Assembly (NCBI GenBank): GCA_050331735.1
Contig: JBHJGN010000019.1
Coordinates: 80,169-144,168 of the forward strand
Reading direction: 5' to 3'
Length of the DNA stretch: 64,000 nucleotides
From: Cyanophyceae cyanobacterium
GTDB lineage: Bacteria; Cyanobacteriota; Cyanobacteriia; Cyanobacteriales; JBHJGN01
This document shows positions 1 through 64,000 of this stretch, in pieces. The notes under the pieces were generated by a model. That model had not been told where the DNA came from. It saw only the letters and a program-made list of their open reading frames with translations, and ran no database searches. Positions within the stretch are counted from its first letter, which is position 1. Each line of letters starts with the position of its first letter. The position numbers and the translations under genes are program-made.

Positions 1-849
1 AATTTCTGCTGTGGAATAAGGGATTTGAATCGTTCTCGTTCCAATTTTCGGCAACCCAGGAACGGCTGATTCGGCAATGAACGTGCCAGTGTTGGTGTCT
101 AAGCGAAGGATGACCACTCGCTCGGTATGGAGAGCTTTACGAACCTCATCAACAATCGTTTTTAAGACGTTCTCCTCCGAGAGAGACTCCCAGATACGGC
201 GAGTCAGTTCTAAAACAAGCTGCGATCGCTCTGCTGCTTGATTCTGTTGCTTGAGGAGTTCTGTCAACTGTGCTTCTACTAGATGAGTATTGGTGGTCAA
301 TGTCGCCAGCTCATCTGCGGATCTGGTCGAACTTTGACTTTGACGCAGCCGCTTAACGGTTTTAGCGGAGGCCTCAGCGGCGTCGAGGACGGGGCGAAGA
401 GTTCGATAAACCAACAACAGAGCAACGACTCCCGCTAGAGTCGCGGTGGCTCCGGTTCCGAGCAATAGCAGAAATAGCTGCTGCTGGAGAGCAAATTCTG
501 TTTCTTGCCAATCTAACGCGGTGGGCTCTGCTTGCTCAATCTGCTGTTCAATAGATTGGGAACTGACGTAGAAAACACTACCAACCACCAGCACTGGCAG
601 CGTACTGACGGCTAGCGCCCAGGCGGTCGCCTTCTTTCTTAAACTCCACTGGCGCCGAGGAGAGTTGGACGCTGGTACGGCCCACGGAGAACGCTGCATT
701 GTCGAGGTGGCGGCTGAGCGCTCGCTGGCGCTCGTCTGCTCGTGTCTATTTTGTGGCTCAGATTCAGCAGACTCGCCTGTAAAATGAGCCGCAGCAGCGA
801 CAGATTTAAGATTTTTCAGGGCTGGCTGAGAATTGTGGTGATTGTCCAT
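1..849 (-). CDS. Membrane-anchored GAF-domain signalling protein, N-terminal part (gene continues beyond window start)
   Basis: Own translation of the minus strand from the ATG (rc of 847-849) gives MDNHHNSQPALKN... It has two hydrophobic segments (WALAVSTLPVLVVGSVFYV and LFLLLLGTGATATLAGVVALLLVY), a coiled-coil linker, and a GAF-like start (LELTRRIWESLSEENVLKTIVDEVRKALHTERVVILRLD). The frame is open to position 1. It is absent from the ORF track because it is truncated. Confidence 0.6.
   Translation of the reverse strand, partial: MDNHHNSQPALKNLKSVAAAAHFTGESAESEPQNRHEQTSASERSAATSTMQRSPWAVPASNSPRRQWSLRKKATAWALAVSTLPVLVVGSVFYVSSQSIEQQIEQAEPTALDWQETEFALQQQLFLLLLGTGATATLAGVVALLLVYRTLRPVLDAAEASAKTVKRLRQSQSSTRSADELATLTTNTHLVEAQLTELLKQQNQAAERSQLVLELTRRIWESLSEENVLKTIVDEVRKALHTERVVILRLDTNTGTFIAESAVPGLPKIGTRTIQIPYSTAEI
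222..229. repeat. HIP1 octamer GCGATCGC (one example; other verified copies at 1531-1538, 5058-5065, 5518-5525, 20146-20153, 20164-20171, and many more)
   Basis: Exact palindrome GCGATCGC read directly. It recurs inside genes and spacers throughout the window, which is the known cyanobacterial HIP1 signature. Confidence 0.9.
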
Positions 850-1407
850 TGAACGTTCGTGGTTGGAAAGTCGGTGCTGAGGGTGCTGGGTATAGCTTCA
901 GTCAACAGAAAAGCAAGAGGGCAGTGCGGATGGAGTTGAGTCGTCAAAGAGCCTTATCATCAATACTAATCGATGCTAGAGTCAGTCAGATGTTCGCTCG
1001 AGCGGCAATGTGCAGATTTTTTAGAGAGCTTTTTCAGCGGTAATTGTTTTCTGGGGCAATCATCTGCTCGATCTGGGGGTCAGCGGCTGCTAGTCGAGCG
1101 TAAGCTCCCCTGGAGTTTCCAAACCAGTAAGTTTACGCTGATAATCTTCAATAGAGAGCGATCCGGCTTGAGAAAACCGTGACTGTTGCTCCCACAATTC
1201 CCAAAAATAAGTCATTGTTGCTGGCTGAGATTCTGGTGAAGCCGTTTAACTGGGGAGAATTCTGGTAGAGTCAGCGAGTGAGTCAAACACCAACTTCTGA
1301 TAGAATTGTAGTGAAATCGAATTTTAGCTCAGTAGCAAAGCTCAGTCGTTTTTGCCGTCGGTTCCTCAAAGCGCTTTCAAATTAGGCAGACGTAGCCGGG
1401 AAGTATA

Positions 1408-1842
1408 GTGATTGACCCCCCAACAATTTTGCTAGTAGAAGATGATTCTAACGATGTTTTGTTGATAGAGCGGGCTTTCCGGAAGGCAAACGTCAATACT
1501 CAAATTGAGATTGTGGCCGATGGCGATGAGGCGATCGCCTATCTAACGCAGCAGTCACTCGCTCGAAGCGACGCTCTGCCAGCACTCGTTCTCCTCGATC
1601 TCAAACTGCCCCGTCGTAGCGGGTTAGAAGTTCTAGAATGGGTTAGACAACAGCCCCTTTTGAAGCGACTGCTGGTAGTGGTATTAACCTCTTCTCGAGA
1701 AAGTCCAGATATTGCTCGGGCCTACGATTTGGGAGTCAACTCGTATTTGGTTAAGCCGGTTGTTTTTGACGATTTAGTAATTCTAGCCACCTATATTCAT
1801 CAGTACTGGCTTGACTGCAACGAACAACCAACCTTTTTTTGA
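1408..1842 (+). CDS. Single-domain response regulator (CheY-like receiver, Rcp1-like)
   Basis: ORF of 144 aa. Receiver motifs are ILLVEDDSNDVLL, the phospho-acceptor region LVLLDLKLP, VVVLTSS and LVKPV. Confidence 0.9.
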   Translation: MIDPPTILLVEDDSNDVLLIERAFRKANVNTQIEIVADGDEAIAYLTQQSLARSDALPALVLLDLKLPRRSGLEVLEWVRQQPLLKRLLVVVLTSSRESPDIARAYDLGVNSYLVKPVVFDDLVILATYIHQYWLDCNEQPTFF

Positions 1843-1968
1843 AGGGGCAGCAGTGACTGTGCTGTAGGGACGGTGTTGGTTCCCTCAGTAATGGCTGGTA
1901 TAATCTGGCTAGAAGCATTGTTGGTGCGACCGGACCATCAACCCCTGTGAATAAAGTCTGTTGGCCTG

Positions 1969-3927
1969 ATGACTGAACTGAAGCTGCTGCTCATTGACGA
2001 CAACGCAGACGACCGGGCTCTAGCGTTGCGGGAGCTAAAGCAGGAATTTTCTGAGCTTCAGGCCACCGAGGTCTATAGCCCAGAGAACCTGAATCACGCT
2101 CTTCAGCGCGGGGATTTCCAGCTTGCGATTACCGATTATCAATTACGCTGGACAACGGGGCTGGAGGTGTTGGAAGTGCTGAAAAAGCGCTACCCTCACT
2201 GTCCCGTGATTATGTTTACCGGGACGGGCAGTGAAGAAATTGCCGTCAAAGCGATGAAAGCAGGGCTAGATGATTACGTCATCAAATCTCCTCAGCATTT
2301 TATTCGTCTAGCCTCAGCCGTACGCTTAGTCTGGGAGCGGGAGCAGCAGCGCCAAGCTCTGCAAGAAGCAGAAAACCGCTACCAGCGGCTGTTTGAAGGC
2401 GTTCCGATTGGGCTTTATCGTCTCACCCCTGACGGACAGATCCTGGAAGCCAACAGCATGCTCGTTCACCTGTTAGGCTACGCCAACCGACAGGAGTTGA
2501 GCGCCGGAAAAGCAATTGAGCGACACTTAGAGCCGCGGTATCGTCAGCATTGGCGATCGCAGATGAAAGCGCAAGGAGCCGTACAGGGATTGGAAACCCC
2601 CCTGAAGCGCTGTGATGGTTCGCAGATTTGGGTGATCCATAGCGCGAGAGCCATTAAAGATGAACAGGAGCGTCTGCTGTATTACGAGGGAGCAGTCCAA
2701 GATATTACAGAACGGAAGCAATCGGAGCAAGAGCGAGCTCAACTGCTCAGCAGCGAACAAGAAGCGCGGGTGGAGGCGGAGGCGGCGAACCGTTTAAAAG
2801 ATGAATTTTTGGCAACGCTGTCCCACGAACTGCGCACTCCCCTCAACAGCATTTTTGGCTGGATTCAGCTACTGCGCCGCCAGAAATTGGGAGCTAAACA
2901 AACTGCCCAAGCGCTAGAGATCATCGAGCGCAACGCTAAGGCGCAAATTCAGTTGATTGACGATTTGCTAGATGTTTCGCGGATCATTCGAGGCCGGATG
3001 GAGCTCAATCTCGTTCCCGTTGACCTGACCGCGATCGTCAAATCGGCCCTGGATACAGTTCGTCCGGCGGCCCAAGCTAAAAACATTCAGCTACGGACGG
3101 GATACCCAGAGCGAGCGTGTTTTGTAGCTGGAGATCTCGACCGCCTTCAGCAAGTTTTCTGGAACCTGCTCGTCAACGCGATCAAGTTTACGTCTGAAGG
3201 CGGTTCAGTGACAGTTTTAGTAAAGGCGCAGCCGAATAGCGCTCTGATTCAGGTATGCGATACGGGGAAAGGCATCGACACTCAGCTACTGCCCCACATC
3301 TTTGAGCGGTTTCGTCAGCAAGATAGTACGTCTACCCGGACCCAGGGAGGACTGGGGTTGGGACTGGCAATCGTTCGTCATTTAGTTGAGCTTCATGGAG
3401 GAAAGGTCTGGGCAGATAGCCCAGGAATTCGACAGGGAGCAACCTTCTCCGTACAGCTCCCGCTTAATCGTCAGTCTCATCCGCCAATCGCTCCCCAAAC
3501 CAGAGGAATGCCCGCTCTTAACAACTGCCGGGTTCTGATCGTCGAAGACGACGAGGACGCCCGGACTTTAATTGCTCTAGTCCTTCGAGAATGCGGGGCC
3601 GACGTCACCGCCGTTGGTTCAGTGACCGAGGCGCTAGCAGCTGTTGAGTGCCGCTCGCCCCACGTCATCGTCAGCGATATTGCCATGCCGTCAGCAGACG
3701 GCTATGACCTCATGCGCCGGATTCGCAAGCGTCAGCGAGCGAATTCCTCCACTATTCCCGCAATCGCCGTCACGGCTTACGGTCGGGTAGAAGATCAGCA
3801 AAAAACTCAAGAGGCCGGATTTCAGATTCACTTAACGAAGCCAGTAGACGCGCTTCAACTGGCAGAAGCCGTCGCCAGTTTAACCCCTCAGCACAACGGA
3901 CCAGCGAGCGCAGATCAGCCTTTTTAA
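1969..3927 (+). CDS. Hybrid sensor histidine kinase (REC-PAS-HisKA-HATPase-REC)
   Basis: ORF of 652 aa. It has an N-terminal receiver (LLLIDDNADD...ITDYQL), a PAS-like segment, the H-box LATLSHELRTPLN, the N-box FWNLLVNAIKFT, G-boxes DTGKGI and GGLGLGLAIV, and a C-terminal receiver (VLIVEDDEDAR...VSDIAMP...TKPV). Confidence 0.9.
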   Translation: MTELKLLLIDDNADDRALALRELKQEFSELQATEVYSPENLNHALQRGDFQLAITDYQLRWTTGLEVLEVLKKRYPHCPVIMFTGTGSEEIAVKAMKAGLDDYVIKSPQHFIRLASAVRLVWEREQQRQALQEAENRYQRLFEGVPIGLYRLTPDGQILEANSMLVHLLGYANRQELSAGKAIERHLEPRYRQHWRSQMKAQGAVQGLETPLKRCDGSQIWVIHSARAIKDEQERLLYYEGAVQDITERKQSEQERAQLLSSEQEARVEAEAANRLKDEFLATLSHELRTPLNSIFGWIQLLRRQKLGAKQTAQALEIIERNAKAQIQLIDDLLDVSRIIRGRMELNLVPVDLTAIVKSALDTVRPAAQAKNIQLRTGYPERACFVAGDLDRLQQVFWNLLVNAIKFTSEGGSVTVLVKAQPNSALIQVCDTGKGIDTQLLPHIFERFRQQDSTSTRTQGGLGLGLAIVRHLVELHGGKVWADSPGIRQGATFSVQLPLNRQSHPPIAPQTRGMPALNNCRVLIVEDDEDARTLIALVLRECGADVTAVGSVTEALAAVECRSPHVIVSDIAMPSADGYDLMRRIRKRQRANSSTIPAIAVTAYGRVEDQQKTQEAGFQIHLTKPVDALQLAEAVASLTPQHNGPASADQPF

Positions 3928-4311
3928 GAGGAGTCAATAAACCTCGGGCTGCCGCTATTTTTTGTTCTTAGCTGGCTGGTTATTTGGAATGACTTGATAT
4001 TAACAAAACTTAGTAAATTGCTGATAGGTAGCAAGAGATTTGTAAAAGCTGCTGCTGAGAGAAAAATCACGATAATTAATAACTGAGTGAGGCGAGATGA
4101 CTGGAAAAATTTAAGATAGAGTCGATAGCCGACTGTTGTTTTGGCTCGATTTTTCTGGATTTGTTAAGCGTTAGCTAATCAAGCTGTATCAAGCTCTATC
4201 TCGTGAGAGATTAGACAGAGGTTTGCTAGAAAGATTATATATTTAGATAGATTGTGCGTTACCAAATGTTTGGTAATACTAGTATGTTAGTTTCCAAATG
4301 GAGAACGTTAT

Positions 4312-4665
4312 ATGATTGCTGCTTTTAAATTTAGTCTTCGCTGGGTCAGGTTATTGGTCGTTGTTTGTTTTTGCGCTTTATTGTTGACGATCAACGTGCG
4401 TCCGGCTGCCGCTATTGATAGCTATAAGAGTAATCCTGCTGAAGGCGAAACCCAGCTAAATGAAACGATCCGTAAAACTGAAGAGGTATCGAGATCTAAA
4501 CCGCGCTCTATGCAAGAACAGCAAGGATACCAAGAAGGTAAGGCAGGCTTGAATGCGGTTCAAGGAACGGCTGATGCTGAGAAAATGAGCCGTCCCGAAA
4601 ATTCCTCAGAAGCGACTTCTGTAGAAACCAAAATTAAAGAGGGACTGAGAGACTTTTTGGAATAA
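4312..4665 (+). CDS. Hypothetical small secreted protein
   Basis: ORF of 117 aa. The N-terminus is signal-like (LLVVVCFCALLLTINVRPAAA) and the rest is hydrophilic. An intrinsic terminator follows. Confidence 0.5.
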   Translation: MIAAFKFSLRWVRLLVVVCFCALLLTINVRPAAAIDSYKSNPAEGETQLNETIRKTEEVSRSKPRSMQEQQGYQEGKAGLNAVQGTADAEKMSRPENSSEATSVETKIKEGLRDFLE

Positions 4666-4722
4666 ACCCTCAAAAAATCCGATCGAAGCGTGCAATAGAG
4701 CTACAAAAATTGAGCTATGGTA

Positions 4723-4751
4723 AAGCACCGTCTTTAACGCGGTGCTTTTTT
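4723..4751 (+). terminator. Rho-independent terminator
   Basis: Stem AAGCACCG / CGGTGCTT with a 9-nt loop, followed by a T run (cggtgcttttttgg), downstream of the 4312-4665 gene. Confidence 0.7.
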
Positions 4752-4765
4752 GGTGAGCGAGATGC

Positions 4766-5512
4766 TCAAACGGCTGCGGGAGATTTAGCTTCGTAGTAGC
4801 GATTGGCAATATTGCCAAGAGTATAGAACATACCGGCATTGGTCGCTGCTCCGTAAACAGCCCCCACAACCGGCAAGATTTCAATAATTCCCAACCCTCC
4901 CTTGAAAACGCCGGAACTCCCTATTGCTAAAGCGAGCATGGCAGCGACTTCCCCGCGACGAGCATCCGCCGTGAGATTTAAGCCGTAGGCTGCCGCAATT
5001 TCATAAATCATTTCGGCCTGCATTTTCGAGAGCGCGGCTAGCTCTAATCCAAGGAGAGCGATCGCCACTGGCGGTACCACGTTCGTCGCCAGACCAATCC
5101 CGCCAGCGGATAAGGCTTTCTGAATAATCAGGCGCTGAGCAATTTCGCTTGGAGTTGCTCGCGGGTACTCAAGCTGAAGCTTCGTCACGGCTTGCTGAGT
5201 TTTCTCGATATCAGCTTCCCCGAGCAGCGTTCGCACCCAGTCAGCGCCTAGATTGTCGGTTAGGAACTGGAGGACAGAATTTTGGGACAGGGAAGAGAGA
5301 GTCCGTCCAGCTCCTTCAGTGGCTTGCTCTACGAAAGGCTGAGTGACTTGAACCGTTGTTTTACTAATCGTTTCCACGGCCTCGCCCACTGCCGCTGCTG
5401 TCTGAGACGCTGTCGCAACGGCTTCTTCTACCGCTTTGGCTGCCTCTGCAAAGAGGGTTTGCTCGTCGAATAACTGGCTCAGTGAGAGCTGGTGTGGAAG
5501 TGAATCTTGCAT
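4766..5512 (-). CDS. Hypothetical protein, EcsC-like C-terminal region (tentative)
   Basis: ORF of 248 aa. The Gly/Ala-rich hydrophobic C-terminal half (SAGGIGLATNVVPP...MQAEMIYEIAAAYGLNL) resembles EcsC-type proteins. The family assignment is from memory only. Confidence 0.5.
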   Translation of the reverse strand: MQDSLPHQLSLSQLFDEQTLFAEAAKAVEEAVATASQTAAAVGEAVETISKTTVQVTQPFVEQATEGAGRTLSSLSQNSVLQFLTDNLGADWVRTLLGEADIEKTQQAVTKLQLEYPRATPSEIAQRLIIQKALSAGGIGLATNVVPPVAIALLGLELAALSKMQAEMIYEIAAAYGLNLTADARRGEVAAMLALAIGSSGVFKGGLGIIEILPVVGAVYGAATNAGMFYTLGNIANRYYEAKSPAAV

Positions 5513-5712
5513 AGAAGGCGATCGCGCAATTTACTGTCCTGTTTTTACTCCATTCAGCAGTAAAACCGCACTATCTAAAGACAGAAATGTAGCGGTTCTC
5601 GCTGGCTCAGTCTTCTCAATGGATGAGTTACAACTCACTGAGCCATTGCTTTCTAAAACCGAATAAGATGGCTAGTTGTGAGCTTTCACCTAAATTGAGA
5701 AATCCGATTTCC

Positions 5713-7068
5713 ATGAAACGAGTGCGTCCTTTAATGAGGTTTTTTGTCTTGATGTTAATCGCAGCAATCATACTGGTTGCTCCGGCTGTCTCTCAAGAAG
5801 CGCCAGGCTCGGCTCCTACCGCCTCTACAACCGACGACGGCGCTTACTTTGCAGACGTGTTAGTGAGAGGAAAACCAGTCTTTGAAATCGGGAGCCTAGC
5901 CAATCTCAGCGCCAGCGATCGCGCCCGCATCATTAACCGCCGGATTGCGAGTCTGCTTTCTCAAGGAGGTGAGATTGCATCGGTAGAGACGGTTCCAGAC
6001 GAGCCTCGCGGCATTGCCAAACTCCAGGTCAACAATCGCGTGATTATGACCGTCACAGAGCAGGATGCCCAGGATTTTGGCGTTGATGGTGATGTCGAGG
6101 CGTTAGCGAACCGCTGGAGCGAACGACTCAATCAGGAACTCGATCAGCCGCCACTAGCTATTGATGTTGGCCAGCGCCTCTACGGCACTGTCCGTCAGCT
6201 CCTGCGAGATTTGGTTATTAACCTCCCTTCGCTGCTCGGCGCGGCGATCGTGGTGCTCTTGACGTGGATTGTTGCTAGGGTAGTCCGCTTTATTGCTTTC
6301 AGATGGGCGCAACAAACCGAGGGAGATAGCAGTACGGAAATTTTAATCGGACGGCTGGGCTATGGGGGAGTTTGGGTACTAGGAAGCGTTATCGCTCTGG
6401 GCGTTCTTGGTCTTGATGTTGGCGCTTTACTCGGAGCGCTAGGACTCACCAGCGTTGCTATCGGTTTTAGCCTTAAAGATGTTTTGAGTAACTACATCTC
6501 CGGCGTAATTTTGTTGGCGGCAAGACCGTTTGGGATTAACGATCAGGTCGTAATCGGTGATTACGAGGGCACGATTACGCAGATCCAACTGCGGGCAACC
6601 ACCATGAAAACCTACGACGGTCGCTTAGTATACATTCCCAACCAGGAAGTGTTTCAAGCCAGCATCATCAACAATACGGCTTCTCCTCGTCGCCGCAGTT
6701 CAGTGATGGTAGGGATCGATTACGGAGCAGATGTCGCAGAAGCCATACAGGTCATTATGAAAGCTTTACAGTCCGTCCAACAGGTCGAGCAAAAGCCCGC
6801 AGCAGACGTTTTGGTGCAGGAATTAGCAGCGAGTACAGTCAATTTAGAAGTTCGCTTTTGGGTAGATTCTCGACGTGCTGGTTTTCTGGCTACTACCTCT
6901 CAAGTGGCCCAGGCCATTAAAGAGTCTCTAGAAGCCGCTGCGATTGATATGCCAACCGATATCTATACCTTAATATTTCGTAACTCTCCACCTCAAATTG
7001 GAGACGAAATTAAGAAAGTGCTGACAGACTCGCAAGTTTCTCTCTTCGAGGGCAACTCGTCCAAGTAA
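5713..7068 (+). CDS. Mechanosensitive ion channel (MscS family)
   Basis: The ORF is 5623-7068. I prefer the ATG at 5713 (MKRVRPLMRFFVLMLIAAIIL), which gives a signal/TM segment. There are TM helices and an MscS beta-domain-like core (GVILLAARPFGINDQVVIGDYEGTITQIQLRATTMKTYDGRLVYIPN). Confidence 0.85.
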   Translation: MKRVRPLMRFFVLMLIAAIILVAPAVSQEAPGSAPTASTTDDGAYFADVLVRGKPVFEIGSLANLSASDRARIINRRIASLLSQGGEIASVETVPDEPRGIAKLQVNNRVIMTVTEQDAQDFGVDGDVEALANRWSERLNQELDQPPLAIDVGQRLYGTVRQLLRDLVINLPSLLGAAIVVLLTWIVARVVRFIAFRWAQQTEGDSSTEILIGRLGYGGVWVLGSVIALGVLGLDVGALLGALGLTSVAIGFSLKDVLSNYISGVILLAARPFGINDQVVIGDYEGTITQIQLRATTMKTYDGRLVYIPNQEVFQASIINNTASPRRRSSVMVGIDYGADVAEAIQVIMKALQSVQQVEQKPAADVLVQELAASTVNLEVRFWVDSRRAGFLATTSQVAQAIKESLEAAAIDMPTDIYTLIFRNSPPQIGDEIKKVLTDSQVSLFEGNSSK

Positions 7069-7356
7069 CCTCCTATAAAAGTTGTTGCGAGCCAGCCAGG
7101 AACTTCTTAGACTTTGGCTTTTCCCTGTTTTCCTGGTTCTAGTCATTAGCGACTTTTTCTTGACAAGAAGTTGGTTTCTATTGCAAAAAAAATCTTCTAT
7201 CAAAAGTCAGATATTAGTAAAAAATTAACTGCAACAGGATAGGCAAATTAGCTATTACAGCTAACATTAATCTCTACCTGAAGTGGAGGCTAGTTAAGGA
7301 AGATAATCAGATAAAATAGAAACAAACAAATTACATAAAGTATAGAGGAAAACAAC

Positions 7357-7632
7357 ATGATTGGTAATCTTATCGCTTGGTTAGTTTTAGGTTTAATTGC
7401 TGGTGCGTTAGCAAAACTAATTTACCCTGGTCACCAAGGCGGCGGTATTATCGCTACGATTGGCTTAGGCGTTTTAGGCGCTCTTGTTGGTGGCTTTCTA
7501 GGTAGAGCCTTGCTTGGGACCGGCGGGGGAGCGGCAGCCGGAGTTCTATCAATTCCTAGCATCATTTTTGCTATTATCGGCGCCATCGTCTTAATTTTCA
7601 TCTGGGGTTTATTGACTCGCAGAACAACCTAG
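7357..7632 (+). CDS. GlsB/YeaQ/YmgE family stress-response membrane protein
   Basis: ORF of 91 aa, Gly-rich, with three TM segments (MIGNLIAWLVLGLIAGALAKLI...), typical of the transglycosylase-associated/GlsB family. Confidence 0.85.
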   Translation: MIGNLIAWLVLGLIAGALAKLIYPGHQGGGIIATIGLGVLGALVGGFLGRALLGTGGGAAAGVLSIPSIIFAIIGAIVLIFIWGLLTRRTT

Positions 7633-8308
7633 TTTTTACCACACTGCAGGGCGTTGCTACCAATCGTAAGGCTAGCTTAATCTAAGCTAGGTTATCATTG
7701 GCCGTGAACGACTAACGCCCGACGTTTATTTCCCCTAATCATCATTATTTAGTCTTCCGTTCTACAGCAGTACAGAAGCAAGGTAGAGTCTGGAGGCTCG
7801 ACTAGTTAACGATAAAAGGAAAAGAAACTGTGGGAGCAGAATTTCTGCTCCTCTGTTATTAGATGTCTTGTTAGATGCTATATTGATGCTTTTGTGAAGC
7901 CCGAACTGACTTAACTAATGATATTTTCATTGTTAGCTGAAGCGTAGAAGGCACTGGGCTAATCAACAATTATAAACTGTCAGCTCTCTTGCTCTTCTCG
8001 GTTAACGAAAATGAGAAACGCTAACGAAATTTTACGTCAGCAGTTAAAAAGATAAGGCTAGGGAAGTACGGCACAGTCGACTAGCTTCTGTCGTTAGTAG
8101 GATGAACGAGGTGCAGCTATTTTTTTAATCTATAGGCGGGTGGTAACAAACTAAGCAAGATAAGAGATTAAAACGCGCTTGCAATCATGTCGTATAAATC
8201 AAAAATCTACTAGCCTAACTTTGACACGTTTGTTGATAAGTATCAGCTTCAACGTAGTTTGTTGGCACTACCCTGCGAGTATAGATAAGAATTAAAGGAG
8301 AATTATAG

Positions 8309-9142
8309 ATGAGAGCTGAACTAGCCAGAATTAAGGACTACTACCCAAACTACAAAGACGAAGTGTTTGGCGGAGAAGACATTATTGGATACAGTGTCTA
8401 CAGTGACAATAACGACAAAATCGGAGAAGTCCACGACATTATCGTAGATGATACTGGACGTTTGCGTTATTTCGTCATCGATACCGGATTTTGGGTCTTT
8501 GGGAAAAAAGTCCTGTTACCTATCGGCAGAGCTAAGACCGATTTCAATCAAAACCGCATCTATGCGACAGGAATGACGGAAGAACAGGCCAAGAATTTGC
8601 CAGAGTACAATGAGAACACCGCTCTTGATTACGATTACGAAGAGAGAGTGAGGGGGGCGTATAGAACGCCAGCAACTCAGCCTACTCGGACTAGCTACAG
8701 CCGTGAGAATTATAGCTACGATTACGATCCTAGTCTTTACGACCTGAACGAAGCTGACCACTCTACGCTCAGGCTGTACGAGGAAAGGTTGGTTGCCAAC
8801 AAGAATCGCTACAAAGCTGGTGAAGTTGCCGTTGGCAAAAGAGTTGAAACGGAAACGGCTCAAGTGGCTGTCCCGGTAGAAAAGGAAAGAGTTGTGATCG
8901 AACGCACTAACCCGACCGATACGACTCCAGTTGCTCCTGGTTCCACCGACTTCCGCGAAGGGGAAGTGGCTCGTGTGGAAGTGTATGAAGAAACGGCTGA
9001 AGTTAACAAGCAAGCTTTTGTTCGGGAAGAGGTTAGCGTCAGAAAAGAGGTAGACCGAGACACCGTTACGGCCAAAGAGCAAATTCGCCGCGAAGAACTA
9101 GAGGTAGATGTAGACGGTAAGCCCAACGTCAAAGACGTCTAG
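8309..9142 (+). CDS. PRC-barrel plus DUF2382 (YsnF/AvaK) stress protein
   Basis: ORF of 277 aa. It has an N-terminal PRC-barrel-like region (GYSVYSDNNDKIGEVHDIIVDDTGRLRYFVIDTG) and a C-terminal DUF2382 pattern (LRLYEERLVANKNRYKAGEVAVGKRVETETAQVAVPVEKERVVIER...VREEVSVRKE). Confidence 0.8.
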   Translation: MRAELARIKDYYPNYKDEVFGGEDIIGYSVYSDNNDKIGEVHDIIVDDTGRLRYFVIDTGFWVFGKKVLLPIGRAKTDFNQNRIYATGMTEEQAKNLPEYNENTALDYDYEERVRGAYRTPATQPTRTSYSRENYSYDYDPSLYDLNEADHSTLRLYEERLVANKNRYKAGEVAVGKRVETETAQVAVPVEKERVVIERTNPTDTTPVAPGSTDFREGEVARVEVYEETAEVNKQAFVREEVSVRKEVDRDTVTAKEQIRREELEVDVDGKPNVKDV

Positions 9143-9168
9143 AGCGGCTGATTTCTCCAGACGATCGA

Positions 9169-9195
9169 AAGCAGAGTCCGCCATAGACTCTGCTT
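9169..9195 (+). terminator. Terminator-like hairpin after the first DUF2382 gene
   Basis: Perfect 10-bp stem AAGCAGAGTC / GACTCTGCTT with a 7-nt loop. The trailing T run is weak. Confidence 0.5.
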
Positions 9196-9396
9196 CGAGG
9201 TACGAGGAAAGCATTCATAGAACTGGCTTGAGTGCGCTCAACGCAGCGCCTAGAAACGCTTCGAGGTGAAGCTTTATGTTCTGAGAATGTTCAAGTCCCT
9301 CAGCTAAGTGCGACTCTCCATCATTGGTCAGATGAACAGCTTGTCCGTCGTTTCTACTATTTTTACTAAACGTCATTTATTGGGAATATACAACTT

Positions 9397-10266
9397 ATGT
9401 CTCTAGTTAAAATTGCTGATTATTATCCAGACTACAAAAGCAGAGTATTTGATGGCGAAGATGTTATTGGGTACAGCGTTTACAACGAGAAAGAGGAAAA
9501 GCTCGGGGACGTCCATGAAATTCTTCTAGACGAACAGGGACGCTTCCGCTACTTTGTCATTGATACAGGCTTTTGGATCTTTGGGAAAAAGGTGCTGATG
9601 CCAGTGGGCCGAACTCGCATGGATTTTGCTCGTCGTCGGGTTTATGCAATGGGAATGACCCACGAGCAAGCAGAAGCTCTCCCAGAATATCGTGAAAATA
9701 CGGTTGTCGATTACGACTACGAAGAGCAGGTCAGAGAAACTTACCGTCCTAGCGTTGCTCAAACCGATCGCCCGACAGCATCTACTGGAGAAGGGGTCGG
9801 AACGAGCCGCCGTGAACCCACTCGTGACAACTACAGCTACGATGATGACCCAGACCTCTATGGCCTCAACGAGCAGAATCATGAAAAGCTAAAGCTATAC
9901 GAAGAGCGTTTAGTGGCGGATAAAGACCGCTATAAAGCTGGTGAAGTTTCCGTGGGCAAGAGAGTTGAAACAGAAACAGCAGAGGTTTCCGTTCCGGTCG
10001 AAAAAGAACGGGTCGTCATTGAGCGTAAATCCCCAACTGATGCTACACCAACAACGCCAGGAACGGCTGATTTTAGGGAAGGAGAAGTAGCTCGTATGGA
10101 GGTTTATGAAGAATCGGCTGATGTCGAAAAACAAGCCTTTGTTCGGGAGGAAGTTAAAGTTAGAAAAGAGGTAGACCGAGAAACTGTTGCAACCGAGGAA
10201 ACGGTCCGTCGAGAAGAGTTAGACGTTGATGTAGTAGAAGGAAAGCCGAACGTCAAAGACCTGTAA
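9397..10266 (+). CDS. PRC-barrel plus DUF2382 (YsnF/AvaK) stress protein, tandem paralog
   Basis: ORF of 289 aa, collinear with the 8309-9142 product. The N- and C-terminal domains are the same and the central linker has diverged. Confidence 0.8.
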   Translation: MSLVKIADYYPDYKSRVFDGEDVIGYSVYNEKEEKLGDVHEILLDEQGRFRYFVIDTGFWIFGKKVLMPVGRTRMDFARRRVYAMGMTHEQAEALPEYRENTVVDYDYEEQVRETYRPSVAQTDRPTASTGEGVGTSRREPTRDNYSYDDDPDLYGLNEQNHEKLKLYEERLVADKDRYKAGEVSVGKRVETETAEVSVPVEKERVVIERKSPTDATPTTPGTADFREGEVARMEVYEESADVEKQAFVREEVKVRKEVDRETVATEETVRREELDVDVVEGKPNVKDL

Positions 10267-10342
10267 ACTGAAAGTAAACCATTGCAGACAGGGCAGGTGG
10301 AGAATGCTTTCTACCTGCCTCTATTTAAAAAAAGGGTTAAAA

Positions 10343-10825
10343 ATGCCTGACAACGACAATATTACCAACGAACTGATCGCAGTCAATACAGACAGTACGC
10401 TGCCAGCCGAGCCTCAAGTTATCGAAACAGAAACCATTCGTCTTCTTGAGGAGCAGCTTGTCGTTGACCGACATAAGCAAAAAGTGGGCGAAATTATTGT
10501 TCGTAAAGTCGTAGAAACACGCCTGGTAGAAGTACCAGTTCGTAGTGAAAAGCTAATCGTGGAGCAGCTTGGTCCTGAAAATAGGCAGCTTGCTGAAATT
10601 AAACTTGGGGAAGGCACGATTTCTGGAGTGGAAGACTCTAGGACAGCGGCCCGCGACCGCGTCAGCGGTGATTTTTTTTCGCTAGAAGCAGCTAGTAATC
10701 TCCTACGAGCGATCGCCACCCAAAGAAGGCATGGATGCAAACGGGTGCGGATTGAGCTCGTGCTTGACGACGAACACCGTCAGCCAGAATACCAGGAAAT
10801 GTTCGATCGCTGCACGAAAAGGTAA
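10343..10825 (+). CDS. DUF2382 (YsnF/AvaK) domain protein
   Basis: The ORF is 10304-10825 and I prefer the ATG at 10343. It has one DUF2382-type unit (IRLLEEQLVVDRHKQKVGEIIVRKVVETRLVEVPVRSEKLIVEQ). Confidence 0.65.
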   Translation: MPDNDNITNELIAVNTDSTLPAEPQVIETETIRLLEEQLVVDRHKQKVGEIIVRKVVETRLVEVPVRSEKLIVEQLGPENRQLAEIKLGEGTISGVEDSRTAARDRVSGDFFSLEAASNLLRAIATQRRHGCKRVRIELVLDDEHRQPEYQEMFDRCTKR

Positions 10826-10875
10826 TAATATTATCTCTGGACAGTCAAGCGATAGATGCGGTGTCGGGAAAATAC

Positions 10876-11064
10876 TTCCTATCGGAACGGGGAAAGGGGA
10901 AAGGTTTCAGCTCTTTTGTGTTTGTGTAGCATCACCATTGAGAAATGGTATGAGGAAAAGCCGCTTTCGGGGTGGGAAAAGGAAAAAGCCCATGAATGAT
11001 ACAGCTTGTTCCTTAACACTGTGTTCTAGATCCTCCCGCACCGGGCAGTTTTCTCCTTCCCCGT
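10876..11064. repeat. Degenerate copy of the hairpin/GGGGAAAGG modular repeat family
   Basis: Contains ttcctatcggaac followed by ggggaaaggggaaagg (10889-10904). The core agcttgttccttaacactgtgttc is shared with the 40.3 kb and 41.8 kb copies. The C-rich end is ttttctccttccccgt. Confidence 0.6.
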
Positions 11065-12392
11065 TACTGAAATCCTTTTGCTTTCTTCTTTTTCTTGCCT
11101 TTCGACTTTGATTTATGGACTTGGGCTACCGCTGCTTCAAACAGATTATGTAGATGGAGCGGTACGCTAGCCGTTTCTGGCAGTTCTGGCTCACTGGGTT
11201 TTCCGTATTCCAGCAGCAGAGGCTCCAAGTCTCGCTCTAGGCTAAATTCAGGACGAGCTAACGTTGTTTGTAAGGCTCGCTCTAGGGCATCGTGGTACGA
11301 CTCCTTGAGCTGTTGCCAGATATAAAAATTGATCGTTGGGTCTTGTAGATACTTGCGCACCAAGTCAGGATTAATCGGCTGACTATCGTCTTTAGCGGTC
11401 AGCGTCGATACAAACTGGGCATAGGTAGGAATAAACATCTGTCCCCAGCGCGGGTGAGAGAAGGAGGTCACGTGCTCAGCGTTTTTGATCTCGGGCGGGA
11501 GATCAATTTTAGGAGTGACCATTGGTGAAGATAAAGCCCCTTCAACGGCCTGAGCGACGGTATCAGAGCTTTCTCCCGATTCAGCCGCAGCGGCGGTGGT
11601 CAATTCTTCGGCGTCAACTCCCGCCTCCTGCGCTACCTCTTGAAGAGATTTAGAACCATCGATCCCCGCGGCAGCAAGACGCTTATGGCTCATAATCTGC
11701 TGTAGTTCTGCTAGCTGTTTATTCAATTCGTATCCAGAAAGCGTCAGGCGATCGCTCCCAAAAAAATCGACAAACTCTTGATGAAACTGCGCCACCGAAT
11801 CCCAGGCCTGCTCCAGCAGTTCAGGTGCATCGCTATAGAGTTGCCCCCGGTAGTTCTCCTTAAATTCCCCAATAGCCACGGCTAACTTAGGTTTACCTAA
11901 TTTCCCCTTCAAAATACACGGACTAAACATCCACTCGCTCTCCGAAATTGGGGTCATCCTCGTCAGAATAATTTCCCCGCTTCCTAGTCTCTTCAGCTCA
12001 TCTTCAGGAATATTGTCAGCAAAAGCAGTGTAGCGTTTGGCAGTCAGCCAGTTCATCAGCGTAAACCCTTGAGGGAGGGTTTCAACAATTTCAAACAACC
12101 CCGTGAAGCTGCGCTGCCAGTCGTTGAGAAGAGTACGCGCTGCTGCGGTAAGTTTAGCTTGTTCGCTATATAGCTCAACAGGCGTTCTGTCTCCCACCTG
12201 CCCTTGAGTTAAAAAGGTATCAACAACGATGCTTTGAATTTTAGAGTCGTAGCGATCGCAGTTCGCGTATTCTGCGACAAAGGTTTCAAGGGCAACGGCT
12301 ATCTCTCCTTCTGCATTGTAAACCCAGTCGATCAAATCCTGTTTAAGTGCTTGTGCCTGTTCTATCGTCACAGTTATTATTGAATAAGCCAA
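11064..12392 (-). CDS. Hypothetical protein with Lys-rich C-terminal tail
   Basis: ORF of 442 aa with a TTG start in the track. I recognised no motif. The tail is KSKSKGKKKKKAKGFQ. Confidence 0.65.
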   Translation of the reverse strand: MAYSIITVTIEQAQALKQDLIDWVYNAEGEIAVALETFVAEYANCDRYDSKIQSIVVDTFLTQGQVGDRTPVELYSEQAKLTAAARTLLNDWQRSFTGLFEIVETLPQGFTLMNWLTAKRYTAFADNIPEDELKRLGSGEIILTRMTPISESEWMFSPCILKGKLGKPKLAVAIGEFKENYRGQLYSDAPELLEQAWDSVAQFHQEFVDFFGSDRLTLSGYELNKQLAELQQIMSHKRLAAAGIDGSKSLQEVAQEAGVDAEELTTAAAAESGESSDTVAQAVEGALSSPMVTPKIDLPPEIKNAEHVTSFSHPRWGQMFIPTYAQFVSTLTAKDDSQPINPDLVRKYLQDPTINFYIWQQLKESYHDALERALQTTLARPEFSLERDLEPLLLEYGKPSEPELPETASVPLHLHNLFEAAVAQVHKSKSKGKKKKKAKGFQ

Positions 12393-12453
12393 CCCTTCTA
12401 GATTAACGAGAAGAGAGCAAAATCAGACGATCTTTAAGCCCTGTGCAAGCTGT

Positions 12454-12723
12454 TCAATTAAACCCTTTCCCCTTTCCCCTCTTCCCCTTCCCCACCGCCC
12501 CGCGACTATGATTTAATTCCATCGGTACGTCTGCTAACGCTTCATCCGGCAAAACGTAAGAAGAGGCAATCAGCTTCTCGTCCCAGTCCACAATCTCCGG
12601 GTAGCGAATCCCTGGTAATATTTGTACTGCAAAGATCTCCTGCACCGCTTCCTCAAACCTCAGAAAAGCCACTGTTTGACCCGTTTGCAAATTAACAACC
12701 CATACGCCACTTCTGGCAACCAA
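12454..12723 (-). pseudogene. C-terminal relic of a TIGR03032-like conserved hypothetical gene
   Basis: The 89-aa ORF (GVWVVNLQTGQTVAFLRFEEAVQEIFAVQILPGIRYPEIV) resembles only the C-terminal end of that roughly 330-aa family (from memory). No upstream coding continuation exists. The last codons (GKGKRGKGKGFN) are read from the C-rich repeat at 12464-12494. Confidence 0.5.
12464..12494. repeat. C-rich arm of the modular repeat family
   Basis: The sequence is ccctttcccctttcccctcttccccttcccc. Confidence 0.6.
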
Positions 12724-12739
12724 GACGGGGGGATTCTTG

Positions 12740-13623
12740 CTTCCGCTAGTGGATACGGAAGGCTAAATGCGACAATAAACCAGCAGCACCATCACAGGGA
12801 ACCAGGCACAGGAAGGAGGCGGCATTCTTAATGAATCTGCTTCGGTTACTGTTGAAAATAGCGAAATTTCAGACAACGAAGCCGAGCGAGGCGGCGGTAT
12901 CTTTAGCGAGGGCATCGTCGTGCGCGCGAGCATATTCTATGCTGCCGAAAAAGGTGAAATAACAGTAGAAAACAGCACGATTTCTGGAAATACAGCCAAT
13001 GACGTCGGTGGCGGGGTCTATAACGACGATGGCTTTTTAGAACTGAATAACAGCACAGTTTCTGGGAATACAGCAGATAATGGCGGCAGCGGCATTGTTA
13101 CCTTGAGTTCAACAATTACCATATCTTATGGTGGTGGCAGCTATTATTACGTCCTGTACCCCGGTGGAACGGAAATTCGCAATACAATTATTGCTGCCAA
13201 TGATAACAATACAGATGTTGAGGGCGATGTAGAAGGTCGCTTTAACCTCGTTTGTTGAGGGCGATGTAGAAGGTCGCTTTAACCTCGTTGGTAATGGAGA
13301 CGGAGTGGCAAGCTTTGTTGATGGAGAAAACGGTAATATTGTCGGCACGTCAGCTAAGACCCGCTCCTCGGTCCCCTACAGGATAACGGTGGTCCGACCC
13401 GAACTCAGGCTCTCCTGCTCGGCAGTCCAGCCTTCAATACCGGAGATCCTAACTTTACGCCGCCGCCCTTTACCGACCAGCGAGGCTTTGAGCGGGTACT
13501 TTTCGAGCGTGTTGATATGGGAGCGGTAGAAGCAGTGCCTGGACCGGAAGCAACTCTGGGATGGATACTAGGACTAGTCGCTCTCGGGGCTGCCCGTCAC
13601 TACAGGCGGCGAAGCTCGCATTA
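12740..13623 (+). pseudogene. Frameshifted relic of a parallel beta-helix repeat protein with a PEP-CTERM anchor
   Basis: Own translation across three frames. Beta-helix repeats are present (VENSEISDNEAERGGGIF, VENSTISGNTANDVGGGVY, LNNSTVSGNTADNGGSG). Next comes [14 protein letters not shown]...[19 protein letters not shown]. The end is [29 protein letters not shown], which is PEP-CTERM-like. There is no N-terminus, and the frame is broken at about 13256 and about 13365. Confidence 0.65.
13217..13290 (+). repeat. 37-bp tandem duplication inside the beta-helix pseudogene
   Basis: The sequence gttgagggcgatgtagaaggtcgctttaacctcgtt occurs twice head to tail (13217-13253 and 13254-13290). Only the last base differs. 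The unit length is not a multiple of 3 and creates the TGA stop ending at 13258. Confidence 0.85.
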
Positions 13624-13758
13624 AAAGAAATAGAGGTAACAGCGCTTGGACAATCAGCAGGCTTAGATGTGTTTGATTACATCTAGAGGGGGAGAATGCT
13701 GCTGGCGTTCTCCAAATACAGTAGTAAGGTGAAGCCCAAAACTTACAGAAAACACACC

Positions 13759-15270
13759 ATGAGTCTCATTGCTGCTAAACCTGTTTCTTACTGGATCGAC
13801 TCAACTCCAGAAGCCGAATTTCCTTCACTGACTCACAATGTTTTAGTCGATGTCGCCATTGTGGGTGCCGGAATTGCTGGTCTTACTGCCGCCACCCTAC
13901 TGAAGCGAGCGGGTAAAACTGTTGCCGTGGTCGAATCGAAGCAGATTTCGACCGGAGTCAGCGGTCATACGACGGCAAAAGTAACCTCCCTACATCAGCT
14001 CATTTACGCCGATCTGACGAAAGAAATCGGCGAGGAGAAAACCCGGCTCTATGCCGAGTCTAACCAGGCGGCAGTGGAGCGCGTCGCTCAGTTTATCAAA
14101 GAAGAGCAGATCGACTGCGATTTTAGCCGCAGAAGCACCTACACCTACGCGCGATCGCAACAGCAGCTAAGCCAGGTGGAAGCGGAAGTAGAAGCGGCCC
14201 TGAAAGCAGGACTGCCGGCTTCTTTGGTGAACGATACCTCTTTACCATTCCCCGTTGCTGGGGCCATTAAAGTTGACAATCAAGTGCAGTTCCACTCGCG
14301 CAAGTATCTTCTGCACCTCGCCAAGAGTCTTCCCGGTAACGGCAGCTATGTGTTTGAAAATACTAGAGTTGAGTCGGTAGAAGAAGGAGACCCCTGTCAG
14401 GTGATCACTCAGCGAGGAGTCGTAGAAGCTCAAGATGTCCTAATTACCACCAACTTGCCGATTCTCGATCAAGGACTGTTCTTTGCCAAGACCTATCCCA
14501 AGCGTTCCTACATCATTGGGGCTCCTATTGACCCGGCTAAAGCGCCAGAAGGAATGTTTATCGGCACCGGAGAAAACTACCACTCGATTCGTACCACTCC
14601 TTACGAAAATGGCTTGCTGTTGCTGGTCGGCGGCGGCGGACATAAAGTCGGGACAGTCACGAACACCGAGGAAAAATATCAGCAGCTCGAAGAATTTGCG
14701 CGATCGCACTTTGATATCGATACGATTGACTACCGCTGGTCTACCCAAGATATGGTCTCGTTCGACAAGCTGCCCTACATTGGTAAGCTGACTCCTCTTA
14801 ATAATCATCTCTACGTCGCCACTGGCTTCAGTCTGTGGGGAATGAGCAAAGGCACTCTCTCAGGAATGCTGCTTAGCGATCTCGTCCTCGGTAAAAACAA
14901 TCCTTGGTCCGATCTTTACGATGCCACTCGCGCGACCCCGTTTATTTCCCAACAGTCAATCCAGGAAAACTTAGATGTCGGGCGGCATTGGGTCGGCGAT
15001 CGCCTCAAGGGGTTAACGGCATCGGTGTCTGATGTGAACAACGGTGAGGGCAAGCTGATTACCGTTAACGGCGAGAAAGTAGCAGCCTACCGAGATCAGC
15101 AGGGTAAACTACACGCGGTTTCCGCCGTTTGTTCCCATTTAGCCTGTATTGTTGACTGGAATAGCGCTGAAAAGAGTTGGGACTGCCCCTGTCACGGAGC
15201 ACGCTTCACCTACGATGGCGAAGTATTGCGCGGTCCGGCGGTGAAAGACTTAGACAAATATAACCTGTAG
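13759..15270 (+). CDS. FAD-dependent oxidoreductase with C-terminal Rieske [2Fe-2S] domain
   Basis: The ORF is 13696-15270 and I prefer the ATG at 13759. It has the dinucleotide fold VAIVGAGIAGLTAA and the Rieske motifs CSHLAC...CPCHGARF. Confidence 0.85.
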   Translation: MSLIAAKPVSYWIDSTPEAEFPSLTHNVLVDVAIVGAGIAGLTAATLLKRAGKTVAVVESKQISTGVSGHTTAKVTSLHQLIYADLTKEIGEEKTRLYAESNQAAVERVAQFIKEEQIDCDFSRRSTYTYARSQQQLSQVEAEVEAALKAGLPASLVNDTSLPFPVAGAIKVDNQVQFHSRKYLLHLAKSLPGNGSYVFENTRVESVEEGDPCQVITQRGVVEAQDVLITTNLPILDQGLFFAKTYPKRSYIIGAPIDPAKAPEGMFIGTGENYHSIRTTPYENGLLLLVGGGGHKVGTVTNTEEKYQQLEEFARSHFDIDTIDYRWSTQDMVSFDKLPYIGKLTPLNNHLYVATGFSLWGMSKGTLSGMLLSDLVLGKNNPWSDLYDATRATPFISQQSIQENLDVGRHWVGDRLKGLTASVSDVNNGEGKLITVNGEKVAAYRDQQGKLHAVSAVCSHLACIVDWNSAEKSWDCPCHGARFTYDGEVLRGPAVKDLDKYNL

Positions 15271-15575
15271 ATCAACTGAGGGGAAAGGAAGAAGCGGTGC
15301 GGCTCTGCGCCTCGAAGGGGTACTTTCAGAAAAGCTTCGCTAACGGCATCCTCCTGGACGCAATCACGGGGCTTCCAAAGTATCGCTAGTTGTGCGGAGG
15401 TTGCCTTCGCAAAGATTTGGCGGCGGAACAAGTCGGAACTCGGTTTCGGCAGTGCACTTTCCCGCCGTACGACGGCGGGAAACGGCGACCGCAGCACTAG
15501 GGCGGGCGGCTGCATTCCGAACACAATAGCTACGTCATACCAATTAGAAAAAGTCATGAGAGACTTGATCCGTTG

Positions 15576-15630
15576 GGAAAAAGGGGAAAGGGTCAGGGGG
15601 AAAGGTAAACACAGCAAGCCTTTCCCTTTT
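15576..15630. repeat. Compact copy of the modular repeat (G arm, short core, C arm)
   Basis: The sequence is gggaaaaaggggaaagggtcagggggaaagg taaacacagcaag cctttccctttt. Confidence 0.65.
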
Positions 15631-15770
15631 AAGAGCCAACTCTTTGTTAGTTAGGAGAACTATCTCACTACTTTCGGTCAATGGTATCAATTAGATTAGC
15701 GGGATGAGCTTTGCTCCGAGCAGCCGCCGTAACCGCTTTAGCCACTACCATCTGACCGCGTTTGCTACTG

Positions 15771-17312
15771 CTAACTTCGGCTATAGCAGGAGGTAATTGC
15801 CGCCAAAACGGCTAGAACAATAGTTAGCCAGTCTCCCCATCTGACGTATAAAGTCTGCGTCTGTCTTCGGTAAATTGTGCCTGCGTAGACTTCGTAGGTA
15901 TTAATATCAGAAATCCATACTGTTCTTCCATGAGGATCGACAACGCCAGAATAGCCAGTGTTGGTCGCTCGTGCTGCCCAGCGGTCGGTTTCAATAGCTC
16001 GCATTACGTCTTGGGCGTGGTGTTGGGCAGGCATGGTGCTGCTGTAATGAGCATTGTTGGAGGCGGTGAGAATCAATTCACCTCCCTGGGCCGCCTGCCT
16101 GCGGAAGTGGCGAGCGTAAGTAGAATCGTAGCAGATACCAACGATCGCTCGACCGAACGGAGTAGCGAGTACCTGGTCTGGAGATCCGGCAATCTGATGC
16201 TCGTCGAGAGGGGATAAGCGCTCGATGATTCCCCCAAGAACGGATTCAAACGGTACGTACTCGCCGACAGGCACTAAATTAACCTTGTCGTAACGGCTAA
16301 AAATGCCGTCCTCGGTCATGGTAAAAAGACTGTTGGTGTAGCCGCGTTGATGATGGCCAAACGTTCCTACCCAAGCCACAACGCCTTGCTCTCGAATCGC
16401 CTGTACCAGAGTGCTATTCATCAATTTGTCTTGAAAGAACGGGAGCGCTCCTTCCGGGGTTAACACCGCTTCCACTCCTGCCTCTACTAATTGCTGATAG
16501 CCTCTTGTATATCCTGTTAGGGCGCGACGTAACCCTGGGGCAGAGAGCTTGATGACGTTCGGAATATTTCCCTGAATAATGCCAACCTTTAGCGCCGCTG
16601 CTTGTGGATCTGCCAGTGGGCGAGCATACATTCCCCAGCCAATTAAATGCAGGCCCAGAAAAACAATTAGAGGAAGGACAAGGAGAACTGGTTTTTGCTG
16701 ACGGCTGCTTCTGATGGCGATGATGCCTTCGGCTATTAAACCATTAACGGCCACAAGTGCCGCTGTTACTGTTGTCGGTCCTGACAGTTTGCCAAGCTGA
16801 AGAATCGCCAGATTGTACGGGCTTTGAGTATAAGATAAAGAACTCCACCACAGCGGTCCGGCACTCCAAATCGCTTCTAAAACACACCAACAGGCAACGC
16901 CGAAGAGAACGCGGCTCAGGCTGGGCAAGAATTTTTGTCGAGATGATGCTGAGAGTAGCATCATTCCCGCTGACCAAAGCGCCACTAAAGCAGCTCCCCA
17001 GAAAGTAATAAATAGCCAGCAGGCGATCGCAATCAGTAAACTACTCAACCAAGGCACTCCCATCCAGGTCATCGGATGAACGCCGGTAATCCAAAACAGG
17101 GCCAAGCCGTGATAGCCGACTCCCCAGGCAGTTGCCCACAGCAGTTTGCTCTTAATACTTGGTTTAGCTAAAGCGAGTAACATCCACAGCGGCGCTAACC
17201 CCACCCAGGCAAGCAGATAGCTATTAATCGGTGCCGTGGCACACCCCGTTACGATGCCGCTGAACAGAGCTATTAGAGGAATGACCGTATTTTTACGCAG
17301 AGATTTCAGCAA
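15771..17312 (-). CDS. lnt: Apolipoprotein N-acyltransferase
   Basis: ORF of 513 aa. It has a multi-TM N-terminal half and a C-terminal CN-hydrolase domain with the catalytic-Cys context AIVGICYDSTY. The start codon is TTG. Confidence 0.85.
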   Translation of the reverse strand: MLKSLRKNTVIPLIALFSGIVTGCATAPINSYLLAWVGLAPLWMLLALAKPSIKSKLLWATAWGVGYHGLALFWITGVHPMTWMGVPWLSSLLIAIACWLFITFWGAALVALWSAGMMLLSASSRQKFLPSLSRVLFGVACWCVLEAIWSAGPLWWSSLSYTQSPYNLAILQLGKLSGPTTVTAALVAVNGLIAEGIIAIRSSRQQKPVLLVLPLIVFLGLHLIGWGMYARPLADPQAAALKVGIIQGNIPNVIKLSAPGLRRALTGYTRGYQQLVEAGVEAVLTPEGALPFFQDKLMNSTLVQAIREQGVVAWVGTFGHHQRGYTNSLFTMTEDGIFSRYDKVNLVPVGEYVPFESVLGGIIERLSPLDEHQIAGSPDQVLATPFGRAIVGICYDSTYARHFRRQAAQGGELILTASNNAHYSSTMPAQHHAQDVMRAIETDRWAARATNTGYSGVVDPHGRTVWISDINTYEVYAGTIYRRQTQTLYVRWGDWLTIVLAVLAAITSCYSRS

Positions 17313-17318
17313 TTTGAA

Positions 17319-17795
17319 TTAATGAGGCAGAAAATCTAGGTCGAGAACTTGTTCAGGCGTGAAAGGCGACTGCTCAGGAAAAGATTTCAGCGCTAAGCGA
17401 GTTTCGATGGCGGCTCGTCTTCTAGCCCGTTGATAGAGAGCCTCAAAGTTTTCGTTATAAAAGCGCTTTAAGCTAGGACTCTCTTGAAAATCAACTTCTA
17501 AACGCTCTCTGTGCTCGTTGATGGAGGAGAGCCAGCTATTGCTTCTTTTGTCTGACTGATATTTCCATTTAAGAAGACGAAGCAAGACGATTTTGGCGTT
17601 ATTCAAGAGCGCCTTTTTCTCGCTTCTGCCCAACGCTTCAATTTCCTCAATCAGATTGTCCCAGTCTACAGTATCAAAATCTTTGGCCTTTAATTGTTGG
17701 GCTGTCTGCTGTATCCATAGCCAAAAATCAGTATCGTAGAGATTTTTTAAAGTTGAGCGATCGCTGCTCTTCTCCAGAAATCTAAAATCTTTCAA
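17319..17795 (-). CDS. DUF29 domain protein
   Basis: ORF of 158 aa with the DUF29 signature LYDTDFWLWIQQTAQQLKAKDFDTVDWDNLIEEIEALGRSEKKAL. Its stop is 6 nt upstream of the lnt start on the same strand. Confidence 0.85.
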   Translation of the reverse strand: MKDFRFLEKSSDRSTLKNLYDTDFWLWIQQTAQQLKAKDFDTVDWDNLIEEIEALGRSEKKALLNNAKIVLLRLLKWKYQSDKRSNSWLSSINEHRERLEVDFQESPSLKRFYNENFEALYQRARRRAAIETRLALKSFPEQSPFTPEQVLDLDFLPH

Positions 17796-17936
17796 GGGTA
17801 TTCTCCTATTTCCTCCCGTCGAAGAAAAATAATGCTCGGGAAGAGTCTTGTCAGCATGATATCTTCATAGTATCTCAGAGCAATTTAACAATCAGCGGCG
17901 TTGCATATATAGAGAGATGAGTATAGAAGAAAGTCG

Positions 17937-18470
17937 ATGAAATGTCCAGAATACCGCTCCCAGCATATCCGCAAAAACGGCAAGAACAAAGGCAAGCAAA
18001 ACTATATTTGTGTAGCTTGTAGACGTCAATTGATCACTGACTACAAAGCCCACAAAGGTTACTCAGACGAGTTTAAGCGAGAAGGTCTCAAGCTGTATGT
18101 CAACGGCATGGGTTTGCGAGCGATTGAGAGAGTCAAAGGAGTGCATCATACAACGGTAATTACTGGGGTAAAGCAAATTGGAGAACTCTTGCCGGATACC
18201 TACGATCTGGAGACGACGCCCCAAGTCGGAGAATTAAATGAGTTGGAAACGTTAGTCGGCATAAAAAAAACAAATTTGGCTGTGGACGGCAGTAGATCAC
18301 TTGGTTCGCGGAATTGTCGGTTGGTCTCTAGGCGACCGGAGAGCCGAAGCTTTTCGACCCTTAGGGAATTTGGGATGCCAATGGCAATGCTATTTCTATG
18401 TCACTAATGGCGCTCAAGTCTACCAACGTTTTATTGCTGATGGCGACCCGATTATGAGTAAAACCGACGA
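17937..18470 (+). mobile_element. IS1-family transposase relic (frameshifted and 3'-truncated)
   Basis: Zn-finger/HTH part: MKCPEYRSQHIRKNGKNKGKQNYICVACRRQ...NGMGLRAIERVKGVHHTTVI...ELNELETLVG. The frame breaks near 18290 and continues as VRGIVGWSLGDRRAEAFRPL...CQWQCYFYVTNGAQVYQRFI in the 18301 ORF. The catalytic C-terminal part is missing, and the first CxxC is mutated to CPEY. No terminal inverted repeats were identified. Confidence 0.7.
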
Positions 18471-18501
18471 CCCACCTCGAAAATACCTGAAGAAGGCATC
18501 T

Positions 18502-19107
18502 ATGAGCTATTTAAAGTTACACACATCTCTTTTCGTGACGGCGCTTGTTGTTCTCGCACCGACAGCAGCAGTCGCCCAGAGCGATATTCGTACAGAGCGG
18601 GTTCAGTTTGAGCCGGGCGCAAGCAGTGCCGTCATCGAGGACTCTATCACTGGCTACGAGATCGTAGACTATGTTCTCAACGCCAGAGAAGGACAGTATG
18701 CGAACGTTAGCATGGCAACCGACAATAGCGTTAATTACTTCAACATCCTGAGACCGGGTGAAAACGCAGTGGCCATGTTCAACAGCTCTACGGGCGTGAA
18801 TCAGTACGAGGGGATTCTTCCTGAGAGCGGCGACTACAAGATTCGGGTCTACATGATGCGGAGCGCCGCACGCCGGAACGAGGTAGCCAACTACCGCCTC
18901 GAAATGATTATTACAAATCCTGGGGGCAGTGTCTCCGATAGTGATGCCTCAGTTGAGGGAACTAACAATAATGCAATGGGCAACGTTTCCTGTACAATGT
19001 CTGAGGGACAGCCGACTGGTTCTGACCCCTTCGGTGTCACTCGTGAGGAAAACGGGACGGGCATCTTTACAGACATTAGGTTCGATCGTCTCGCTCGGCG
19101 GTGGTAG
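18502..19107 (+). CDS. Hypothetical secreted protein
   Basis: In-frame ATG at 18502 inside ORF 18301-19107. The signal peptide is MSYLKLHTSLFVTALVVLAPTAAVAQ. The rest is a soluble domain with a Cys near the C-terminus. It appears intact within a decayed island. Confidence 0.7.
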   Translation: MSYLKLHTSLFVTALVVLAPTAAVAQSDIRTERVQFEPGASSAVIEDSITGYEIVDYVLNAREGQYANVSMATDNSVNYFNILRPGENAVAMFNSSTGVNQYEGILPESGDYKIRVYMMRSAARRNEVANYRLEMIITNPGGSVSDSDASVEGTNNNAMGNVSCTMSEGQPTGSDPFGVTREENGTGIFTDIRFDRLARRW

Positions 19108-19134
19108 TGATGCTTTGGGGAGAGATCGCGGTAA

Positions 19135-19597
19135 TCTCAGAAAACCGCTTGAAGTCAGCACTCGCGGCATTGCGAAAGGGCGAGGTGTGGCACTGTTATC
19201 GACTTTGGGAGTCTGTAGCGGCTACGCCGTTCATACAGCGTTAGCCGTGTAGGTTTATCAGCCCTACTGCAAGCATCTGCAACTGCCTTTGAGATCGTCC
19301 GCTATGCTGGTGCAGGTTATCTCGTCTATTTGGGGATGCGGACTCTATTGAGCAAAGAGTCTTCAATACCAGCAAACCGTGAAGCAAGAACGTAGGACGT
19401 GTTCCCTTACAAATGCTGGTTTACGGGCTATCTTTTACAGCTTTGTGCCTACTAATTTATGGAACAATTGGATATTTTGCGGGGGATTGGGAAACCGCCT
19501 GATTCAGCAACCGCGAATTGCTGATTTTATGAAGTGGTTTTCCGGCAGTGTTTTAATTGGATTAGGGTTAAAAATGGCAATTCCAGAGCGCCAGTAG
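19135..19597 (+). pseudogene. LysE/RhtB-family exporter relic (5'-truncated, frameshifted, internally deleted)
   Basis: Own translation gives three pieces. These are GRGVALLSTLGVCSGYAVHTALAV (stop), then after a frameshift GLSALLQASATAFEIVRYAGAGYLVYLGMRTLLSK, then LTNAGLRAIFYSFVPT...MKWFSGSVLIGLGLKMA. They are collinear with LysE-family helices, but the total is far too short. Confidence 0.6.
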
Positions 19598-19680
19598 TGA
19601 AAATGCATCACAAGGCGATCGCCAACGCTGAAATAGATAACGACACGCTACCCAGATTTCACAAGTAACTTCAACTGGAA

Positions 19681-20142
19681 ATGGATACCGCCAAGCTATA
19701 TGAAACTGATTTTTATCAGTGGACGCAGGAAACCTCGCGAGCCATTCAAGAACGAGATATCGAACACCTAGATTGGGAAAATTTAGCGGAGGAGATAGAA
19801 GCATTGGGTAGAGCAGAAAAAAGAGCCGTTAACAGCTTTACTACCCAATTACTCATTCACTTACTCTATCTTCAATTTTGGACGTGGCGGAGAGACTATT
19901 ACATCAAGGGGTGGGAGAGCGACATTGATACGTTTCGTCTTCAGCTCATAGACCTTCTAGAGTCGAAAGTACTTTATAACTACTTTACTACTGAACTGAA
20001 CGCCAACTACAGAAAAGCGATCCGATTAGCTGCCGGAAAGTATCAAAAAGAACGGTTAGTTGGGCCAAATTTTCCAGAACAATGTCCGTACACGGTAGAA
20101 CAACTGCTAGCTCTAGAGTACTTTCCACGCCTCGAGAATTGA
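19681..20142 (+). CDS. DUF29 domain protein (second paralog)
   Basis: ORF of 153 aa with LYETDFYQWTQETSRAIQERDIEHLDWENLAEEIEALGRAEKRAV. Confidence 0.85.
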   Translation: MDTAKLYETDFYQWTQETSRAIQERDIEHLDWENLAEEIEALGRAEKRAVNSFTTQLLIHLLYLQFWTWRRDYYIKGWESDIDTFRLQLIDLLESKVLYNYFTTELNANYRKAIRLAAGKYQKERLVGPNFPEQCPYTVEQLLALEYFPRLEN

Positions 20143-20174
20143 GGGGCGATCGCTTGTTTAAGTGCGATCGCCCC
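20143..20174. terminator. Hairpin built from two HIP1 sites between convergent genes
   Basis: GGGGCGATCGC ttgtttaagt GCGATCGCCCC forms a perfect 11-bp stem. It lies between the DUF29 stop (20142) and the VWA stop (20194). Confidence 0.55.
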
Positions 20175-20193
20175 CTTGCTAACAGGAGAAAAT

Positions 20194-20787
20194 CTAATCG
20201 TTAATAAACTTGAGCAGCGCTTGCTCAAGTTCTTCTGGGGAACCGATACTAGTAGCAGGCGTAGTATCAACAATGTCAAACTGTGCTCCTAGCCCTTGCA
20301 GTTCGTCATCGAGGAACTGAAGAAAAGACGTAGCGTTCGGATCGTCGCCAATCTGGAAAAAGCCGATCGCTAGATCCTCATCCTTTTTAATCTTGCGGCT
20401 AGCTTCAATAATCACTTCTGCCACCGCTTTTTTGTTGTCAGGCTGACCATCGGTAATGACAATCACTGTTCGAGGAACTTCTGGCATAAAATTAGCCAGA
20501 GCTGTCTTAATCGCTCCATCCATATTCGTCGTTCCCCACGCCTTGATGTTAGTCACCACTTCACTAACGTTGGCGGGGGTAACGTTGCCGTGATCTGTAA
20601 CCTTAGAGCCAAACGTAATCAGGTTAATGCCATCGGGATCGAGCTGACTAACGGCATCAGCGATCGCAATCGTAATTTCCTTGACGCGATCGAGTCGAGA
20701 CACGCCCACGTTGTCCTCGTTCGTCATGGAGGTGCTGACATCAAGTAGCAAATAGTAATCGCGGGTAAGAGAGTCAGTGTTTACCAT
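20194..20787 (-). CDS. von Willebrand factor A (VWA) domain protein, TerY-like
   Basis: The ORF is 20194-20826 and I prefer the ATG at 20787. The MIDAS-type start is YYLLLDVSTSM and the conserved end is VIVITDGQPD. Confidence 0.8.
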   Translation of the reverse strand: MVNTDSLTRDYYLLLDVSTSMTNEDNVGVSRLDRVKEITIAIADAVSQLDPDGINLITFGSKVTDHGNVTPANVSEVVTNIKAWGTTNMDGAIKTALANFMPEVPRTVIVITDGQPDNKKAVAEVIIEASRKIKKDEDLAIGFFQIGDDPNATSFLQFLDDELQGLGAQFDIVDTTPATSIGSPEELEQALLKFIND

Positions 20788-20941
20788 AGTTGTCCTTGTA
20801 TGAAACGCTGCAATCAAGTAGGTCAAGCCCCCTTGATCGACCTGCCACTCAGTCTAGCCTTGGCTCAAACAGAACCGCAATGACCACAATCTGTCAAATC
20901 AGTAGACCAAGACTGGCGCTGGATAGGTGACGATTGAGGTC

Positions 20942-21017
20942 GTTGATGGTTAATTGTTGATAGTTGGTAGGAACAATCAGCCATTAACCACTCACAATCA
21001 ACGTAATTAATAATCAA
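20942..21017. repeat. STRR-like heptamer tract forming an imperfect inverted repeat
   Basis: Units gttgatg gttaatt gttgata gttggta are followed by ccattaac cactcac aatcaac gtaatta ataatcaac, immediately upstream of the 21023 start. Confidence 0.5.
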
Positions 21018-21022
21018 CAAGC

Positions 21023-22039
21023 ATGAAATACAAACTACTCGGCAACAGCGGCCTGAGAGTATCAGAACTTTGCTTAGGAACCCGCACCTTTGGTAATCGC
21101 AGTTCTTTGGGCGCAGAAGATGCAGAAAGCCGCCAGATTTTTGAGGCGTTCATGGAAGCTGGCGGCAACTTTATCGATACCGCCAATGCCTATGGCGAAG
21201 GGAACAGCGAAAAGCTGGTCGGAGAATTTGTGCGGGCAGAACGTGATCGCTTCGTCATCGCTACCAAGTATTCGTTTGCTCTGCGACAAGGCGATCCTAA
21301 CGCCGGAGGAAATCACCGCAAGAGTTTGCGATCTGCTGTCGAGGGCAGCCTTGAGCGCATCAATACCGACTATATTGATCTACTGTGGCTCCATGCCTGG
21401 GACTCACTGACTCCCATTGAAGAAGTGATGCGCTCTTTAGATGACATGGTGCGTTCAGGAAAAGTACTGTACCTCGGCATTTCCGATTCCCCTGCTTGGA
21501 TAGCAGCCCAAGCTAATACCCTTGCCCGCTGTTACGGCTGGACCCCGTTTGTCGCGCTTCAGGGAGAGTATAGCTTGGTCGAGCGATCGCTGGAGCGAGA
21601 GCTGCTGCCAATGGCGCGAGCTTTCGATTTGGCCGTTTTAACCTGGAGTCCTTTGGGGAGTGGTGTTCTCACAGGAAAATATAACAGCGACAGCCCAGAT
21701 TCCGGACGCTACTCGGAAAGTTCTGAGATTCCTCCTCGTCAGCTAGAAATTGCCTCAGTGGTGGTAAAAATTGCTGAAGAACTAGGGAAAGCTCCCTCCC
21801 AGGTGGCGCTGGCGTGGCTTCGGGCTCAGCCGGGCGTAATTATTCCCCTCATCGGGGCGCGTAAAGCCTACCAGGTGCAAGAAAACTTAGGCTGTGTCGA
21901 TGTGGCTCTCAGCCATGACCATCTCCAGCGACTCGAACAGGTGAGCCAGATTGAACTGGGCTTTCCCCACGATTTTCTTGCTTTAAACGGCATTAAAAAG
22001 CTACTGACGGGCGATACTTTTGATAACTTGATTGTTTAG
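21023..22039 (+). CDS. Aldo/keto reductase
   Basis: ORF of 338 aa with AKR-family pattern MKYKLLGNSGLRVSELCLGT...FIDTANAYGEGNSE...YLGISDSPAW. Confidence 0.9.
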   Translation: MKYKLLGNSGLRVSELCLGTRTFGNRSSLGAEDAESRQIFEAFMEAGGNFIDTANAYGEGNSEKLVGEFVRAERDRFVIATKYSFALRQGDPNAGGNHRKSLRSAVEGSLERINTDYIDLLWLHAWDSLTPIEEVMRSLDDMVRSGKVLYLGISDSPAWIAAQANTLARCYGWTPFVALQGEYSLVERSLERELLPMARAFDLAVLTWSPLGSGVLTGKYNSDSPDSGRYSESSEIPPRQLEIASVVVKIAEELGKAPSQVALAWLRAQPGVIIPLIGARKAYQVQENLGCVDVALSHDHLQRLEQVSQIELGFPHDFLALNGIKKLLTGDTFDNLIV

Positions 22040-22317
22040 GGAGGCTAGATTGTACTTCGTCAATCAGGTCTGCTGAGTCGCTCAATCGGTAAGCTGAATC
22101 CCTGACGTGCCGTGCTGAAAACTCCTCACCAAACATAGATTCTCTCTCAAAAAACTCGTTTGGCCGAGTTTGTCTGGTTAGCGGCGGTTTTAAACCGCTG
22201 CTATTCTGAGCTTATTATTCTCTTAACTTCCCAGTATTAATCTAAGCCTTGAATGGGCCTTCTATTCGGACAAAAAATAGAAAGCTGATTTGATGACCCT
22301 TGAGCAAAGAGAATCCT

Positions 22318-24855
22318 ATGAGCGCTACAGATACAGCGTGGCAAACGGCACCTTTAGAAGTAGAAGATGATCGCACCGGAGTCAGCATCATCACCCTGAG
22401 AAGAGCGTTGGCAGATAACCTTTTCTACCTTCAGGGAAAATTTCCAGCGATCGCCACTCTCAATGATTACTACTTAGCCCTCGCCTACACGGTGCGTGAT
22501 CGCCTCCTCCACCGCTGGATTAACACCTCGCGGACCTACCTCAACAAGAACGTAAGAGTGGTGTGCTACTTATCCGCCGAATATTTGGTGGGACCGCATT
22601 TAGTCAGAAACCTGATCAATTTAGATATCTACGATCGAGTGCGCCAAGCGGTTGAAGCCGCCGGACTCGATTTCCCGACTCTGGCTGAAATTGAAGAAGA
22701 ACCGGGTTTGGGGAACGGCGGATTGGGTCGCCTCGCCGCCTGCTACCTAGAATCTTTATCCACTCTAGAAATTCCGGCGATTGGGTACGGCATCCGGTAT
22801 GAATTTGGCATTTTCGATCAAGAAATTCGCGACGGCTGGCAGGTTGAAATTACTGATAAATGGCTTCAATTCGGCAATCCCTGGGAAATTCCTCGCCCAG
22901 AGTATAGCGTTGGGGTCAAATTTGGCGGTTATACCGAACCGTATACCGACGCACAGGGCAACTACCGGGTGCGCTGGATTCCCCATACCCTTGCTAAGGG
23001 AATTCCTTACGATACACCGATTCCGGGATACAAGGTCAATACCGCGAATACTCTTCGTCTTTGGAAAGCTGAAGCCCCTGAATCTTTTGATCTTCAGGCA
23101 TTTAACGTCGGAGATTACTACGGGGCGGTAAACGAGAAGGTGGTATCGGAAAACCTCACCAAAGTGCTGTATCCTAACGACGAACTGCTCCAGGGAAAAG
23201 AACTGCGTTTAGGACAACAGTACTTCTTTGTTTCCTGTGCTCTCCAAGATGCCATTCGCATTCACACCCTGGACGGAGATGGCTTGAACAATTTTCACGA
23301 AAAATTTACCTTTCAGCTCAACGATACCCATCCCTCGGTGAGCGTGTCTGAACTGATGCGGCTGTTAGTAGACGAGCATCACCTAGACTGGGAGCAGGCG
23401 TGGCACATCACTCAGAATACCTTTGCCTTCACCAACCATACTCTCTTGCCCGAGGCTTTAGAAAAGTGGTCCCTGAAACTGTTTGGGAATCTCCTCCCGA
23501 GGCACTTAGAAATCATTTATGAAATCAACCATCGCTTTCTCAATCGGGTCCGCACGAAATATCACGGAGACCCGGAGAAGGTGTCGCGGCTGTCGCTGAT
23601 CGATGAAGATGGAGAAAGATACCTGCGGATGGCCCATCTTGCCTGTGTGGGCAGCTATGCTATCAACGGAGTTTCTCAACTGCACACAGACCTCCTCAAA
23701 CAAGATGTGCTCAAGGATTTCTACGAACTGACCCCGAAGAAATTCAGCAATAAAACCAACGGCGTGACACCGCGCCGCTGGATGGTGATGAGCAATCCCA
23801 AACTCGCCAACCTGATTACCCAGAAGATCGGCGATCGCTGGATTAAACATCTGCAAGACCTGAAACATCTAGAAGATTTCGTTGATGATGGCGCGTTTCG
23901 CCAGGAATGGCAGCAAGTGAAACGGTCCGTCAAGGACGACCTCAGTGACTATGTTCGGCAGCGTGTTGGTCTTCAGGTCAACCCAGACTCGCTGTTCGAT
24001 ATTCAGGTGAAGCGCATCCACGAGTATAAGCGCCAGCACCTCAACGTTCTCTATATTGTTACTCTCTACAATCGCCTCAAGCGCAACCAGAACCTGGAAA
24101 TTGCTCCTCGCACCTTTCTGTTTGGGGGCAAGGCGGCTCCCGGCTACTATAGGGCCAAACTGATTATCAAGCTGATTAACTCCGTGGCGGATGTTGTCAA
24201 TAGCGACCCGGACGTTAGCGATCGCCTCAAAGTCGTCTTTCTTCCAGACTACAACGTTAAGCTAGGTCAGCGAGTGTATCCGGCTGCCGATCTTTCTGAG
24301 CAAGTTTCGATGGCTGGCAAAGAAGCCTCGGGTACTGGCAACATGAAATTTGCCCTCAATGGGGCGTTGACTATCGGCACTTTAGATGGAGCCAACGTCG
24401 AGATCCGAGAAGCCGTCGGGGCAGAAAACTTTTTCCTGTTTGGCTTAACGGCTCAAGAAGTCACTCAGCGCAAAGCGCAAGGCTATACTCCCCGAGATTA
24501 CTATCACGCCAATGCTGAACTGCGAGAAACGCTCGACCTGATTCGGTCTGGGTTTTTCTCCGGCGGCGATGCAGACTTATTCAAACCGCTGGTGGATTCC
24601 CTCCTCGACCGCGACGAATATATGCTGCTGGCCGACTATCAATCTTACCTAGACAGTCAAGAACGGGTTAATCAAGCTTATCGCGACCACGAAAACTGGA
24701 CGCGGATGTCCATTTTGACAGTAGCGCGGATGGGCGGTTTTTCCGCTGACCGCGCTATTCGAGAATACTGCCAAGATATTTGGAAGGTTGATTCTGTGCC
24801 GATTGAGCTGGAGGAGTATGTCCAGAAGGATGCTGGCTTAAAGGTAGACCAATAG
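22318..24855 (+). CDS. glgP: Glycogen phosphorylase
   Basis: The ORF is 22300-24855 and I prefer the ATG at 22318. Hallmarks are EEPGLGNGGLGRLAAC and the PLP-lysine region EASGTGNMKFALNGALTIGTLDGANVE. Confidence 0.92.
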   Translation: MSATDTAWQTAPLEVEDDRTGVSIITLRRALADNLFYLQGKFPAIATLNDYYLALAYTVRDRLLHRWINTSRTYLNKNVRVVCYLSAEYLVGPHLVRNLINLDIYDRVRQAVEAAGLDFPTLAEIEEEPGLGNGGLGRLAACYLESLSTLEIPAIGYGIRYEFGIFDQEIRDGWQVEITDKWLQFGNPWEIPRPEYSVGVKFGGYTEPYTDAQGNYRVRWIPHTLAKGIPYDTPIPGYKVNTANTLRLWKAEAPESFDLQAFNVGDYYGAVNEKVVSENLTKVLYPNDELLQGKELRLGQQYFFVSCALQDAIRIHTLDGDGLNNFHEKFTFQLNDTHPSVSVSELMRLLVDEHHLDWEQAWHITQNTFAFTNHTLLPEALEKWSLKLFGNLLPRHLEIIYEINHRFLNRVRTKYHGDPEKVSRLSLIDEDGERYLRMAHLACVGSYAINGVSQLHTDLLKQDVLKDFYELTPKKFSNKTNGVTPRRWMVMSNPKLANLITQKIGDRWIKHLQDLKHLEDFVDDGAFRQEWQQVKRSVKDDLSDYVRQRVGLQVNPDSLFDIQVKRIHEYKRQHLNVLYIVTLYNRLKRNQNLEIAPRTFLFGGKAAPGYYRAKLIIKLINSVADVVNSDPDVSDRLKVVFLPDYNVKLGQRVYPAADLSEQVSMAGKEASGTGNMKFALNGALTIGTLDGANVEIREAVGAENFFLFGLTAQEVTQRKAQGYTPRDYYHANAELRETLDLIRSGFFSGGDADLFKPLVDSLLDRDEYMLLADYQSYLDSQERVNQAYRDHENWTRMSILTVARMGGFSADRAIREYCQDIWKVDSVPIELEEYVQKDAGLKVDQ

Positions 24856-24946
24856 TCCGGAGGACGACAGATTTACCAATAGTCGATATCTCTCTATTCT
24901 CCTTGCTAGGCTAGAAGAAACGCATTGATAGATTTTGAGGAGAACC

Positions 24947-25174
24947 ATGCCACATACCATCGTTACCGAAACCTGCGAAGGAGTCGCAGATTGTGTTGAT
25001 GCTTGCCCAGTTGCCTGTATTCATCCTGGCCCGGGTAAAAATATAAAGGGAATGGACTGGTACTGGATTGATTTTGCCACCTGCATAGATTGCGGCATTT
25101 GTCTACAGGTTTGCCCGGTTGAAGGCGCAATTGTTGCTGAAGAACGTCCTGAACTGCAAAAAACACCACAATAG
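24947..25174 (+). CDS. 4Fe-4S dicluster-type ferredoxin
   Basis: 75 aa from the ATG at 24947. Cys clusters are CEGVADCVDACP and CIDCGICLQVCP. Confidence 0.85.
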   Translation: MPHTIVTETCEGVADCVDACPVACIHPGPGKNIKGMDWYWIDFATCIDCGICLQVCPVEGAIVAEERPELQKTPQ

Positions 25175-25179
25175 TCTAA

Positions 25180-25477
25180 GCGCCTGCGGCGCGGGAGAAG
25201 GGAAAATAGTTCCTCCGGAACGGGGAAAGGGAAAAGGGGAAGGGGGAAAGGAAATCATTGATCAGTTTCGTCCTTTATTGATCTTCTTGTCCTCGTTACC
25301 AAAAAAAGACGGGCATTTTGCCCGCTTCGATTGCTGATTCTAGCCAAAGAAGTCCCCCCTTTCCCCTTTTCCCGTCTCGAAGAGACAAATTCCCCTTTCC
25401 CCTTTTCCCGTCTCGAAGAGACAAATTCCCCTTTCCCCGTCCCGGAGGGACAAGTCATTCCCCCGTCGCTGAGCGAC
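25180..25477. repeat. Largest copy of the modular hairpin/GGGGAAAGG repeat family (G-rich left arm, C-rich right arm, two perfect 36-nt tandem units)
   Basis: Left arm: GCGCC-tgc-GGCGC (25180-25192), GTTCC-tcc-GGAAC (25209-25221), then the G tract at 25222-25251. Right arm: cccctttccccttttccc GTCTC-gaa-GAGAC aaatt occurs twice, identically (25356-25391 and 25392-25427). It is followed by GTCCC-gga-GGGAC (25439-25451) and GTCGC-tga-GCGAC (25465-25477). Confidence 0.85.
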
Positions 25478-25536
25478 TTTTATCGGTAGAATTGCTATGA
25501 TTTTGATCTTATTAGTTAATCCCTTATTTGCTGCCA

Positions 25537-26274
25537 ATGACCAATTTGCTAGAAGTTAACGATGTTTATGCAGGGTATATTCAGGATTTAAATATTCTGC
25601 AAGGGATTAATTTTAGAATCTCTTCTGGAGAGCTAGTCACGGTCATTGGTCCGAATGGGGCTGGTAAATCGACCCTTGCTAAGGCTATTTTTGGTTTACT
25701 CAAGCCAAACCAGGGCAAGATTACGTTTAAAGGGAAAGATATTACCGGATTAAAGTCCGACCAGATTGTGCGTCGGGGCATGTGCTACGTTCCCCAAATT
25801 TCTAACGTCTTTCCCACCTTATCGGTAGAAGAAAACCTAGAAATGGGGGCTTTCATCAGTAGCGATCCTCTCAAGCCCCTCAAAGGCTCAATTTTCGAGA
25901 TGTTTCCTGCTCTAGCCGACCGCCGTCGCCAACGGGCCGGCACTCTTTCTGGAGGAGAACGACAAATGTTAGCGATGGGGCGAGCGTTAATGCTCGATCC
26001 AGACCTGCTGATTTTGGACGAACCCTCGGCAGCTTTATCGCCTATGCTCGTTAACACAGTCTTTGAGCGGATTCAAACCATTAATCAAACCGGCAAAGCC
26101 ATTATCCTCGTTGAGCAAAATGCTAAAAAGGCGCTGATGATGGCGCATCGAGGCTACGTATTAGAAAATGGACGCGATCGCTTTGAAGGCCCTGGTCAAG
26201 AGTTGTTAAACGACCCCAAGGTAGGAGAGCTATATCTGGGGGCTGCCTTTGAATCCGCGACTCAGGAAGACTAA
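25537..26274 (+). CDS. ABC transporter ATP-binding protein, LivF/NatE-like (branched-chain amino acid type), orphan
   Basis: The ORF is 25528-26274 and I prefer the ATG at 25537. It has Walker A GPNGAGKST, signature LSGGERQ, Walker B LLILDEPS and a LivF-like tail DPKVGELYLG. No permease or binding-protein gene is adjacent. Confidence 0.85.
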   Translation: MTNLLEVNDVYAGYIQDLNILQGINFRISSGELVTVIGPNGAGKSTLAKAIFGLLKPNQGKITFKGKDITGLKSDQIVRRGMCYVPQISNVFPTLSVEENLEMGAFISSDPLKPLKGSIFEMFPALADRRRQRAGTLSGGERQMLAMGRALMLDPDLLILDEPSAALSPMLVNTVFERIQTINQTGKAIILVEQNAKKALMMAHRGYVLENGRDRFEGPGQELLNDPKVGELYLGAAFESATQED

Positions 26275-26292
26275 CCGAGAGGCAAAGGGTAA

Positions 26293-26337
26293 GTCGCTCC
26301 GCGACGGGGAAAGGGAAAGGGGAAAAGGAGAAAGGGG
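26293..26337. repeat. Single module of the repeat family
   Basis: GTCGC-tcc-GCGAC (26293-26305) is followed directly by ggggaaagggaaaggggaaaaggagaaagggga. Confidence 0.7.
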
Positions 26338-26615
26338 ATTTAATTGCTTCGTGTTTACGCTCAGGCTATGCACATTACTCAAACAAACAGAGGCTAATAT
26401 TAAAACCACATCCCTAGCTAGCTTGTGAATTTTAAATAGGTATTAATATTAAATCTGTCTAAATAGCCATAATTAGGACATCAGGTTCAACTAAAAGTTA
26501 GTAATTAGTCGCGATTCAGTCAAGACATCCCACTAACCACTAACTCAACGTTCCCTCTCAAATAACAACTCATCAAGCGGTAATATAATTCCTCAACTCT
26601 TTATCTGTCAGGACA

Positions 26616-26978
26616 ATGAAAATTACTCAATGTCTTCATACAGCGCTTCTTGTTTCTGATTTAGACAAAGCCGAGCAGTTTTATAGCCAGACTTTGGGGC
26701 TCCCTAAAGTAGATCGCTCCCTCAATTATCCCGGCGCTTGGTATCAGATTGGGGAGCATCAGCTTCATCTGATGGTTCATCCCAATTTCAAAACAGAGCC
26801 ACACAATCAAGAAAAGAGGGGGCGTAATCCTCACGTGGCCTTTGCCGTCGATAATTTAGATGAAGCCAAACAGCGTCTCCTCTCTGGAGGATACGGTCTT
26901 CAGATGAGTTCCTCCGGTCGCGCGGCTTTGTTTACTCAAGACCCGGACGGCAATATTATCGAAATTAGCCAGATATAA
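26616..26978 (+). CDS. VOC (glyoxalase/bleomycin-resistance/dioxygenase) family protein
   Basis: ORF of 120 aa with LHTALLVSDLDKAEQFYSQTLGL...HVAFAV...DPDGNIIEI. Confidence 0.8.
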   Translation: MKITQCLHTALLVSDLDKAEQFYSQTLGLPKVDRSLNYPGAWYQIGEHQLHLMVHPNFKTEPHNQEKRGRNPHVAFAVDNLDEAKQRLLSGGYGLQMSSSGRAALFTQDPDGNIIEISQI

Positions 26979-27161
26979 GTGGCTGGGTAGAATTGATTCT
27001 AGATGGAATAGTGGCCAAGAGCTATTAGCTTTCCCCGCTTGTCTCCGTTTTCAAACGACTCCTTAAAACCTCGGAATTCGCACTCTAGGAAAAGGTTAAA
27101 CAGCAGGGAACTATCCTCAAAATTTCTCCTTTTCCCCACGCCTACAGCATTCCCCGTTTCT

Positions 27162-28469
27162 ATGATTTATGCTTATTTGTACAGCGAGCCACTGTTAGAC
27201 TCTCTGCCTGATTTGGCAGATTGGATGTCAGCAGCGAACAAGGTGTATCATGATTTGGGTGAGCGAGAACAGTGGGGGCAGCTTTTAGCAGATTGTCAAA
27301 TCGATCCTCCAGCTCGCTTGCTGCTCCGCAGTCTAGACGAACTCGGAGATACTCCAGCAGAGGTCAGCGATCGCCTCGCCCAGATTGAAGCGCTTGGCAT
27401 CGACGTGCTGGCTACTGAGCAACCCTACCGTTCTGCTCAACTCAATGCCGCTAGCCCCACCGAGATGAGAGCGCAGTTGGCTAGCTTGCTTCAGGAAGTC
27501 CAGCAGCATCAACAGCGTCGTCTGCTGCGCCAAGGTCACGCCCGCAACCGCCTCAACTTTCTGCCGCCGCCGGGGAAAGCGCCCTACGGCTATCGTCGCG
27601 GCAAAGACCGCTACGTTATTGACCGCAGTACCGCTCCGGTGGTCAAAGATTTTTTTGAGCATTTTCTGCTCTACGGCTCTTTACGAGGAGCGGTTCGCTA
27701 TCTAGAGAAACGCTACGGCAAGAAAATTGCGGTTTCGACAGGTCGCCGCTGGTTAACCAACCCAGTTTATCGAGGGAATTTGGTGTACCGCAACGGAGAC
27801 GTGATTGCCGATACCCACGCTCCCATTCTCCCTAAAGACGAAGCAGCGCAAGTGGATCGCCTGCTGCGACGCAACAGCCGTCTCCCGACGCGAACCGCCA
27901 GCGCTCCTCGTTCGCTGGCCGGATTGGTGGTTTGCCAGAAGTGTCAGACGAGGATGAAGATTACTCGCGTCACAGCTAGAGGTAAACCGAAAGAGTATCT
28001 GTATCTGCGCCCGATTCACTGCCCGCGACAGCGCCGGTGTCAGGCGATTCCCTACTCAGAAGTGCTGCAACAGACTATTAAGAAGATTTGCCAAGAGCTA
28101 CCGCGCTCCGTTGCCCGGTTAGATATCGGCAAAGTAGGGAAAGCCAAGGAGCAAATCCTGGCTCAGATCGAGCAAAAACGAGCCGCAAGCGAGCAGCTAT
28201 CAGAATTAATTGCGCAGGGGATTCTCGACCCTGAAACCGCCACCCTCCGCCGCTATAAGCTCCGGACAGAAATGGCTCAGCTTCAGTCCCAGAGTGCCCA
28301 ACTGCCTCCGGAGAATTTAAGAGCGATCGCGCAAACTGTTTCTTTTCCTCAATTCTGGCTCGACCTCTCCGAGGCGGAACGACGATTCTACTTTCGGGAG
28401 TTCATTCGGCAAATCGCTATCGTCCGTACTGATACAGACTGGCATTTAGCACTGGTGTTCATTTTCTGA
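27162..28469 (+). CDS. Large serine-recombinase-like protein with degenerate catalytic N-terminal domain
   Basis: The ORF is 27039-28469 and I prefer the ATG at 27162 (MIYAYLYSEPLL). The recombinase-domain pattern is PPPGKAPYGYRRGKDRYVIDRSTAPVVKDFFEHFL...WLTNPVYRGNLVY. The zinc-ribbon-like region is LVVCQKCQTRMKI...HCPRQRRC. A C-terminal coiled coil follows. The canonical Y-x-R-V-S-x-x-x-Q and D-R-L-x-R motifs are not recognisable. Confidence 0.7.
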   Translation: MIYAYLYSEPLLDSLPDLADWMSAANKVYHDLGEREQWGQLLADCQIDPPARLLLRSLDELGDTPAEVSDRLAQIEALGIDVLATEQPYRSAQLNAASPTEMRAQLASLLQEVQQHQQRRLLRQGHARNRLNFLPPPGKAPYGYRRGKDRYVIDRSTAPVVKDFFEHFLLYGSLRGAVRYLEKRYGKKIAVSTGRRWLTNPVYRGNLVYRNGDVIADTHAPILPKDEAAQVDRLLRRNSRLPTRTASAPRSLAGLVVCQKCQTRMKITRVTARGKPKEYLYLRPIHCPRQRRCQAIPYSEVLQQTIKKICQELPRSVARLDIGKVGKAKEQILAQIEQKRAASEQLSELIAQGILDPETATLRRYKLRTEMAQLQSQSAQLPPENLRAIAQTVSFPQFWLDLSEAERRFYFREFIRQIAIVRTDTDWHLALVFIF

Positions 28470-30047
28470 TCAAACAACGTCAGAACTCGCGGCAGAAACG
28501 GGAGCGATCGCTGATTCCAGCAGCGACTCACTTCCCGTCCACGACTCTGCCTGCAAGCTCGACCGCCCACTATTTTCTATAAAGCTCAGCCGTCCTCGCT
28601 CATCCCCGTCGAGGGTAAAATCCCCCCCCACAATGGCATCTTCGTCGCCATCTCCATCTACATCAGCAAAGCTGGGAGCCGCATAGAAGCCCACATCAAC
28701 GGACCGAAACGGATTGCCGCTAATCACTTCGGTAAATGTACCGCCGTTGTTGCGATAGTAGCGAGTGCGTCCAAACACTTCCCCAATCAGCGCATCTTCA
28801 TCGCCGTCTCCGTCTACATCGCCAAAAGCAGGGACGCTGAAGTAACCAACATCCACGCCGTTGAGGGGATTGAAAGTGCCGCGTCTAGGCACAAACCGCC
28901 CGTTTTCGTTACGGTAGTAGGCGACCGTCCCGTCCGCCAGCCCTAAGAACGCATCGATGTCGCCGTCTCCATCAACGTTGGCAAAGGTAATATTGCTGTA
29001 GCTGCCGGTATCGACGCTGCTAAAAGGGTTGTTGCCTCCGGATTTTTCTACAAACCCATCCTCGTCATTGTTGCGATAGAAACCGATGGTGCCGTCGAAC
29101 TCACCGACGAACAAATCAGCATCTCCATCGCCCTCAAAATCTACCAGATGGGGAGTACTCACGAAGCCAACATCAATTTCTTCAAAGGGGTTGCGATCAT
29201 CGGTAATGCTCACAAAACTGTTATTCTCGTTGCGGTAATAAAACAGTTCGCCATTGATTTCGCCGACAACCGCATCCAAATCCCCATCATCATCGAGGTC
29301 AGCAAAGGCCGGAACGGGACTAGAACTAATTTGCAATCCAGCTAAGGGAATGCTGGCTTCAAGACTAGATGACCGCGCCCGGGTCGTGTTCAGAATTTGG
29401 GCATTCAGCGGCGAGGGGAACTGCCTCGTTCCAGGAGGCAGGGCAGCATTCATTAAGTCATTGGGAACTGAGGCCGCGTCAATATGACTTAAGTCATTGG
29501 TGAGGGGGGCGGTAAAGTCATTCCCAACAAATACCGGATCGCTGTCAGCGTTGCGAACGTATTGATCGAACTCAGCATAGCCGCCGATAAATCCTGCCAG
29601 ATGTCCAATTTCGTGTAGAACAGTCGTGAGCAGATCGTATCTGCCATAGGCTTCTGAATTGACAGTGGCTAGAGCAGATTGAGAAGTAAGACGGCCAAAT
29701 TCGGAGCGCTCTTCAGGAGTCGGATCAACAAACCAGCCAGTGCCGTTAGCGTTATCATCAACAATGATAGTACCGCCGTTAAGTTCGCCTTCCCCGTCAA
29801 TCGTCACCAGCGCTTCAGCGAGCGTTCCCACAGGAAGATCTTCAATCTCGTAGTCAATATCTAGGGAAATTTGCGGATTGAGAAGCTCGTTCCAGATATC
29901 TAAGGCCGCATCTCCGATGCGCTCAATGGCTGACTCGGTTAAATTATGGCTGTTATTGCTCATCAGTGACTGATAGATAGCTGTCGCTTCTGCGGACAAC
30001 GCAGACAAAAAACGATGCTGTCTGCTTCTAGGACGGCTATCCTTCAT
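28470..30047 (-). CDS. FG-GAP/VCBS repeat protein with N-terminal HExxH zincin-like domain
   Basis: ORF of 525 aa. The metalloprotease-like motif is TTVLHEIGHLAGF. Repeated FG-GAP-type units follow (F.DxDGDGDxDA...YYRN), at least five of them. No N-terminal signal peptide is visible. Confidence 0.8.
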   Translation of the reverse strand: MKDSRPRSRQHRFLSALSAEATAIYQSLMSNNSHNLTESAIERIGDAALDIWNELLNPQISLDIDYEIEDLPVGTLAEALVTIDGEGELNGGTIIVDDNANGTGWFVDPTPEERSEFGRLTSQSALATVNSEAYGRYDLLTTVLHEIGHLAGFIGGYAEFDQYVRNADSDPVFVGNDFTAPLTNDLSHIDAASVPNDLMNAALPPGTRQFPSPLNAQILNTTRARSSSLEASIPLAGLQISSSPVPAFADLDDDGDLDAVVGEINGELFYYRNENNSFVSITDDRNPFEEIDVGFVSTPHLVDFEGDGDADLFVGEFDGTIGFYRNNDEDGFVEKSGGNNPFSSVDTGSYSNITFANVDGDGDIDAFLGLADGTVAYYRNENGRFVPRRGTFNPLNGVDVGYFSVPAFGDVDGDGDEDALIGEVFGRTRYYRNNGGTFTEVISGNPFRSVDVGFYAAPSFADVDGDGDEDAIVGGDFTLDGDERGRLSFIENSGRSSLQAESWTGSESLLESAIAPVSAASSDVV

Positions 30048-30095
30048 AAAGTGTTTAGAGTGATACTACGTTTTGACCGTAGTGATGTATCAATA

Positions 30096-30581
30096 CTAAC
30101 CGTTTTCCTTAAAACCGAAGTCGAGAATCAGAGTTGGGGCCAAACAGCGCTCAGCAAAAGGAGATTGGGACGACATAGAGAATAACCGTTCCAGAAAAAA
30201 ATCTCTCGTTGCTGGCTTTAGCCATCCCTTCATCACGGCTAAAACCCCAAAGCGAATTGGCTGGTCCTGTTGTTCTTGCACAATGGTGTTGACTTGATCC
30301 TCAGTGAGTAAAGCTGCCTGCTGCCAGTAGAAGCCAATGGGATACCGGGTAGAAGTATTCAAGAATAAAGCCCATTGCTCAACAAAAAAGTCCGCCGTTT
30401 TCTGTTTTAGCCAACCCCGCAGGGACAAGATTTCTCCGAGGTTGAGGTCGCGGTACTGAAGCTGGTCTCGCAGCGCGACATCGATTTGTGCTGCCGACAC
30501 TAAACCAGCCTGCTGCAACACCTCACCGAGGGGCTCGACTGTAGCGGACATTTTAGTGTGAATCATCGGTGGATACGGCAT
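30096..30581 (-). CDS. Hypothetical protein with internal duplication
   Basis: ORF of 161 aa. It has two similar halves ending RGWLKQKTADFFVEQW and KGWLKPATRDFFLERL. I did not recognise a family. Confidence 0.55.
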   Translation of the reverse strand: MPYPPMIHTKMSATVEPLGEVLQQAGLVSAAQIDVALRDQLQYRDLNLGEILSLRGWLKQKTADFFVEQWALFLNTSTRYPIGFYWQQAALLTEDQVNTIVQEQQDQPIRFGVLAVMKGWLKPATRDFFLERLFSMSSQSPFAERCLAPTLILDFGFKENG

Positions 30582-31075
30582 GAATTTTAGTGGGGAAGGA
30601 AACCGAAGGACTGCTAGACTTAAAGTATGAAGAAAAAACTAGAAAGCTTAAGCCAACACTAGCGAGCACTACTGCTAGCTGGTGAAAATGTCTATCCATA
30701 GTTAAGAGCTACCGTTTTGACCTCCAGTGTAGTGAGAAATGGGGGAGTTTAGGTGAAGCGTTGATAAAGATATCGATAATTTCTGTAAATTCTGGGAAAA
30801 ACTTTAAAAGCGATGGAAAGGAAAAGGGGAGTTGAGAGTTTTGAGCCTATTCAAAGAAGTCGCTGAAGTCAGCTTTCGGCTGTTCCTATCAACTCTATCT
30901 GCCAGCTCTCAAGACTTGTTTAGCGGTTAGCTTCAACCTTGAGAAGGTCGGAGAAATGATAGGCTGATTGCCTCGAAACTGCTGAATTTTATACTCTCCG
31001 TTCATCAGAATACAGATAGAAAGGGTGGGGGATATTGGCTTCCCAATGTAGCGAGTAACATCGAGCCCTGCGTAG

Positions 31076-31375
31076 TCTCCAATTCAATTAGAGACTGCCT
31101 ATTCAAAAAAAACATTTACTACAACAATTGCAGGAATCATTGAAATAGAGAGAACTAAAAATGAGCGCATCATAAATCAAACGGTTGCGGTCGCCAGTAT
31201 AGTAATTGGGTCTGCCGCTGTAGCTGCTAACGTTATTTCCAATTTCGCTGAATCATCAACTTTCACTAATCCTTGGCTGAGTTTTGCGATCGCTTTCTCA
31301 ACGAGTATTTTCATTGGAGTTATTTTTACTATTTTGATTTATTGGTTGAGCAGGGCAATATTTTTCAAGAAATAA
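31076..31375 (+). pseudogene. Possible start-less C-terminal relic of a membrane protein
   Basis: Own translation is open from the TAG at 31073-31075 to the TAA at 31373-31375. It gives ...IAGIIEIERTKNERIINQTVAVASIVIGSAAVAANVI...WLSFAIAFSTSIFIGVIFTILIYWLSRAIFFKK, with two TM helices. There is no ATG/GTG/TTG near the 5' end. Confidence 0.3.
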
Positions 31376-31504
31376 GGGAACAGATACTGAGCTTACGGGC
31401 AATTTATCTACTGGAATAGTTACTCTGTTAATAAAACGGCGCATAATTGTTGATGAATATCTGTCGGTCTATCGCTCAACTTACTCTTCAAAATAGAAGA
31501 GCAA

Positions 31505-32095
31505 GTGGCTCTATCACCAACCATGAACCAGTCTCTGCCACCAAGTTTCTTTGCACAACTCTATCAAGACAACCCCGATCCTTGGGGATTTGAAACCAGC
31601 GAGTATGAAGCGCAAAAATATGCAGCAACCTTAGCCGCTCTTCCGAAGCCTCGCTACGCCAGAGCTTTTGAAATTGGCGGCTCGATTGGAGTGCTGACTC
31701 AAAAACTAGCTGAACGCTGTGACTCTTTGCTGTCCGTTGATGTTTGCAAACAGGCGCAGCAACGAGCCGTCGAGCGCTGCCGAGAGCTAGCGCACGTCCG
31801 TTTCCAAATTATGCAGGTTCCCCTCGCCTATCCCGAGGAAACCTTTGACCTCACGCTACTGTCGGAGGTAGGCTACTACCTAAGCTGGAGCGACCTTCAG
31901 AAAACTCAGCAGCTAATGATCGAGCATTTAGAGTCGGGCGGTCATCTCCTGCTCGTTCACTGGACTCCAAAAGCCGCTAGCTATCCCCTCACTGGCGATG
32001 AAGTACACGACTCGTTTGAGTCGTTATCGGCACTAAGGCATCTAGATGGGCGGCGCGACAAGCAGTATCGGCTTGATTTGTTCGAGCGACTCTAG
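31505..32095 (+). CDS. SAM-dependent methyltransferase (NodS-like)
   Basis: ORF of 196 aa (GTG at 31505, alternative ATG at 31523). It has YQDNPDPWGFETSEYEAQKY and motif I EIGGSIGVLT. Confidence 0.8.
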   Translation: MALSPTMNQSLPPSFFAQLYQDNPDPWGFETSEYEAQKYAATLAALPKPRYARAFEIGGSIGVLTQKLAERCDSLLSVDVCKQAQQRAVERCRELAHVRFQIMQVPLAYPEETFDLTLLSEVGYYLSWSDLQKTQQLMIEHLESGGHLLLVHWTPKAASYPLTGDEVHDSFESLSALRHLDGRRDKQYRLDLFERL

Positions 32096-33286
32096 GGAAT
32101 CGTCAGCCCTTGCTGCCTTAATCAGACGCAGCTCGGCGATCGCCTCCTGAATGGGAACTAGCGGCCAGTGTTGCAGGTAGTAGTCTCGCTCCGGCTGCTG
32201 CTGGGCAATGTGCTCAACGAGCCAACCAAAAGTGGGAGACTGGGCGATCGCCTCCCGCAGCCAGTCTGTCGTAAGGCTTAACGCCTGAGCTAGAGGAGGG
32301 TGAACACTAGTGGTGTCGCGCCGCTGCCAGAGCAGGCGTAGCTGGCGACGCACCCAGTAGCGAGTTTCGACTAACGCCGCAGACTCCACCAGCATCGGCT
32401 GGTGCGCGTGACCCAAGCGGGCTAGCTGCGTCAATCGTCCAGCGAGTCCGTCTTGAATCCGCCCCACGACCCGAGCGCTGGTAATCACCTGTACATCGGG
32501 GCTATGGCGAAAACGAGCGTCTGCTCGGGTCAAAGCCTGATAGAAAGCGACATCTTCGGGAGTGCGGACTGACGGTAAGCCGCCAACCTGAGCGTATGTG
32601 GCAGCGGTCACGGCTAAGTTAGCGCCAAAGTGTTGATGGTGGCGGGGTATCGGATCGTAGGGAACGGGGTCGAGAATGGCCTCTAGCTGCGCTACCAGCG
32701 AGCGATAGCCAACGTAGCGCAGAAAGTAAAGTCGGGTCACGCGGTCGAGAGCCGCTCGTTCTCTGGGGTTGGTGAGAATGCGTCCTCCGACGGCATCAGC
32801 ACCGCGCTGAATCTCTTGGAGAATGGTAGCAATCCAGGTGGGCGTTACTTGAGTATCGCCATCGGTAGAGGCAATGATCCCCGGTGAATGCTTCTGGGCA
32901 CGTCCTAATTGGGCCAAGCGGCGATAGGCTTCGTCCATGAGCCGCTTCCGCACCCAGCCGATGTAGGCATATTCTGCCTCAAGCATAACCTCCACAACGT
33001 GCAGGACTAAAGCAGAGCGACGGGCAAAGCGGCGCGCAATGGCTGCCGAATTGTCCGAGCAGTTGTTCGCTAAAACAATCACTTCGTAGCGATCGCGCTC
33101 CACGGAGTTGCCGTCTAAATCTACCTGTTCGGCCAGAGCGGTGAGAGTGGCTTCGAGGGTTTTGGCTTCATCCCGCACTGGCACAATCACACAAACCTCG
33201 CAATTCAGCGCCGGCGGCTGCTCGACCAGCGGGGGTTCCTTGCCGTTCAGCCGAGCCGCTGCTTCAGAACGAGCAATCTGTAGCAT
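32042..33286 (-). CDS. Family 2 glycosyltransferase
   Basis: ORF of 414 aa with VCVIVPVRDEAKTLEATL, YEVIVLANNCSDNS and STDGDT. Its 3' end overlaps the methyltransferase 3' end by 54 nt. Confidence 0.85.
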   Translation of the reverse strand: MLQIARSEAAARLNGKEPPLVEQPPALNCEVCVIVPVRDEAKTLEATLTALAEQVDLDGNSVERDRYEVIVLANNCSDNSAAIARRFARRSALVLHVVEVMLEAEYAYIGWVRKRLMDEAYRRLAQLGRAQKHSPGIIASTDGDTQVTPTWIATILQEIQRGADAVGGRILTNPRERAALDRVTRLYFLRYVGYRSLVAQLEAILDPVPYDPIPRHHQHFGANLAVTAATYAQVGGLPSVRTPEDVAFYQALTRADARFRHSPDVQVITSARVVGRIQDGLAGRLTQLARLGHAHQPMLVESAALVETRYWVRRQLRLLWQRRDTTSVHPPLAQALSLTTDWLREAIAQSPTFGWLVEHIAQQQPERDYYLQHWPLVPIQEAIAELRLIKAARADDSLESLEQIKPILLVAPPI

Positions 33287-33518
33287 ACTGTGGTGCTGTT
33301 AAGGGGTAAGTCCCTAACATTGTGTCGGATGAACAGTGTGCTTACCTTCCTCACTCGGAGAGATCTGCTGATATGTAGAAAAGTAGATGCGTTTTTTCTG
33401 CCTTTTCGCTAAGAATACTATTTAAAGCCCTATTTCGCCTACCGCACTGACAAACTGATTGGGATCAAGTAGGGCGAAGAGGGTGAAGTTTGCTAACGGC
33501 GAGTGGCTAATCGCTGCT

Positions 33519-33743
33519 TCAAGAGCCTGCGGAACTAGAGCTAAGCAATTTCTTTAAGCGGAGATAGGCTTCTTCGGGCGTAAGTAGCTCGGTTTCTTCA
33601 GTAATGGGAATGAAGAACTGCCAGGAATCGGGATAATGGTGAACCGTGAAGCTAGAAATCAGCCCTTGCTTCATGGCTTCTTTGGCCATTCTTTCTGCTT
33701 CTTCTGCTAGAGAAATCTCGTCGTGAAAGGAAGGCTTCGTCAT
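33519..33743 (-). CDS. Hypothetical small protein
   Basis: ORF of 74 aa with an ATG start, hydrophilic, no motif recognised. Confidence 0.45.
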   Translation of the reverse strand: MTKPSFHDEISLAEEAERMAKEAMKQGLISSFTVHHYPDSWQFFIPITEETELLTPEEAYLRLKKLLSSSSAGS

Positions 33744-33791
33744 CGAGTTGGTCCTTGATTAATCAGTGAACGTCAGCAGAGGCATGAGTAT

Positions 33792-34733
33792 TTACTGAGT
33801 GTTGCTAGCAGACAGTAGCGTTTGGAAACTCTGCCAATCTGGTAAGGATGATTGAGCTCCGCTTTTTGTTACCGCTAGCGCCCCCGCTACTGTTCCCCAC
33901 TTTACCGCTTCGCGCACCGACTGACCAGAGACTAAGGCGGCAGCCAAACCACCATTAAAGGCATCCCCCGCCGCAACAGTATCCACCACCTCCACCGCTA
34001 AAGCCGGGACGACAAACGCTTCGTGGGGCAGGGAACAATAGGCTCCTTGGCTGCCTAGGGTAATCATGACGTGGGTTACTCCCCGCTGATGTAAAACCTG
34101 GGCCGCTTGAGCCGCCGTAGCGGGTCCGTCAACGGGAAAACCCACCAGTTGAGTCGCTTCAACTTCATTGGGGGTAATCAAATCGACGGACTCATAGAGT
34201 TCGTTGGGCAGCTCCCTGCAAGCCGGGGCTGGATCGAGGATGACGTAGCTTCCGTAACGATGAGCCACCTGTGCCGCCTCCACGACAGCCGTAAGCGGAA
34301 CGCCCAGCTCCAGCAGCGCCACGCTTTGTTGCCCCGCCGGAACTTGCCTCAGCAGCTTCTCAAACTGGGCTATGTCCTCCTCATTCACGCAGTTGTTCGC
34401 TCCAGCAGCACAGGCGATCGCATTATCTCCCGAGGCCTCAACCACAATGGTCGCTACTCCTGTATGGATGCTTCTGTTGACGCGCACGGCCTCGGTTCCT
34501 ACTTGAGCTGCCCGTAACTGCTCGAGCAGCCAGCCACCAAACTGATCGTTCCCCACCTGAGCGACCAGCTCAACAGGAGTTCCAAGCTGAGCCACCGCAA
34601 CGGCTTGATTGGCCCCTTTCCCGCCAGCCGCCTTGAAAAATCGGTTTCCAATAGCCGTTTCCCCTCTTCCGGGCAGGCGCGGCACCTGAACCACCAAATC
34701 GATATTGATACTGCCAAGAACAACAACCGACAC
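33792..34733 (-). CDS. rbsK: Ribokinase (PfkB family)
   Basis: ORF of 313 aa with VVVLGSINIDLV, GGKGANQAVA and C-terminal DTVAAGDAFNG. Confidence 0.85.
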   Translation of the reverse strand: MSVVVLGSINIDLVVQVPRLPGRGETAIGNRFFKAAGGKGANQAVAVAQLGTPVELVAQVGNDQFGGWLLEQLRAAQVGTEAVRVNRSIHTGVATIVVEASGDNAIACAAGANNCVNEEDIAQFEKLLRQVPAGQQSVALLELGVPLTAVVEAAQVAHRYGSYVILDPAPACRELPNELYESVDLITPNEVEATQLVGFPVDGPATAAQAAQVLHQRGVTHVMITLGSQGAYCSLPHEAFVVPALAVEVVDTVAAGDAFNGGLAAALVSGQSVREAVKWGTVAGALAVTKSGAQSSLPDWQSFQTLLSASNTQ

Positions 34734-35247
34734 TTGCTTCAGTAACGCCTGCGGCCTGCTAAGAGCACAAACTGAAAATCCCTTTCTGCCCGTAGAAATT
34801 GTAACGAATCTTGAGTAGAGTCAGCATAAATGGAGATGGAATCTGGAGCGGGCCGTCATGAGGTTATACCAAATCCGGTTTAGATAACCCACTTAAACAT
34901 TAGGCGAGGCAGGAGGCAGGAGGAAGATGGCAGGAGGGTTTGACAAGGAAGAAGGAAAGAGGTGTGAGATTCCCATTTGGTGTTAGTTCGCGTTTCCTCT
35001 TGCTCCCAAACTTCTGACCTGAACTGATGACATCACTAATTTGGCGGACTTCTTTAGAGCAGCAACCCATGAGATATGTTAATGCTCTGCTACCTCAGAC
35101 AGAGATAAGTCTTCAAGTCTCTTTCTACAATTTTGGCACAGGGACTAGCCAAGCTATATTGCTGTTGACAGCAGTAGTAGAATGAGCTTCTAAAACCTTG
35201 GTTGCGTTTTTAACTAGTTTTCCTCAGCGCCAAATAGTTAGTAGTTC

Positions 35248-36537
35248 ATGAACATTGCTCAATTTGAACGGCACTTTGAAGCCGTCCATCAAGGCTTACA
35301 GCTCCTTCACCAGCAGGTAGACGTTCCCTCAAAAGCATTGCCAGAAGGTCTCTCCGCCCTCTTGGCCACAATTGAGGAACTGCATGTCGCCGTAGAAGAA
35401 ATTGAGGCGCAAAATCAGGAACTGACGGCGACTCATCACGCTTTGATAGAAGAGCACCAGCGCTACCAAGAGTTGTTTGAAGAAGCCCCAGATGGATACT
35501 TAGAAACGAATAACCAAGGAACAATCCAGAGAGCCAATCGGGCGATCGCTACTTTGCTCAATGTTCCCCAGCAGGATTTAATTAGTAAACGGCTGACCGT
35601 TTTTGTCTCTTCCGCTGAGCGCCGTGCCTTTAACCTCCAGTTATCTGCTTTAAGACAACAGCAGATTTTTGGCTGGGAAGTTAATCTGCAGCCACGAGAA
35701 GCTGACCCCATTCCGGTTGAGCTTTCCGTTTCTACCAAATACGGTCGGCAACAGATCCAGGGATGGCGATGGATCGTACGGGATCTAACCCAGCGTCGGC
35801 AAGCCGAAGCAACTCGGAGGCAGCTAGAAGCCCAAACCCAGCTTAGTGAGTTTAAAACCAGCTTACTCAATAGTATTTCCCATGAATTTCGGACTCCTCT
35901 GAACATCATTTCCATGTCGGTAAGTACCGTCGAGCGTTTTTTCCCGCTCTTGAAAGAGCAACAGAGGCAAGTGCTTTTTCGCCGGATGCGCATTGCAATA
36001 AAGTATATTACTCAGCTCCTCGAAGAAGTAGAATTTTTGCATGAAGCCGAGCGTCTGAGCTACTCCTCTGCTACGATTGTTGAACTCGAGCCATTCTGCC
36101 ACAATTTGATAGCCGACCTTCAAGAACTCTTTGGCACTAGTCATCGAATTAACCTCGAAGTTTGTAACGGTCGTGCTGTCTGTTTAAACACCAAACTACT
36201 TCAGCAGATTTTAAAGAACTTACTGTCCAACTCGCTGCGTTATTCCCCAGAAGGCAGTTTAATCGTCGTTACCGTCATTTGTGAAGCCGACAGCGTTAAA
36301 TTTCAGGTTCAGGATCGCGGTATTGGGATTCCCGAAGAGGACCAAAGCCATATTTTTCAGCCATTCTATCGAGGCCAGAATGCCAACAAGGCACACACGA
36401 TTTCTGGCACTGGTTTAGGCTTAGCAACTGTCAGCAAGGCCGTGGAATATAGCGGGGGAGCGATCACGTTTACGAGTGAAGAAGGCTTCGGCTCCACTTT
36501 TACCGTTACTCTTCCTCTAAAAATCTCTCTGCCGTGA
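35248..36537 (+). CDS. PAS-domain sensor histidine kinase
   Basis: ORF of 429 aa. It has an N-terminal coiled coil, a PAS-like region, the H-box SISHEFRTPLN, the N-box LLSNSLRYS, and G-boxes DRGIGI and GTGLGLA. Confidence 0.85.
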   Translation: MNIAQFERHFEAVHQGLQLLHQQVDVPSKALPEGLSALLATIEELHVAVEEIEAQNQELTATHHALIEEHQRYQELFEEAPDGYLETNNQGTIQRANRAIATLLNVPQQDLISKRLTVFVSSAERRAFNLQLSALRQQQIFGWEVNLQPREADPIPVELSVSTKYGRQQIQGWRWIVRDLTQRRQAEATRRQLEAQTQLSEFKTSLLNSISHEFRTPLNIISMSVSTVERFFPLLKEQQRQVLFRRMRIAIKYITQLLEEVEFLHEAERLSYSSATIVELEPFCHNLIADLQELFGTSHRINLEVCNGRAVCLNTKLLQQILKNLLSNSLRYSPEGSLIVVTVICEADSVKFQVQDRGIGIPEEDQSHIFQPFYRGQNANKAHTISGTGLGLATVSKAVEYSGGAITFTSEEGFGSTFTVTLPLKISLP

Positions 36538-36538
36538 G

Positions 36539-36561
36539 GGAAGATGGCAGAGCCATCTTCC
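36539..36561. terminator. Hairpin between convergent kinase and rpsF genes
   Basis: GGAAGATGGC aga GCCATCTTCC forms a perfect 10-bp stem with a 3-nt loop. Confidence 0.6.
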
Positions 36562-36567
36562 TTGCTG

Positions 36568-36906
36568 TTAGGATTCTGCTGACACTGGTTCGGCTTCCGG
36601 TTCGGCGGTCGTCTCGGGGTCTTTGAGCTTGATCGTTAAATAGCGAAGAACTTCATCGCTTAGGCGCATGGCTCGCTCTAGAGGAGCAATCTGGCTGCCA
36701 TCCCCGACGTAGTTAACCTGAATATAAATTCCATCCTGATGCTTCTGAATTTCGTAGGCTAGTCGCCGTCGTCGCAGATTTTGGATTTGAATTTCTTGCG
36801 CTCCACGCTCGCTTAAGAGCTCTCGATAGCGCTCGATCTCTTGCTCAACCTGCTCCTCCGTTAAATCGGGGCGCAGAACATACATCATCTCGTAACGTCT
36901 ACTCAT
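36568..36906 (-). CDS. rpsF: 30S ribosomal protein S6
   Basis: ORF of 112 aa with [27 protein letters not shown]...[21 protein letters not shown] and an acidic tail. Confidence 0.92.
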
Positions 36907-37106
36907 TGTCTTCTCCTTATGGACAGATTGGCTTTCCCTTGGCTAGACAAAAAAATCAGGATTTGGTATTTACCAAGTAGGAAAGCAAGGACTTAAAATT
37001 GTACACCTAAAAACAGCGATCGGTGACCAGTGACCAGTCAAGGTAGCTCAGCAACCGGACACTGACACTCGGTTACTCATCACAGACTAAGTACTGTTTA
37101 GAAACA

Positions 37107-37131
37107 CTGATAACTAGTAACTGGTAACTGA
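37107..37131. repeat. STRR-like heptamer tract
   Basis: The sequence is ctgataactagtaactggtaactga. A related tgaccagtgaccag lies at 37024-37037. Confidence 0.6.
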
Positions 37132-37145
37132 TTCCCGATACAATT

Positions 37146-37949
37146 ATGGCGCAGCGCTACGTCCGAGTAAAAACGCTCCAAGGCCCTATTTATTACGGGC
37201 TTTTGCAGCTTAATCGCAGTATTGCCGTTTTCGATGCCCCGCCTTGGCTGGGCGGGCAACTCACCGAAATCACTCTCGATCCGGACGGCTACGAGCTGCT
37301 GTCTCCGTGTGCTCCTTCTAAAATTGTGGCCGTGGGCAAAAATTATCGCCAACACGCTGCCGAAATGGGAACTCCTGTTCCCACTGAGCCACTGCTGTTT
37401 CTCAAGCCTCCAACCACCGTGACGGCCAGTGGACAACCCATTTACTATCCCAAGCAGTCTCAACGAGTAGACTACGAAGGGGAGCTGGCGCTGGTGATTG
37501 GCGAACGCACTCGCCAATGTACTCTGGAGCAGGCACACAACAAGATTTGGGGCTATACCATCGCCAATGACGTCACGGCACGGGATCTGCAAAAGCGAGA
37601 CAATCAGTGGATCAGAGCCAAGGGCTTTGACAGCTTTTGTCCGCTTGGTCCGTGGATCGTCCGGGAAATGAGTACTGGGGCTAGGCTACAAACTTTTTTG
37701 AACGATGCCGAACGGCCAAATCAATCGGCCTTAATTAGCGAGATGGTCTTCTCACCTGCCTTTCTAGTATCCTACGTTTCCGAGATCATGACCCTGATAC
37801 CGGGCGATGTCATCTTGACAGGAACGCCTCAAGGAGTGGGACCGCTGCAGGCAGGCGATCACGTACGCATCGCCATTGAAGGCATCGGCGAGCTTGAAAA
37901 CTATGTCGTGGCTCAAGTCGAACCAGAATTAAGAGCGATCTCGCCGTGA
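37146..37949 (+). CDS. Fumarylacetoacetate hydrolase (FAH) family protein
   Basis: ORF of 267 aa with GKNYRQHAAEMG, VDYEGELALVIG and PGDVILTGTPQGVG. Confidence 0.85.
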   Translation: MAQRYVRVKTLQGPIYYGLLQLNRSIAVFDAPPWLGGQLTEITLDPDGYELLSPCAPSKIVAVGKNYRQHAAEMGTPVPTEPLLFLKPPTTVTASGQPIYYPKQSQRVDYEGELALVIGERTRQCTLEQAHNKIWGYTIANDVTARDLQKRDNQWIRAKGFDSFCPLGPWIVREMSTGARLQTFLNDAERPNQSALISEMVFSPAFLVSYVSEIMTLIPGDVILTGTPQGVGPLQAGDHVRIAIEGIGELENYVVAQVEPELRAISP

Positions 37950-37955
37950 GATCGA

Positions 37956-38429
37956 TTAACGAACTTGAGAATAAACCGCCTCAGAAATCGTCGGGATTTC
38001 TGCAAAGCGACCGAGGGCTGATTGGATAATGGAATAGAAGCACGTCACTAACGTTCCCAAAAAGACAACGTTGTAGAGAGTTTCTGTGAGCAGATTAACG
38101 CCAAGCCCCCGCCCTAAAATCTGCAGCAGAAAATCGCACAGCACCAGCAAAATGTCAATCAGAATGGCCTGCATGGTGTTGAAGCGAATAAAGTAGCTGA
38201 TTCTTTCGTTTCTGACGACTGCCAGAAACAGCACAAAGAAGATAATAATGCCCGCAAAGGGAAATTGGTAAATAGTAATCAAAGGTGCCAGGGGCACATA
38301 AATGATGCCCAAAGCCGGGAACTGCCTCAGCAAAAATTGGCCGAAAGGCAATACGTAAATCAGCGGTAGCGCATAGACTAGTGCACCGAAGATCCGGTCT
38401 TTAACATCCGTAGACCCACGCCAAGTCAT
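37956..38429 (-). CDS. Tic20-family membrane protein
   Basis: The ORF is 37956-38477 and I prefer the ATG at 38429. It has four TM segments and the cyanobacterial Tic20-like pattern DRIFGALVYALPL...FIRFNTMQAILIDI. Confidence 0.8.
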   Translation of the reverse strand: MTWRGSTDVKDRIFGALVYALPLIYVLPFGQFLLRQFPALGIIYVPLAPLITIYQFPFAGIIIFFVLFLAVVRNERISYFIRFNTMQAILIDILLVLCDFLLQILGRGLGVNLLTETLYNVVFLGTLVTCFYSIIQSALGRFAEIPTISEAVYSQVR

Positions 38430-38535
38430 AGTTTTTCTCCTGCTGTCCTCAAGCCTGTTAAAACCACAATAACGCATTCAGCTCTTGAAGCCTGCCTTCT
38501 TCAAGACCGTATTTGCCGTACCTTGAGCTAAGATT

Positions 38536-38736
38536 TTAGGATGGCTTAACGTCGGCGATCAAAAAGCCCATCTGACATTCGTATAGGGGCGGTTGTTCTT
38601 CAGATTTGCAGAGCTCCTGACCACAGCCTAGCTTTCCCTGATGCCAGCGCGGATATCCGCGGCGATCGGCGAGTAAGCAGCCTTGACAAATTTGCTGAGG
38701 AGAAAGAATTTGTTCTTCTGTCAGAATAACCAGCAT
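38536..38736 (-). CDS. Hypothetical small Cys-containing protein
   Basis: ORF of 66 aa with an ATG start and five Cys (CQGC...C...C...C). No family recognised. Confidence 0.4.
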   Translation of the reverse strand: MLVILTEEQILSPQQICQGCLLADRRGYPRWHQGKLGCGQELCKSEEQPPLYECQMGFLIADVKPS

Positions 38737-38919
38737 GGCATCTTTTTAGGCGGTATCGCGAATGGCTTTTAAATCATTGTAATTAGAGTCGCTGACGCAG
38801 ACAGATAATTGCTACATAGCTTAACCAAGGAAAAATTTAGCTCCAGCCAAAAATATAGGAGAACTCTTGTTAATTAGAATAGATTTGAGAATCTCATGAT
38901 TAATCATCGAATAATTTAG

Positions 38920-40206
38920 GTGACAAACGTGACCGAAACTGATTTAATGCTTGCTCAAAGCGATCCAGAAGTTGCAGAAATTCTTCAGCTCGAACTCCAG
39001 CGTCAGCGGGATCATCTGGAGCTGATCGCGAGTGAAAACTTTACTTCGCCTGCGGTGCTGGCAGCACAAGGTTCAACGCTAACCAACAAATACGCCGAAG
39101 GATTGCCAGGAAAGCGCTACTATGGCGGCTGTGAATTTATCGACCGCGTAGAGAAATTGGCGATCGCTCGCGCTCAAAAGCTGTTTGGAGCGGATTTCGC
39201 CAACGTTCAGCCCCATTCTGGTGCTCAGGCTAACTTTGCCGTCTTCCTGGCTTTGCTGGAGCCAGGAGACAAAATTATGGGCATGGATTTATCCCACGGC
39301 GGACACCTCACTCACGGTTCTCCTGTCAACGTTTCCGGTAAGTGGTTTAAAACGTGTCACTACGGCGTCAACACCGATGGCTGGCTCGACTACGACCAGA
39401 TTCGGGAACTGGCGCTTAAAGAGCGACCGAAGCTGATTATCTGTGGCTATTCGGCGTATCCTCGCGTGATTCACTTCGACAAGTTTCGCGCCATTGCCGA
39501 CGAGGTGGGGGCTTATTTATTGGCGGACATCGCCCACATTGCAGGACTGGTGGCCACAGGTCATCATCCAAATCCAGTGCCCGACTGCGATGTGGTCACG
39601 ACAACTACCCACAAAACCCTGCGCGGTCCCCGAGGGGGCTTAATTCTCAGTCGAGATACCGAATTGGGTAAAAAGCTCAACAAGAGCGTATTTCCCGGTA
39701 CTCAGGGGGGACCGCTAGAGCACGTGATTGCGGCAAAAGCCGTTGCCTTTGGCGAAGCCCTCCAGCCAGAGTTTAAAACCTATTCTGGCAACGTCATTGC
39801 CAATGCCCAAGCGTTAGCCAAGGGATTAAGGTCGCGCGACTTTACCCTCGTTTCCGACGGCACCGACAATCATCTGCTGCTGGTGGATTTACGCTGCATC
39901 AGCATGACCGGCAAGCAAGCCGACAAGCTGGTTAGCGAAGTTAACATTACGGCTAACAAAAATACAGTGCCGTTCGATCCCGAATCTCCCTTTGTCACTA
40001 GCGGACTGAGACTCGGTTCGCCAGCGCTGACCACCAGAGGAATGGGCCCCGCAGAATTTACCGAAATTGCCAATATCCTCGCTGAGCGCCTGCTGCATCC
40101 CGACGATGAAACGGTTAAGCGAGACTGCCTGCACCGAGTTCAGTCTTTATGCGATCGCTTTCCCCTCTATCCGCACCTCGGCACTCCTGTGCCAGTGCTG
40201 GCATAA
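38920..40206 (+). CDS. glyA: Serine hydroxymethyltransferase
   Basis: ORF of 428 aa with a GTG start. It has [15 protein letters not shown] and the PLP-lysine region [14 protein letters not shown]. Confidence 0.93.
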
Positions 40207-40220
40207 CGAAAGCAAGAAAA

Positions 40221-40346
40221 GCGCCCTAGGCGCGAGGGAAGGGGGCAAGTTGCTCCGCAACGGGAAAAGGGCAAGGGGGAAGGGGGAAAGGGGGAATAAA
40301 TTAGCTTGTTCCTTCATTAAGTGTTCTTTCCCCGTCCCGGAGGGAC
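40221..40346. repeat. Modular repeat copy (upstream of the GT4 gene)
   Basis: GCGCC-cta-GGCGC (40221-40233), GTTGC-tcc-GCAAC (40249-40261), G tract 40262-40294, core aataaattagcttgttccttcattaagtgttc, then tttcccc GTCCC-gga-GGGAC (40334-40346). Confidence 0.85.
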
Positions 40347-40625
40347 ATTTCTCTCTGCTTCAGCTCGAAAAATTTTGAGTTCAACTGCCTCATTTTTCGC
40401 AACATGGGTTACTCTCTTAATCAGTTACCAGTGATTAGTGACTAGTCACCAATTATCGATGCTGAGTGTGAGAGGATAATGCTTAGTCAGTTACCGCTTC
40501 CCTGGGTCCAGGGTTACTATCTAATTGGCTCACTGATCAAGCAGCGCACCAACGATGGACCGCTCTATCACCGATTGTCAGGATCACTGCTCACTGTAAA
40601 ACGCCGTTATTGACTTTCCTTTCAG

Positions 40626-41672
40626 ATGCCTGTTGAGCTGTACCATCTGATTGCTTTCTTGGTTTCCGTAACCGTTGTGTTGTGGAGTATTCCAGATGTC
40701 AAAAATATTGGTCTGAAATTTGGCATTGTCGATCAACCAAACATTCGGAAAATCCACAAACAGCCAGTGGTAAGAGTAGGCGGAGTTTCCATCTTTGCCG
40801 GAACGCTTGCTGCTTTGCTGATCGTCTGGAGATTGGGGGGCTTCTCTGTGGTAGCTCCTCATGAAGTCGCAGAAGTTTGGGGAGTTATTTTGGGCGGCAT
40901 CGCTTTTTTTGCCATTGGTTTCACCGACGACATTTTTGATTTGAGCGCTCTGTTGCGGCTCGTCATGCAGTTTGCGGTGGCGATCTCCTGCTGGTTTGTT
41001 GGAGTCCGCATCGAATTTCTCTCGGTTCCCTTCGACGGTCTGATTCAGGTGGGATGGCTGAGTTTACCAATCACGGTGGTTTGGCTGGTGGGCATGGCCA
41101 ATGCCGTTAACATGATTGATGGCGTAGACGGGTTAGCGGCTGGAGTCTGTGGCATTGCGGCTGTCGTCATGCTCATTGTCAGCTTATTTATGCATCAGCC
41201 TGCTGCTTCTCTAATTGCGGCAGCCCTCGCCGGAGGGGCACTGGGATTTTTACGCTATAACTTCAATCCGGCGCAAATTTTTATGGGAGATGGGGGAGCC
41301 TATTTTATGGGCTTTACGCTGGCTGGAGTTGGCATTATTGGCCTAGTTAAAGCTGCCGCCGTCACGGCGGTGTTTCTCCCCTATTTAATCTTGGCAGTGC
41401 CCATTTTAGATATCTCCACCGTTGTGATCTCTCGCCTCCGCAAGGGGCAATCTCCGTTTGCAGCCGATAAAAGCCATCTTCATCATTGGTTGCTCGAGGC
41501 AGGCATTTCACAGCGGTTGACGGTGCTGTTTCTCTACGCCCTTACCCTGTGGGTCGGCAGTTTAGCGCTTGGTTTTTCCAACATTCCTAGCGGCTGGGGA
41601 TACGCAGTCGGGGCAACAATGCTGCTTGCTTATGTTGGGTGGCAGGTTTGGCGCAGTACGCGGAGGAAGTAA
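40626..41672 (+). CDS. Glycosyltransferase family 4 (MraY/WecA-type polyprenyl-phosphate sugar-1-phosphate transferase)
   Basis: ORF of 348 aa, multi-TM, with motifs NAVNMIDGVDGLA and FMGDGGAYFMGF. Confidence 0.85.
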   Translation: MPVELYHLIAFLVSVTVVLWSIPDVKNIGLKFGIVDQPNIRKIHKQPVVRVGGVSIFAGTLAALLIVWRLGGFSVVAPHEVAEVWGVILGGIAFFAIGFTDDIFDLSALLRLVMQFAVAISCWFVGVRIEFLSVPFDGLIQVGWLSLPITVVWLVGMANAVNMIDGVDGLAAGVCGIAAVVMLIVSLFMHQPAASLIAAALAGGALGFLRYNFNPAQIFMGDGGAYFMGFTLAGVGIIGLVKAAAVTAVFLPYLILAVPILDISTVVISRLRKGQSPFAADKSHLHHWLLEAGISQRLTVLFLYALTLWVGSLALGFSNIPSGWGYAVGATMLLAYVGWQVWRSTRRK

Positions 41673-41675
41673 GAT

Positions 41676-41834
41676 GTCCCTATGGGACGGGGAAATCGCT
41701 TCGCGATGGGGAAAGGGGAAGGGGAACACTGTTCCTCCAGAACGGGGAAAGACTACTTAATTAAAGAACAAGCTGATTTATTCCCCCTTTCCCCCTTCCC
41801 CTTTGCCCTTTTCCCGCGCTGTGGCGCTTCCCCC
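41676..41834. repeat. Modular repeat copy (downstream of the GT4 gene), core inverted relative to 40262-40346
   Basis: GTCCC-tat-GGGAC (41676-41688), ATCGC-ttc-GCGAT (41695-41707) and a G tract. Next come GTTCC-tcc-aGAAC (41731-41743), the core, then the C tract and GCGC-tgtg-GCGC (41816-41827). The reverse complement of 41731-41815 aligns with 40262-40346 over 85 nt with about 9 mismatches (aligned by eye). Confidence 0.85.
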
Positions 41835-41878
41835 ATCTACCAACCTGTATAGCAGCTAAACAAGGAAGATTATTAATC

Positions 41879-43129
41879 GTGAGTGCGGAAATTATTTGTG
41901 TGGGAACGGAACTGCTGCTGGGCGATATTCTTAACACTAACGTGCAGTTTTTGGCGCAGCAGTTGGCGAGCTTGGGGATTCCCCACTACCATCAAAACGT
42001 TGTTGGCGATAACGTTGAGCGACTCCGGCAGGTGATAGAAATTGCCAGCGGACGGTCTGCGGTCTTGATTTTTACTGGAGGGCTAGGACCGACTCCTGAC
42101 GACCTCACTACTGAAGTGATTGCCGACTTTTTTCAGGCTCCTCTTGTGGAAAGAGCGGATATTTTAGAAAACATTGCTCATAAGTTTGTGCTGCGGGGGC
42201 TACCGATGCCTGCTAGTAATCGGAAGCAGGCCCTGCTTCCCCAAGGAGCCGCTGTGTTACCCAATCCGACCGGAACAGCGCCAGGAATGATCTGGCAGCC
42301 CCGCGACGGCTTGACGATTCTCACTTTTCCGGGCGTACCTTCGGAAATGCGGCGCATGTGGCAAGAAACCGCCGTTCCTACGCTTAAAAGTCAAGGCTGG
42401 GGGGAAAAAGTCATTTATAGCCGCACACTCAAGTTTCGCGGCATCGGCGAATCGACATTGGCGGAAAAAGTCGCTCCTTTTTTCGAGTTAACTAATCCAA
42501 CGGTCGCACCTTACGCCTCACAAGGAGAAGTCAAGCTGAGAGTATCAGTCCTTGCTGCTAACGAAGCCGAGGCGATCACGCTCATTGAACCCGTTGCCCA
42601 ACAGCTCCGTAAGCTCGGTGGAGACGACTACTTTGGAGCCGACGACGATACGCTGGCTTCGGTAGTGGGACAACTTTTGCGGCAGTCTCATCAAACCTTA
42701 AGCGTTGCCGAATCTTGTACAGGAGGAGGTATCGGCGAAATGCTGACGAGAACTCCCGGCAGTTCCGACTATTTCTTAGGCGGGATTATTGCTTACGACA
42801 ATCGCATTAAACAGAAGCTGTTAGGAGTGAGTGCTGATGCCCTGACTCGCTTTGGAGCCGTCAGTCCGGCGGTGGCTGAACAGATGGCATTGGGAGTGAA
42901 GCAGCAACTGCAAACCGATTGGGGACTGAGCATTACTGGGATTGCTGGTCCCGGAGGCGGAACGCCGAGTAAGCCAGTTGGACTGGTTTATATTGGCTTG
43001 GCCGCTCCTAACGGTAGTGTAGAGAGCGTTGAGCATCGCTTAGGGGAACGGCAGCGAGCAACTATTCGCACCTTCAGCGCCTACAATGCCCTAGAGCTGC
43101 TGCGTCGTAAATTGTTAAAAAAAGCTTAA
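41879..43129 (+). CDS. cinA: CinA-family protein (competence/damage-inducible; NMN amidohydrolase PncC domain)
   Basis: ORF of 416 aa with a GTG start. It has the N-terminal MoCF-type domain AEIICVGTELLLGDILNTN and the C-terminal CinA domain LSVAESCTGGGIGEMLT. Confidence 0.88.
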   Translation: MSAEIICVGTELLLGDILNTNVQFLAQQLASLGIPHYHQNVVGDNVERLRQVIEIASGRSAVLIFTGGLGPTPDDLTTEVIADFFQAPLVERADILENIAHKFVLRGLPMPASNRKQALLPQGAAVLPNPTGTAPGMIWQPRDGLTILTFPGVPSEMRRMWQETAVPTLKSQGWGEKVIYSRTLKFRGIGESTLAEKVAPFFELTNPTVAPYASQGEVKLRVSVLAANEAEAITLIEPVAQQLRKLGGDDYFGADDDTLASVVGQLLRQSHQTLSVAESCTGGGIGEMLTRTPGSSDYFLGGIIAYDNRIKQKLLGVSADALTRFGAVSPAVAEQMALGVKQQLQTDWGLSITGIAGPGGGTPSKPVGLVYIGLAAPNGSVESVEHRLGERQRATIRTFSAYNALELLRRKLLKKA

Positions 43130-43496
43130 CTCTTGAGGCGCGGGATTCAAGAAATCTGTTCACTCCTTCGATCTTCCGGCAGTCTTTTTTCGACTAAGAT
43201 TCTAGATGAGGAGGAGCAGAAAAAAAGACCGCCAGCAGCCTGGAAGGACTTGCTGACAAGGATTTTGAAGTTCTACTTTGCCCCTTCCCCTGGGGCTTTT
43301 CCCTTCTAACTAAAGGACGATGCTCGGATACGGGATGTTTGTGCTAAGCTTAATATAAATACATAATCTTCCTAATCTGGTCGATTATCATAAAGAACAA
43401 AAAAGCACTCAAGAAAAGCATTTTTTTCACTGAGGTCTTTTTTAGATTCGCTAAAAAAATACTAGAAAGTACCCTATAGTAGGAGCCGCCTGTTCC

Positions 43497-43634
43497 ATGG
43501 ATTTAGGAAAAATCGTTGAAAAGCTAAAAGAGTGGGCCCAGAAACTGATTGAGATTTTGCTAGGACCAGAGGCGGAACCGGAGCAAGAACTCATTCCCAT
43601 TCCGGTTGACAAGCCCCAGCGCCGTCGCCGTTAG
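43497..43634 (+). CDS. Candidate small protein (45 aa)
   Basis: Own reading gives ATG at 43497, AGGAG about 12 nt upstream, and the product MDLGKIVEKLKEWAQKLIEILLGPEAEPEQELIPIPVDKPQRRRR. The stop is 2 nt before the aroQ GTG start. It is below the ORF-track size cut-off. Confidence 0.4.
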   Translation: MDLGKIVEKLKEWAQKLIEILLGPEAEPEQELIPIPVDKPQRRRR

Positions 43635-43636
43635 TC

Positions 43637-44101
43637 GTGCCCTCTCAGCGGGAGAAGCTCAGGATTCTGGTGCTTCACGGTCCTAATTTAAACCTGTTAG
43701 GACGCAGAGAGCCGCAAATTTACGGAACTCTAACGCTAGACAACCTTAACCGCCTTCTCAAAGAGGAGGCGGAAATTCTACGAGTGCAAGTTTCCTGCTT
43801 GCAGTCTAACCACGAAGGCGCGTTAGTGGATGCTATTCATGAATCCCTTGAGCAACACCACGGAATTTTGATCAACGCTGGAGCCTACACTCACACCAGC
43901 ATTACCCTACGAGATGCCTTGTCGGCTGTCAAAATTCCTATCGTTGAGGTGCATTTGAGCAACATTTACCAGCGGGAAGCGTTTCGCCATCATTCCTATA
44001 TTGCTCCGGTAGCGCTCGGTCAAATTAGCGGTTTTGGTGCTCGAAGCTACATACTCGGATTGCAGGCTTTGGTTCATTATTTGAGAGAAAAAAGTTCTTA
44101 G
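43637..44101 (+). CDS. aroQ: Type II 3-dehydroquinate dehydratase
   Basis: ORF of 154 aa with VLHGPNLNLLGRREPQIYG and HLSNIYQREAFRHHS. Confidence 0.9.
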   Translation: MPSQREKLRILVLHGPNLNLLGRREPQIYGTLTLDNLNRLLKEEAEILRVQVSCLQSNHEGALVDAIHESLEQHHGILINAGAYTHTSITLRDALSAVKIPIVEVHLSNIYQREAFRHHSYIAPVALGQISGFGARSYILGLQALVHYLREKSS

Positions 44102-44118
44102 CCGTTAGCCATTAGCTA

Positions 44119-44412
44119 TTAGTTAGTCAATTTGTAAAAAGCATCAACCCGGCTAAAAGGTTTCTTGAAGATAATAGCTGTGGGCAGATAGGTAAAGCCA
44201 ATATCGGCAAGATTGCTGCGTAAAACATCCTCTACTTCCTCATAATACTCACACTCAGAAATCGTCACGTCAATTTGGGGAAACGCCTGCCGGAACCGAG
44301 CGATAATTCGGGGAAGAATATGAGTATCAACGCTTCTAAAGCTTGCTACTCTAACCTGTCTTCCCTGTAATCCTCTGGCTGACTGTGCTTTTTTAGCAAT
44401 GTCTTCAATCAA
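44119..44412 (-). pseudogene. LysR-family regulator relic (substrate-binding-domain fragment only)
   Basis: The 97-aa ORF reads VRVASFRSVDTHILPRIIARFRQAFPQIDVTISECEYYEEVEDVLRSNLADIGFTYLP. It has no HTH domain and no distal half. Confidence 0.6.
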
Positions 44413-44427
44413 GCTCAGACAAGAAGT

Positions 44428-44790
44428 GCCCTATTCTTAGGAACGAGCGTAATTTCTCTTGCCGCCGCTGCCTTTGGCTGTACTCAGACCATTGCTATTG
44501 TGCTGACGCAGCAGCTTATTCAAGACAAGTACAAACAAGAACTGGATAGCCACCAATTAGCGGTTGATCTGGAAAATACGGCGGTGGCTTGGTCTCCGTT
44601 AATTCCCTGGAACATTGCCGAGTTAGTGCCTGCGACTGTGCTGATGACCGATGCCAGCTATATTTCCTACGCGTTCTATGTATCTTTTCTGCCGCTGTTT
44701 AACTGGATTCAGTGCTGTCGAAGTCGGTCTCATCCAAGGCTAAAGGCTCTCCTTGAGAGAGCGCAATTAGACATTGTTTACCTTTGTTAA
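44428..44790 (+). pseudogene. NhaC-family Na+/H+ antiporter relic (C-terminal fragment)
   Basis: Own upstream extension of ORF 44500-44790 gives LFLGTSVISLAAAAFGCTQTIAIVLTQQLIQDKY...LENTAVAWSPLIPWNIA, which resembles the last helices of NhaC-type antiporters (from memory). It abuts the LysR relic. Confidence 0.5.
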
Positions 44791-44894
44791 AAGAATTTAA
44801 CTCTTTTTGGGGGTTTGCTTTAAAAGAAATTGCAAAGTTTGCCTCAACCTCCCCTCAACAGGTTAATCTCGCAAGCATCGAGAGAGGATGAATT

Positions 44895-46925
44895 ATGAGT
44901 CGAATCGAACAATTTCGCAATGTCGCTCTGGTTGGACCTTATGCGAGCGGCAAAACGACGTTACTAGAGAGCATCTTGTTTGTCACGCAGGCAACGACAC
45001 GTAAAGGAAGAGTCAAAGACGGCAATACGGTGGGCGATAGTTCTCCAGAAGCCAGAGCCCGTCAGATGAGCGTAGAAGTTTCGGTTGCCAGCACAGAGTA
45101 TCAAGGCATTCACTTTACCTTTCTTGACTGTCCTGGCTCGATTGAGTTTACCCAAGAAACTGCTCACGCGCTCGTCGGGGTCGGAGCCGCCATCGTCGTC
45201 TGCGAACCTCTTGTGGAGAAGGTGCTAACGCTGGCTCCTCTGTTTAAGTTCCTCGATGACTGGCAAATCCCACATCTAGTTTTTATTAACAAAATGGAGC
45301 GGGGACAAAGCCACTACACGGAAATACTCCACGCCCTCAAATCGGTATCGAGCCGTCCCTTAGTTCCCCATCAGTATCCGATTCGCCAGGGACAGAACCT
45401 TGTTGGCTACATCGATCTGATCGGCGAACAGGCTTATCATTACCACCCCGGAAGTCTTGCCGATCCGGTTCCGTTACCAGAAGACCTGCAAGAACAGGAA
45501 AAGGCAGCTCGCAACGAAATGCTGGAAACCCTCGCCGACTTTGACGACCATCTTCTCGAAGAACTCATTGAAGAGATTGAACCGACCCAAGAAGAAATTC
45601 TCCAGGATGTGAAAAAAGACCTCAGTGCCGATCTAATTGTTCCGGTATTTTTTGGGGTGGCTGAGCAAGACGCTGGCGTGCGTCCTCTGCTAGATGCTTT
45701 AGTCAAGGAAACTCCGCCCCCAACAACGACAGCCCAGCGACGAGGACTCACGGTAGCAGCGAACGGAGACACAATCCTACAGGTGCTGAAAACCTACTAC
45801 ACCCTTCAAGGCGGACGACTCTCCTTAGCAAGAGTGTGGCAAGGGCATCTAAAAGATGGCATGCTCCTCGACGGTGTTCGAGCGAGCGGCATTTATCGCC
45901 TGATGGGAGGACAGCAGGAGGCTGTTGCAGAAGCATCTGTCGGAGCAATTGTCGCGGTTGGTCGTTTAGAAGGCGTTCAAACCGGGGACACGTTAACCAA
46001 TTCAGATCAAAAGCAGGATTTACCCAAAGCCGAGCCACTTCAGCCGGTTTATGCGCTGGCGATCGCCCCCGAAAACCGCCAGGATGAAGTTAAGCTCAGC
46101 AGTGCTATGAGCAAACTTATTGAAGAAGATCCCTCTCTGTACTGGGAGCAGCACGGCGATACTCACGAAGTCATTTTGTGGGGACAGGGAGAAATTCACC
46201 TCCAGGTGACGCTGGAGCGGTTGCGCTGCAAGTATAACTTACCGATGACGACTCACCGTCCGCAGGTTCCTTACCGGGAGACGATCCGCCACTTTACGGA
46301 GTGTCACGGACGCTACAAACATCAATCGGGGGGTCACGGAGCCTTTGGCGATGTTCATCTCGACATTAAACCGATGGCGCGCGGAGAGGGTTTTCGCTTC
46401 TACGAAACGATTGTTGGCGGCGTGGTGCCCAAACAGTACATTCCGGGAGTAGAAATGGGAGTGCGAGAGTATCTCGAACGCGGTCCTTTAGGGTTTCCGG
46501 TTGTCGATGTCGAGGTCACCCTAACCAATGGCTCGCACCACTCCGTTGACAGCTCCGAGCAAGCCTTCAAACAAGCTGCCCGCATTGCCATGACGGAAGG
46601 AATGCCCCAGTGTCAGCCTGTCTTGCTCGAACCCATCCTCTCGATTCAAGTATCGGCTCCGGCGGAGTTTACGTCTAAAGTGCTTCAGCTTGTCAGCGGA
46701 CGACGAGGACAAATTTTAGGGTACGAAGCCCTCCCTGACTGGCAAGGCTGGGATCAAATATTGGCCTATTTACCGCAAGCGGAAATGCACAGCTTTATCA
46801 TTGAGCTGCGGTCTTTAACAATGGGAGTTGGTTTCTTTAAGTGGCAATATGACCATCTCCAGGAAGTTCCTGAAAAGCTGACAGCAAGAATATTAGCAGC
46901 TAACAGCAATGGCAACGGAGCGTGA
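44895..46925 (+). CDS. Elongation factor G paralog (EF-G-like GTPase)
   Basis: ORF of 676 aa with G1 GPYASGKTT, G3 DCPG, G4 read as NKME, and EF-G domains II-V (for example HGRYKHQSGGHGAFGDVHL). Confidence 0.88.
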   Translation: MSRIEQFRNVALVGPYASGKTTLLESILFVTQATTRKGRVKDGNTVGDSSPEARARQMSVEVSVASTEYQGIHFTFLDCPGSIEFTQETAHALVGVGAAIVVCEPLVEKVLTLAPLFKFLDDWQIPHLVFINKMERGQSHYTEILHALKSVSSRPLVPHQYPIRQGQNLVGYIDLIGEQAYHYHPGSLADPVPLPEDLQEQEKAARNEMLETLADFDDHLLEELIEEIEPTQEEILQDVKKDLSADLIVPVFFGVAEQDAGVRPLLDALVKETPPPTTTAQRRGLTVAANGDTILQVLKTYYTLQGGRLSLARVWQGHLKDGMLLDGVRASGIYRLMGGQQEAVAEASVGAIVAVGRLEGVQTGDTLTNSDQKQDLPKAEPLQPVYALAIAPENRQDEVKLSSAMSKLIEEDPSLYWEQHGDTHEVILWGQGEIHLQVTLERLRCKYNLPMTTHRPQVPYRETIRHFTECHGRYKHQSGGHGAFGDVHLDIKPMARGEGFRFYETIVGGVVPKQYIPGVEMGVREYLERGPLGFPVVDVEVTLTNGSHHSVDSSEQAFKQAARIAMTEGMPQCQPVLLEPILSIQVSAPAEFTSKVLQLVSGRRGQILGYEALPDWQGWDQILAYLPQAEMHSFIIELRSLTMGVGFFKWQYDHLQEVPEKLTARILAANSNGNGA

Positions 46926-47040
46926 AGACCGACTTGAGCAATCGGTTCCTGAGAACCTTAAAGATAAAACTGAGAGCGCAAGGTCGAATCTTCTGTGAGA
47001 GGGGGTGGAGCGATAATCCCTCTCTCTTGTTGCCTTGGTA

Positions 47041-47125
47041 CAAAATTTCTTTGGCGGCTATTTCAAGCTCAGTCACCTTTCCTCGAGCATTTCTGCTGAT
47101 TCGAGCATGAGAAAAACGAGGCACA
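47041..47125 (-). pseudogene. Short relic homologous to the ClpP-like gene at 47628-48233
   Basis: 47041-47098 aligns with 47790-47848 at about 84 percent identity (aligned by eye, one 1-nt indel). A 12-nt gap follows, then more similarity. The translation ARISRNARGKVTELEIAAKEILYQ compares with ARIRMQQPAGNAQGRATDLEIAVQEILSQ. Confidence 0.5.
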
Positions 47126-47194
47126 AGCTGACGAGTGTTTGGAGCGCTTGGTGTCAGGAGGATAGAATTGTAGCAAGAAGATTGGGAGCCTTGT

Positions 47195-47542
47195 ATGGCA
47201 AAGAATCAGTCTCGGGAACAAGAGTGGCAAAGGGCTGAAGAAACCCGGAGAAGGGCTGAGAGCGAACGAGAAACTCAGGCACGACAGAGACAGTCTGCTG
47301 AAGAGGAACGGCAGGTTAGGGAAGAGCAACGGCAAACTCACGAGAACTGGCGGCAGGAAAGCGAAACAGCAAGGCAAGAAGCCGAAGCCGCGCGAGCAGA
47401 AGCTGAAATTGCACGTCAAGAAGCCGAAACTGCACGCCAAGAAGCAATAGCAGTACGGCGAATTCAAGAGGAGCAAGAGCAAATTATTGAAGAAATGCAG
47501 CAAACTCTCAAAGCCTATGAGACCCAGAAACAAAAAGATTAG
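47195..47542 (+). CDS. Hypothetical highly charged E/R/Q-rich protein (predicted single helix or coiled coil)
   Basis: ORF of 115 aa with an ATG start and GGGAG 8 nt upstream. It has a repeated ARQEAE motif. The opposite-strand ORF (47069-47533) is a low-complexity mirror, so the strand call is tentative. Confidence 0.45.
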   Translation: MAKNQSREQEWQRAEETRRRAESERETQARQRQSAEEERQVREEQRQTHENWRQESETARQEAEAARAEAEIARQEAETARQEAIAVRRIQEEQEQIIEEMQQTLKAYETQKQKD

Positions 47543-47627
47543 AATCAGCGACGCGGCATTCTTGTTGCACTAGAACGATGTTCGCGTTGCCAACACCGTA
47601 TCTTCGCTCTCGTAGTTTAATAATAAA

Positions 47628-48233
47628 TTAACCTGATGCAGGAGGTTTAGTAATAATCTGGTCAATTAAACTGTAGGCTTTTGCTTCTTTGGCATTGAGA
47701 AAAAACTCTCTTTGCGTGTCGTGTTCGATTAACTCGACAGAACGACCCGTATTGGCAGCGAATATTCGATTAACTGTTTCTCTTTGAGACAAAATTTCTT
47801 GGACGGCTATTTCAAGATCGGTTGCTCTTCCTTGAGCATTTCCCGCTGGTTGCTGCATCCTGATACGAGCATTCGGCAAAGCATATCTTTTACCCTTGGT
47901 TCCCGACGACAGCAACAGTGCTCCTCCTAAAGCCGCCGCGCCCACACAAACCGTACAAACCTCTGCATGAAGCTGTTGCAGGGTATCGTGAATAGCGATC
48001 GCCGCCGCTACTGAACCGCCAGAGCTATTAATGTACAAGAAAATATCCCGTTCTGACTCTGCATTGAGAAACAGCAGTTGGGCAATGATTTGATTCGCCG
48101 TTGCTTCTGTCAGTTCGCCTCGCAAAAAGACTATTCTCTGCTCGAGGAGACGGGAATAAATATCAAAGGCTTGCTCTGTTTTGTTAATTAGTGGAAGATT
48201 GATGGGGATATCCGGTTCAAAAGGAGAGTTCAT
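47628..48233 (-). CDS. ClpP-family protein lacking the catalytic triad (ClpR-like)
   Basis: ORF of 201 aa that aligns with ClpP throughout. The triad positions read AALGG (Ser to Leu), RMQQP (His to Gln) and TQREFF (Asp to Glu). Confidence 0.8.
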   Translation of the reverse strand: MNSPFEPDIPINLPLINKTEQAFDIYSRLLEQRIVFLRGELTEATANQIIAQLLFLNAESERDIFLYINSSGGSVAAAIAIHDTLQQLHAEVCTVCVGAAALGGALLLSSGTKGKRYALPNARIRMQQPAGNAQGRATDLEIAVQEILSQRETVNRIFAANTGRSVELIEHDTQREFFLNAKEAKAYSLIDQIITKPPASG

Positions 48234-48297
48234 TATGTTTATCTCCGTGCAAATCTAAGTTGGTAACGTTTCAAGTATTTGCTGATCTTCTGGGTGT

Positions 48298-49143
48298 TCA
48301 ACTGTGCTGTTGACGAGCAAGAGAGTGCTTCACCTGAGTTACATCTACTTCAGGCATATGTAACTCAACTAATGCTACTGTTTCAGCTATTAATTCTTTA
48401 AGCTGGTGAACAGTAGATAAAGGTTCTTGATGATAGAGACTTTCAAGCCGTTCATAGAGATTTTGGGGAGCAATATTCATCTGGTCGATGAACTGTTTCA
48501 TCCGTTTAAACTGAAACGTCGTATAGTACATGCGATTTAGTCCCGCTAGAATGCCCAAGATATTTTGTCCGGCTTCTAGGCGTACTTGATGCTGAAAGAG
48601 TGTAGTATCTCTGGCAGCGAAGTTTTCCTGTAAAGCCCACAACGGGAAAAAACTCAAATAATTTTCCACCATTGCCTGTGCCAAAGCGTCTGGATAGTCA
48701 GCAATCTGCCTCTTCCATTGGGAAATCAGCGCCTCGCCGTACAAAGGAATACAGTTAAGCATTCCCGAAAGCGCTTTTTGTAGGGGAGACACGTCCAGTT
48801 CTTGAAGGACTGTTCTTATGTCTTGTTCCCAAAACGCAATGGTCATGTTGCCGATTTGGAACTCTACACCATCGACAAAATAAAATTCGCCAAAAAAACC
48901 ATCGCTGCGATCGCCTAAAGTCAATGTTGGTTCAGAACCAAGATTTTGCTGGCGGGCCAATTGGAGCTTTTCGATAGCAGGCAGTTCATCGTAGTAAATA
49001 AACATCTCTACATCCGAATAGCAATCCGCTTGCCCTTGAGCAACAGAACCCGTCACCATTGCGGCTTTGGCTTCGGGATTAGCAATGTAGGCTTTGACGC
49101 TTCGTTGTGCCAAATTAAAAAGGTATTGACTCGCTTCGTTCAT
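48298..49143 (-). CDS. Nucleotidyltransferase-fold (Pol-beta superfamily) protein
   Basis: The ORF is 48298-49191 and I prefer the ATG at 49143, which overlaps the upstream stop as ATGA. The motif is GSVAQGQADCYSDVEM, which fits G[SG]-x(9-13)-D-x-[DE]. Confidence 0.65.
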   Translation of the reverse strand: MNEASQYLFNLAQRSVKAYIANPEAKAAMVTGSVAQGQADCYSDVEMFIYYDELPAIEKLQLARQQNLGSEPTLTLGDRSDGFFGEFYFVDGVEFQIGNMTIAFWEQDIRTVLQELDVSPLQKALSGMLNCIPLYGEALISQWKRQIADYPDALAQAMVENYLSFFPLWALQENFAARDTTLFQHQVRLEAGQNILGILAGLNRMYYTTFQFKRMKQFIDQMNIAPQNLYERLESLYHQEPLSTVHQLKELIAETVALVELHMPEVDVTQVKHSLARQQHS

Positions 49144-49673
49144 GATTTTTTTGGCAGTGTTTCCATTAAGTTGGCAAGGCGATACTCCCACTCCTCTTTT
49201 GTGGCTAAATCAATAACACAGTCGTTCGCTGCTTTTAGTCTGAGCGTATTAATCGAGGGGAGATTAAATGTCAGTGCAGAAGGACTCCAATTAGACTCGT
49301 ACAGGAACGGATTGCGAATAGCCTCTGGTTCTAGCTGCTGTCCCTGTAGCGCGACGGCGAAGCCATACTTCTGATGCGTTAACTGTAGCTGCGTTCCGTC
49401 CTCTACTGGTGTTAGCGTCCAGATCACCAGCGTCGTCTCACCCGTCATATCTTGCCAAGTGTAGGCAAGACGTTTGGGAGCAACGAGTTCTACAACCTCG
49501 CATTCAATCGCCTCTAGTCCCGGTAAAGAAGGTTCAAACCTGAATTTATGCCCCAGTTTCGGTTCAAAATCATTCTTCATCATCCAGGTATTTAAAGCGC
49601 GGCGATCCACTAACGCACTCCACACCCGCTGCGGTGGATGAGGATAAAAAACGCTTAGCTTGACTTCTCTCAT
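49140..49673 (-). CDS. SRPBCC (AHSA1/Aha1-like) domain protein
   Basis: The ORF is 49140-49745 and I prefer the ATG at 49673, which overlaps the ArsR stop as ATGA. It reads VFYPHPPQRVWSALVDRRALNTWMM...KLGHKFRF. Confidence 0.8.
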   Translation of the reverse strand: MREVKLSVFYPHPPQRVWSALVDRRALNTWMMKNDFEPKLGHKFRFEPSLPGLEAIECEVVELVAPKRLAYTWQDMTGETTLVIWTLTPVEDGTQLQLTHQKYGFAVALQGQQLEPEAIRNPFLYESNWSPSALTFNLPSINTLRLKAANDCVIDLATKEEWEYRLANLMETLPKKS

Positions 49674-49993
49674 GCATTGTCCTCCAAATAGTCCTCTAGG
49701 GCAGCGAGTTTTTCTTGCCAGAACTGCTCGTAGTGACCCACCCAATCAGACACCTGCTGCAACGGTTCTGAATTGAGCCGATAAAAACGCTGCCGTCCGA
49801 CTCGCCGCTGCTGGACTAATCCTGCCTCACACAACACGCTGAGATGCTGCGATACGGCAGGTAAAGACATTGCAAACGGCACTGCTAGTTGTTTAACAGG
49901 CTGTTCTCCCTGACGAAGCTGATCTAAAATGGCTCGTCGCGTGGGGTCGGCGATCGCCTGAAACACATCGGCGCTGGCAGAAATTCGGCTCAT
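49670..49993 (-). CDS. ArsR/SmtB-family transcriptional regulator
   Basis: ORF with an ATG at 49993. The winged HTH reads VFQAIADPTRRAILDQLRQGEQPVKQLAVPFAMSLPAVSQHLSVLCEAGLV. Confidence 0.88.
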   Translation of the reverse strand: MSRISASADVFQAIADPTRRAILDQLRQGEQPVKQLAVPFAMSLPAVSQHLSVLCEAGLVQQRRVGRQRFYRLNSEPLQQVSDWVGHYEQFWQEKLAALEDYLEDNA

Positions 49994-50171
49994 ACACAAA
50001 CAATTAAGATTTTCCTTAACTATACTAATAATAGGTAAGTAATTACTTAAGTGTCAAGGGTAACGGGCAGCGTTCAGGTTGGCTAAAAATTCAATCTGAG
50101 TTTTGTGTAGCATTTAATACACTTCTCTTTTGGGAAAAACCTGTACTCTGCTACTGTGAATAATTATTTCG

Positions 50172-50280
50172 AGCGCTTCTAGGGTTCCGATTTAAAGCTC
50201 CTTTAAATGTCTGGTCCGAGAGAAGCAGGCTATCTCTTCAAGGAAGATAGCTCCACGGCGGGAAAAAAGCCCGGGAGGAT
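50172..50280 (+). promoter_or_regulatory. Guanidine-I (ykkC) riboswitch aptamer
   Basis: The conserved blocks were read directly: CUAGGGUUCCG (50179-50189), the hairpin atttaaag-ctc-ctttaaat, GGUCCGAGAG (50213-50222), the hairpin gctatct...agatagc, and ACGGCGGGAAAAAAGCCCGGGAG (50255-50277). It lies about 70 nt upstream of an arginase-family gene. Confidence 0.88.
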
Positions 50281-50320
50281 TTGATGCTGAAATAGTATCG
50301 CTCTTCTTGGGTGTTTTTTA
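50270..50320 (+). terminator. Riboswitch expression platform: intrinsic terminator overlapping the aptamer 3' strand
   Basis: Lower stem cccgggagga (50270-50279) pairs with tcttcttggg (50302-50311), with 3 G-U pairs. Upper stem gatgct (50283-50288) pairs with agtatc (50294-50299). The run tgtttttta follows. The terminator competes with the GCCCGGGAG segment of the aptamer, as expected for an ON switch. Confidence 0.6.
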
Positions 50321-50345
50321 TTGATAGGTAAGCGGAGGAATTTTA

Positions 50346-51539
50346 ATGAGCGGACAACCCCCATTCCAGCCACCCGGTAACAACGGCAATAGCTACGCTA
50401 GCGAAGCGCAGCGAGCATTAGAGAGAGAAAGAAACCTGCCCATGACCGGGTGGCAACAAGAAGTCGATCAGGGGTTAGAGTACGGTTTAGAAGCCGCTGA
50501 CAGCATCCGCGATCGCACCATTTCGACGTTTTCGCGGGGGGAATTACCGCACTACGCGGGTATTAACACCTTTCTCAAAGCTCCCTACATTGAAGATGTT
50601 CGCACAGTCGGCAACTACGATGTCGCGATCATCGGCGTTCCTCATGACTCAGGCACCACCTATCGCCCCGGGACTCGGTTTGGACCGCAAGGTATCCGAC
50701 AAATTTCAGCGCTGTACACGCCCTATAACTTTGAATTTGGCGTAGATTTGCGAGAACAAATTACTCTCTGCGATGTCGGGGATATCTTTACCATTCCCGG
50801 CAACAACGAAAAATCCTTCGACCAGATTTCTAAAGGGATCGCTCACGTTTTTAGTTCTGGCGCTTTTCCGATTATTTTAGGCGGCGACCACTCCATTGGC
50901 TTTCCCACCGTTCGCGGCGTTTGTCGCCATCTCGGGGATAAAAAAGTCGGCATTATTCACTTCGATCGCCATGCGGATACGCAAGAAACTGACTTGGACG
51001 AACGGATGCACACCTGTCCCTGGTTTCATGCCACCAATATGGAAAATGCCCCGGCGAAAAATTTAGTGCAGATGGGGATTGGCGGCTGGCAAGTGCCGCG
51101 TGCGGGGGTTAAAGTTTGCCGAGAACGAGAGACGGGCATTCTCACCGTCACCGATATTACGGAAATGGGCTTAGACGCGGCGGCGGATTTTGCCATTGAA
51201 AGAGCCACAGACGGCACCGACTGCGTTTATATCAGCTTCGACATCGACTGCATCGATGCAGGCTTTGTCCCCGGTACGGGCTGGCCTGAACCCGGTGGCT
51301 TACTGCCCCGCGAGGTTTTGTATCTGCTCAAAAAGATCGTGCAAAATACCCCTGTTTGCGGCTTAGAAGTGGTTGAGGTTTCTCCCCCCTACGACGTTAG
51401 CTCCATGACCGCGCTGATGGCCACTCGCGTGATTTGCGATACGATGGCGCATCTGGTGCTGTCGGGACAACTGCCGCGATCGCAAACCCCGGCTTACATT
51501 CACTCCGAAGCTCAGCAGGTCGATTCTCCGTGGAACTAG
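50346..51539 (+). CDS. gdmH: Arginase/agmatinase-family hydrolase, probable Ni-dependent guanidine hydrolase (GdmH-like)
   Basis: ORF of 397 aa with GGAGGA upstream. Ureohydrolase metal motifs are GGDHSIGF, HFDRHADT and SFDIDCIDAGFVPGTG. The specific call rests on context: a guanidine-I riboswitch upstream and hypA/hypB-like genes downstream. Confidence 0.75.
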   Translation: MSGQPPFQPPGNNGNSYASEAQRALERERNLPMTGWQQEVDQGLEYGLEAADSIRDRTISTFSRGELPHYAGINTFLKAPYIEDVRTVGNYDVAIIGVPHDSGTTYRPGTRFGPQGIRQISALYTPYNFEFGVDLREQITLCDVGDIFTIPGNNEKSFDQISKGIAHVFSSGAFPIILGGDHSIGFPTVRGVCRHLGDKKVGIIHFDRHADTQETDLDERMHTCPWFHATNMENAPAKNLVQMGIGGWQVPRAGVKVCRERETGILTVTDITEMGLDAAADFAIERATDGTDCVYISFDIDCIDAGFVPGTGWPEPGGLLPREVLYLLKKIVQNTPVCGLEVVEVSPPYDVSSMTALMATRVICDTMAHLVLSGQLPRSQTPAYIHSEAQQVDSPWN

Positions 51540-51542
51540 GGA

Positions 51543-51695
51543 GCGCCGCAGGCGCAGGGGAAGGAGGAAAGGGAGGGTAGGGAGGGTGATGAAGTTTATC
51601 CCTAGCCCTGTGTTCTTTTCCCGTCCCGCCAGGAACAGTTTCCCCTTTACCCGTTCCGTAGGAACAATTTCCCCCTTCCCCGTCCCGCCAGGGAC
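51543..51695. repeat. Modular repeat copy between the hydrolase and hypA-like genes
   Basis: GCGCC-gca-GGCGC (51543-51555), G tract 51556-51587, core ...ccctgtgttc. Then ttttccc GTCCC-gcca-GGaAC, GTTCC-gta-GGAAC (51653-51665) and GTCCC-gcca-GGGAC (51682-51695). Confidence 0.85.
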
Positions 51696-51748
51696 AAACC
51701 TCCACAAGCTATCGGCTTACGCAGAACTAGAAGAGAAAAGGTGTTTCA

Positions 51749-52120
51749 ATGCACGAAACTGATATGACGAAGGCTCTCATTATCACGGTTAGGGATTGGT
51801 GGGAGACGCAGCCGGAATCGCCCAAAATTAACAAGATTCATCTAATTGTGGGGCAGTTTACCTGTGTTGAACCGGTGAGTTTACAGTTTGCTTTTGAGGC
51901 TCAAACTCGTGACACCTTTCTAGAAGGAGTTGAACTAGCCATTAAAGAAACACCTCTCATTGCTTACTGCCATCGCTGTCAGCAGGAATACAAACCTAAG
52001 CTAGGACTGCAATATGCTTGTCCTGAGTGCCAAGCACCGATGGAAGATATTCGCTCTGGACGAGAATTGAAAATCGACCGTATCGAATATTCAGAGCAAG
52101 CAAACTCCATTCACGGATAA
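51749..52120 (+). CDS. hypA: HypA-family nickel-insertion protein (GhaA-like accessory protein)
   Basis: ORF of 123 aa with an MHE start and the zinc site CHRCQQEY...CPECQ. Confidence 0.85.
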   Translation: MHETDMTKALIITVRDWWETQPESPKINKIHLIVGQFTCVEPVSLQFAFEAQTRDTFLEGVELAIKETPLIAYCHRCQQEYKPKLGLQYACPECQAPMEDIRSGRELKIDRIEYSEQANSIHG

Positions 52121-52130
52121 CTGAAAAACT

Positions 52131-52829
52131 ATGCATCAAACATTCGACGCAGCTTTAGAAGTTAATTTACTCCATGCTAATCAGCAGGGCGCAGACCACA
52201 ATCGAGAACATTTCGATCGCTGGGGGATTACCTGTCTCAATATTATGAGCAGTCCTGGGGCGGGAAAAACGGTGTTGCTCGAACAAACCCTCAAGGCGCT
52301 GACAACAAAGTTTAAGATAGCCGTTATTGAAGGAGATATGACGACCGAACTGGATGCTGACCGCCTGCGCCAGTATAACGTTCCCGTGATTCCCATCAAT
52401 ACCGGACGTTCCTGCCATCTTGATTCAAAAATGGTGGCGGGAGGGTTGCATACTCTCGAACAGCACTATCAGCCCCAAGATTTTGATTTAGTATTGGTGG
52501 AAAACGTTGGTAATCTTGTTTGTCCTGCGGAATTTGAGGTGGGAGAACACGCGAAAGTGGCGCTTCTTAGCGTTACAGAAGGAGAAGATAAGCCTTTAAA
52601 GTATCCGGTGATGTTTCAAGAAGCAGATTGTTTATTAATCACTAAAACTGATTTAGCACCTTATCTAGACATTGATCTAGAAAAGATTAGGGCCAACGTG
52701 CGGCAAATGAACCCCCAGGTAGCCATTATTTCTGTATCCGCTAAGACAGGTGATGGGTTAGAAACGTGGTTCGATTGGATTGGGAACTGTATTCAGCAAA
52801 ATCGAGCAAAGTTGGCAGCGACGGCTTAA
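52131..52829 (+). CDS. hypB: HypB-family nickel-dependent GTPase (GhaB-like accessory protein)
   Basis: ORF of 232 aa with the P-loop [20 protein letters not shown] and ITKTDL. Confidence 0.88.
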
Positions 52830-52860
52830 AAATAGCTGTTATCCATCAGCCTGAGAAATC

Positions 52861-52881
52861 TAATAGCTAATAGCTAATAGC
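52861..52881. repeat. Three perfect TAATAGC heptamers (STRR-like)
   Basis: The sequence taatagctaatagctaatagc was read directly, between the hypB-like and symporter genes. Confidence 0.85.
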
Positions 52882-52919
52882 TATTTCAATATAATATCGG
52901 TCTAAAACGAGGAGAAATA

Positions 52920-54407
52920 ATGACTGAAACACTTTTATTTTGGGGAATTTTACTATTCCTTTTTGCAACCATCGGCATCGGCATTTGGGCAGCTAAGCAA
53001 GTCAAAGGGGATAGTGAAAACTACCTCGTCGCCGGTAGGGGACTAGTTTTACCTCTAGCAGCAGCAACTCTGATGGCCCAATCCGTTGACTCCAACGCGA
53101 CTTTAGGAAACACGGATTTGTCGGCGGAATTTGGTTTTTGGGCGGGGGCATCTTTGCCTCTAGGTTTAGCTCTCTGTTTGTTCATGACGGCACTTTTCTT
53201 TGCTAAACCAATGAACCGCATGGGACTAATTACCTTACCGGATTTCTATCGCGTTAAATACAATCGCCTCACTGAAGTCGTGGCATCTGTTCTAATGGTG
53301 TTGAGCTTTGCTTTTCTATTGGCTGGAAACATGGTTGCCGGCGGCTACCTGTTTGAAGCTTTTTTAGGAACGAGCTATACGGCAGGAGTGATGATGCTGG
53401 CGATTGTTGTTTTTATCTATACGGCAAGCGGAGGACTGTTTGCCGTAGCCTATACGGATGCAATTCAAGTAGCGATCGCCTTTGTTGGTTCGATTAGTCT
53501 CTTTGCCTTTATTATCGCCAACTTTGGTTTAACCATTCCAGCGGGTACAGGTCCGTTTGCGTTGGCTCAACTCACCGATCCGGCTATGGGAGCAGCGATC
53601 AACTGGGCAACACTTTTGGCTTTAGGATTAGGGGATATTGTCGCTGTCGATTTTATGGCGCGAGTCTTTGCCGCAGAAAGTCCAGAAACGGCTCAAAGAG
53701 CCTGCTTAATTGGCTGTGCAGGGACGATTATCATCGGAGTTCCATTTTCCTTGATTGCGCTCTCGGCAAACGACATACTGGCAGCAGCCGGAGTGAGTGC
53801 TGATGGACCGATTCTGTTTGCTCTCCTCGGTAGTGTTGTTCCTCCCATTTTGGCACTACTCGTCATCGTAGCAATCTTATCAGCTTCTCTATCCACCGCC
53901 GATGGAGCCATTTTAGGCACATCTTCAGTCATCGCTCATAACATCATTGGTATTCGTCACGACGACCATACAGCAGGCGGAGACAGACTCCTATTGGTCA
54001 CCCGCGCTATGGCTTTGGTTATGACGCTGTTTGGGGTTTTCTTTGCCTTGAGAGTTCCCCAAACCGGAGTGTTACTATTGCTCGCTTTCGATCTGGGGTT
54101 TGCCGGATTGCTTGTTCCGCTTGCTGGCGGACTCTACTGGCCTAAATCGACTTGGCAGGGCGCACTTTCCTGCATCATTTTAGGATCGCTGACGCGATTA
54201 GTAATGTTTGTGTTGATGCCAACTATGTTTGGAAGCGAAAATACGCTGCTGTATATTCCTAACAACTTATTTACAGCAGATTTCGATGGGTTTCCGACCC
54301 TGATCAGTCCTCTGGTGGGGTTGGTTGCGTTTATCGTCGTGTCTAACATGACGAAGAAAGGAGAAGTGTCAACAGAGGAACGAGAGGCCCAATTATATCG
54401 CGGCTGA
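52920..54407 (+). CDS. Sodium:solute symporter (SSS) family transporter
   Basis: ORF of 495 aa, about 13 TM, with an SSS-like N-terminus (YLVAGRGLVLPLAAATLMAQSVDSNATLG). Confidence 0.85.
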   Translation: MTETLLFWGILLFLFATIGIGIWAAKQVKGDSENYLVAGRGLVLPLAAATLMAQSVDSNATLGNTDLSAEFGFWAGASLPLGLALCLFMTALFFAKPMNRMGLITLPDFYRVKYNRLTEVVASVLMVLSFAFLLAGNMVAGGYLFEAFLGTSYTAGVMMLAIVVFIYTASGGLFAVAYTDAIQVAIAFVGSISLFAFIIANFGLTIPAGTGPFALAQLTDPAMGAAINWATLLALGLGDIVAVDFMARVFAAESPETAQRACLIGCAGTIIIGVPFSLIALSANDILAAAGVSADGPILFALLGSVVPPILALLVIVAILSASLSTADGAILGTSSVIAHNIIGIRHDDHTAGGDRLLLVTRAMALVMTLFGVFFALRVPQTGVLLLLAFDLGFAGLLVPLAGGLYWPKSTWQGALSCIILGSLTRLVMFVLMPTMFGSENTLLYIPNNLFTADFDGFPTLISPLVGLVAFIVVSNMTKKGEVSTEEREAQLYRG

Positions 54408-54557
54408 TCGCCGTTGCTCTTGTTGGCGGCTACACAGAGGGCTTGGAGAAAGGGCAATACCAATTGAGTAAGGGTAAAGGGAAATTGTTCTTTTCCCTAA
54501 ACTTAAGCTCAATCTTGGAATTTTTGAGGACGACTGCCTCGTTGTTCAAGGTTCAAG

Positions 54558-54917
54558 TTAACGATAGTAAGTCACGCCGCGATATTTTAACTGAATGGGT
54601 TGAGCAGGCTTGGCTGTCTTCTGGGCTTTGCTCAGCGTTAGGTACCAACAGCGCTCAAGTACTTCTAATTCATTCAACAGCAAACAGAAGTTTAAGTATT
54701 GGCGCTTGTGACCATACCAAAACGTTACCGGATCGATCACTGGTTTTGCTTCTGAGCGCTGAAATAGCTGTTTAAGGTACTTAAACAAAGGAAAATGAGG
54801 TTTAATCGTCGCCTTGACGTATCCTTGGCAATGCGCTGGGCGATCGCCTACGGCCACTCCTGATGCCGATTTTGGCTCATCTCCGCTGTACGGTACTCCT
54901 CGATAGATGAGTTTCAT
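54558..54917 (-). CDS. DUF4278 domain protein
   Basis: The ORF is 54558-54932 and I prefer the ATG at 54917. It starts MKLIYRGVPY and ends LKYRGVTYYR, both typical of DUF4278. Confidence 0.75.
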   Translation of the reverse strand: MKLIYRGVPYSGDEPKSASGVAVGDRPAHCQGYVKATIKPHFPLFKYLKQLFQRSEAKPVIDPVTFWYGHKRQYLNFCLLLNELEVLERCWYLTLSKAQKTAKPAQPIQLKYRGVTYYR

Positions 54918-55121
54918 TCGCGCCACCTCCAAAGATGCTGCATTAATTGTGAGGTGCGTTCCTTCAGGATCGTTAAACTTGTCCCTACTTCCGTCTCCCG
55001 GCTAGATATGAAGAGATGAACGGCTTTTGTGCTATATGTTCATGGTAGACAATTTTAAATTGCCCGATATGCTCCATCCGATAGAGATGTTGCCCTTGTT
55101 TGAGCAACGGTGTTGCCGAAG

Positions 55122-55865
55122 CTAGGACGATGACAGGACGCGCTCCAAAAATGCCGTGATTTCTGCCCAGGCAGTATCCGTAGCCGCAGGATCGTAGCGA
55201 TAGCCATCATCCCGCATGAAGGTATGGTTGTTTTCGTAGAGCAGCGACTGGTGGCGCACTCCTGCTTTATCAAAGGCTTGGAGAATTGTTTGCCGACCTT
55301 CCGGGGGAACGTGGGGATCGATCGTCCCAAACAGCGTCAGGACTTCTCCTTTAATTTCACCGACTCGTTCCTTCGTATCCGCAACTCCGCGACCGAGCTT
55401 GCCGCTGTGGATGCCGGTCGGATAGCAGCAGACGGCAGCTTTGACCTGACTTTGTAGCGCCGCTCGTAAGGCTAAATGGCCCCCAATACAAAAGCCCATT
55501 GCGCCCAATTTACTAGGTATTACGGTGTTCTCTGACTGGAGCCACTCCAGAACCGCCTGAGCATCGGCGTCATATTCAGCGATCGCCGTTCGTCGGGCAT
55601 CATCGTTGCCGCGCAGCTTTCCGAGATCGGTCGGTTCGATCGCGGTCCCAATCGGTTCGAGGCGATGAAAGATTTCTGGGGCAGCAACGACGTAGCCGTA
55701 TCCTGCCAGACGATCGGCCAGCAGCGTGATTGGTCTGCCTAACTGGTAAATATCCGAATAAAACAGAATGCCAGGGTATTGCCCTGCTGGTTCTGGGGCA
55801 GCAACGTAGACACGCATCAGGCTATCGTCTACCGTCAACCCCAGATTGCGTTTGGTAATCTGCAA
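55122..55865 (-). CDS. Dienelactone hydrolase family protein
   Basis: ORF of 247 aa with a TTG start and the nucleophile elbow GFCIGGHLAL. Confidence 0.85.
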   Translation of the reverse strand: MQITKRNLGLTVDDSLMRVYVAAPEPAGQYPGILFYSDIYQLGRPITLLADRLAGYGYVVAAPEIFHRLEPIGTAIEPTDLGKLRGNDDARRTAIAEYDADAQAVLEWLQSENTVIPSKLGAMGFCIGGHLALRAALQSQVKAAVCCYPTGIHSGKLGRGVADTKERVGEIKGEVLTLFGTIDPHVPPEGRQTILQAFDKAGVRHQSLLYENNHTFMRDDGYRYDPAATDTAWAEITAFLERVLSSS

Positions 55866-55987
55866 GGGGCTTACTCCTCAAGATCTGGTGATCGTTCCCT
55901 CACAATCTATAGCAGACTGCTCGTTTTGGCAAAGCCCTATGCCTCAGTTTGTCTCTTGTTATTCCTACCAACGAAAGGACAAATTCT

Positions 55988-57124
55988 CTATTGCTCGAGT
56001 TCTTTCAGCAGCTCTTTAGAAATGACTCCATGTATTCCTTTGACAATATCTACTACTTGAGACACTTCATAATCGATCGCTGCGCTGCCAAGCAGGAGAG
56101 CATCTTGTTTAGTCAAGCCGTACTTGGTTTCGACAATTTCCAAAGATTCCCGAACCGCTTTCTTCATGGCCTCATCTAAATCCTCGTCTAAGCCAATGGA
56201 GAGCCAAGCTTGGGGCGTTTCTCCCATCGGAGAATCGAGCTGCATATCTTTGTGGACAATGAGCTGGAAAGTTGGAGTCAAAGAGCATTCAATGGCCGTC
56301 AGCGCCACTTCTCCGTTGCCTTGAGCGCAGTGGGGGTCGCCGCTGTAAAACAGTGCTCCTGGAACCTGCACCGGGAGATAGAGACTTGATGTTTCAACGA
56401 GGTGCTTAATATCGACATTGCCACCGTAGTTTCCCGGGGGAATAGAGTTGACGGCATCTTCTGGGTCGAAAGGAGCGACCCCCATAATTCCCATAAAGGG
56501 ATTGAGAGGAATTTCGATGTTTGGGCGATCATTAGCGGGGCGAAAGATGCCGACGCCTCGCTCGATATCCAACGGAATCACCTTGGTGTAAATTTCGGCA
56601 TCATTGACGGGATATTCTCCCGGTAAAGCTCCTTTACTGTGACGATTGGAGATCACGCCGTAGGGAACCCGATACTCAATGTCAAGGGTTTTGACCTCCA
56701 GCACATCTCCTGGTTCCGCCCCTTCAACATAGATAGGTCCGGTAATGACATGGGGACCGGGTGCCGTTCTTTCAATATTTTGCTTGACGGCAAGCTGATC
56801 GCCGAGAATCTCCTCTTCGGCAATGCCAGCCTTCGTAAAAAACTCCACCGTGTCTCCCTGATCCGGCAAAATTCCCTCATGAGAAACGGTTTCTAAAGTC
56901 ACAATCGCCCCCGACTCTACCCGCAGAATTGGTTCGCTGTCGGGCTTAAATAGCTCTCCCCAAATAACGTGATCTGGAGTAGACTGCACCATATAGGTTT
57001 CAGTCTGCTCAGATTGCCCCACGACAGGGGAAAAAGAACCAATAGCCCACAACAGCGTGGCGACTAATACCGTTCCTCCTAGCCACGACCACCGACGAAA
57101 CCGAAGCATGCGCAAATACTGCAT
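55988..57124 (-). CDS. Acetamidase/formamidase family protein, secreted
   Basis: ORF of 378 aa. The signal-like N-terminus is RRWSWLGGTVLVATLLWAIGSF. FmdA/AmdA-like blocks are GPIYVEGAEPGDVLEV and GGNVDIKHL. Confidence 0.8.
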   Translation of the reverse strand: MQYLRMLRFRRWSWLGGTVLVATLLWAIGSFSPVVGQSEQTETYMVQSTPDHVIWGELFKPDSEPILRVESGAIVTLETVSHEGILPDQGDTVEFFTKAGIAEEEILGDQLAVKQNIERTAPGPHVITGPIYVEGAEPGDVLEVKTLDIEYRVPYGVISNRHSKGALPGEYPVNDAEIYTKVIPLDIERGVGIFRPANDRPNIEIPLNPFMGIMGVAPFDPEDAVNSIPPGNYGGNVDIKHLVETSSLYLPVQVPGALFYSGDPHCAQGNGEVALTAIECSLTPTFQLIVHKDMQLDSPMGETPQAWLSIGLDEDLDEAMKKAVRESLEIVETKYGLTKQDALLLGSAAIDYEVSQVVDIVKGIHGVISKELLKELEQ

Positions 57125-57199
57125 AGATTAAGCTTTCTCTACACTCTAATGGTTAGAGAAAAGGGTAGAAGACTGTTGCCGATCGGTTTGTTGTCTAAA

Positions 57200-60100
57200 T
57201 CACAATTTCTTAAAAGGTTCTGCGGGTTTCTGCGGTGGGGAGACAGGCGGTAATATAGGTTGCTTCCTGGAACTTTGACTAGCTAAGTCATGGAGCAGCG
57301 TATAGAAACAAGGAATGATGAACAAGGTGAGGAGGGTTGCTAGGGCTAATCCAGAAAAGACGACAACCCCCAGAGGTTGCAAAAACTCTCCGCCCTGCCC
57401 TAAGCCCAAGGCTAGGGGAAACATGCCGACGACCGTCGTGATGGTGGTCATGAGAATGGGTCGTAGTCTTTGGGGGGCGGCTTGGAGAATAGCCGTTTGG
57501 CGATCGACCTGTTGGCGCTCTTGAATTTGATTAGCTAGCTCTACTAAGATAATCGCGTTATTGACGACGATGCCGACCAGTAAAACGGCTCCAACAATTA
57601 CCGTTGCCCCAATGGCCGTCTGGGTGAGAAATAGCCCCCAAATGCCCCCTGCTAAAGCTAAGGGAAGAGTCACCATAATCACGAGCGGATCGATGAGGGA
57701 ATTGTACTGAACCGCCATCACCACGAACACCAAAAAGGCAGCCAGCCCGCCCAAAACCGAGAGCGTTGACTGAATTTCTCGATTGCTCTGGGCCGCAGCG
57801 CTAGGGAGGCGACTGACTCCCTGGGGTAACTCAATCTCTTGAAAAATTTGCTTCAATTCCGCCAGGGCTGCTCCTAAACTAGCTCCTTCAGTGAGGTTAC
57901 CGGAAATGAGGAAGATCTGACGTTGGTTAATGCGCTGAATTTCCCCTGGGGCTTGCCCTGCTTCGATACGGGTCACGTCGCCCAGGCGAATGAGGCGATC
58001 GCTCTCCTCCACAAATACCGGAATTTGCGCTAGCTGAGACGGGCGACGAATGGCCTCTTCCTGAAGCTCGACCCGCACATCGACGAGGCGATCGCCCCGC
58101 TGGAGTTGAGTAGGAACGGACCCGGCGATCGCTGTCTCTAAGGTATTGCCAATATCTTGAATGTTTAAGTTAAGGTCAGCCGCCCGTTCTCGGTCGAGGC
58201 GAATCTGAATTTCAGACTGACGCGGATCGGCATCGGGCCGAAAGCTGGCTAGGCTGGCTCGCTGTTCTAGGGTTCGTAACACCTGCTGCCCGGCTCGTTC
58301 GAGAGTGGGAGCATCATCTCCTTGAAGAATGATGTCAACTTCTGCTCCCCGTGCGGGGGAATTGTTGAGAATCAAGCCTCGGACTTCACCCGGACTAAGA
58401 CGCAGGCGAATATCGACTAGATTGAGCTTGTCAAATTCTGCCGAGACCCGCGACACAAAAGCCTCAACGTCTGTATTGGGCTTGAGCATAATCGTGCTCG
58501 TGCCCCGCAGGGGGTTTTCGCTGGTGTTGCCGCCAAAAAGAAAGCCTCCAGAGGTCGTAAACACATACTCCGTCTCCGGCTGCGCGAGCAAAATTTCATC
58601 CACTTTGGCCATCACGCGGCGATTGGTCTCCAGCGGGGTTCCGGGGGGAAATTGAGCAAACAATCTTGCTTGTCCGGTATCAATGCGGGGTAAAATCTCT
58701 TGGGGAACTCGACCAACAACGAGCAGACTGCTGCCGCCGAGCAGTAAAAACGTGCAGGCAATGACCGCAATCCGCCTTTGTAAAACGTGTTTGAGCAGGA
58801 AAGCGTAGCGCCCAGTAGCCGCTGCAAATTGACGATTGAAAGCCTGCATGAACCCAAAACGCCCAACGGGACTCGTTCTGCGGATCGCCAGCAGCCGCGA
58901 AGCGAGCATGGGCACAACGGTAATCGCGATCAAAATTGAGGCGGCGATCGCAAAGCTAACGGTCAGCACCAGCTCGTTAAACAGTAGCGCAATAAACCCC
59001 CCAATGAGCAAGAACGGCAAAACAGCAACTAAATTAGTGCTGGTAGCAGCTACGAGAGCCGATTCCACCTCTTGAGAGCTAGAGATGGAGCGCTGAATGA
59101 GCTGCTGGGCATTAAGGCGCGTTTTCGCATCCCGGCCTGGAGTCATCCCCGCGCTTTCGGCAATATTTTCGAGCATGACAATGGAGTTATCGACCACAAT
59201 GCCCACGCCAACGGCTAATCCGCCCAGGCTGAATACGTTTAAGGACAGGCCAAACAGCTTCATAAAGATAATTGCCGTTAGAGCAGCCAGCGGAATGGCC
59301 AGCACCACAATGGCCGTTTGCCGCAGCGAACCGAGAAACAGCAGCACCGAGAGCGCCGCTAGGGCAGCGCCCGCTACACCAGCATTGGTCACGTTGGCGA
59401 TCGCATTGCGAATAAAGATCGATTCATCCAGAGTCGCCACCAGTTCCATGTCGGCGGGAACTACCCCAGCCTGACGGAGCTGTTCGAGGCGCTGTTTAAC
59501 GCCCTCAACAACCTCAATCGTATTCGCTTCAGGCTGCTTTTGAATACTGACTTTCACCGCCGGTTGTCCGTTCAGAAACACAAAAATCCGCTGGTTTGCT
59601 TGACCGTCGATGACTTGAGCAAAGTCCCGCAAATAGACCCGACGACGTAACGGGAATGAATTGTTTTCCGCGCCTGCTGCCGACTCTACTTCAAAGGAGA
59701 GGTCGAGAATTTCCTCGGCATCCTGAAAGCGACCAACTGCCCGGGTGAGAGGTTCGGCAAGCTCTCCTAAAATTCGCCCGCCAGAAATATCTTGATTGGT
59801 TTCTTCTAATTCAGTGAGAACCTCATTTAACCCCACCCCCAAAGCTTGCAGGCGACTGAGGTCAATTAACACCCTCACTTCTTCTTCACCCCCTCCCGAA
59901 ACGTCTACCACAGCCACTCCCTCAACGACTCCCAGTTCCCGCGCTAATTCCTCATCTGCAAACACGCGCAACTGTAATGGCTCTAAAGAACGAGAGGTCA
60001 GCGCCAGTTCGTAAACGGGGAGTTGAGACGGATCGAACTTAAACAGCCTCGGATCTTCAATGATATCGGGCAGATTCGAGCGCGCTCGATTAAAAGCAGC

Positions 60101-60448
60101 CGTGGCATCATTTAAAGCCTGGTCAACATCGCCCCCCGGTTCAAAATAGAGATCGATGCTGATTCGTCCTTCACGAGTTTGCGAAAAAATTTGGACCACC
60201 CCCTCTGTGGCAGCCAGTCCCTCCTCAAGGGGGCGAGTGATTTCATCAACGGCGACTTCCGGCGATACCCCAGGAGCGCTCAACCGCAAGCCGATACGGG
60301 GATAGGTAATCGAGGGGAGCAGGTCTACCTGAATGTTAAATAGAAAAAATACTCCAATCACGATCGCCGCGAGAGTAAGCATCAGAGTCCCGATATGCTG
60401 GCGAATCGCAACTGCACTGATACTAAATGGGGTCGTTGGAGGTTTCAT
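57200..60448 (-). CDS. RND efflux transporter permease (AcrB/HAE1-type)
   Basis: ORF of 1082 aa with 12-TM RND architecture and two large periplasmic loops. A typical motif is GIVVDNSIVMLENI. Confidence 0.92.
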   Translation of the reverse strand: MKPPTTPFSISAVAIRQHIGTLMLTLAAIVIGVFFLFNIQVDLLPSITYPRIGLRLSAPGVSPEVAVDEITRPLEEGLAATEGVVQIFSQTREGRISIDLYFEPGGDVDQALNDATAAFNRARSNLPDIIEDPRLFKFDPSQLPVYELALTSRSLEPLQLRVFADEELARELGVVEGVAVVDVSGGGEEEVRVLIDLSRLQALGVGLNEVLTELEETNQDISGGRILGELAEPLTRAVGRFQDAEEILDLSFEVESAAGAENNSFPLRRRVYLRDFAQVIDGQANQRIFVFLNGQPAVKVSIQKQPEANTIEVVEGVKQRLEQLRQAGVVPADMELVATLDESIFIRNAIANVTNAGVAGAALAALSVLLFLGSLRQTAIVVLAIPLAALTAIIFMKLFGLSLNVFSLGGLAVGVGIVVDNSIVMLENIAESAGMTPGRDAKTRLNAQQLIQRSISSSQEVESALVAATSTNLVAVLPFLLIGGFIALLFNELVLTVSFAIAASILIAITVVPMLASRLLAIRRTSPVGRFGFMQAFNRQFAAATGRYAFLLKHVLQRRIAVIACTFLLLGGSSLLVVGRVPQEILPRIDTGQARLFAQFPPGTPLETNRRVMAKVDEILLAQPETEYVFTTSGGFLFGGNTSENPLRGTSTIMLKPNTDVEAFVSRVSAEFDKLNLVDIRLRLSPGEVRGLILNNSPARGAEVDIILQGDDAPTLERAGQQVLRTLEQRASLASFRPDADPRQSEIQIRLDRERAADLNLNIQDIGNTLETAIAGSVPTQLQRGDRLVDVRVELQEEAIRRPSQLAQIPVFVEESDRLIRLGDVTRIEAGQAPGEIQRINQRQIFLISGNLTEGASLGAALAELKQIFQEIELPQGVSRLPSAAAQSNREIQSTLSVLGGLAAFLVFVVMAVQYNSLIDPLVIMVTLPLALAGGIWGLFLTQTAIGATVIVGAVLLVGIVVNNAIILVELANQIQERQQVDRQTAILQAAPQRLRPILMTTITTVVGMFPLALGLGQGGEFLQPLGVVVFSGLALATLLTLFIIPCFYTLLHDLASQSSRKQPILPPVSPPQKPAEPFKKL

Positions 60449-60466
60449 CGATCGAGCGTTATCAAC

Positions 60467-61810
60467 TTAAGATTGGGTTTCGGAGATGAAGCTGAGGCGA
60501 ACTGGCTCACCATCTTGTAATGCACCACTGCTGCGCACAACAAATTCCTCTCCCGGCTCTAGTCCAGACAGAATTTCTACCCGAGAGTTGGCGCGATCGC
60601 CAAGCTCTACCGAACGGGCAATGACGGTCGCTTGCTCTCCCTGGCGCTGGAGGACAAAGACAGTGCCTTCTGAATCTTGGGTTCCCTCTGACGCGATCTC
60701 AACCGCTGTTTCAGGAACGACGATGGCTTGAGCGTCTGGCTGACCAAAACTGACCCGCGCTAGCAGTCCGCTGCCGATCCGCCGATCGACGTTGGGAATC
60801 GTTACCTCCACCGGAATCAAGCGGGCTGTCGCATCAGCAGCCAGAGAAATTTGGCTGACTGTTCCAGTTAATAATTGCTCGGGGAAGGCATCTAAGCGAA
60901 CCTGGGCCGACTGTCCGACCCGCACCTCTGCTAGCTCTAGTTCTGAAACCTGCACCCGCACCTCAATTTGGCTAAAATCCCCTAGCCGCAGAATTTCACT
61001 ACCGGGCTGAGCTAAATCTCCTGGTTCTAAAACTCTCTCTAGCACCGAACCAGTGACGGGAGAAGTGAGCACCGTAAAAGACTGTCTTTGTTGCTCTTGG
61101 TTGACCAAAGCTTGCTGGGCGGCAACGCGGCGCTGGGCAGCGACAACGGCGGCGGAGCGAGTTTGCACTTGCTGCTGGGCAGAGCGCAGGGCTTGTTCGG
61201 CTGTTCCTACCGCCGTTGTGGCTAATTCTGCTTCCTGTTCGGCAACGGCTCCCTGCGCGAAGAGCTGGTTTAGTCTGGCCGCATCAGACTGCGCCTGCTG
61301 AAGTTCCAGCCGCGCCTGTTCAACTTGAGCGCGGGCCTCGTTGACATCTGCCTGGAGGCTAGCAACTTCTGATTGACGGGCAGCCACCTCGGCTTGGGCC
61401 TCCGCCACCGCAGCCGTTGAGAGTGAGTCGTCGATGCGGGCGAGTACCTGACCTCGCTCGATGCGATCGCCCCCATCAACGGTCACCGCTAGCAATTGTC
61501 CTTCAATTTGCGATCGCAGGGAAATCTCCCGCACCGGAAACGTCGTGCCAACATACTCCGTCTCTGGCCCCAGCGAGCCTTGGCGAGCAACGGCCACATC
61601 AACCGAGGCCGCCGCTGATCGCTCGGACCCTCTTCCGAGTCGGTCGGCACCGGAGCCTTCGTCCCCTGAACTTTGAGCCTCTCCCGGGGGCAACAGATCG
61701 CACCCCGCTGCTAACAGCAGCAATCCCGGTAAAATCATCAGCCGCCGTCCCCATGCCAAGTTGAATGGCCCTTTACTAGACTGAGGAGCAAAAAGCCTAA
61801 GTAACATCAT
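60467..61810 (-). CDS. RND efflux periplasmic adaptor (membrane fusion protein), lipoprotein
   Basis: ORF of 447 aa. It has the lipobox LLLLAAGC, a coiled-coil hairpin rich in A/Q/E, and barrel domains. It lies 18 nt upstream of the permease. Confidence 0.88.
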
Positions 61811-61996
61811 TTCAGTGAAATTGAGAAAGGTAGCAGCGCTTTAAATTGATCGCTAGTTCAAGTCTAAATATTAAAAAATATTAAAGATTCAGTGTAGCAG
61901 AAAATATGGGAATGAGCTGTTTTTGATTGACTCAGTGAGGAGGCGATCGCCGACGCTCGGAAATATGGCCCGACCATTTCACGCATAGGTCGTCGG

Positions 61997-62317
61997 CTAC
62001 TTGATAGGCTCGCCCCAGTTCTCTTGGTCAATGAACTTCACTTTGCCAAACTCTTTATCCTCGACCTGGCCACAGAATAGACATTCTGCGGTTAGCTGTT
62101 CGGCTCGATCTTTGACAACAGTTGTAGACAAATCGACTATTTTGATCCAGCCTTGGTAACTATCAATGGGAGTATTGTCAACGGCCTGAAAGCCATCGGC
62201 ATCAACATCGTCTGGAGATTGATACCCTGGAGCTAACGGATACGCGACCATTCCCTCCTCTTGAGACACTAAAACCCAAAGCGTCTTCGATGAATAGTTT
62301 TTGACTTGTCCGTTCAT
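61997..62317 (-). CDS. Hypothetical protein
   Basis: ORF of 106 aa with an ATG start. No motif recognised. Confidence 0.45.
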   Translation of the reverse strand: MNGQVKNYSSKTLWVLVSQEEGMVAYPLAPGYQSPDDVDADGFQAVDNTPIDSYQGWIKIVDLSTTVVKDRAEQLTAECLFCGQVEDKEFGKVKFIDQENWGEPIK

Positions 62318-62328
62318 TCAAGTACCGC

Positions 62329-62763
62329 GTGAGCAAAAATTTCATGTCAACCTTAGCCTTAATATCATTAGTTAGCTACAGTTGTGTCGCATTTGGCTTG
62401 ATAGTTTTTGGGTTGATTTATTCAACACGAAACCAATTTATGCCCTATCACAGCAAGGCAATTAGCCTGTCTTGGTCTGAGCTTGAAGAAAATATGCAGG
62501 TACTAATTATTGCTTTAATGAGAGCCTCAGGGGGAGGGTTTTTAGCCACGGGGTTGGCCATGCTGATCTTGCTGATGATTCCTTGGAGGGCTAGAGATAC
62601 CTGGTCGCTCTATGCCGTTCCGGCGCTCGGTCTTTGTACTTCGTTGGGAACTCTGTCTGCAACACAATTGGTAAAAACGAGAACCCCAGGAACGCCGCCA
62701 GTTTTCCTGAGTTTGATGGCTCTGGGACTGACTTTAGTCGGGTTCATTTTTTCTCTTGTTTAA
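62329..62763 (+). CDS. Hypothetical membrane protein (about 4 TM)
   Basis: ORF of 144 aa (GTG at 62329, alternative ATG at 62344) with four hydrophobic segments. Confidence 0.55.
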   Translation: MSKNFMSTLALISLVSYSCVAFGLIVFGLIYSTRNQFMPYHSKAISLSWSELEENMQVLIIALMRASGGGFLATGLAMLILLMIPWRARDTWSLYAVPALGLCTSLGTLSATQLVKTRTPGTPPVFLSLMALGLTLVGFIFSLV

Positions 62764-62771
62764 CGCAGGAC

Positions 62772-63920
62772 TTACACTTGAAAGTCGATTAAGCCGACGT
62801 CTTCTCCTGCGGCCCAATGAGCAAAGTGCCGCGCGAGGGGGGGAGCAAAGACTAACGTACTGGTAAATCCAGAAAATAAATGCACTCCGCTAAAGTTGGC
62901 GATCGCTCCCACTAACGGACGAGAACGAGGTGCAAAAGCCACTAGACAGCTCTGAAGAGTTCCTGGTAAATTTGAAAGAGAAGGAAGTATGGTTGCTATT
63001 CCTGTACGAATTTTCTCTTCGCAAGCTGCCGCATCAATAGCAGCGTGGGGATCGCTCAGCGCTTGACTAATTTGACCCAGACAAAAGGTGCCGTCTACAA
63101 ACTGAATGGCTCCTGGATCGAGAATAGGCGGAACCAGTTCGCGACTAGCAGCATCCCACTCTGATTGGGAGCTAGCCTGTTCTTCTAAGGCAAACCGTTG
63201 CAAAACAGCAGGCATGACGAGAGTGCGTAGCTCAATTGCTGCTGGAGGAGTCATAATCACCTGTTCGTGGGTAAAGTAAACAGGCACGTCAATTCCTGCG
63301 GCCTTTAGTAGGGAGCGGCTTAACCCGCCAGCACAGATCGCCGTGTTCGCCGCACAGTAAGACTGACTAGGAGTTCTCACTCCCTGCACTGACTGTCTCT
63401 GGTGCAGCAGCTCGACCACTGGCTCAATTTTGAATTCCCCACCAGCCCGTTCAAATGCTTGCAGGTAGGCGGCGGTTGTCTTGTGGGCATTAATGTGTCC
63501 GTGAGGAAGATGCAGCGCTCCAGCGATCGCTTTGGGGTTGAGTAAAGGCTCTAGTTCGCAGGCTTCCTTAATATTCAGTAAGCGAGGAGGAATGGCAAAC
63601 TGCTCATAGCTGTTGGCAACAGCTTGCGGATCGTCTTCTGTGTTAATTGTCAATAGCAGCTCGAGTTCTCGAAACTCCGTATCTGCTTCCAGTTCTGCCG
63701 AGAGCTGACGGTGAAGCTCAATGCCTTCGGCACACAACTGGCGACTGAGGGCGGTGGTTCCAGACCAGTAGGCAAGACCCCCGTAGCTATAGAGCGTGGC
63801 GTTGTCTGGTTGGACATTCTTTTCCAGCAGCAGCACCTGAAACCCTTTTTGAGCTAGCTCATACCCTAAAGCAGCGCCAGTAATCCCGCCACCAACAACA
63901 ATCCAATCGTAGTGAGTCAT
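62772..63920 (-). CDS. FAD-dependent oxidoreductase (DAO family)
   Basis: ORF of 382 aa with the N-terminal dinucleotide fold YDWIVVGGGITGAALGYELAQKG. Confidence 0.85.
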   Translation of the reverse strand: MTHYDWIVVGGGITGAALGYELAQKGFQVLLLEKNVQPDNATLYSYGGLAYWSGTTALSRQLCAEGIELHRQLSAELEADTEFRELELLLTINTEDDPQAVANSYEQFAIPPRLLNIKEACELEPLLNPKAIAGALHLPHGHINAHKTTAAYLQAFERAGGEFKIEPVVELLHQRQSVQGVRTPSQSYCAANTAICAGGLSRSLLKAAGIDVPVYFTHEQVIMTPPAAIELRTLVMPAVLQRFALEEQASSQSEWDAASRELVPPILDPGAIQFVDGTFCLGQISQALSDPHAAIDAAACEEKIRTGIATILPSLSNLPGTLQSCLVAFAPRSRPLVGAIANFSGVHLFSGFTSTLVFAPPLARHFAHWAAGEDVGLIDFQV

Positions 63921-64000
63921 AGTTTTGCTTGCGATTGCTAGCTACATTATGGCCTGATTCAAGCGATGTCCGAGCCTTCACAGCCGTCCACCGTTGCTAG

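Follow-up and report, generated by a model that had tools for sequence, protein, structure and literature searches.

The DNA analysed here (the window) is a 64,000-nucleotide stretch from the genome of an uncultured cyanobacterium that is rich in HIP1 and has Stanieria/Xenococcaceae as its nearest named relatives. The focal locus, at 25180-25477, lies between a ferredoxin gene and a second plus-strand gene and consists of an outer hairpin, a G-rich left arm, a diverged core, a terminator-like hairpin on the minus strand, and a C-rich right arm (Table 1). The two arms form an imperfect inverted repeat (26 nt, 88% complementary) and are low in complexity, unequal in length and modular. A coding role is unlikely, with only ORFs of 60-72 aa crossing the locus. 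An nhmmer match (E 1.4e-10) spans 25209-25297, and the left arm (25193-25254) is predicted to form a G-quadruplex when folded alone.

Table 1. Repeat elements and component features in the 64-kb window.
Feature	Coordinates	Strand	Context and composition
Focal locus: outer (type-A) hairpin GCGCC TGC GGCGC	25180-25192	+	5 nt from ferredoxin stop (25174)
Focal locus: left G-rich arm	25193-25254	+	short G tract, then the type-B hairpin listed below, then 33 nt of G tract containing four runs of three or more G
Focal locus: type-B hairpin GTTCC TCC GGAAC of left arm	25209-25221	+	
Focal locus: diverged family core (ATCAGTTTCGTCCTTTATTGATC...)	25255-25299	+	aligns with the AGCTTGTTCC core of other elements
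Focal locus: intrinsic-terminator-like hairpin (GCGGGCAAAATGCCCGT + T7)	25300-25325	-	canonical form; 7-bp GC-rich stem
Focal locus: right arm, C-rich on + strand	25353-25477	-	four hairpin + G-tract units on minus strand
Composite between convergent genes	10858-11063	.	modules on both strands
Single-arm element	12442-12510	-	wobble hairpin GTCGC GGG GCGGT, 31-nt G tract, core-like TTTAATTGAACAGCTTGCAC
G tract (GAGGGGAAAGGAAGAAG), no hairpin	15278-15312	+	7 nt from DAO/Rieske gene stop (15270)
G tract + short C tract (local 12-bp stem)	15571-15633	+	TGTTC/core-like part; no 13-nt hairpin
Single-arm module GTCGC TCC GCGAC + 33-nt G tract	26293-26338	+	18 nt from ABC-ATPase stop (26274)
Complete element	40221-40347	+	after glyA stop (40206); type-A hairpin, G tract first
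Composite	41676-41831	+	after mraY stop (41672); three hairpin + G modules (41676, 41695, 41732), then inverted copy
Complete element	51543-51695	+	between arginase-family gene (stop 51539) and hypA
Weak degenerate copy (GGGTAAAGGGAAATTGTTCTTTTCCC), no hairpin	54456-54500	+	48 nt from symporter gene stop (54407)

The minus-strand hairpins of the right arm start at 25477, 25451, 25422 and 25386. The identical 36-nt tandem units that the first-pass annotation described are found at 25356-25438, as 2.3 copies with 100% identity, a copy number that may be an assembly estimate, given that the tandem interrupts an assembly made independently from the same organism. Logan contig L039, the only independent copy of the locus, is 100% identical to the window and shorter; repeats of this kind break short-read assemblies, as they do here. 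Tandem units of 36 nt, and of 29 nt elsewhere in the window, are contiguous and have no spacers, and a CRISPR array was rejected on that ground.

The internal minus-strand hairpin with its T run, also described previously, is present at 25325 to 25300 and ends in T7. Some arrays might on this basis be free-standing small-RNA genes, the focal one running through its four minus-strand units (25477 to 25353) into this terminator. The stem faces the "wrong" way between two plus-strand genes, and the units lie upstream of it in matching orientation. We consider such genes very improbable, however: a scan finds no convincing minus-strand promoter, there is no Rfam match, the other loci have no such terminator, and the hairpin could be a bidirectional terminator serving ferredoxin.

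The building block of the family is a module in which a 13-nt stem-loop (5-bp stem, 3-4-nt loop; palindrome span 13-14 nt) is joined directly to G runs of the GGGGAAA type. The type-B stem-loop has the consensus GTNNC-TYC-GNNAC, and the outer variant reads GCGCC-NNN-GGCGC; the stem-loops are A/T-flanked, with AATA, GTAA, GCAA, GGAA, AAAA, ATTT and similar sequences on the 5' side and GGG(G)A on the 3' side. The closing C:G pair is invariant, and a T-Y-C loop is kept, across many stem variants. The tracts are short, with two to five heptamer units (GGGGAAA, GGGAAAA or GGAAAGG); TRF reports period-7 arrays of 3-5 copies with 68-92% matches at 10884, 12463, 15580, 25217, 26306, 40269 and 41708, and at least four G runs are present in the tracts at 25222, 26306, 40262, 41689-41726, 51571 and 12493 (minus strand). 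Units occur in both orientations across loci. Five loci have in common an element of ~100-130 nt in which hairpin(s) and G tract are followed by a non-repetitive AGCTTGTTCC core of ~32 nt and then by a C-rich mirror arm of C tract and hairpin. The BIME/REPIN-like layout of G-rich arm, core and C-rich arm that had been proposed thus holds for the complete elements.

Among these, the element at 40221-40347 continues from its first G tract into a type-B hairpin (GTTGC TCC GCAAC), a second G tract, the core AATAAATTAGCTTGTTCCTTCATTAAGTGTTC, TTTCCCC and a hairpin GTCCC GGA GGGAC. An inverted copy of its 40245-40347 portion lies at 41730-41831, 90% identical over 87 nt and with one end hairpin different. 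Two ~100-nt copies this similar that have different hairpins at the same position are a signature of recombination. The two copies flanking mraY face opposite ways, and a promoter role of the core was rejected accordingly. At 51543-51695 a type-A hairpin and G tract precede a TGTGTTC core remnant and three 29-nt units of C tract plus hairpin. The composite at 10858-11063 has, on its plus side, an imperfect hairpin with GGGGAAAGGGGAAAGG (10875-10904), a weak module (10956-10989) and the core GATACAGCTTGTTCCTTAACACTGTGTTC, and on its minus side a G tract (11049-11062) placed 1 nt after the stop of a minus-strand gene. The copy previously placed at 12464-12494 belongs to a larger minus-strand module (12442-12510), and a truncated TIGR03032 ORF overlaps this module with its 3' end. 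A truncated ORF reads through one module as the low-complexity peptide GKGKRGKGKG. Further weak pieces are found at 15278-15312, 11049-11062 (minus strand) and 43269-43303.

The repeats are a real, dispersed, modular and non-coding family, with ~10 copies in the window; the census covers these 64 kb of the source genome. The sequence GGGGAAAGG is present 17 times against 0.64 expected, and a perfect 5-bp hairpin (3-4-nt loop) followed by a purine tract occurs 13 times, compared with 0.8 in Markov simulations, 12 of the 13 falling in loci listed by the first-pass annotation. The pattern GTNNCNNNGNNACGGGGAAAGG, allowing at most one mismatch, has eight matches against 0.01 expected, and its free N positions are complementary in all eight. 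The core AGCTTGTTC alone is marginally enriched (four matches, 1.0 expected; three of the four within elements). The bare outer hairpin GCGCCNNNGGCGC is not enriched (3 versus 2.6 expected at up to one mismatch); what is striking about it is its context, not the pattern itself. A covariance model (R1), as the first-pass annotation had proposed building, finds 19 modules at E <= 0.1 when run unfiltered on the window. All 19 lie inside the nine loci listed there. Two of the nine, 15576-15630 and 54465-54500, have G tracts and the TGTTC/core-like part but no hairpin.

The stems differ in sequence yet stay complementary, as had been claimed. All seven of the named stem variants are present in the window; 98.8% and 96.8% of stem cells are paired, with both sides changed in 18 and 22 cells, and compensatory changes are found in four of the five stem pairs. 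None of 500 shuffles reaches the observed values, and controls with slid positions pair at 27-57%. As a further control, the loop-fixed pattern GTNNCTCCGNNACGGGGAAAGG was scanned through public genomes and metagenomes, giving 16 exact matches in genome contigs, 17 in metagenome contigs and none in viral contigs. All of them are singletons, as expected by chance, in surroundings that are not cyanobacterial and are poor in HIP1, and only 3 of the 33 have complementary N positions; one that was inspected (L030, GTCCCTCCGGGACGGGGAAAGGGGGG) is probably a chance match too. The covariation had been read as selection on structure in RNA or single-stranded DNA. That the hairpin matters, or forms at some stage, stands, but covariation among paralogous palindromes cannot by itself tell RNA selection from hairpin-templated repair of DNA.

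Position and strand relative to genes give the strongest regularity of the family, and one that is absent from the first-pass annotation. The first arm begins 1-50 nt past a stop codon with its G-rich strand as the sense strand in ~15 of 15 clear cases, those from relatives included, which makes it the non-template strand of the upstream gene each time. Five further tracts in the window belong to two-armed elements as their second arm, which is C-rich, and no element in the window begins with a C-rich arm. The rule is kept by five of six tracts in relatives (L036 at 11111+, 19705+ and 15540-, L018 at 17301- and L043 at 240+), with both strands represented within a single 21-kb locus; the sixth, L041 at 12908+, is ambiguous. 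Since the rule holds on both strands, orientation follows the direction of transcription rather than that of replication. This stop-proximal, sense-strand polarity points to a transcription- or RNA-linked role and not to plain DNA parasitism, and provides a clean case in which a dispersed bacterial repeat is tied to transcription or translation termination instead of random insertion.

The modules do not have the form of intrinsic terminators, as on the sense strand their hairpins lead into G/A runs; the only terminator-like exceptions are 25465-25477 (followed by TTTTAT), 40334-40346, which lies after glyA and leads into ATTTCTCTCT on the sense strand, and the minus-strand hairpin in the middle of the focal locus. 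One alternative is that the signal acts as DNA, with a non-template G-quadruplex or R-loop past the stop codon pausing or ending transcription without a U tract in a host that, like cyanobacteria generally to our knowledge, has no Rho; the hairpin would then be a duplex-quadruplex junction behind RNA polymerase. Most arms do have at least four G runs of at least 3 on the non-template strand, and in a simple scan of the window a classical hairpin-plus-U terminator follows only ~4 of the 48 gene ends, one more such terminator lying within a repeat element. That scan is uninformative as to whether the elements replace classical terminators, and that idea was dropped. Published G-quadruplex heptamer repeats are placed likewise, although Rehm et al. 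found no regulatory role for them (PMC4692102). Several elements also lie between probably co-transcribed genes (gdmH-hypA and mraY-cinA), and the C-rich arm would compete with quadruplex formation; on balance a DNA-level signal seems improbable to us. A strong terminator is also hard to reconcile with the location of 51543-51695 inside a probable operon.

Strong amplification of the family is seen in one uncultured lineage, whereas copies are sparse in the genomes closely related to it. These relatives (MraY 87-89% identical) have a few related copies, at other sites, and a density of 0.5-1.9 purine tracts per 10 kb, compared with 4.2 in the window and 0 in Stanieria; in Stanieria PCC 7437 the 21 kb surrounding these genes contain no copy, and the spacers there are very short. 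Orthologous sites in the close relatives have no element or a miniature version only, and the element is therefore dispensable there. The spacer that contains the 26293-26338 module, for instance, is only 30 nt long in L040 and 20 nt in L043, and the glyA-mraY site in relatives has a miniature at the same place. One module has been retained vertically, L018, L037 and L038 all having it at the same gene end, with the heptamer number going from four to two and the hairpin decaying in L037 and L038. After ferredoxin, all four relatives seen have a stem-loop of unrelated sequence, and the presence of one in every genome seen suggests that the place calls for a 3' structure. The contrast between the amplified lineage and its sparse relatives is a natural setting in which to ask if repeats of this type shape mRNA 3' ends in cyanobacteria.

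Some of these patterns would also be expected of a neutral by-product of mutation, with neither function nor mobility, in which STRR-like G heptamers expand by slippage and palindromes are made or kept by intrastrand template switching. The period-7 arrays, the 29- and 36-nt tandem units, the change from four to two heptamers between orthologues and the dispensability of the elements are all consistent with it, as are several other heptamer families in spacers of the same clade (e.g. CTAATAG, AGGTTGC, ACTGGTA and GCAGGGG). Slippage does not, however, predict strict stop-proximal sense polarity or an invariant closing pair with a T-Y-C loop, nor a ~32-nt non-repetitive core and a specific ~31-nt G tract common to non-orthologous sites within and between genomes; one such tract, counted by hand, matches at 30 of 31 positions between non-orthologous sites of two genomes. 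We regard a wholly neutral origin as quite unlikely.

Our preferred reading, to which we assign a probability of about one half, is that the repeats are 3'-trailer elements of one mosaic family, amplified in this lineage, that act through RNA structure in the manner of REP/BIME sequences and are spread by recombination and slippage. As the polarity rule suggests, an element would be transcribed as the tail of the upstream gene. In the nascent RNA the small hairpin or hairpins would form first, possibly followed by a G-quadruplex where there are at least four G runs; a C-rich arm, where one follows, would zip up with the G arm to give a long duplex with imperfections. A 3' end folded in this way would be expected to block 3'-to-5' exonucleases and to pause or attenuate RNA polymerase, separating the expression of neighbouring cistrons. 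Ectopic recombination or gene conversion in the G/C tracts, together with slippage, may both spread the copies and reshape them, with no need for a transposase encoded nearby; the patterns behind this proposal are the swapped hairpin cassettes, the tandem 29- and 36-nt units and the changes in heptamer number.

Folding predictions agree with this reading in part. Two-armed elements fold far better than their shuffles (z = -5.0 and -6.6), and single arms are predicted by ViennaRNA with quadruplex energies to fold as hairpin plus G-quadruplex. With 5 bp and, as RNA, -3.2 to -7.9 kcal/mol, the small hairpins are of marginal stability, and in the thermodynamic optimum of the two-armed elements long-range pairing partly displaces them. 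Where a stem is imperfect, the G-rich (sense) strand mostly retains a G.U wobble, in a few cells (e.g. L038 GUCUC/GGGGC, window 51636 and 12506 on the minus strand, 10956, and L043), and one or two A.C cells are would-be wobbles on the other strand; for perfect hairpins, nearest-neighbour energies make the two strands indistinguishable. A more far-reaching proposal, speculative and in our estimation improbable, is that hairpin and G runs form a duplex-quadruplex module serving as a U-tract-independent signal that forms or protects 3' ends, in RNA or displaced non-template DNA of a bacterium without Rho, near enough to the stop codon for the terminating ribosome to control its folding, and with a dedicated process exchanging the cassettes. 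If true, bacteria would have a gene-end signal of a new type here and not another selfish repeat.

On the C-rich strand the loop consensus is G-R-A closed by C:G. GNA triloops with this closure form unusually stable DNA mini-hairpins, and the loop would fit a role in single-stranded DNA instead. The repeats could accordingly be a selfish, trans-mobilised single-stranded-DNA element of the REPIN/RAYT type or derived from IS200/IS605, with hairpins recognised by a Y1/HUH enzyme encoded once elsewhere, inverted G/C arms as the mobile doublet, and the 3'-end location a matter of target choice or tolerated insertion. Inverted doublets are indeed present and their stems covary; no direct repeat flanks 25180/25477, 40221/40347 or 51543/51695, and target duplications are likewise missing with IS200/IS605. 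The high tract density of the window, the related copies at non-orthologous sites in relatives, and the absence of the exact subfamily from 185,579 reference genomes and from JGI metagenomes can all be counted on the same side. None of the ~50 window ORFs encodes a Y1 transposase, which weighs little given that RAYTs are usually single-copy. REPINs are not known to show strict sense polarity relative to the upstream gene on both DNA strands, the miniature at glyA-mraY in relatives looks like growth in place and not like insertion, and hairpin swaps between near-identical copies fit recombination better than copy-and-paste. Nor do the repeats qualify as REPs: tagged REPs are 20-40-bp imperfect palindromes with an unpaired GTAG or CGTC tag at one end (PMC3733652), and here the palindrome is 13 nt long and has no such tag. 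Mobilisation of this kind is, in our view, unlikely.

The statement that no transposase is nearby is correct in that none adjoins any copy, and no RAYT, Y1 or DDE transposase linked to the repeats is found among the ~50 window ORFs, but the window does hold an IS1-family remnant (17937-19107), the only transposase-like gene found there. It has no ends in common with the repeats and no covariance-model matches, and descent from it was rejected. A MITE-like reading, also offered previously, fails on the missing target-site duplications and the unrelated remnant, although the arms are inverted, as imperfect, low-complexity repeats of unequal length. The repeats are like MITEs such as the cyanobacterial Nezha in being 100-300 nt long, non-coding and dispersed, with inverted arms and lineage-specific abundance; unlike MITEs, they have arms that are low-complexity mosaics and not IS-derived terminal repeats, and no parent IS with the same ends occurs in the window.

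Searches of Rfam and the literature found no description of the family, in line with the first-pass annotation, which did not recognise it among described cyanobacterial repeats. Rfam gives nothing at the repeat loci, either at the gathering threshold or at E <= 5, its matches in the window being guanidine-I and glutamine riboswitches only. The 40215-40350 element has no blastn match among PLSDB plasmids, and no description of the motif or family was found in the literature searched. To call it an undescribed class is nevertheless too strong. The G-tract half matches published heptamer repeats, and the repeat is a new form within familiar types of intergenic repeat in bacteria, REP/BIME and STRR, and not a new kind of element.

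In architecture the family appears closest to BIME/REP and BOX elements, and in its G tracts to STRR or G-quadruplex heptamer repeats, and it thus links two types of repeat usually kept apart, REP-like hairpins and G-quadruplex-type heptamers. REP/BIME elements of E. coli block exonucleases, pause or attenuate polymerase and uncouple neighbouring cistrons, and are thought to stabilise upstream mRNA, which is what we propose here. Like them and like REPIN doublets, the repeats are short extragenic palindromes that lie between cistrons or at the 3' ends of genes, present as singles, inverted pairs and mosaics with linker motifs, with covarying stems; the alternation of palindromic units with conserved linkers is a BIME-type feature, the likeness being one of architecture only. 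Unlike them, apart from palindrome length and tag, the hairpins are fused to G-rich heptamer runs under a strict sense polarity, and no RAYT is seen within the 64 kb. BOX elements of Streptococcus pneumoniae have few cassette types and a variable number of one tandem module; both families are modular and intergenic and may form stable RNA structures, but their sequences are unrelated, their hosts belong to different phyla, and BOX has no G-quadruplex-type tracts.

The heptamer repeats GGGGA(C/T)T of Nostoc and GGGAATC of Xanthomonas form G-quadruplexes and lie near stop codons (Rehm et al. 2015, PMC4692102), and the G tracts here are similarly found on the coding strand, no more than 50 nt from a stop codon. 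They are also like the heptamer and STRR repeats in being intergenic, G-rich, period-7 tandem units with ~4 G runs, sometimes in inverted pairs, whose length and sequence vary strongly between close relatives. The units here are GGGGAAA or GGGAAAA, however, and not GGGGA(C/T)T, GGGAATC or STRR1-3, the tracts are short (2-5 units), and they are embedded in an element of ~100 nt with a 5'-edge hairpin and a non-repetitive core. STRR repeats were reportedly described from heterocystous cyanobacteria by Mazel et al. in 1990, whereas the present host belongs to a unicellular-type lineage near Xenococcaceae/Pleurocapsales. The SDRs of Nostoc punctiforme, said to have been described by Elhai et al. 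in 2008, are reportedly hairpin-capable repeats of 21-27 nt, almost exclusively intergenic, nested in heptamer and other repeats and inserted within otherwise identical sequences; we know of no transposase for them. No sequence relationship to SDRs was found, and the hairpin here, unlike theirs, is fixed in position and polarity relative to G tract and stop codon. By that description the two are nonetheless alike as very small hairpin-capable intergenic repeats, and the hairpin swap at 40249/41827 is reminiscent of SDR insertion.

The dispersed hairpin-plus-G-tract repeats noted in the first-pass annotation form a real family, on which enrichment and a covariance-model census agree. The motif GGGGAAAGG occurs 17 times in the window (0.64 expected), a perfect 5-bp stem with a 3-4-nt loop and a purine tract is matched 13 times (0.8 in simulations), and GTNNCNNNGNNACGGGGAAAGG at ≤1 mismatch is matched 8 times (0.01 expected), with the four free stem positions complementary in all eight and five different stems represented. 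A loop-fixed control, GTNNCTCCGNNACGGGGAAAGG, gave 33 matches across 185,579 reference genomes and JGI metagenomes, all singletons from unrelated organisms, and only three have complementary stems, near the 1 in 16 expected. A covariance model of the hairpin module (R1), built on 17 copies and searched with filters off (E ≤ 0.1), recovers 19 modules from the area of the census, 64 kb of a single MAG, and all 19 fall within the loci first listed. The proposed stem covariation also holds, with pairing in 98.8% and 96.8% of stem cells in two module alignments (A2 and A6, 17 and 19 copies) and changes on both sides in four of the five stem pairs (18 and 22 cells, counts that are not independent events as the copies are paralogues). 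None of 500 shuffles matches the observed pairing or covariation, and slid registers pair only 27-57%.

The repeats are modular. There are two hairpin types, an outer GCGCC-NNN-GGCGC that opens three two-armed elements, and an inner GTNNC-TYC-GNNAC whose closing C:G pair is constant in 16/17 copies of A2 and 16/19 of A6; the inner type has an A/T-rich 5' flank and is abutted by the G run without a spacer. GGGGAAA-like units repeating with period 7 make up the G tracts. Five loci align as a single architecture of ~100-130 nt, comprising one or more hairpins, a G tract of about 35 nt, a core of the form AAT(A/G)AT(T/C/A)AGCTTGTTCCTT(A/C)A...GTGTTC, the motif TTTCCCC, and a hairpin followed in some by further C-tract-and-hairpin units of 29 or 36 nt. 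On the two sides of mraY stand copies in opposite orientation (40261-40347 and 41730-41816) that share 90% identity across 87 nt, yet carry unrelated hairpins at one shared position (GTTGC TCC GCAAC versus GCGCC ACA GCGC), so modules are exchanged as cassettes. Family members bear signatures of recombination and slippage.

The repeats also follow a strong rule that the first-pass annotation missed, in that they lie just beyond stop codons with the G-rich strand in the sense of the upstream gene. We inspected the context of all purine-only tracts in the window that are ≥12 nt long and contain ≥7 G. Eighteen are non-coding. In 12-13 cases the tract lies 1-66 nt 3' of a stop codon and its G-rich strand is in the sense of the gene that ends there; in five cases the tract forms the second, C-rich arm of an element with two arms; and no element opens with its C-rich arm. 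Each gene of the convergent pair at 10.8-11.1 kb has its own G-rich arm 3' of it, and a truncated TIGR03032 gene, of which the last ~51 codons are left in a region of broken ORFs, is followed by the minus-strand module at 12442-12510. The rule is kept in relatives (L036 at 11111+, 19705+ and 15540-; L018 at 17301-; L043 at 240+), and since it is kept on both strands of a single 21-kb stretch, orientation tracks transcription rather than replication.

Coordinates and spacing of repeat elements and other features (positions are in the window unless a relative's locus, L-number, is named)
Feature	Position	Observation
Outer hairpin opening a two-armed element	25180; 40221; 51543	
Stop-to-element gap, mraY		3 nt
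Stop-to-element gap, arginase-family gene		3 nt
Stop-to-element gap, ferredoxin (fdx)		5 nt
Stop-to-element gap, glyA		14 nt
Stop-to-element gap, ABC ATPase		18 nt
Stop-to-element gap, minus-strand gene	ends at 11064	1 nt
Stop-to-element gap, gene	ends at 15270	7 nt
Nucleoside-hydrolase site	L018	GCCCC TTC GGGGC, four GGGTAAA-type units, then TTTTCAGCTT
Nucleoside-hydrolase site	L038	GTCTC TTC GGGGC, two units; pairs only via G.U wobbles on G-rich strand
Nucleoside-hydrolase site	L037	Stem with 1-nt deletion
fdx-ABC spacer	Window	Element present; 353 nt (ORF coordinates) or 362 nt (annotated start)
fdx-ABC spacer	Relatives	About 80-100 nt; after ferredoxin a different stem-loop in each, AGGTTGC-heptamer inverted arms or plain terminator
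ABC-glyoxalase spacer	Window; L040; L043; L041/L042	341; 30; 20; 160 nt
mraY-cinA spacer	Window	Hairpin-and-G modules plus inverted element
mraY-cinA spacer	Relatives	Other G-rich repeats directly after stop, then CTAATAG heptamers; only 5 nt in L017
glyA-mraY spacer	Window	Full element
glyA-mraY spacer	Relatives	Miniature G-rich ... TCTTCCCGTTCTGG version, aligning to ends of window element
Broken ORFs	12400-13700	
TIGR03032 remnant	12454-12723 (-)	Last ~51 residues
Perfect 37-nt tandem duplication	13216-13289	Within broken ORFs
GAAGCGGTGCG(R)C...GCGCC	15291-15312; L041 10775-10800	Second short motif, 3' of post-stop G tract
IS1-family transposase remnant	17937-19107	Split over two ORFs, between two DUF29 genes
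XisF-like large serine recombinase gene	27039-28469	3' of ABC-glyoxalase pair
Guanidine-I riboswitch	50168-50279	Then arginase/agmatinase-family gene, hypA, hypB/CobW-like gene (to 52829)
Repeat element	51543-51695	Between first two genes of that set
Glutamine (glnA-type) riboswitch	54953-55024 (-)	Upstream of DUF4278 gene (region 54558-55024)
Other heptamer families	52860-52883; 44098-44122; 37106-37130; 40419-40446; L018/L037/L038 ~11087-11144; L040/L041/L043 after fdx	

The repeat is solidly real and tidy, and its functional role is what we infer; it is most likely a mosaic 3'-trailer element. Each copy would be transcribed together with its upstream gene, and its hairpin and G-quadruplex (G4), or long duplex, would protect or define the mRNA 3' end and attenuate read-through to the following cistron, in the way of REP/BIME elements. 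Hairpins 3-5 nt past a stop codon would be melted by the terminating ribosome, so that folding could be coupled to translation, much as for E. coli REPs within 15 nt of stop codons. The spread of the family is best accounted for by slippage combined with ectopic recombination or gene conversion, for which the low-complexity tracts would act as seeds. Neither the shared non-repetitive core nor the polarity rule fits easily with a purely mutational origin.

Computed energies of the isolated hairpins as RNA are -3.2 to -7.9 kcal/mol, and the two-armed elements are predicted to form long G-arm/C-arm duplexes, with energies well under those of shuffles (z: fdx-ABC -6.6, mraY-cinA -5.0, glyA-mraY -1.8). 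With quadruplex energies on, isolated arms are predicted to fold as hairpin plus G4 and two-armed elements mostly to stay duplex. Where a stem is imperfect, G.U pairs on the G-rich strand mostly rescue it (four window-alignment cells, 51636(-), two in L038, and L043) and only one or two cells are A.C, with wobble on the opposite strand, which weakly favours sense-strand RNA. The loop consensus counts against this: on the C-rich strand T-Y-C becomes G-R-A with a C:G closing pair, and G-R-A loops so closed form exceptionally stable DNA mini-hairpins. As a variant of the 3'-trailer idea, the repeats may instead be a DNA-level G4/R-loop pausing signal.

At the focal locus (25180-25477, between the ferredoxin and ABC-ATPase genes) the 36-nt tandem is perfect, and the minus-strand hairpin with T7 is present, both as originally described. 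The latter is a canonical intrinsic terminator (25300-25325, 7-bp GC-rich stem) between two plus-strand genes. It may be bidirectional, or may mark a separate small transcript; four minus-strand hairpin-and-G units precede it, but a promoter scan nearby gave no clear promoter. An independent short-read assembly of the source organism (Logan contig L039, run SRR6462986), 100% identical to 25409-32352 with its positions 1-128 equal to 25409-25536, stops within the tandem. Repeats thus break assemblies, MAG copy numbers may be underestimates, and that of the tandem is possibly an assembly estimate.

The window DNA is cyanobacterial, with 49.7% G+C and 54 copies of HIP1 (GCGATCGC; 1.3 expected). 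An NCBI 'Cyanophyceae cyanobacterium' MAG encodes two proteins, MGF1479375.1 and MGF1479359.1, to which the MraY-like and ABC-ATPase products of the window are identical. The repeats flank ordinary housekeeping genes. The closest relatives are in long-read ENA metagenome assemblies (MraY 87-89% identical), followed by Stanieria, Xenococcaceae and Pleurocapsales (about 80%). Ten loci of close relatives, about 190 kb in all, gave a single orthologous site with R1, directly after the nucleoside-hydrolase stop in L018, L037 and L038, where one module is retained across three relatives; L043 has one weak outer-type copy after a stop codon. A profile of the ~100-nt element adds L018 17301-17223 (E 2e-7) and L036 15540-15476 (E 1e-4), and the G tract of the latter equals window 25222-25252 at 30/31 positions (manual count), at a non-orthologous site. 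The spacers compared show that some stem-loop is required after ferredoxin. Per 10 kb, the window holds 4.2 purine tracts, against 0.5-1.9 for the close relatives and none for Stanieria PCC 7437. Together the relatives' copies, spacers and densities indicate a clade-wide, fast-evolving family that has been amplified in the source lineage, both in place and at new sites.

As first reported, there is no transposase near the repeats, none being linked to any copy among the window genes. The IS1-family remnant has no sequence relation to the repeats and was rejected as their source, and the XisF-like gene is regarded as unlinked because it holds the same position in L040, L041 and L043. In L036, a TnpB/OrfB_IS605 fragment and group-II-intron reverse-transcriptase fragments (11662-13961) stand in place of cinA, 3' of mraY and a G tract; no hairpins resembling the family were seen there. 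A RAYT-like enzyme encoded in the source genome beyond the 64 kb in view may act on the repeats in trans.

Membership of the MITEs or of the tagged REPs is not borne out. The window holds no parent IS, no target duplications were seen at its elements, and the tag and length tests for tagged REPs failed (criteria of PMC3733652). No Rfam family matches, and the exact subfamily is absent from the reference genomes and JGI metagenome contigs searched. The proposal of an undescribed class stands insofar as no published description of the hairpin-plus-GGGGAAA module was found, but the family is akin in kind to BIME/REPIN and BOX elements, which it resembles in architecture, and its G tracts behave like the heptamer repeats with G4 potential in Nostoc and Xanthomonas; those too are found on the coding strand ≤50 bp from stop codons and differ strongly from one relative to the next (PMC4692102). 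Further heptamer families sit in spacers of the clade (CTAATAG/TTAGCCA, ACTGGTA with its inverse, AGGTTGC inverted arms), and some of them form inverted pairs, so STRR-like heptamer repeats are a general trait of the lineage.

Among other window features, the gene set at 50168-52829 looks like the known Ni-dependent guanidine-hydrolase operon, and the pairing of the glutamine riboswitch with a DUF4278 gene is one already known from glutamine-synthetase inactivating factors. Three tandem paralogues at 8309-10825 carry DUF2382; the first two also have a PRC-barrel and are 73% identical over 300 nt.

Follow-up and report, generated by a model that had tools for sequence, protein, structure and literature searches.

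A sodium:solute symporter gene at the end of a cyanobacterial guanidine-I riboswitch operon is a candidate guanidine importer gene

In Synechocystis sp. [quoted passage not shown] The latter demonstrated the function of the riboswitch, of GdmH and of GhaAB, as well as the control of gdmH by NtcA. The next genes in Synechocystis, gimABC (sll1080-1082), have their own NtcA promoter and encode a NitT/TauT-type ABC guanidine importer (GimA Kd of about 97 nM), besides which a second guanidine uptake route of lower affinity was inferred (PMC12704784). In comammox Nitrospira, an APC-superfamily permease is encoded directly 3' of a guanidine-I riboswitch and beside a GdmH-like guanidinase; its role in guanidine import is predicted, not proven (PMC11410670). 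The transporters most commonly controlled by guanidine riboswitches are the Gdx/SugE (SMR) guanidinium exporters. Our literature search found no publication that ties SSS-family (sodium:solute symporter) transporters to guanidine.

The operon analyzed here lies in a 64-kb stretch of DNA (hereafter the window) and shares with that of Synechocystis the riboswitch class, the ON-terminator logic, the gene order and the NtcA-type box upstream. The switch and gdmH-ghaAB, including their NtcA control, are already known from Synechocystis; the new part is the gene that follows. Where Synechocystis has gimABC, the window has a single SSS secondary transporter, and no gimABC homologue was found anywhere in the 64 kb. 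All features are on the forward (+) strand:

50107-50120, +: NtcA-type box GTAGCATTTAATAC (GTA-N8-TAC), a pattern match
50144-50149, +: putative -10-like hexamer TACTCT (TA-N3-T), read from the sequence, 23 nt 3' of the NtcA box
50168-50279, +: guanidine-I (ykkC subtype 1) riboswitch aptamer, Rfam RF00442
50220/50221 (G37/A38), 50257/50258 (G67/G68) and 50274-50276 (G84/G85/A86), +: pocket nucleotides, Dickeya numbering in brackets
50269-50319, +: intrinsic terminator (expression platform), stem 50269-50312 and U6 at 50314-50319
50346-51539, +: gdmH, Ni2+-dependent guanidine hydrolase, 397 aa (arginase family PF00491, E = 5.6e-79)
51540-51748, +: gdmH-ghaA spacer, 209 nt, with purine- and pyrimidine-rich repeats
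51749-52120, +: ghaA, HypA-type Ni metallochaperone, 123 aa (PF01155, E = 1.3e-30; TIGR00100)
52131-52829, +: ghaB, HypB-type GTPase, 232 aa (TIGR00073)
52830-52919, +: spacer of 90 nt between the ghaB stop codon and the SSS gene
52920-54407, +: SSS-family transporter, 495 aa (PF00474, E = 4.5e-32), candidate Na+:guanidinium symporter, last gene of the operon

An earlier note, made from the sequence alone, had placed a guanidine-I aptamer at 50172-50280 and a terminator that shares its 3' strand, and both were borne out, as was everything else that the note read from the sequence. The match to RF00442 covers model positions 1-107 of 107 and scores 89.1 bits against a gathering score of 63 (E = 1.2e-14), which is far beyond chance, and every subtype-1 pocket nucleotide is kept. 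Across 25 related aptamers from other genomes, base pairing is retained at 96.1%, with compensatory changes at 15 of 27 pairs, a figure matched by none of 500 shuffles. The terminator hairpin (dG -22.5 kcal/mol, z = -4.67) was equalled in stability by 0/200 shuffles; it also appears in the minimum free energy fold of the whole leader, and its inner part was recovered by a terminator scan. The 5' arm of this hairpin, GCCCGGGAGGA, doubles as the 3' strand of helix P3 in the aptamer, which makes the riboswitch an ON switch. The pocket of guanidine-I aptamers discriminates against urea and senses free guanidine alone (PMC5340920).

The NtcA-type box, which sits 61 nt 5' of the riboswitch, is probably the nitrogen-limitation input of the promoter. 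Its distance from the -10-like hexamer matches the canonical layout of NtcA-activated promoters. Among 31 riboswitch-bearing loci, such a box begins 48-64 nt 5' of the aptamer in 24 and 83-84 nt 5' in two more, against a background rate of 0.02 per 150 nt.

The assignment of the first three genes to GdmH, GhaA and GhaB, which the earlier note had proposed after the Synechocystis arrangement, likewise holds. The hydrolase is identical to Sll1077 (PDB 7esr/7oi1) at 330/380 positions (86.8%, E = 5e-235), whereas agmatinases are only distant relatives (E about 1e-36). It carries the motifs GGDHS, DRHADT, SFDIDCID and PGTGWPEPGG, the last of which contains the equivalent of Trp305. GhaA (116.8 bits against a TIGR00100 cut-off of 88.1) begins with MHE and has the zinc site CHRC...CPEC. 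GhaB (314.7 bits against a TIGR00073 cut-off of 121.2) has the P-loop SSPGAGKT and the CH motif; both a CxxCGC motif and a His-rich stretch are absent from its N-terminus. As the earlier note had remarked, there is no hydrogenase gene alongside, none being found within ~14 kb upstream or within ~9.6 kb downstream, where the window ends. The comammox loci lack such nickel chaperones (PMC11410670).

The spacer between gdmH and ghaA contains no ORF, but has a direct repeat (51617-51637 / 51676-51696) and an inverted repeat (51557-51570 / 51668-51681); it does not fold significantly more stably than shuffled sequences (z = -1.62). In other genomes, extra genes occupy this junction.

The 495-aa symporter gene lies on the same strand 90 nt after ghaB, as had been read, and the gene 3' of it is convergent. 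None of the NCBIfam models matched by its product, including the PutP, PanF and ActP equivalogs, reached its cut-off. The closest solved relatives are the choline transporters CHT1 (SLC5A7) and bacterial CHT (PDB 8j74, 9bfi, 9rws), which belong to the same LeuT-type family and transport a small organic cation (profile E = 1.4e-32, compared with 7e-19 for vSGLT). Characterised SSS members are Na+-driven importers. In a profile alignment, in which residues are mapped onto a protein estimated to be only ~20-25% identical, the CHT1 Na2 ligands A60/V63/A343/S346/S347 match the invariant A53/V56/A322/S325/T326, either as the same residue or as a conservative replacement, and the Na3 aspartates D188/D349 correspond to D180/D328. 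By contrast, the aromatic choline cage of CHT1 (W62, Y67, Y91, W141, W254, W406) is replaced by S55, A60, L83, L133, A242 and L386, and the loop VGGGY, which binds the co-substrate Cl- in CHT1, reads V-D57-S-N-A, with an invariant Asp57. Two further invariant aspartates, D244 and D391, lie within the aligned core helices TM6 and TM10 or close to them. Owing to the replaced cage and the Asp57 loop, the SSS pocket probably differs from that of CHT1 and is carboxylate-based.

We then asked how widely this transporter is linked to guanidine genes. Among 61 cyanobacterial SSS loci, 54 of which have enough flanking DNA, gdmH-ghaA-ghaB-SSS lie on one strand in 30, and 25 of these 30 have the riboswitch. 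In every same-strand locus (n=30) gdmH is adjoined by ghaA, except that two of the 30, which are contig-cut, show ghaB-SSS only. The linkage extends over Pleurocapsales, Moorena, Spirulina, Lyngbya, Acaryochloris-like and other lineages, and an Actinomycetota MAG has the order riboswitch-gdmH-SSS. Moreover, at four loci where the SSS gene stands alone, with no gdmH next to it (L016, L025, L036 and L051), an intact guanidine-I riboswitch (103-117 bits) lies 94-348 nt 5' of it, each with a terminator in which the P3 strand takes part, and decayed riboswitch remnants occupy the equivalent spot in four further loci. Strong as the link is, it does not hold everywhere: 13 loci with full flanks have neither gdmH nor the riboswitch.

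These 13 loci speak for a reading in which the SSS gene has a promoter of its own and no relation to its neighbours, being kept beside gdmH by inherited synteny in one cyanobacterial lineage and without functional meaning, and the 90-nt gap could hold a weak promoter missed by a consensus scan. However, the linkage recurs in many lineages and in the Actinomycetota MAG, with rebuilt gene orders (L019 versus L029), and intact riboswitches have been positioned independently right before the SSS gene. No promoter-like site, NtcA box or terminator was detected on the + strand of the gap in the window. Gaps between ghaB and SSS span ~35-325 nt (~3 kb in L019, where gimABC lies in between), and GTA-N8-TAC occurs in 0/30 of them (the window and 29 other genomes), whereas the stand-alone copies L016 and L036 do have the box. 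We therefore consider an unrelated neighbour very improbable.

Another reading has the SSS transporting urea, which GdmH produces, to regain what leaks from the cell or to bring it in from outside; its link to gdmH would then exist only because both feed urease. DUR3-type members of the family do transport urea. In Synechococcus WH8020 a urea transporter adjoins gdmH (PMC12704784). Yet the four stand-alone genes are under a riboswitch that responds to guanidine and discriminates against urea (PMC5340920), and two other stand-alone loci examined, L006 and L050, have no urease or urea genes alongside. In addition, a cation would suit better than urea the several invariant aspartates within the aligned core helices or close to them, as well as the closest kinship, which is to choline carriers. 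Together with the haloarchaeal loci described below, in which the SSS gene already has a Urt-like ABC system beside it, the comparative evidence makes urea a less likely substrate, and we regard this reading as improbable.

The haloarchaeal homologues (~59% identical) bear on a different question, namely whether the SSS imports another small nitrogen-rich cation (methylguanidine, agmatine, or a guanidino or amidino compound) whose breakdown yields guanidine or whose uptake is merely co-regulated. Their neighbour is an arginase-family enzyme distinct from GdmH (36% identity), in which Glu replaces the gating Trp (PGTGEPEPGG versus PGTGWPEPGG), and NikR and CbiMQ are also encoded there; the haloarchaeal substrate may be another guanidino compound. 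Furthermore, gimABC-like genes share the SSS locus in L019, L029 and L044 (sharing its strand in L019 and L029). This disagrees with the SSS being a simple substitute for the ABC importer and suggests complementary affinity or capacity; such sharing fits a high- and low-affinity pair, but equally fits a different substrate. On the other hand, the linked enzyme in bacteria is always of the GdmH type with Trp (33 loci and the window), free guanidine is the specific substrate of published GdmH and of the comammox guanidinase, and it is also the only ligand of the controlling riboswitch (PMC5340920). The small or aliphatic residues at the CHT1 cage positions weakly suggest a different rather than a larger pocket. 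On balance, another cation seems unlikely, if somewhat plausible.

Collectively, the conserved operon linkage, the four stand-alone riboswitch-SSS genes, the lack of NtcA boxes in the 30 gaps and that of promoter- or terminator-like sites in the gap of the window considerably strengthen the proposal of the earlier note, a dedicated role of the SSS in guanidine import, while falling short of proof. The second uptake route of lower affinity inferred in Synechocystis (PMC12704784) also speaks for import. We favor, with a probability of roughly 0.6, a two-input nitrogen-scavenging operon in a marine-type cyanobacterium, in which the SSS is a Na+-coupled guanidinium importer that guanidine induces when nitrogen is scarce; what we infer here for the SSS is its co-transcription with the other genes, its coupling to Na+ and its substrate. 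The NtcA-type promoter, judged by its conserved box, would start transcription when nitrogen is limiting, and the leader would fold into the aptamer. With no guanidine, the P3 3' strand would pair into the terminator and transcription would end 5' of gdmH; with guanidinium bound, P3 would be held, the terminator blocked, and RNA polymerase would continue through gdmH-ghaA-ghaB into the SSS gene. GdmH, loaded with nickel by GhaA and GhaB, would convert guanidine to urea and ammonium, and the inward Na+ gradient would most likely drive guanidinium uptake by the SSS.

Such an importer would share with GimABC its operon position and presumed role, guanidine uptake before hydrolysis, but belongs to an unrelated superfamily and would rely on Na+ symport instead of ATP and a binding protein. 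It differs from the comammox permease in family (SSS PF00474 versus APC) and in predicted coupling (Na+ versus proton). Like Gdx/SugE, it would be induced via an ON riboswitch; unlike these four-helix antiporters, which expel guanidinium, it has a different fold, would bring guanidinium into the cell, and has its genomic link to a catabolic enzyme rather than to detoxification. Uptake by the SSS would provide positive feedback, as with riboswitch-controlled GimABC-type ABC importers and APC permeases elsewhere, and the SSS is a good candidate for a guanidine importer of a new type.

The sodium:solute symporter (SSS) gene is very probably the last gene of an operon, the features of which are listed here in window coordinates.

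50107–50120, + strand: NtcA-type box GTA-N8-TAC, GTAGCATTTAATAC (pattern match)
50168–50279, + strand: guanidine-I riboswitch aptamer, ykkC subtype 1 (RF00442)
50269–50312, + strand: hairpin of an intrinsic terminator, with U6 at 50314–50319 (folding)
50346–51539, + strand: gdmH, guanidine hydrolase, 397 aa (match to PDB 7esr/7oi1)
51749–52120, + strand: ghaA, HypA-type nickel chaperone (TIGR00100)
52131–52829, + strand: ghaB, HypB-type nickel chaperone (TIGR00073)
52920–54407, + strand: SSS-family transporter, 495 aa (PF00474)

The aptamer matched RF00442 from end to end (model positions 1–107 of 107, 89.1 bits against a gathering score of 63, E = 1.2e-14). It was one of two matches above curated thresholds in a window-wide Rfam scan, in which no other ykkC-type family reached threshold. 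Mapped onto the numbering of the Dickeya dadantii crystal structure (PMC5340920), the subtype-1 pocket is intact: G37/A38 correspond to 50220 G and 50221 A, G67/G68 to 50257 G and 50258 G, and G84/G85/A86 to 50274 G, 50275 G, and 50276 A, and the A-tract is present at 50263–50268. In subtype 1, which binds guanidine, G37/A38 form a bulge; in subtype 2, which binds ppGpp/PRPP, both 67 and 38 are pyrimidines (PMC5340920). An alignment of 25 aptamers was 96.1% paired, with compensatory changes in 15 of the 27 pairs, and none of 500 shuffles matched this. The terminator hairpin (ΔG –22.5 kcal/mol, z = –4.67, 0 of 200 shuffles equally stable) was also recovered in a fold of the whole leader, and its 5′ arm, GCCCGGGAGGA, doubles as the 3′ strand of helix P3 in the aptamer. 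A ligand-stabilized P3 and the terminator are therefore predicted to be mutually exclusive, matching the ON-switch design published for the guanidine-I class; four related loci have the same P3-competing terminator design. Guanidine binding and transcription switching have been demonstrated for the orthologous riboswitch of Synechocystis (PMC12704784).

The NtcA-type box is followed 23 nt downstream by the TA-N3-T hexamer TACTCT. Within the window, GTA-N8-TAC occurs at chance level (6 found vs 5.07 expected). Its position is conserved across genomes: a box starts 48–64 nt upstream of the aptamer in 24 of 31 riboswitch loci, and 83–84 nt upstream in two more, against a background of 0.02 boxes per 150 nt. 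The conserved box agrees with the experimentally established dual control of Synechocystis gdmH, through NtcA and through a guanidine-I riboswitch (PMC12704784), and the operon would therefore require two signals. Low nitrogen would allow transcription initiation, and guanidine would then permit read-through past the terminator.

GdmH is 86.8% identical to Synechocystis Sll1077 (330/380 positions, essentially the whole length; PDB 7esr/7oi1, E = 5e-235, 783 bits). The second-best PDB match was 9fek (587 bits), deposited as 'Putative agmatinase 2', which we take to be the guanidinase of Nitrospira inopinata. Agmatinases scored at most 131 bits, and guanidinobutyrase and metformin hydrolase were also far lower. 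The usual mis-annotation as 'agmatinase' is a naming artifact, since the protein just exceeds the NCBIfam agmatinase equivalog cut-off (178.3 vs 174.3). The metal-ligand motifs GGDHS, FDRHADT, and SFDIDCID and the motif PGTGWPEPGG are all present, the last carrying the equivalent of the gating Trp305 of Sll1077. GhaA has an N-terminal MHE and a CxxC...CxxC zinc site; GhaB has a P-loop and a CH motif and is without the N-terminal high-affinity nickel motif. No hydrogenase gene was found within ~14 kb upstream or ~9.6 kb downstream (the window end). Judged from sequence, 50346–52829 is gdmH-ghaA-ghaB, predicted to encode a Ni2+-dependent guanidine hydrolase with its dedicated chaperones, and the locus is almost certainly a gdmH-ghaAB operon under guanidine-I and NtcA control. 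The earlier note had proposed a guanidine-I aptamer with ON-switch logic, an arginase-family enzyme of the GdmH type with intact metal-binding motifs, and HypA-like and HypB-like genes with no hydrogenase nearby. These proposals held throughout: the full-length RF00442 match brought no subtype-2 assignment, the terminator borrows the 3′ strand of P3, and by scores and identity the hydrolase groups with Sll1077 and not with agmatinases or guanidino-acid hydrolases.

What lies between gdmH and ghaA differs among genomes. The window has a 209-nt spacer there (51540–51748), rich in repeats and without an ORF; we considered a structured RNA here and rejected it, as the spacer folded no better than its shuffles (z = –1.62). 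In several Pleurocapsales (L003:5254–6753; L024:5050–6457) the junction holds genes for a SAM-dependent methyltransferase and a glutathione S-transferase, on the same strand and within the riboswitch-controlled unit.

The SSS gene starts 90 nt past ghaB, and the next gene is convergent. Scans of the + strand of the window's ghaB-SSS gap found no promoter-like site, NtcA box, or terminator. We also noted a near-palindrome that abuts the SSS Shine-Dalgarno in the last ~30 nt of the ghaB-SSS gaps of L003, L009, L010, L012, L013, L017, L022, L027, and other loci; in the window it is degenerate. Its halves change in step (GGTCAA..TTGACC, GGTCTA..TAGACC), so that it may act either as a hairpin in the RNA or as an operator for a protein.

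Next, we surveyed 80 genome loci encoding relatives of the SSS protein, scoring each by tblastn with the window proteins and by an aptamer covariance model. Strict regular expressions for the aptamer caught only 12, then 31 loci, and were replaced by the covariance model, built from the 25 aptamers. The cyanobacterial set comprised 61 loci at ≥70% identity, of which 54 were informative.

Arrangement of the SSS gene at 61 cyanobacterial loci
gdmH-ghaA-ghaB-SSS on one strand, with riboswitch: 25 of 61
gdmH-ghaA-ghaB-SSS on one strand, riboswitch not found: 2 of 61
gdmH-ghaA-ghaB-SSS on one strand, interrupted by a contig end: 3 of 61
gdmH nearby in another arrangement: 3 of 61
SSS alone, riboswitch element directly upstream: 8 of 61
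gdmH and riboswitch both absent, full flanks: 13 of 61
Flank too short for judgement: 7 of 61

The SSS gene is thus operon-linked at 30 of the 54 informative loci, directly behind an intact riboswitch at four, and behind a remnant at four. Culturable hosts of the operon include Xenococcus sp. PCC 7305 (L001), Lusitaniella coriacea LEGE 07167 (L039), and Spirulina subsalsa CS-330 (L048). The intact guanidine-I riboswitches lie 94–348 nt upstream of stand-alone SSS genes (L016, L025, L036, and L051; 103–117 bits), and their terminators use the AAAAGCCCGGGAG strand (–28 to –46 kcal/mol); the copies in L016 and L036, the latter from the filamentous cyanobacterium ESFC-1, come with an NtcA box as well. 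The remnants, directly upstream of other stand-alone copies (L023:7728–7849, L026:1617–1713, L037:7786–7885, and L054:2654–2762), scored 31–44 bits with the covariance model, under all Rfam thresholds, and have damaged P1 or pocket nucleotides; they look like riboswitches being lost. A control element was found directly before the SSS gene only where that gene does not follow ghaB, as expected if the operon copies depend on the upstream promoter and riboswitch. Consistent with this dependence, none of 30 ghaB-SSS gaps held an NtcA box or promoter of the kind that lies inside the Synechocystis operon before gimABC, genes for an ABC guanidine importer (PMC12704784). At 23 SSS loci with no detected riboswitch, Rfam at gathering threshold returned no guanidine-II, -III, or -IV element and no ykkC subtype 2, only tRNAs, glutamine riboswitches, and a group II intron. 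Outside the cyanobacteria, an Actinomycetota MAG (L065) has the order riboswitch-gdmH-SSS, and in a Polyangiaceae MAG (L061) a gdmH of 61% identity lies at a distance of ~3.7 kb, on the opposite strand. The L065 gdmH (6879–7930) is split over two frames (ORFs 6540–7361 and 7373–7948), by a frameshift or a MAG assembly error.

Could the adjacency be pure synteny, retained without a functional tie? The independent rearrangements and riboswitch placements make this unlikely. Instead, the SSS gene very probably belongs to the guanidine regulon. The linkage of symporter and hydrolase that the earlier note pointed out recurs across loci, under guanidine-riboswitch control, and the separate symporter promoter that would have spoken against it was not seen on the + strand of the 90-nt gap; overall, its observation is confirmed and its interpretation supported.

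Characterized SSS members are Na+-driven importers. Export by this protein is implausible because the Na+ gradient is inward and the substrate would be cationic. PF00474 covers residues 35–422 (E = 4.5e-32), and the protein falls below all matched NCBIfam cut-offs: PutP 108 bits (cut-off 515.5), PanF 89 (328), ActP 33–41 (750 or more), and VC_2705 73 (321). It is highly conserved, with 168 of 495 positions ≥97% identical over 78 sequences from bacteria and haloarchaea. By family profile, the best solved relatives are the CHT1/SLC5A7 choline transporters (E = 1.4e-32; vSGLT, 7e-19), and we used CHT1 to map candidate sites, bearing in mind that this is an alignment to a distant relative, by our estimate ~20–25% identical. 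The Na2 ligands of CHT1, A60, V63, A343, S346, and S347 (PMC11589582), align in the profile to A53, V56, A322, S325, and T326. All five are unchanged in 15 of 15 diverse SSS-family sequences, and all except V56 are ≥97% identical over the 78. Its two Na3 aspartates, D188 and D349, line up with D180 and D328. By contrast, the six aromatics of the CHT1 choline cage align to S55, A60, L83, L133, A242, and L386, and the Cl–-binding loop VGGGY to V-D57-S-N-A, in which Asp57 is invariant. The sub-cut-off scores and the absent aromatic cage therefore place the protein in a separate, unnamed SSS subfamily. From this mapping we infer a Na+-coupled carrier in which carboxylates, and not an aromatic cage, would hold a small cation, a putative pocket that would suit guanidinium. 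By name, the hosts are largely marine or saline (Pleurocapsales, Moorena, Spirulina, Acaryochloris, and haloarchaea); the subfamily may be typical of such habitats, a range that fits Na+ coupling as a correlation only.

Taken with its regulon membership, these features point to import of guanidinium with Na+, to which we assign a probability of roughly 0.6. Urea, the product of guanidine hydrolysis, is disfavored as the substrate: some stand-alone SSS copies are themselves guanidine-switched, the two stand-alone loci examined for neighbors (L006 and L050) have unrelated genes there and no urea or urease genes, and the haloarchaeal homologs already adjoin Urt-like ABC genes. These homologs (L066–L080, e.g. 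L067:4912–15931), ~59% identical to the window protein, belong to a conserved cluster in the order CbiQ/CbiM, NikR, JAB-domain gene, SSS, AbrB/PhoU-domain regulator, arginase-family enzyme, and Urt-like ABC genes. The same cluster bears on whether the substrate is a different guanidino compound, a less likely reading. Its main support is that the 410-aa haloarchaeal enzyme is only 36% identical to GdmH and reads PGTGEPEPGG for PGTGWPEPGG, with Glu replacing the gating Trp at 13 of 13 loci; the accompanying NikR and CbiMQ nickel genes also favor it, whereas the best PDB match of the enzyme is still GdmH. We rejected the enzyme as a true GdmH on the grounds of its identity and the Glu substitution. 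The cluster may represent an undescribed nickel-linked guanidino-compound pathway in Archaea.

How would a guanidinium-importing symporter relate to known guanidine importers? In Synechocystis, gimABC follows ghaB and encodes an ABC importer with a binding protein of ~97 nM affinity for guanidine; the same study deduced that there must be another route, of lower affinity (PMC12704784). We found no gimABC in the 64-kb window, where the best match was a generic ABC ATPase at 31% identity. Elsewhere the two systems share loci: the order is gdmH-ghaAB-gimABC-SSS in L019 and gdmH-ghaAB-SSS-gimABC in L029, and L044 has gimAB-like genes on the opposite strand from SSS. Given these shared loci, the SSS gene does not simply stand in for gimABC; its product may complement the ABC importer or carry another substrate. 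It may also be the kind of lower-affinity system inferred but not identified in Synechocystis. The importers described so far are of the ABC type (GimABC, PMC12704784, and those of carboxylase-pathway operons), together with a predicted APC permease in comammox Nitrospira (PMC11410670). We consider it an even bet that the subfamily, which spans cyanobacteria, the Actinomycetota and Polyangiaceae MAGs, and haloarchaea at 58–86% identity, is the first Na+-coupled guanidinium importer family, and hence a third route of uptake, distinct in mechanism from the ABC and APC systems.

We also noted several features around the operon. The second Rfam match in the window is a glutamine riboswitch (RF01739, 54953–55024, – strand, 49.2 bits vs a threshold of 35), which lies ahead of an ORF of 124 aa that matches DUF4278 at its C-terminus (54558–54932, – strand); the pair is convergent with SSS. 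A similar arrangement is that of gifB/IF17, the cyanobacterial glutamine-synthetase inactivating factor. Both elements lie downstream of SSS in L002, L008, L011, and L026; ~11 further loci have just the DUF4278 ORF near SSS. An acetamidase/formamidase-family gene (55988–57124, – strand) lies 1.6 kb downstream of the operon; a 53%-identical homolog (L065:5314–6501, + strand) is immediately upstream of riboswitch-gdmH-SSS, and the gene was not seen at the other cyanobacterial loci, so the pairing may be fortuitous. Divergent from the operon are genes for an ArsR/SmtB-family metalloregulator (49670–49999, – strand) and an AHSA1/SRPBCC-domain protein (49140–49745, – strand), and the region's best promoter-scan match, TTGACA-18-TATTAT (50057–50028, – strand), would serve this pair.

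With its riboswitch, terminator logic, and NtcA input, gdmH-ghaAB here adds one more case of a system already published. The new part, strongly backed by comparative genomics, is the apparent union of this known operon with a transporter superfamily not previously tied to guanidine. In full-text searches we found no paper linking a symporter or SSS protein to guanidine, GdmH, or the riboswitch, the few papers in which ykkC, guanidine, and symporters co-occur seeming unrelated from their titles, and two recent reviews mention no SSS-type guanidine transporter; an earlier mention in passing or in a gene-association table is possible. Guanidine has only recently been recognized as a natural nitrogen source, and its uptake is poorly mapped, with one ABC importer characterized and one APC permease predicted. 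The SSS protein, which repeatedly falls under guanidine-riboswitch control and keeps ~59% identity from cyanobacteria to haloarchaea, is a candidate for this acknowledged gap, encoded by one gene and presumably driven by Na+. Confirmation of this role would bring a new substrate class into the SSS family, improve the annotation of ~1000 proteins now called 'Na+/proline symporter', and provide a compact uptake module for cyanobacterial guanidine-inducible expression tools and guanidine-biofertilizer strains. It would also help to predict guanidine use among marine phototrophs and halophiles, and, if the family are guanidinium importers, its haloarchaeal members would mark an undescribed nickel-associated cluster for assimilation of guanidine or guanidino compounds.
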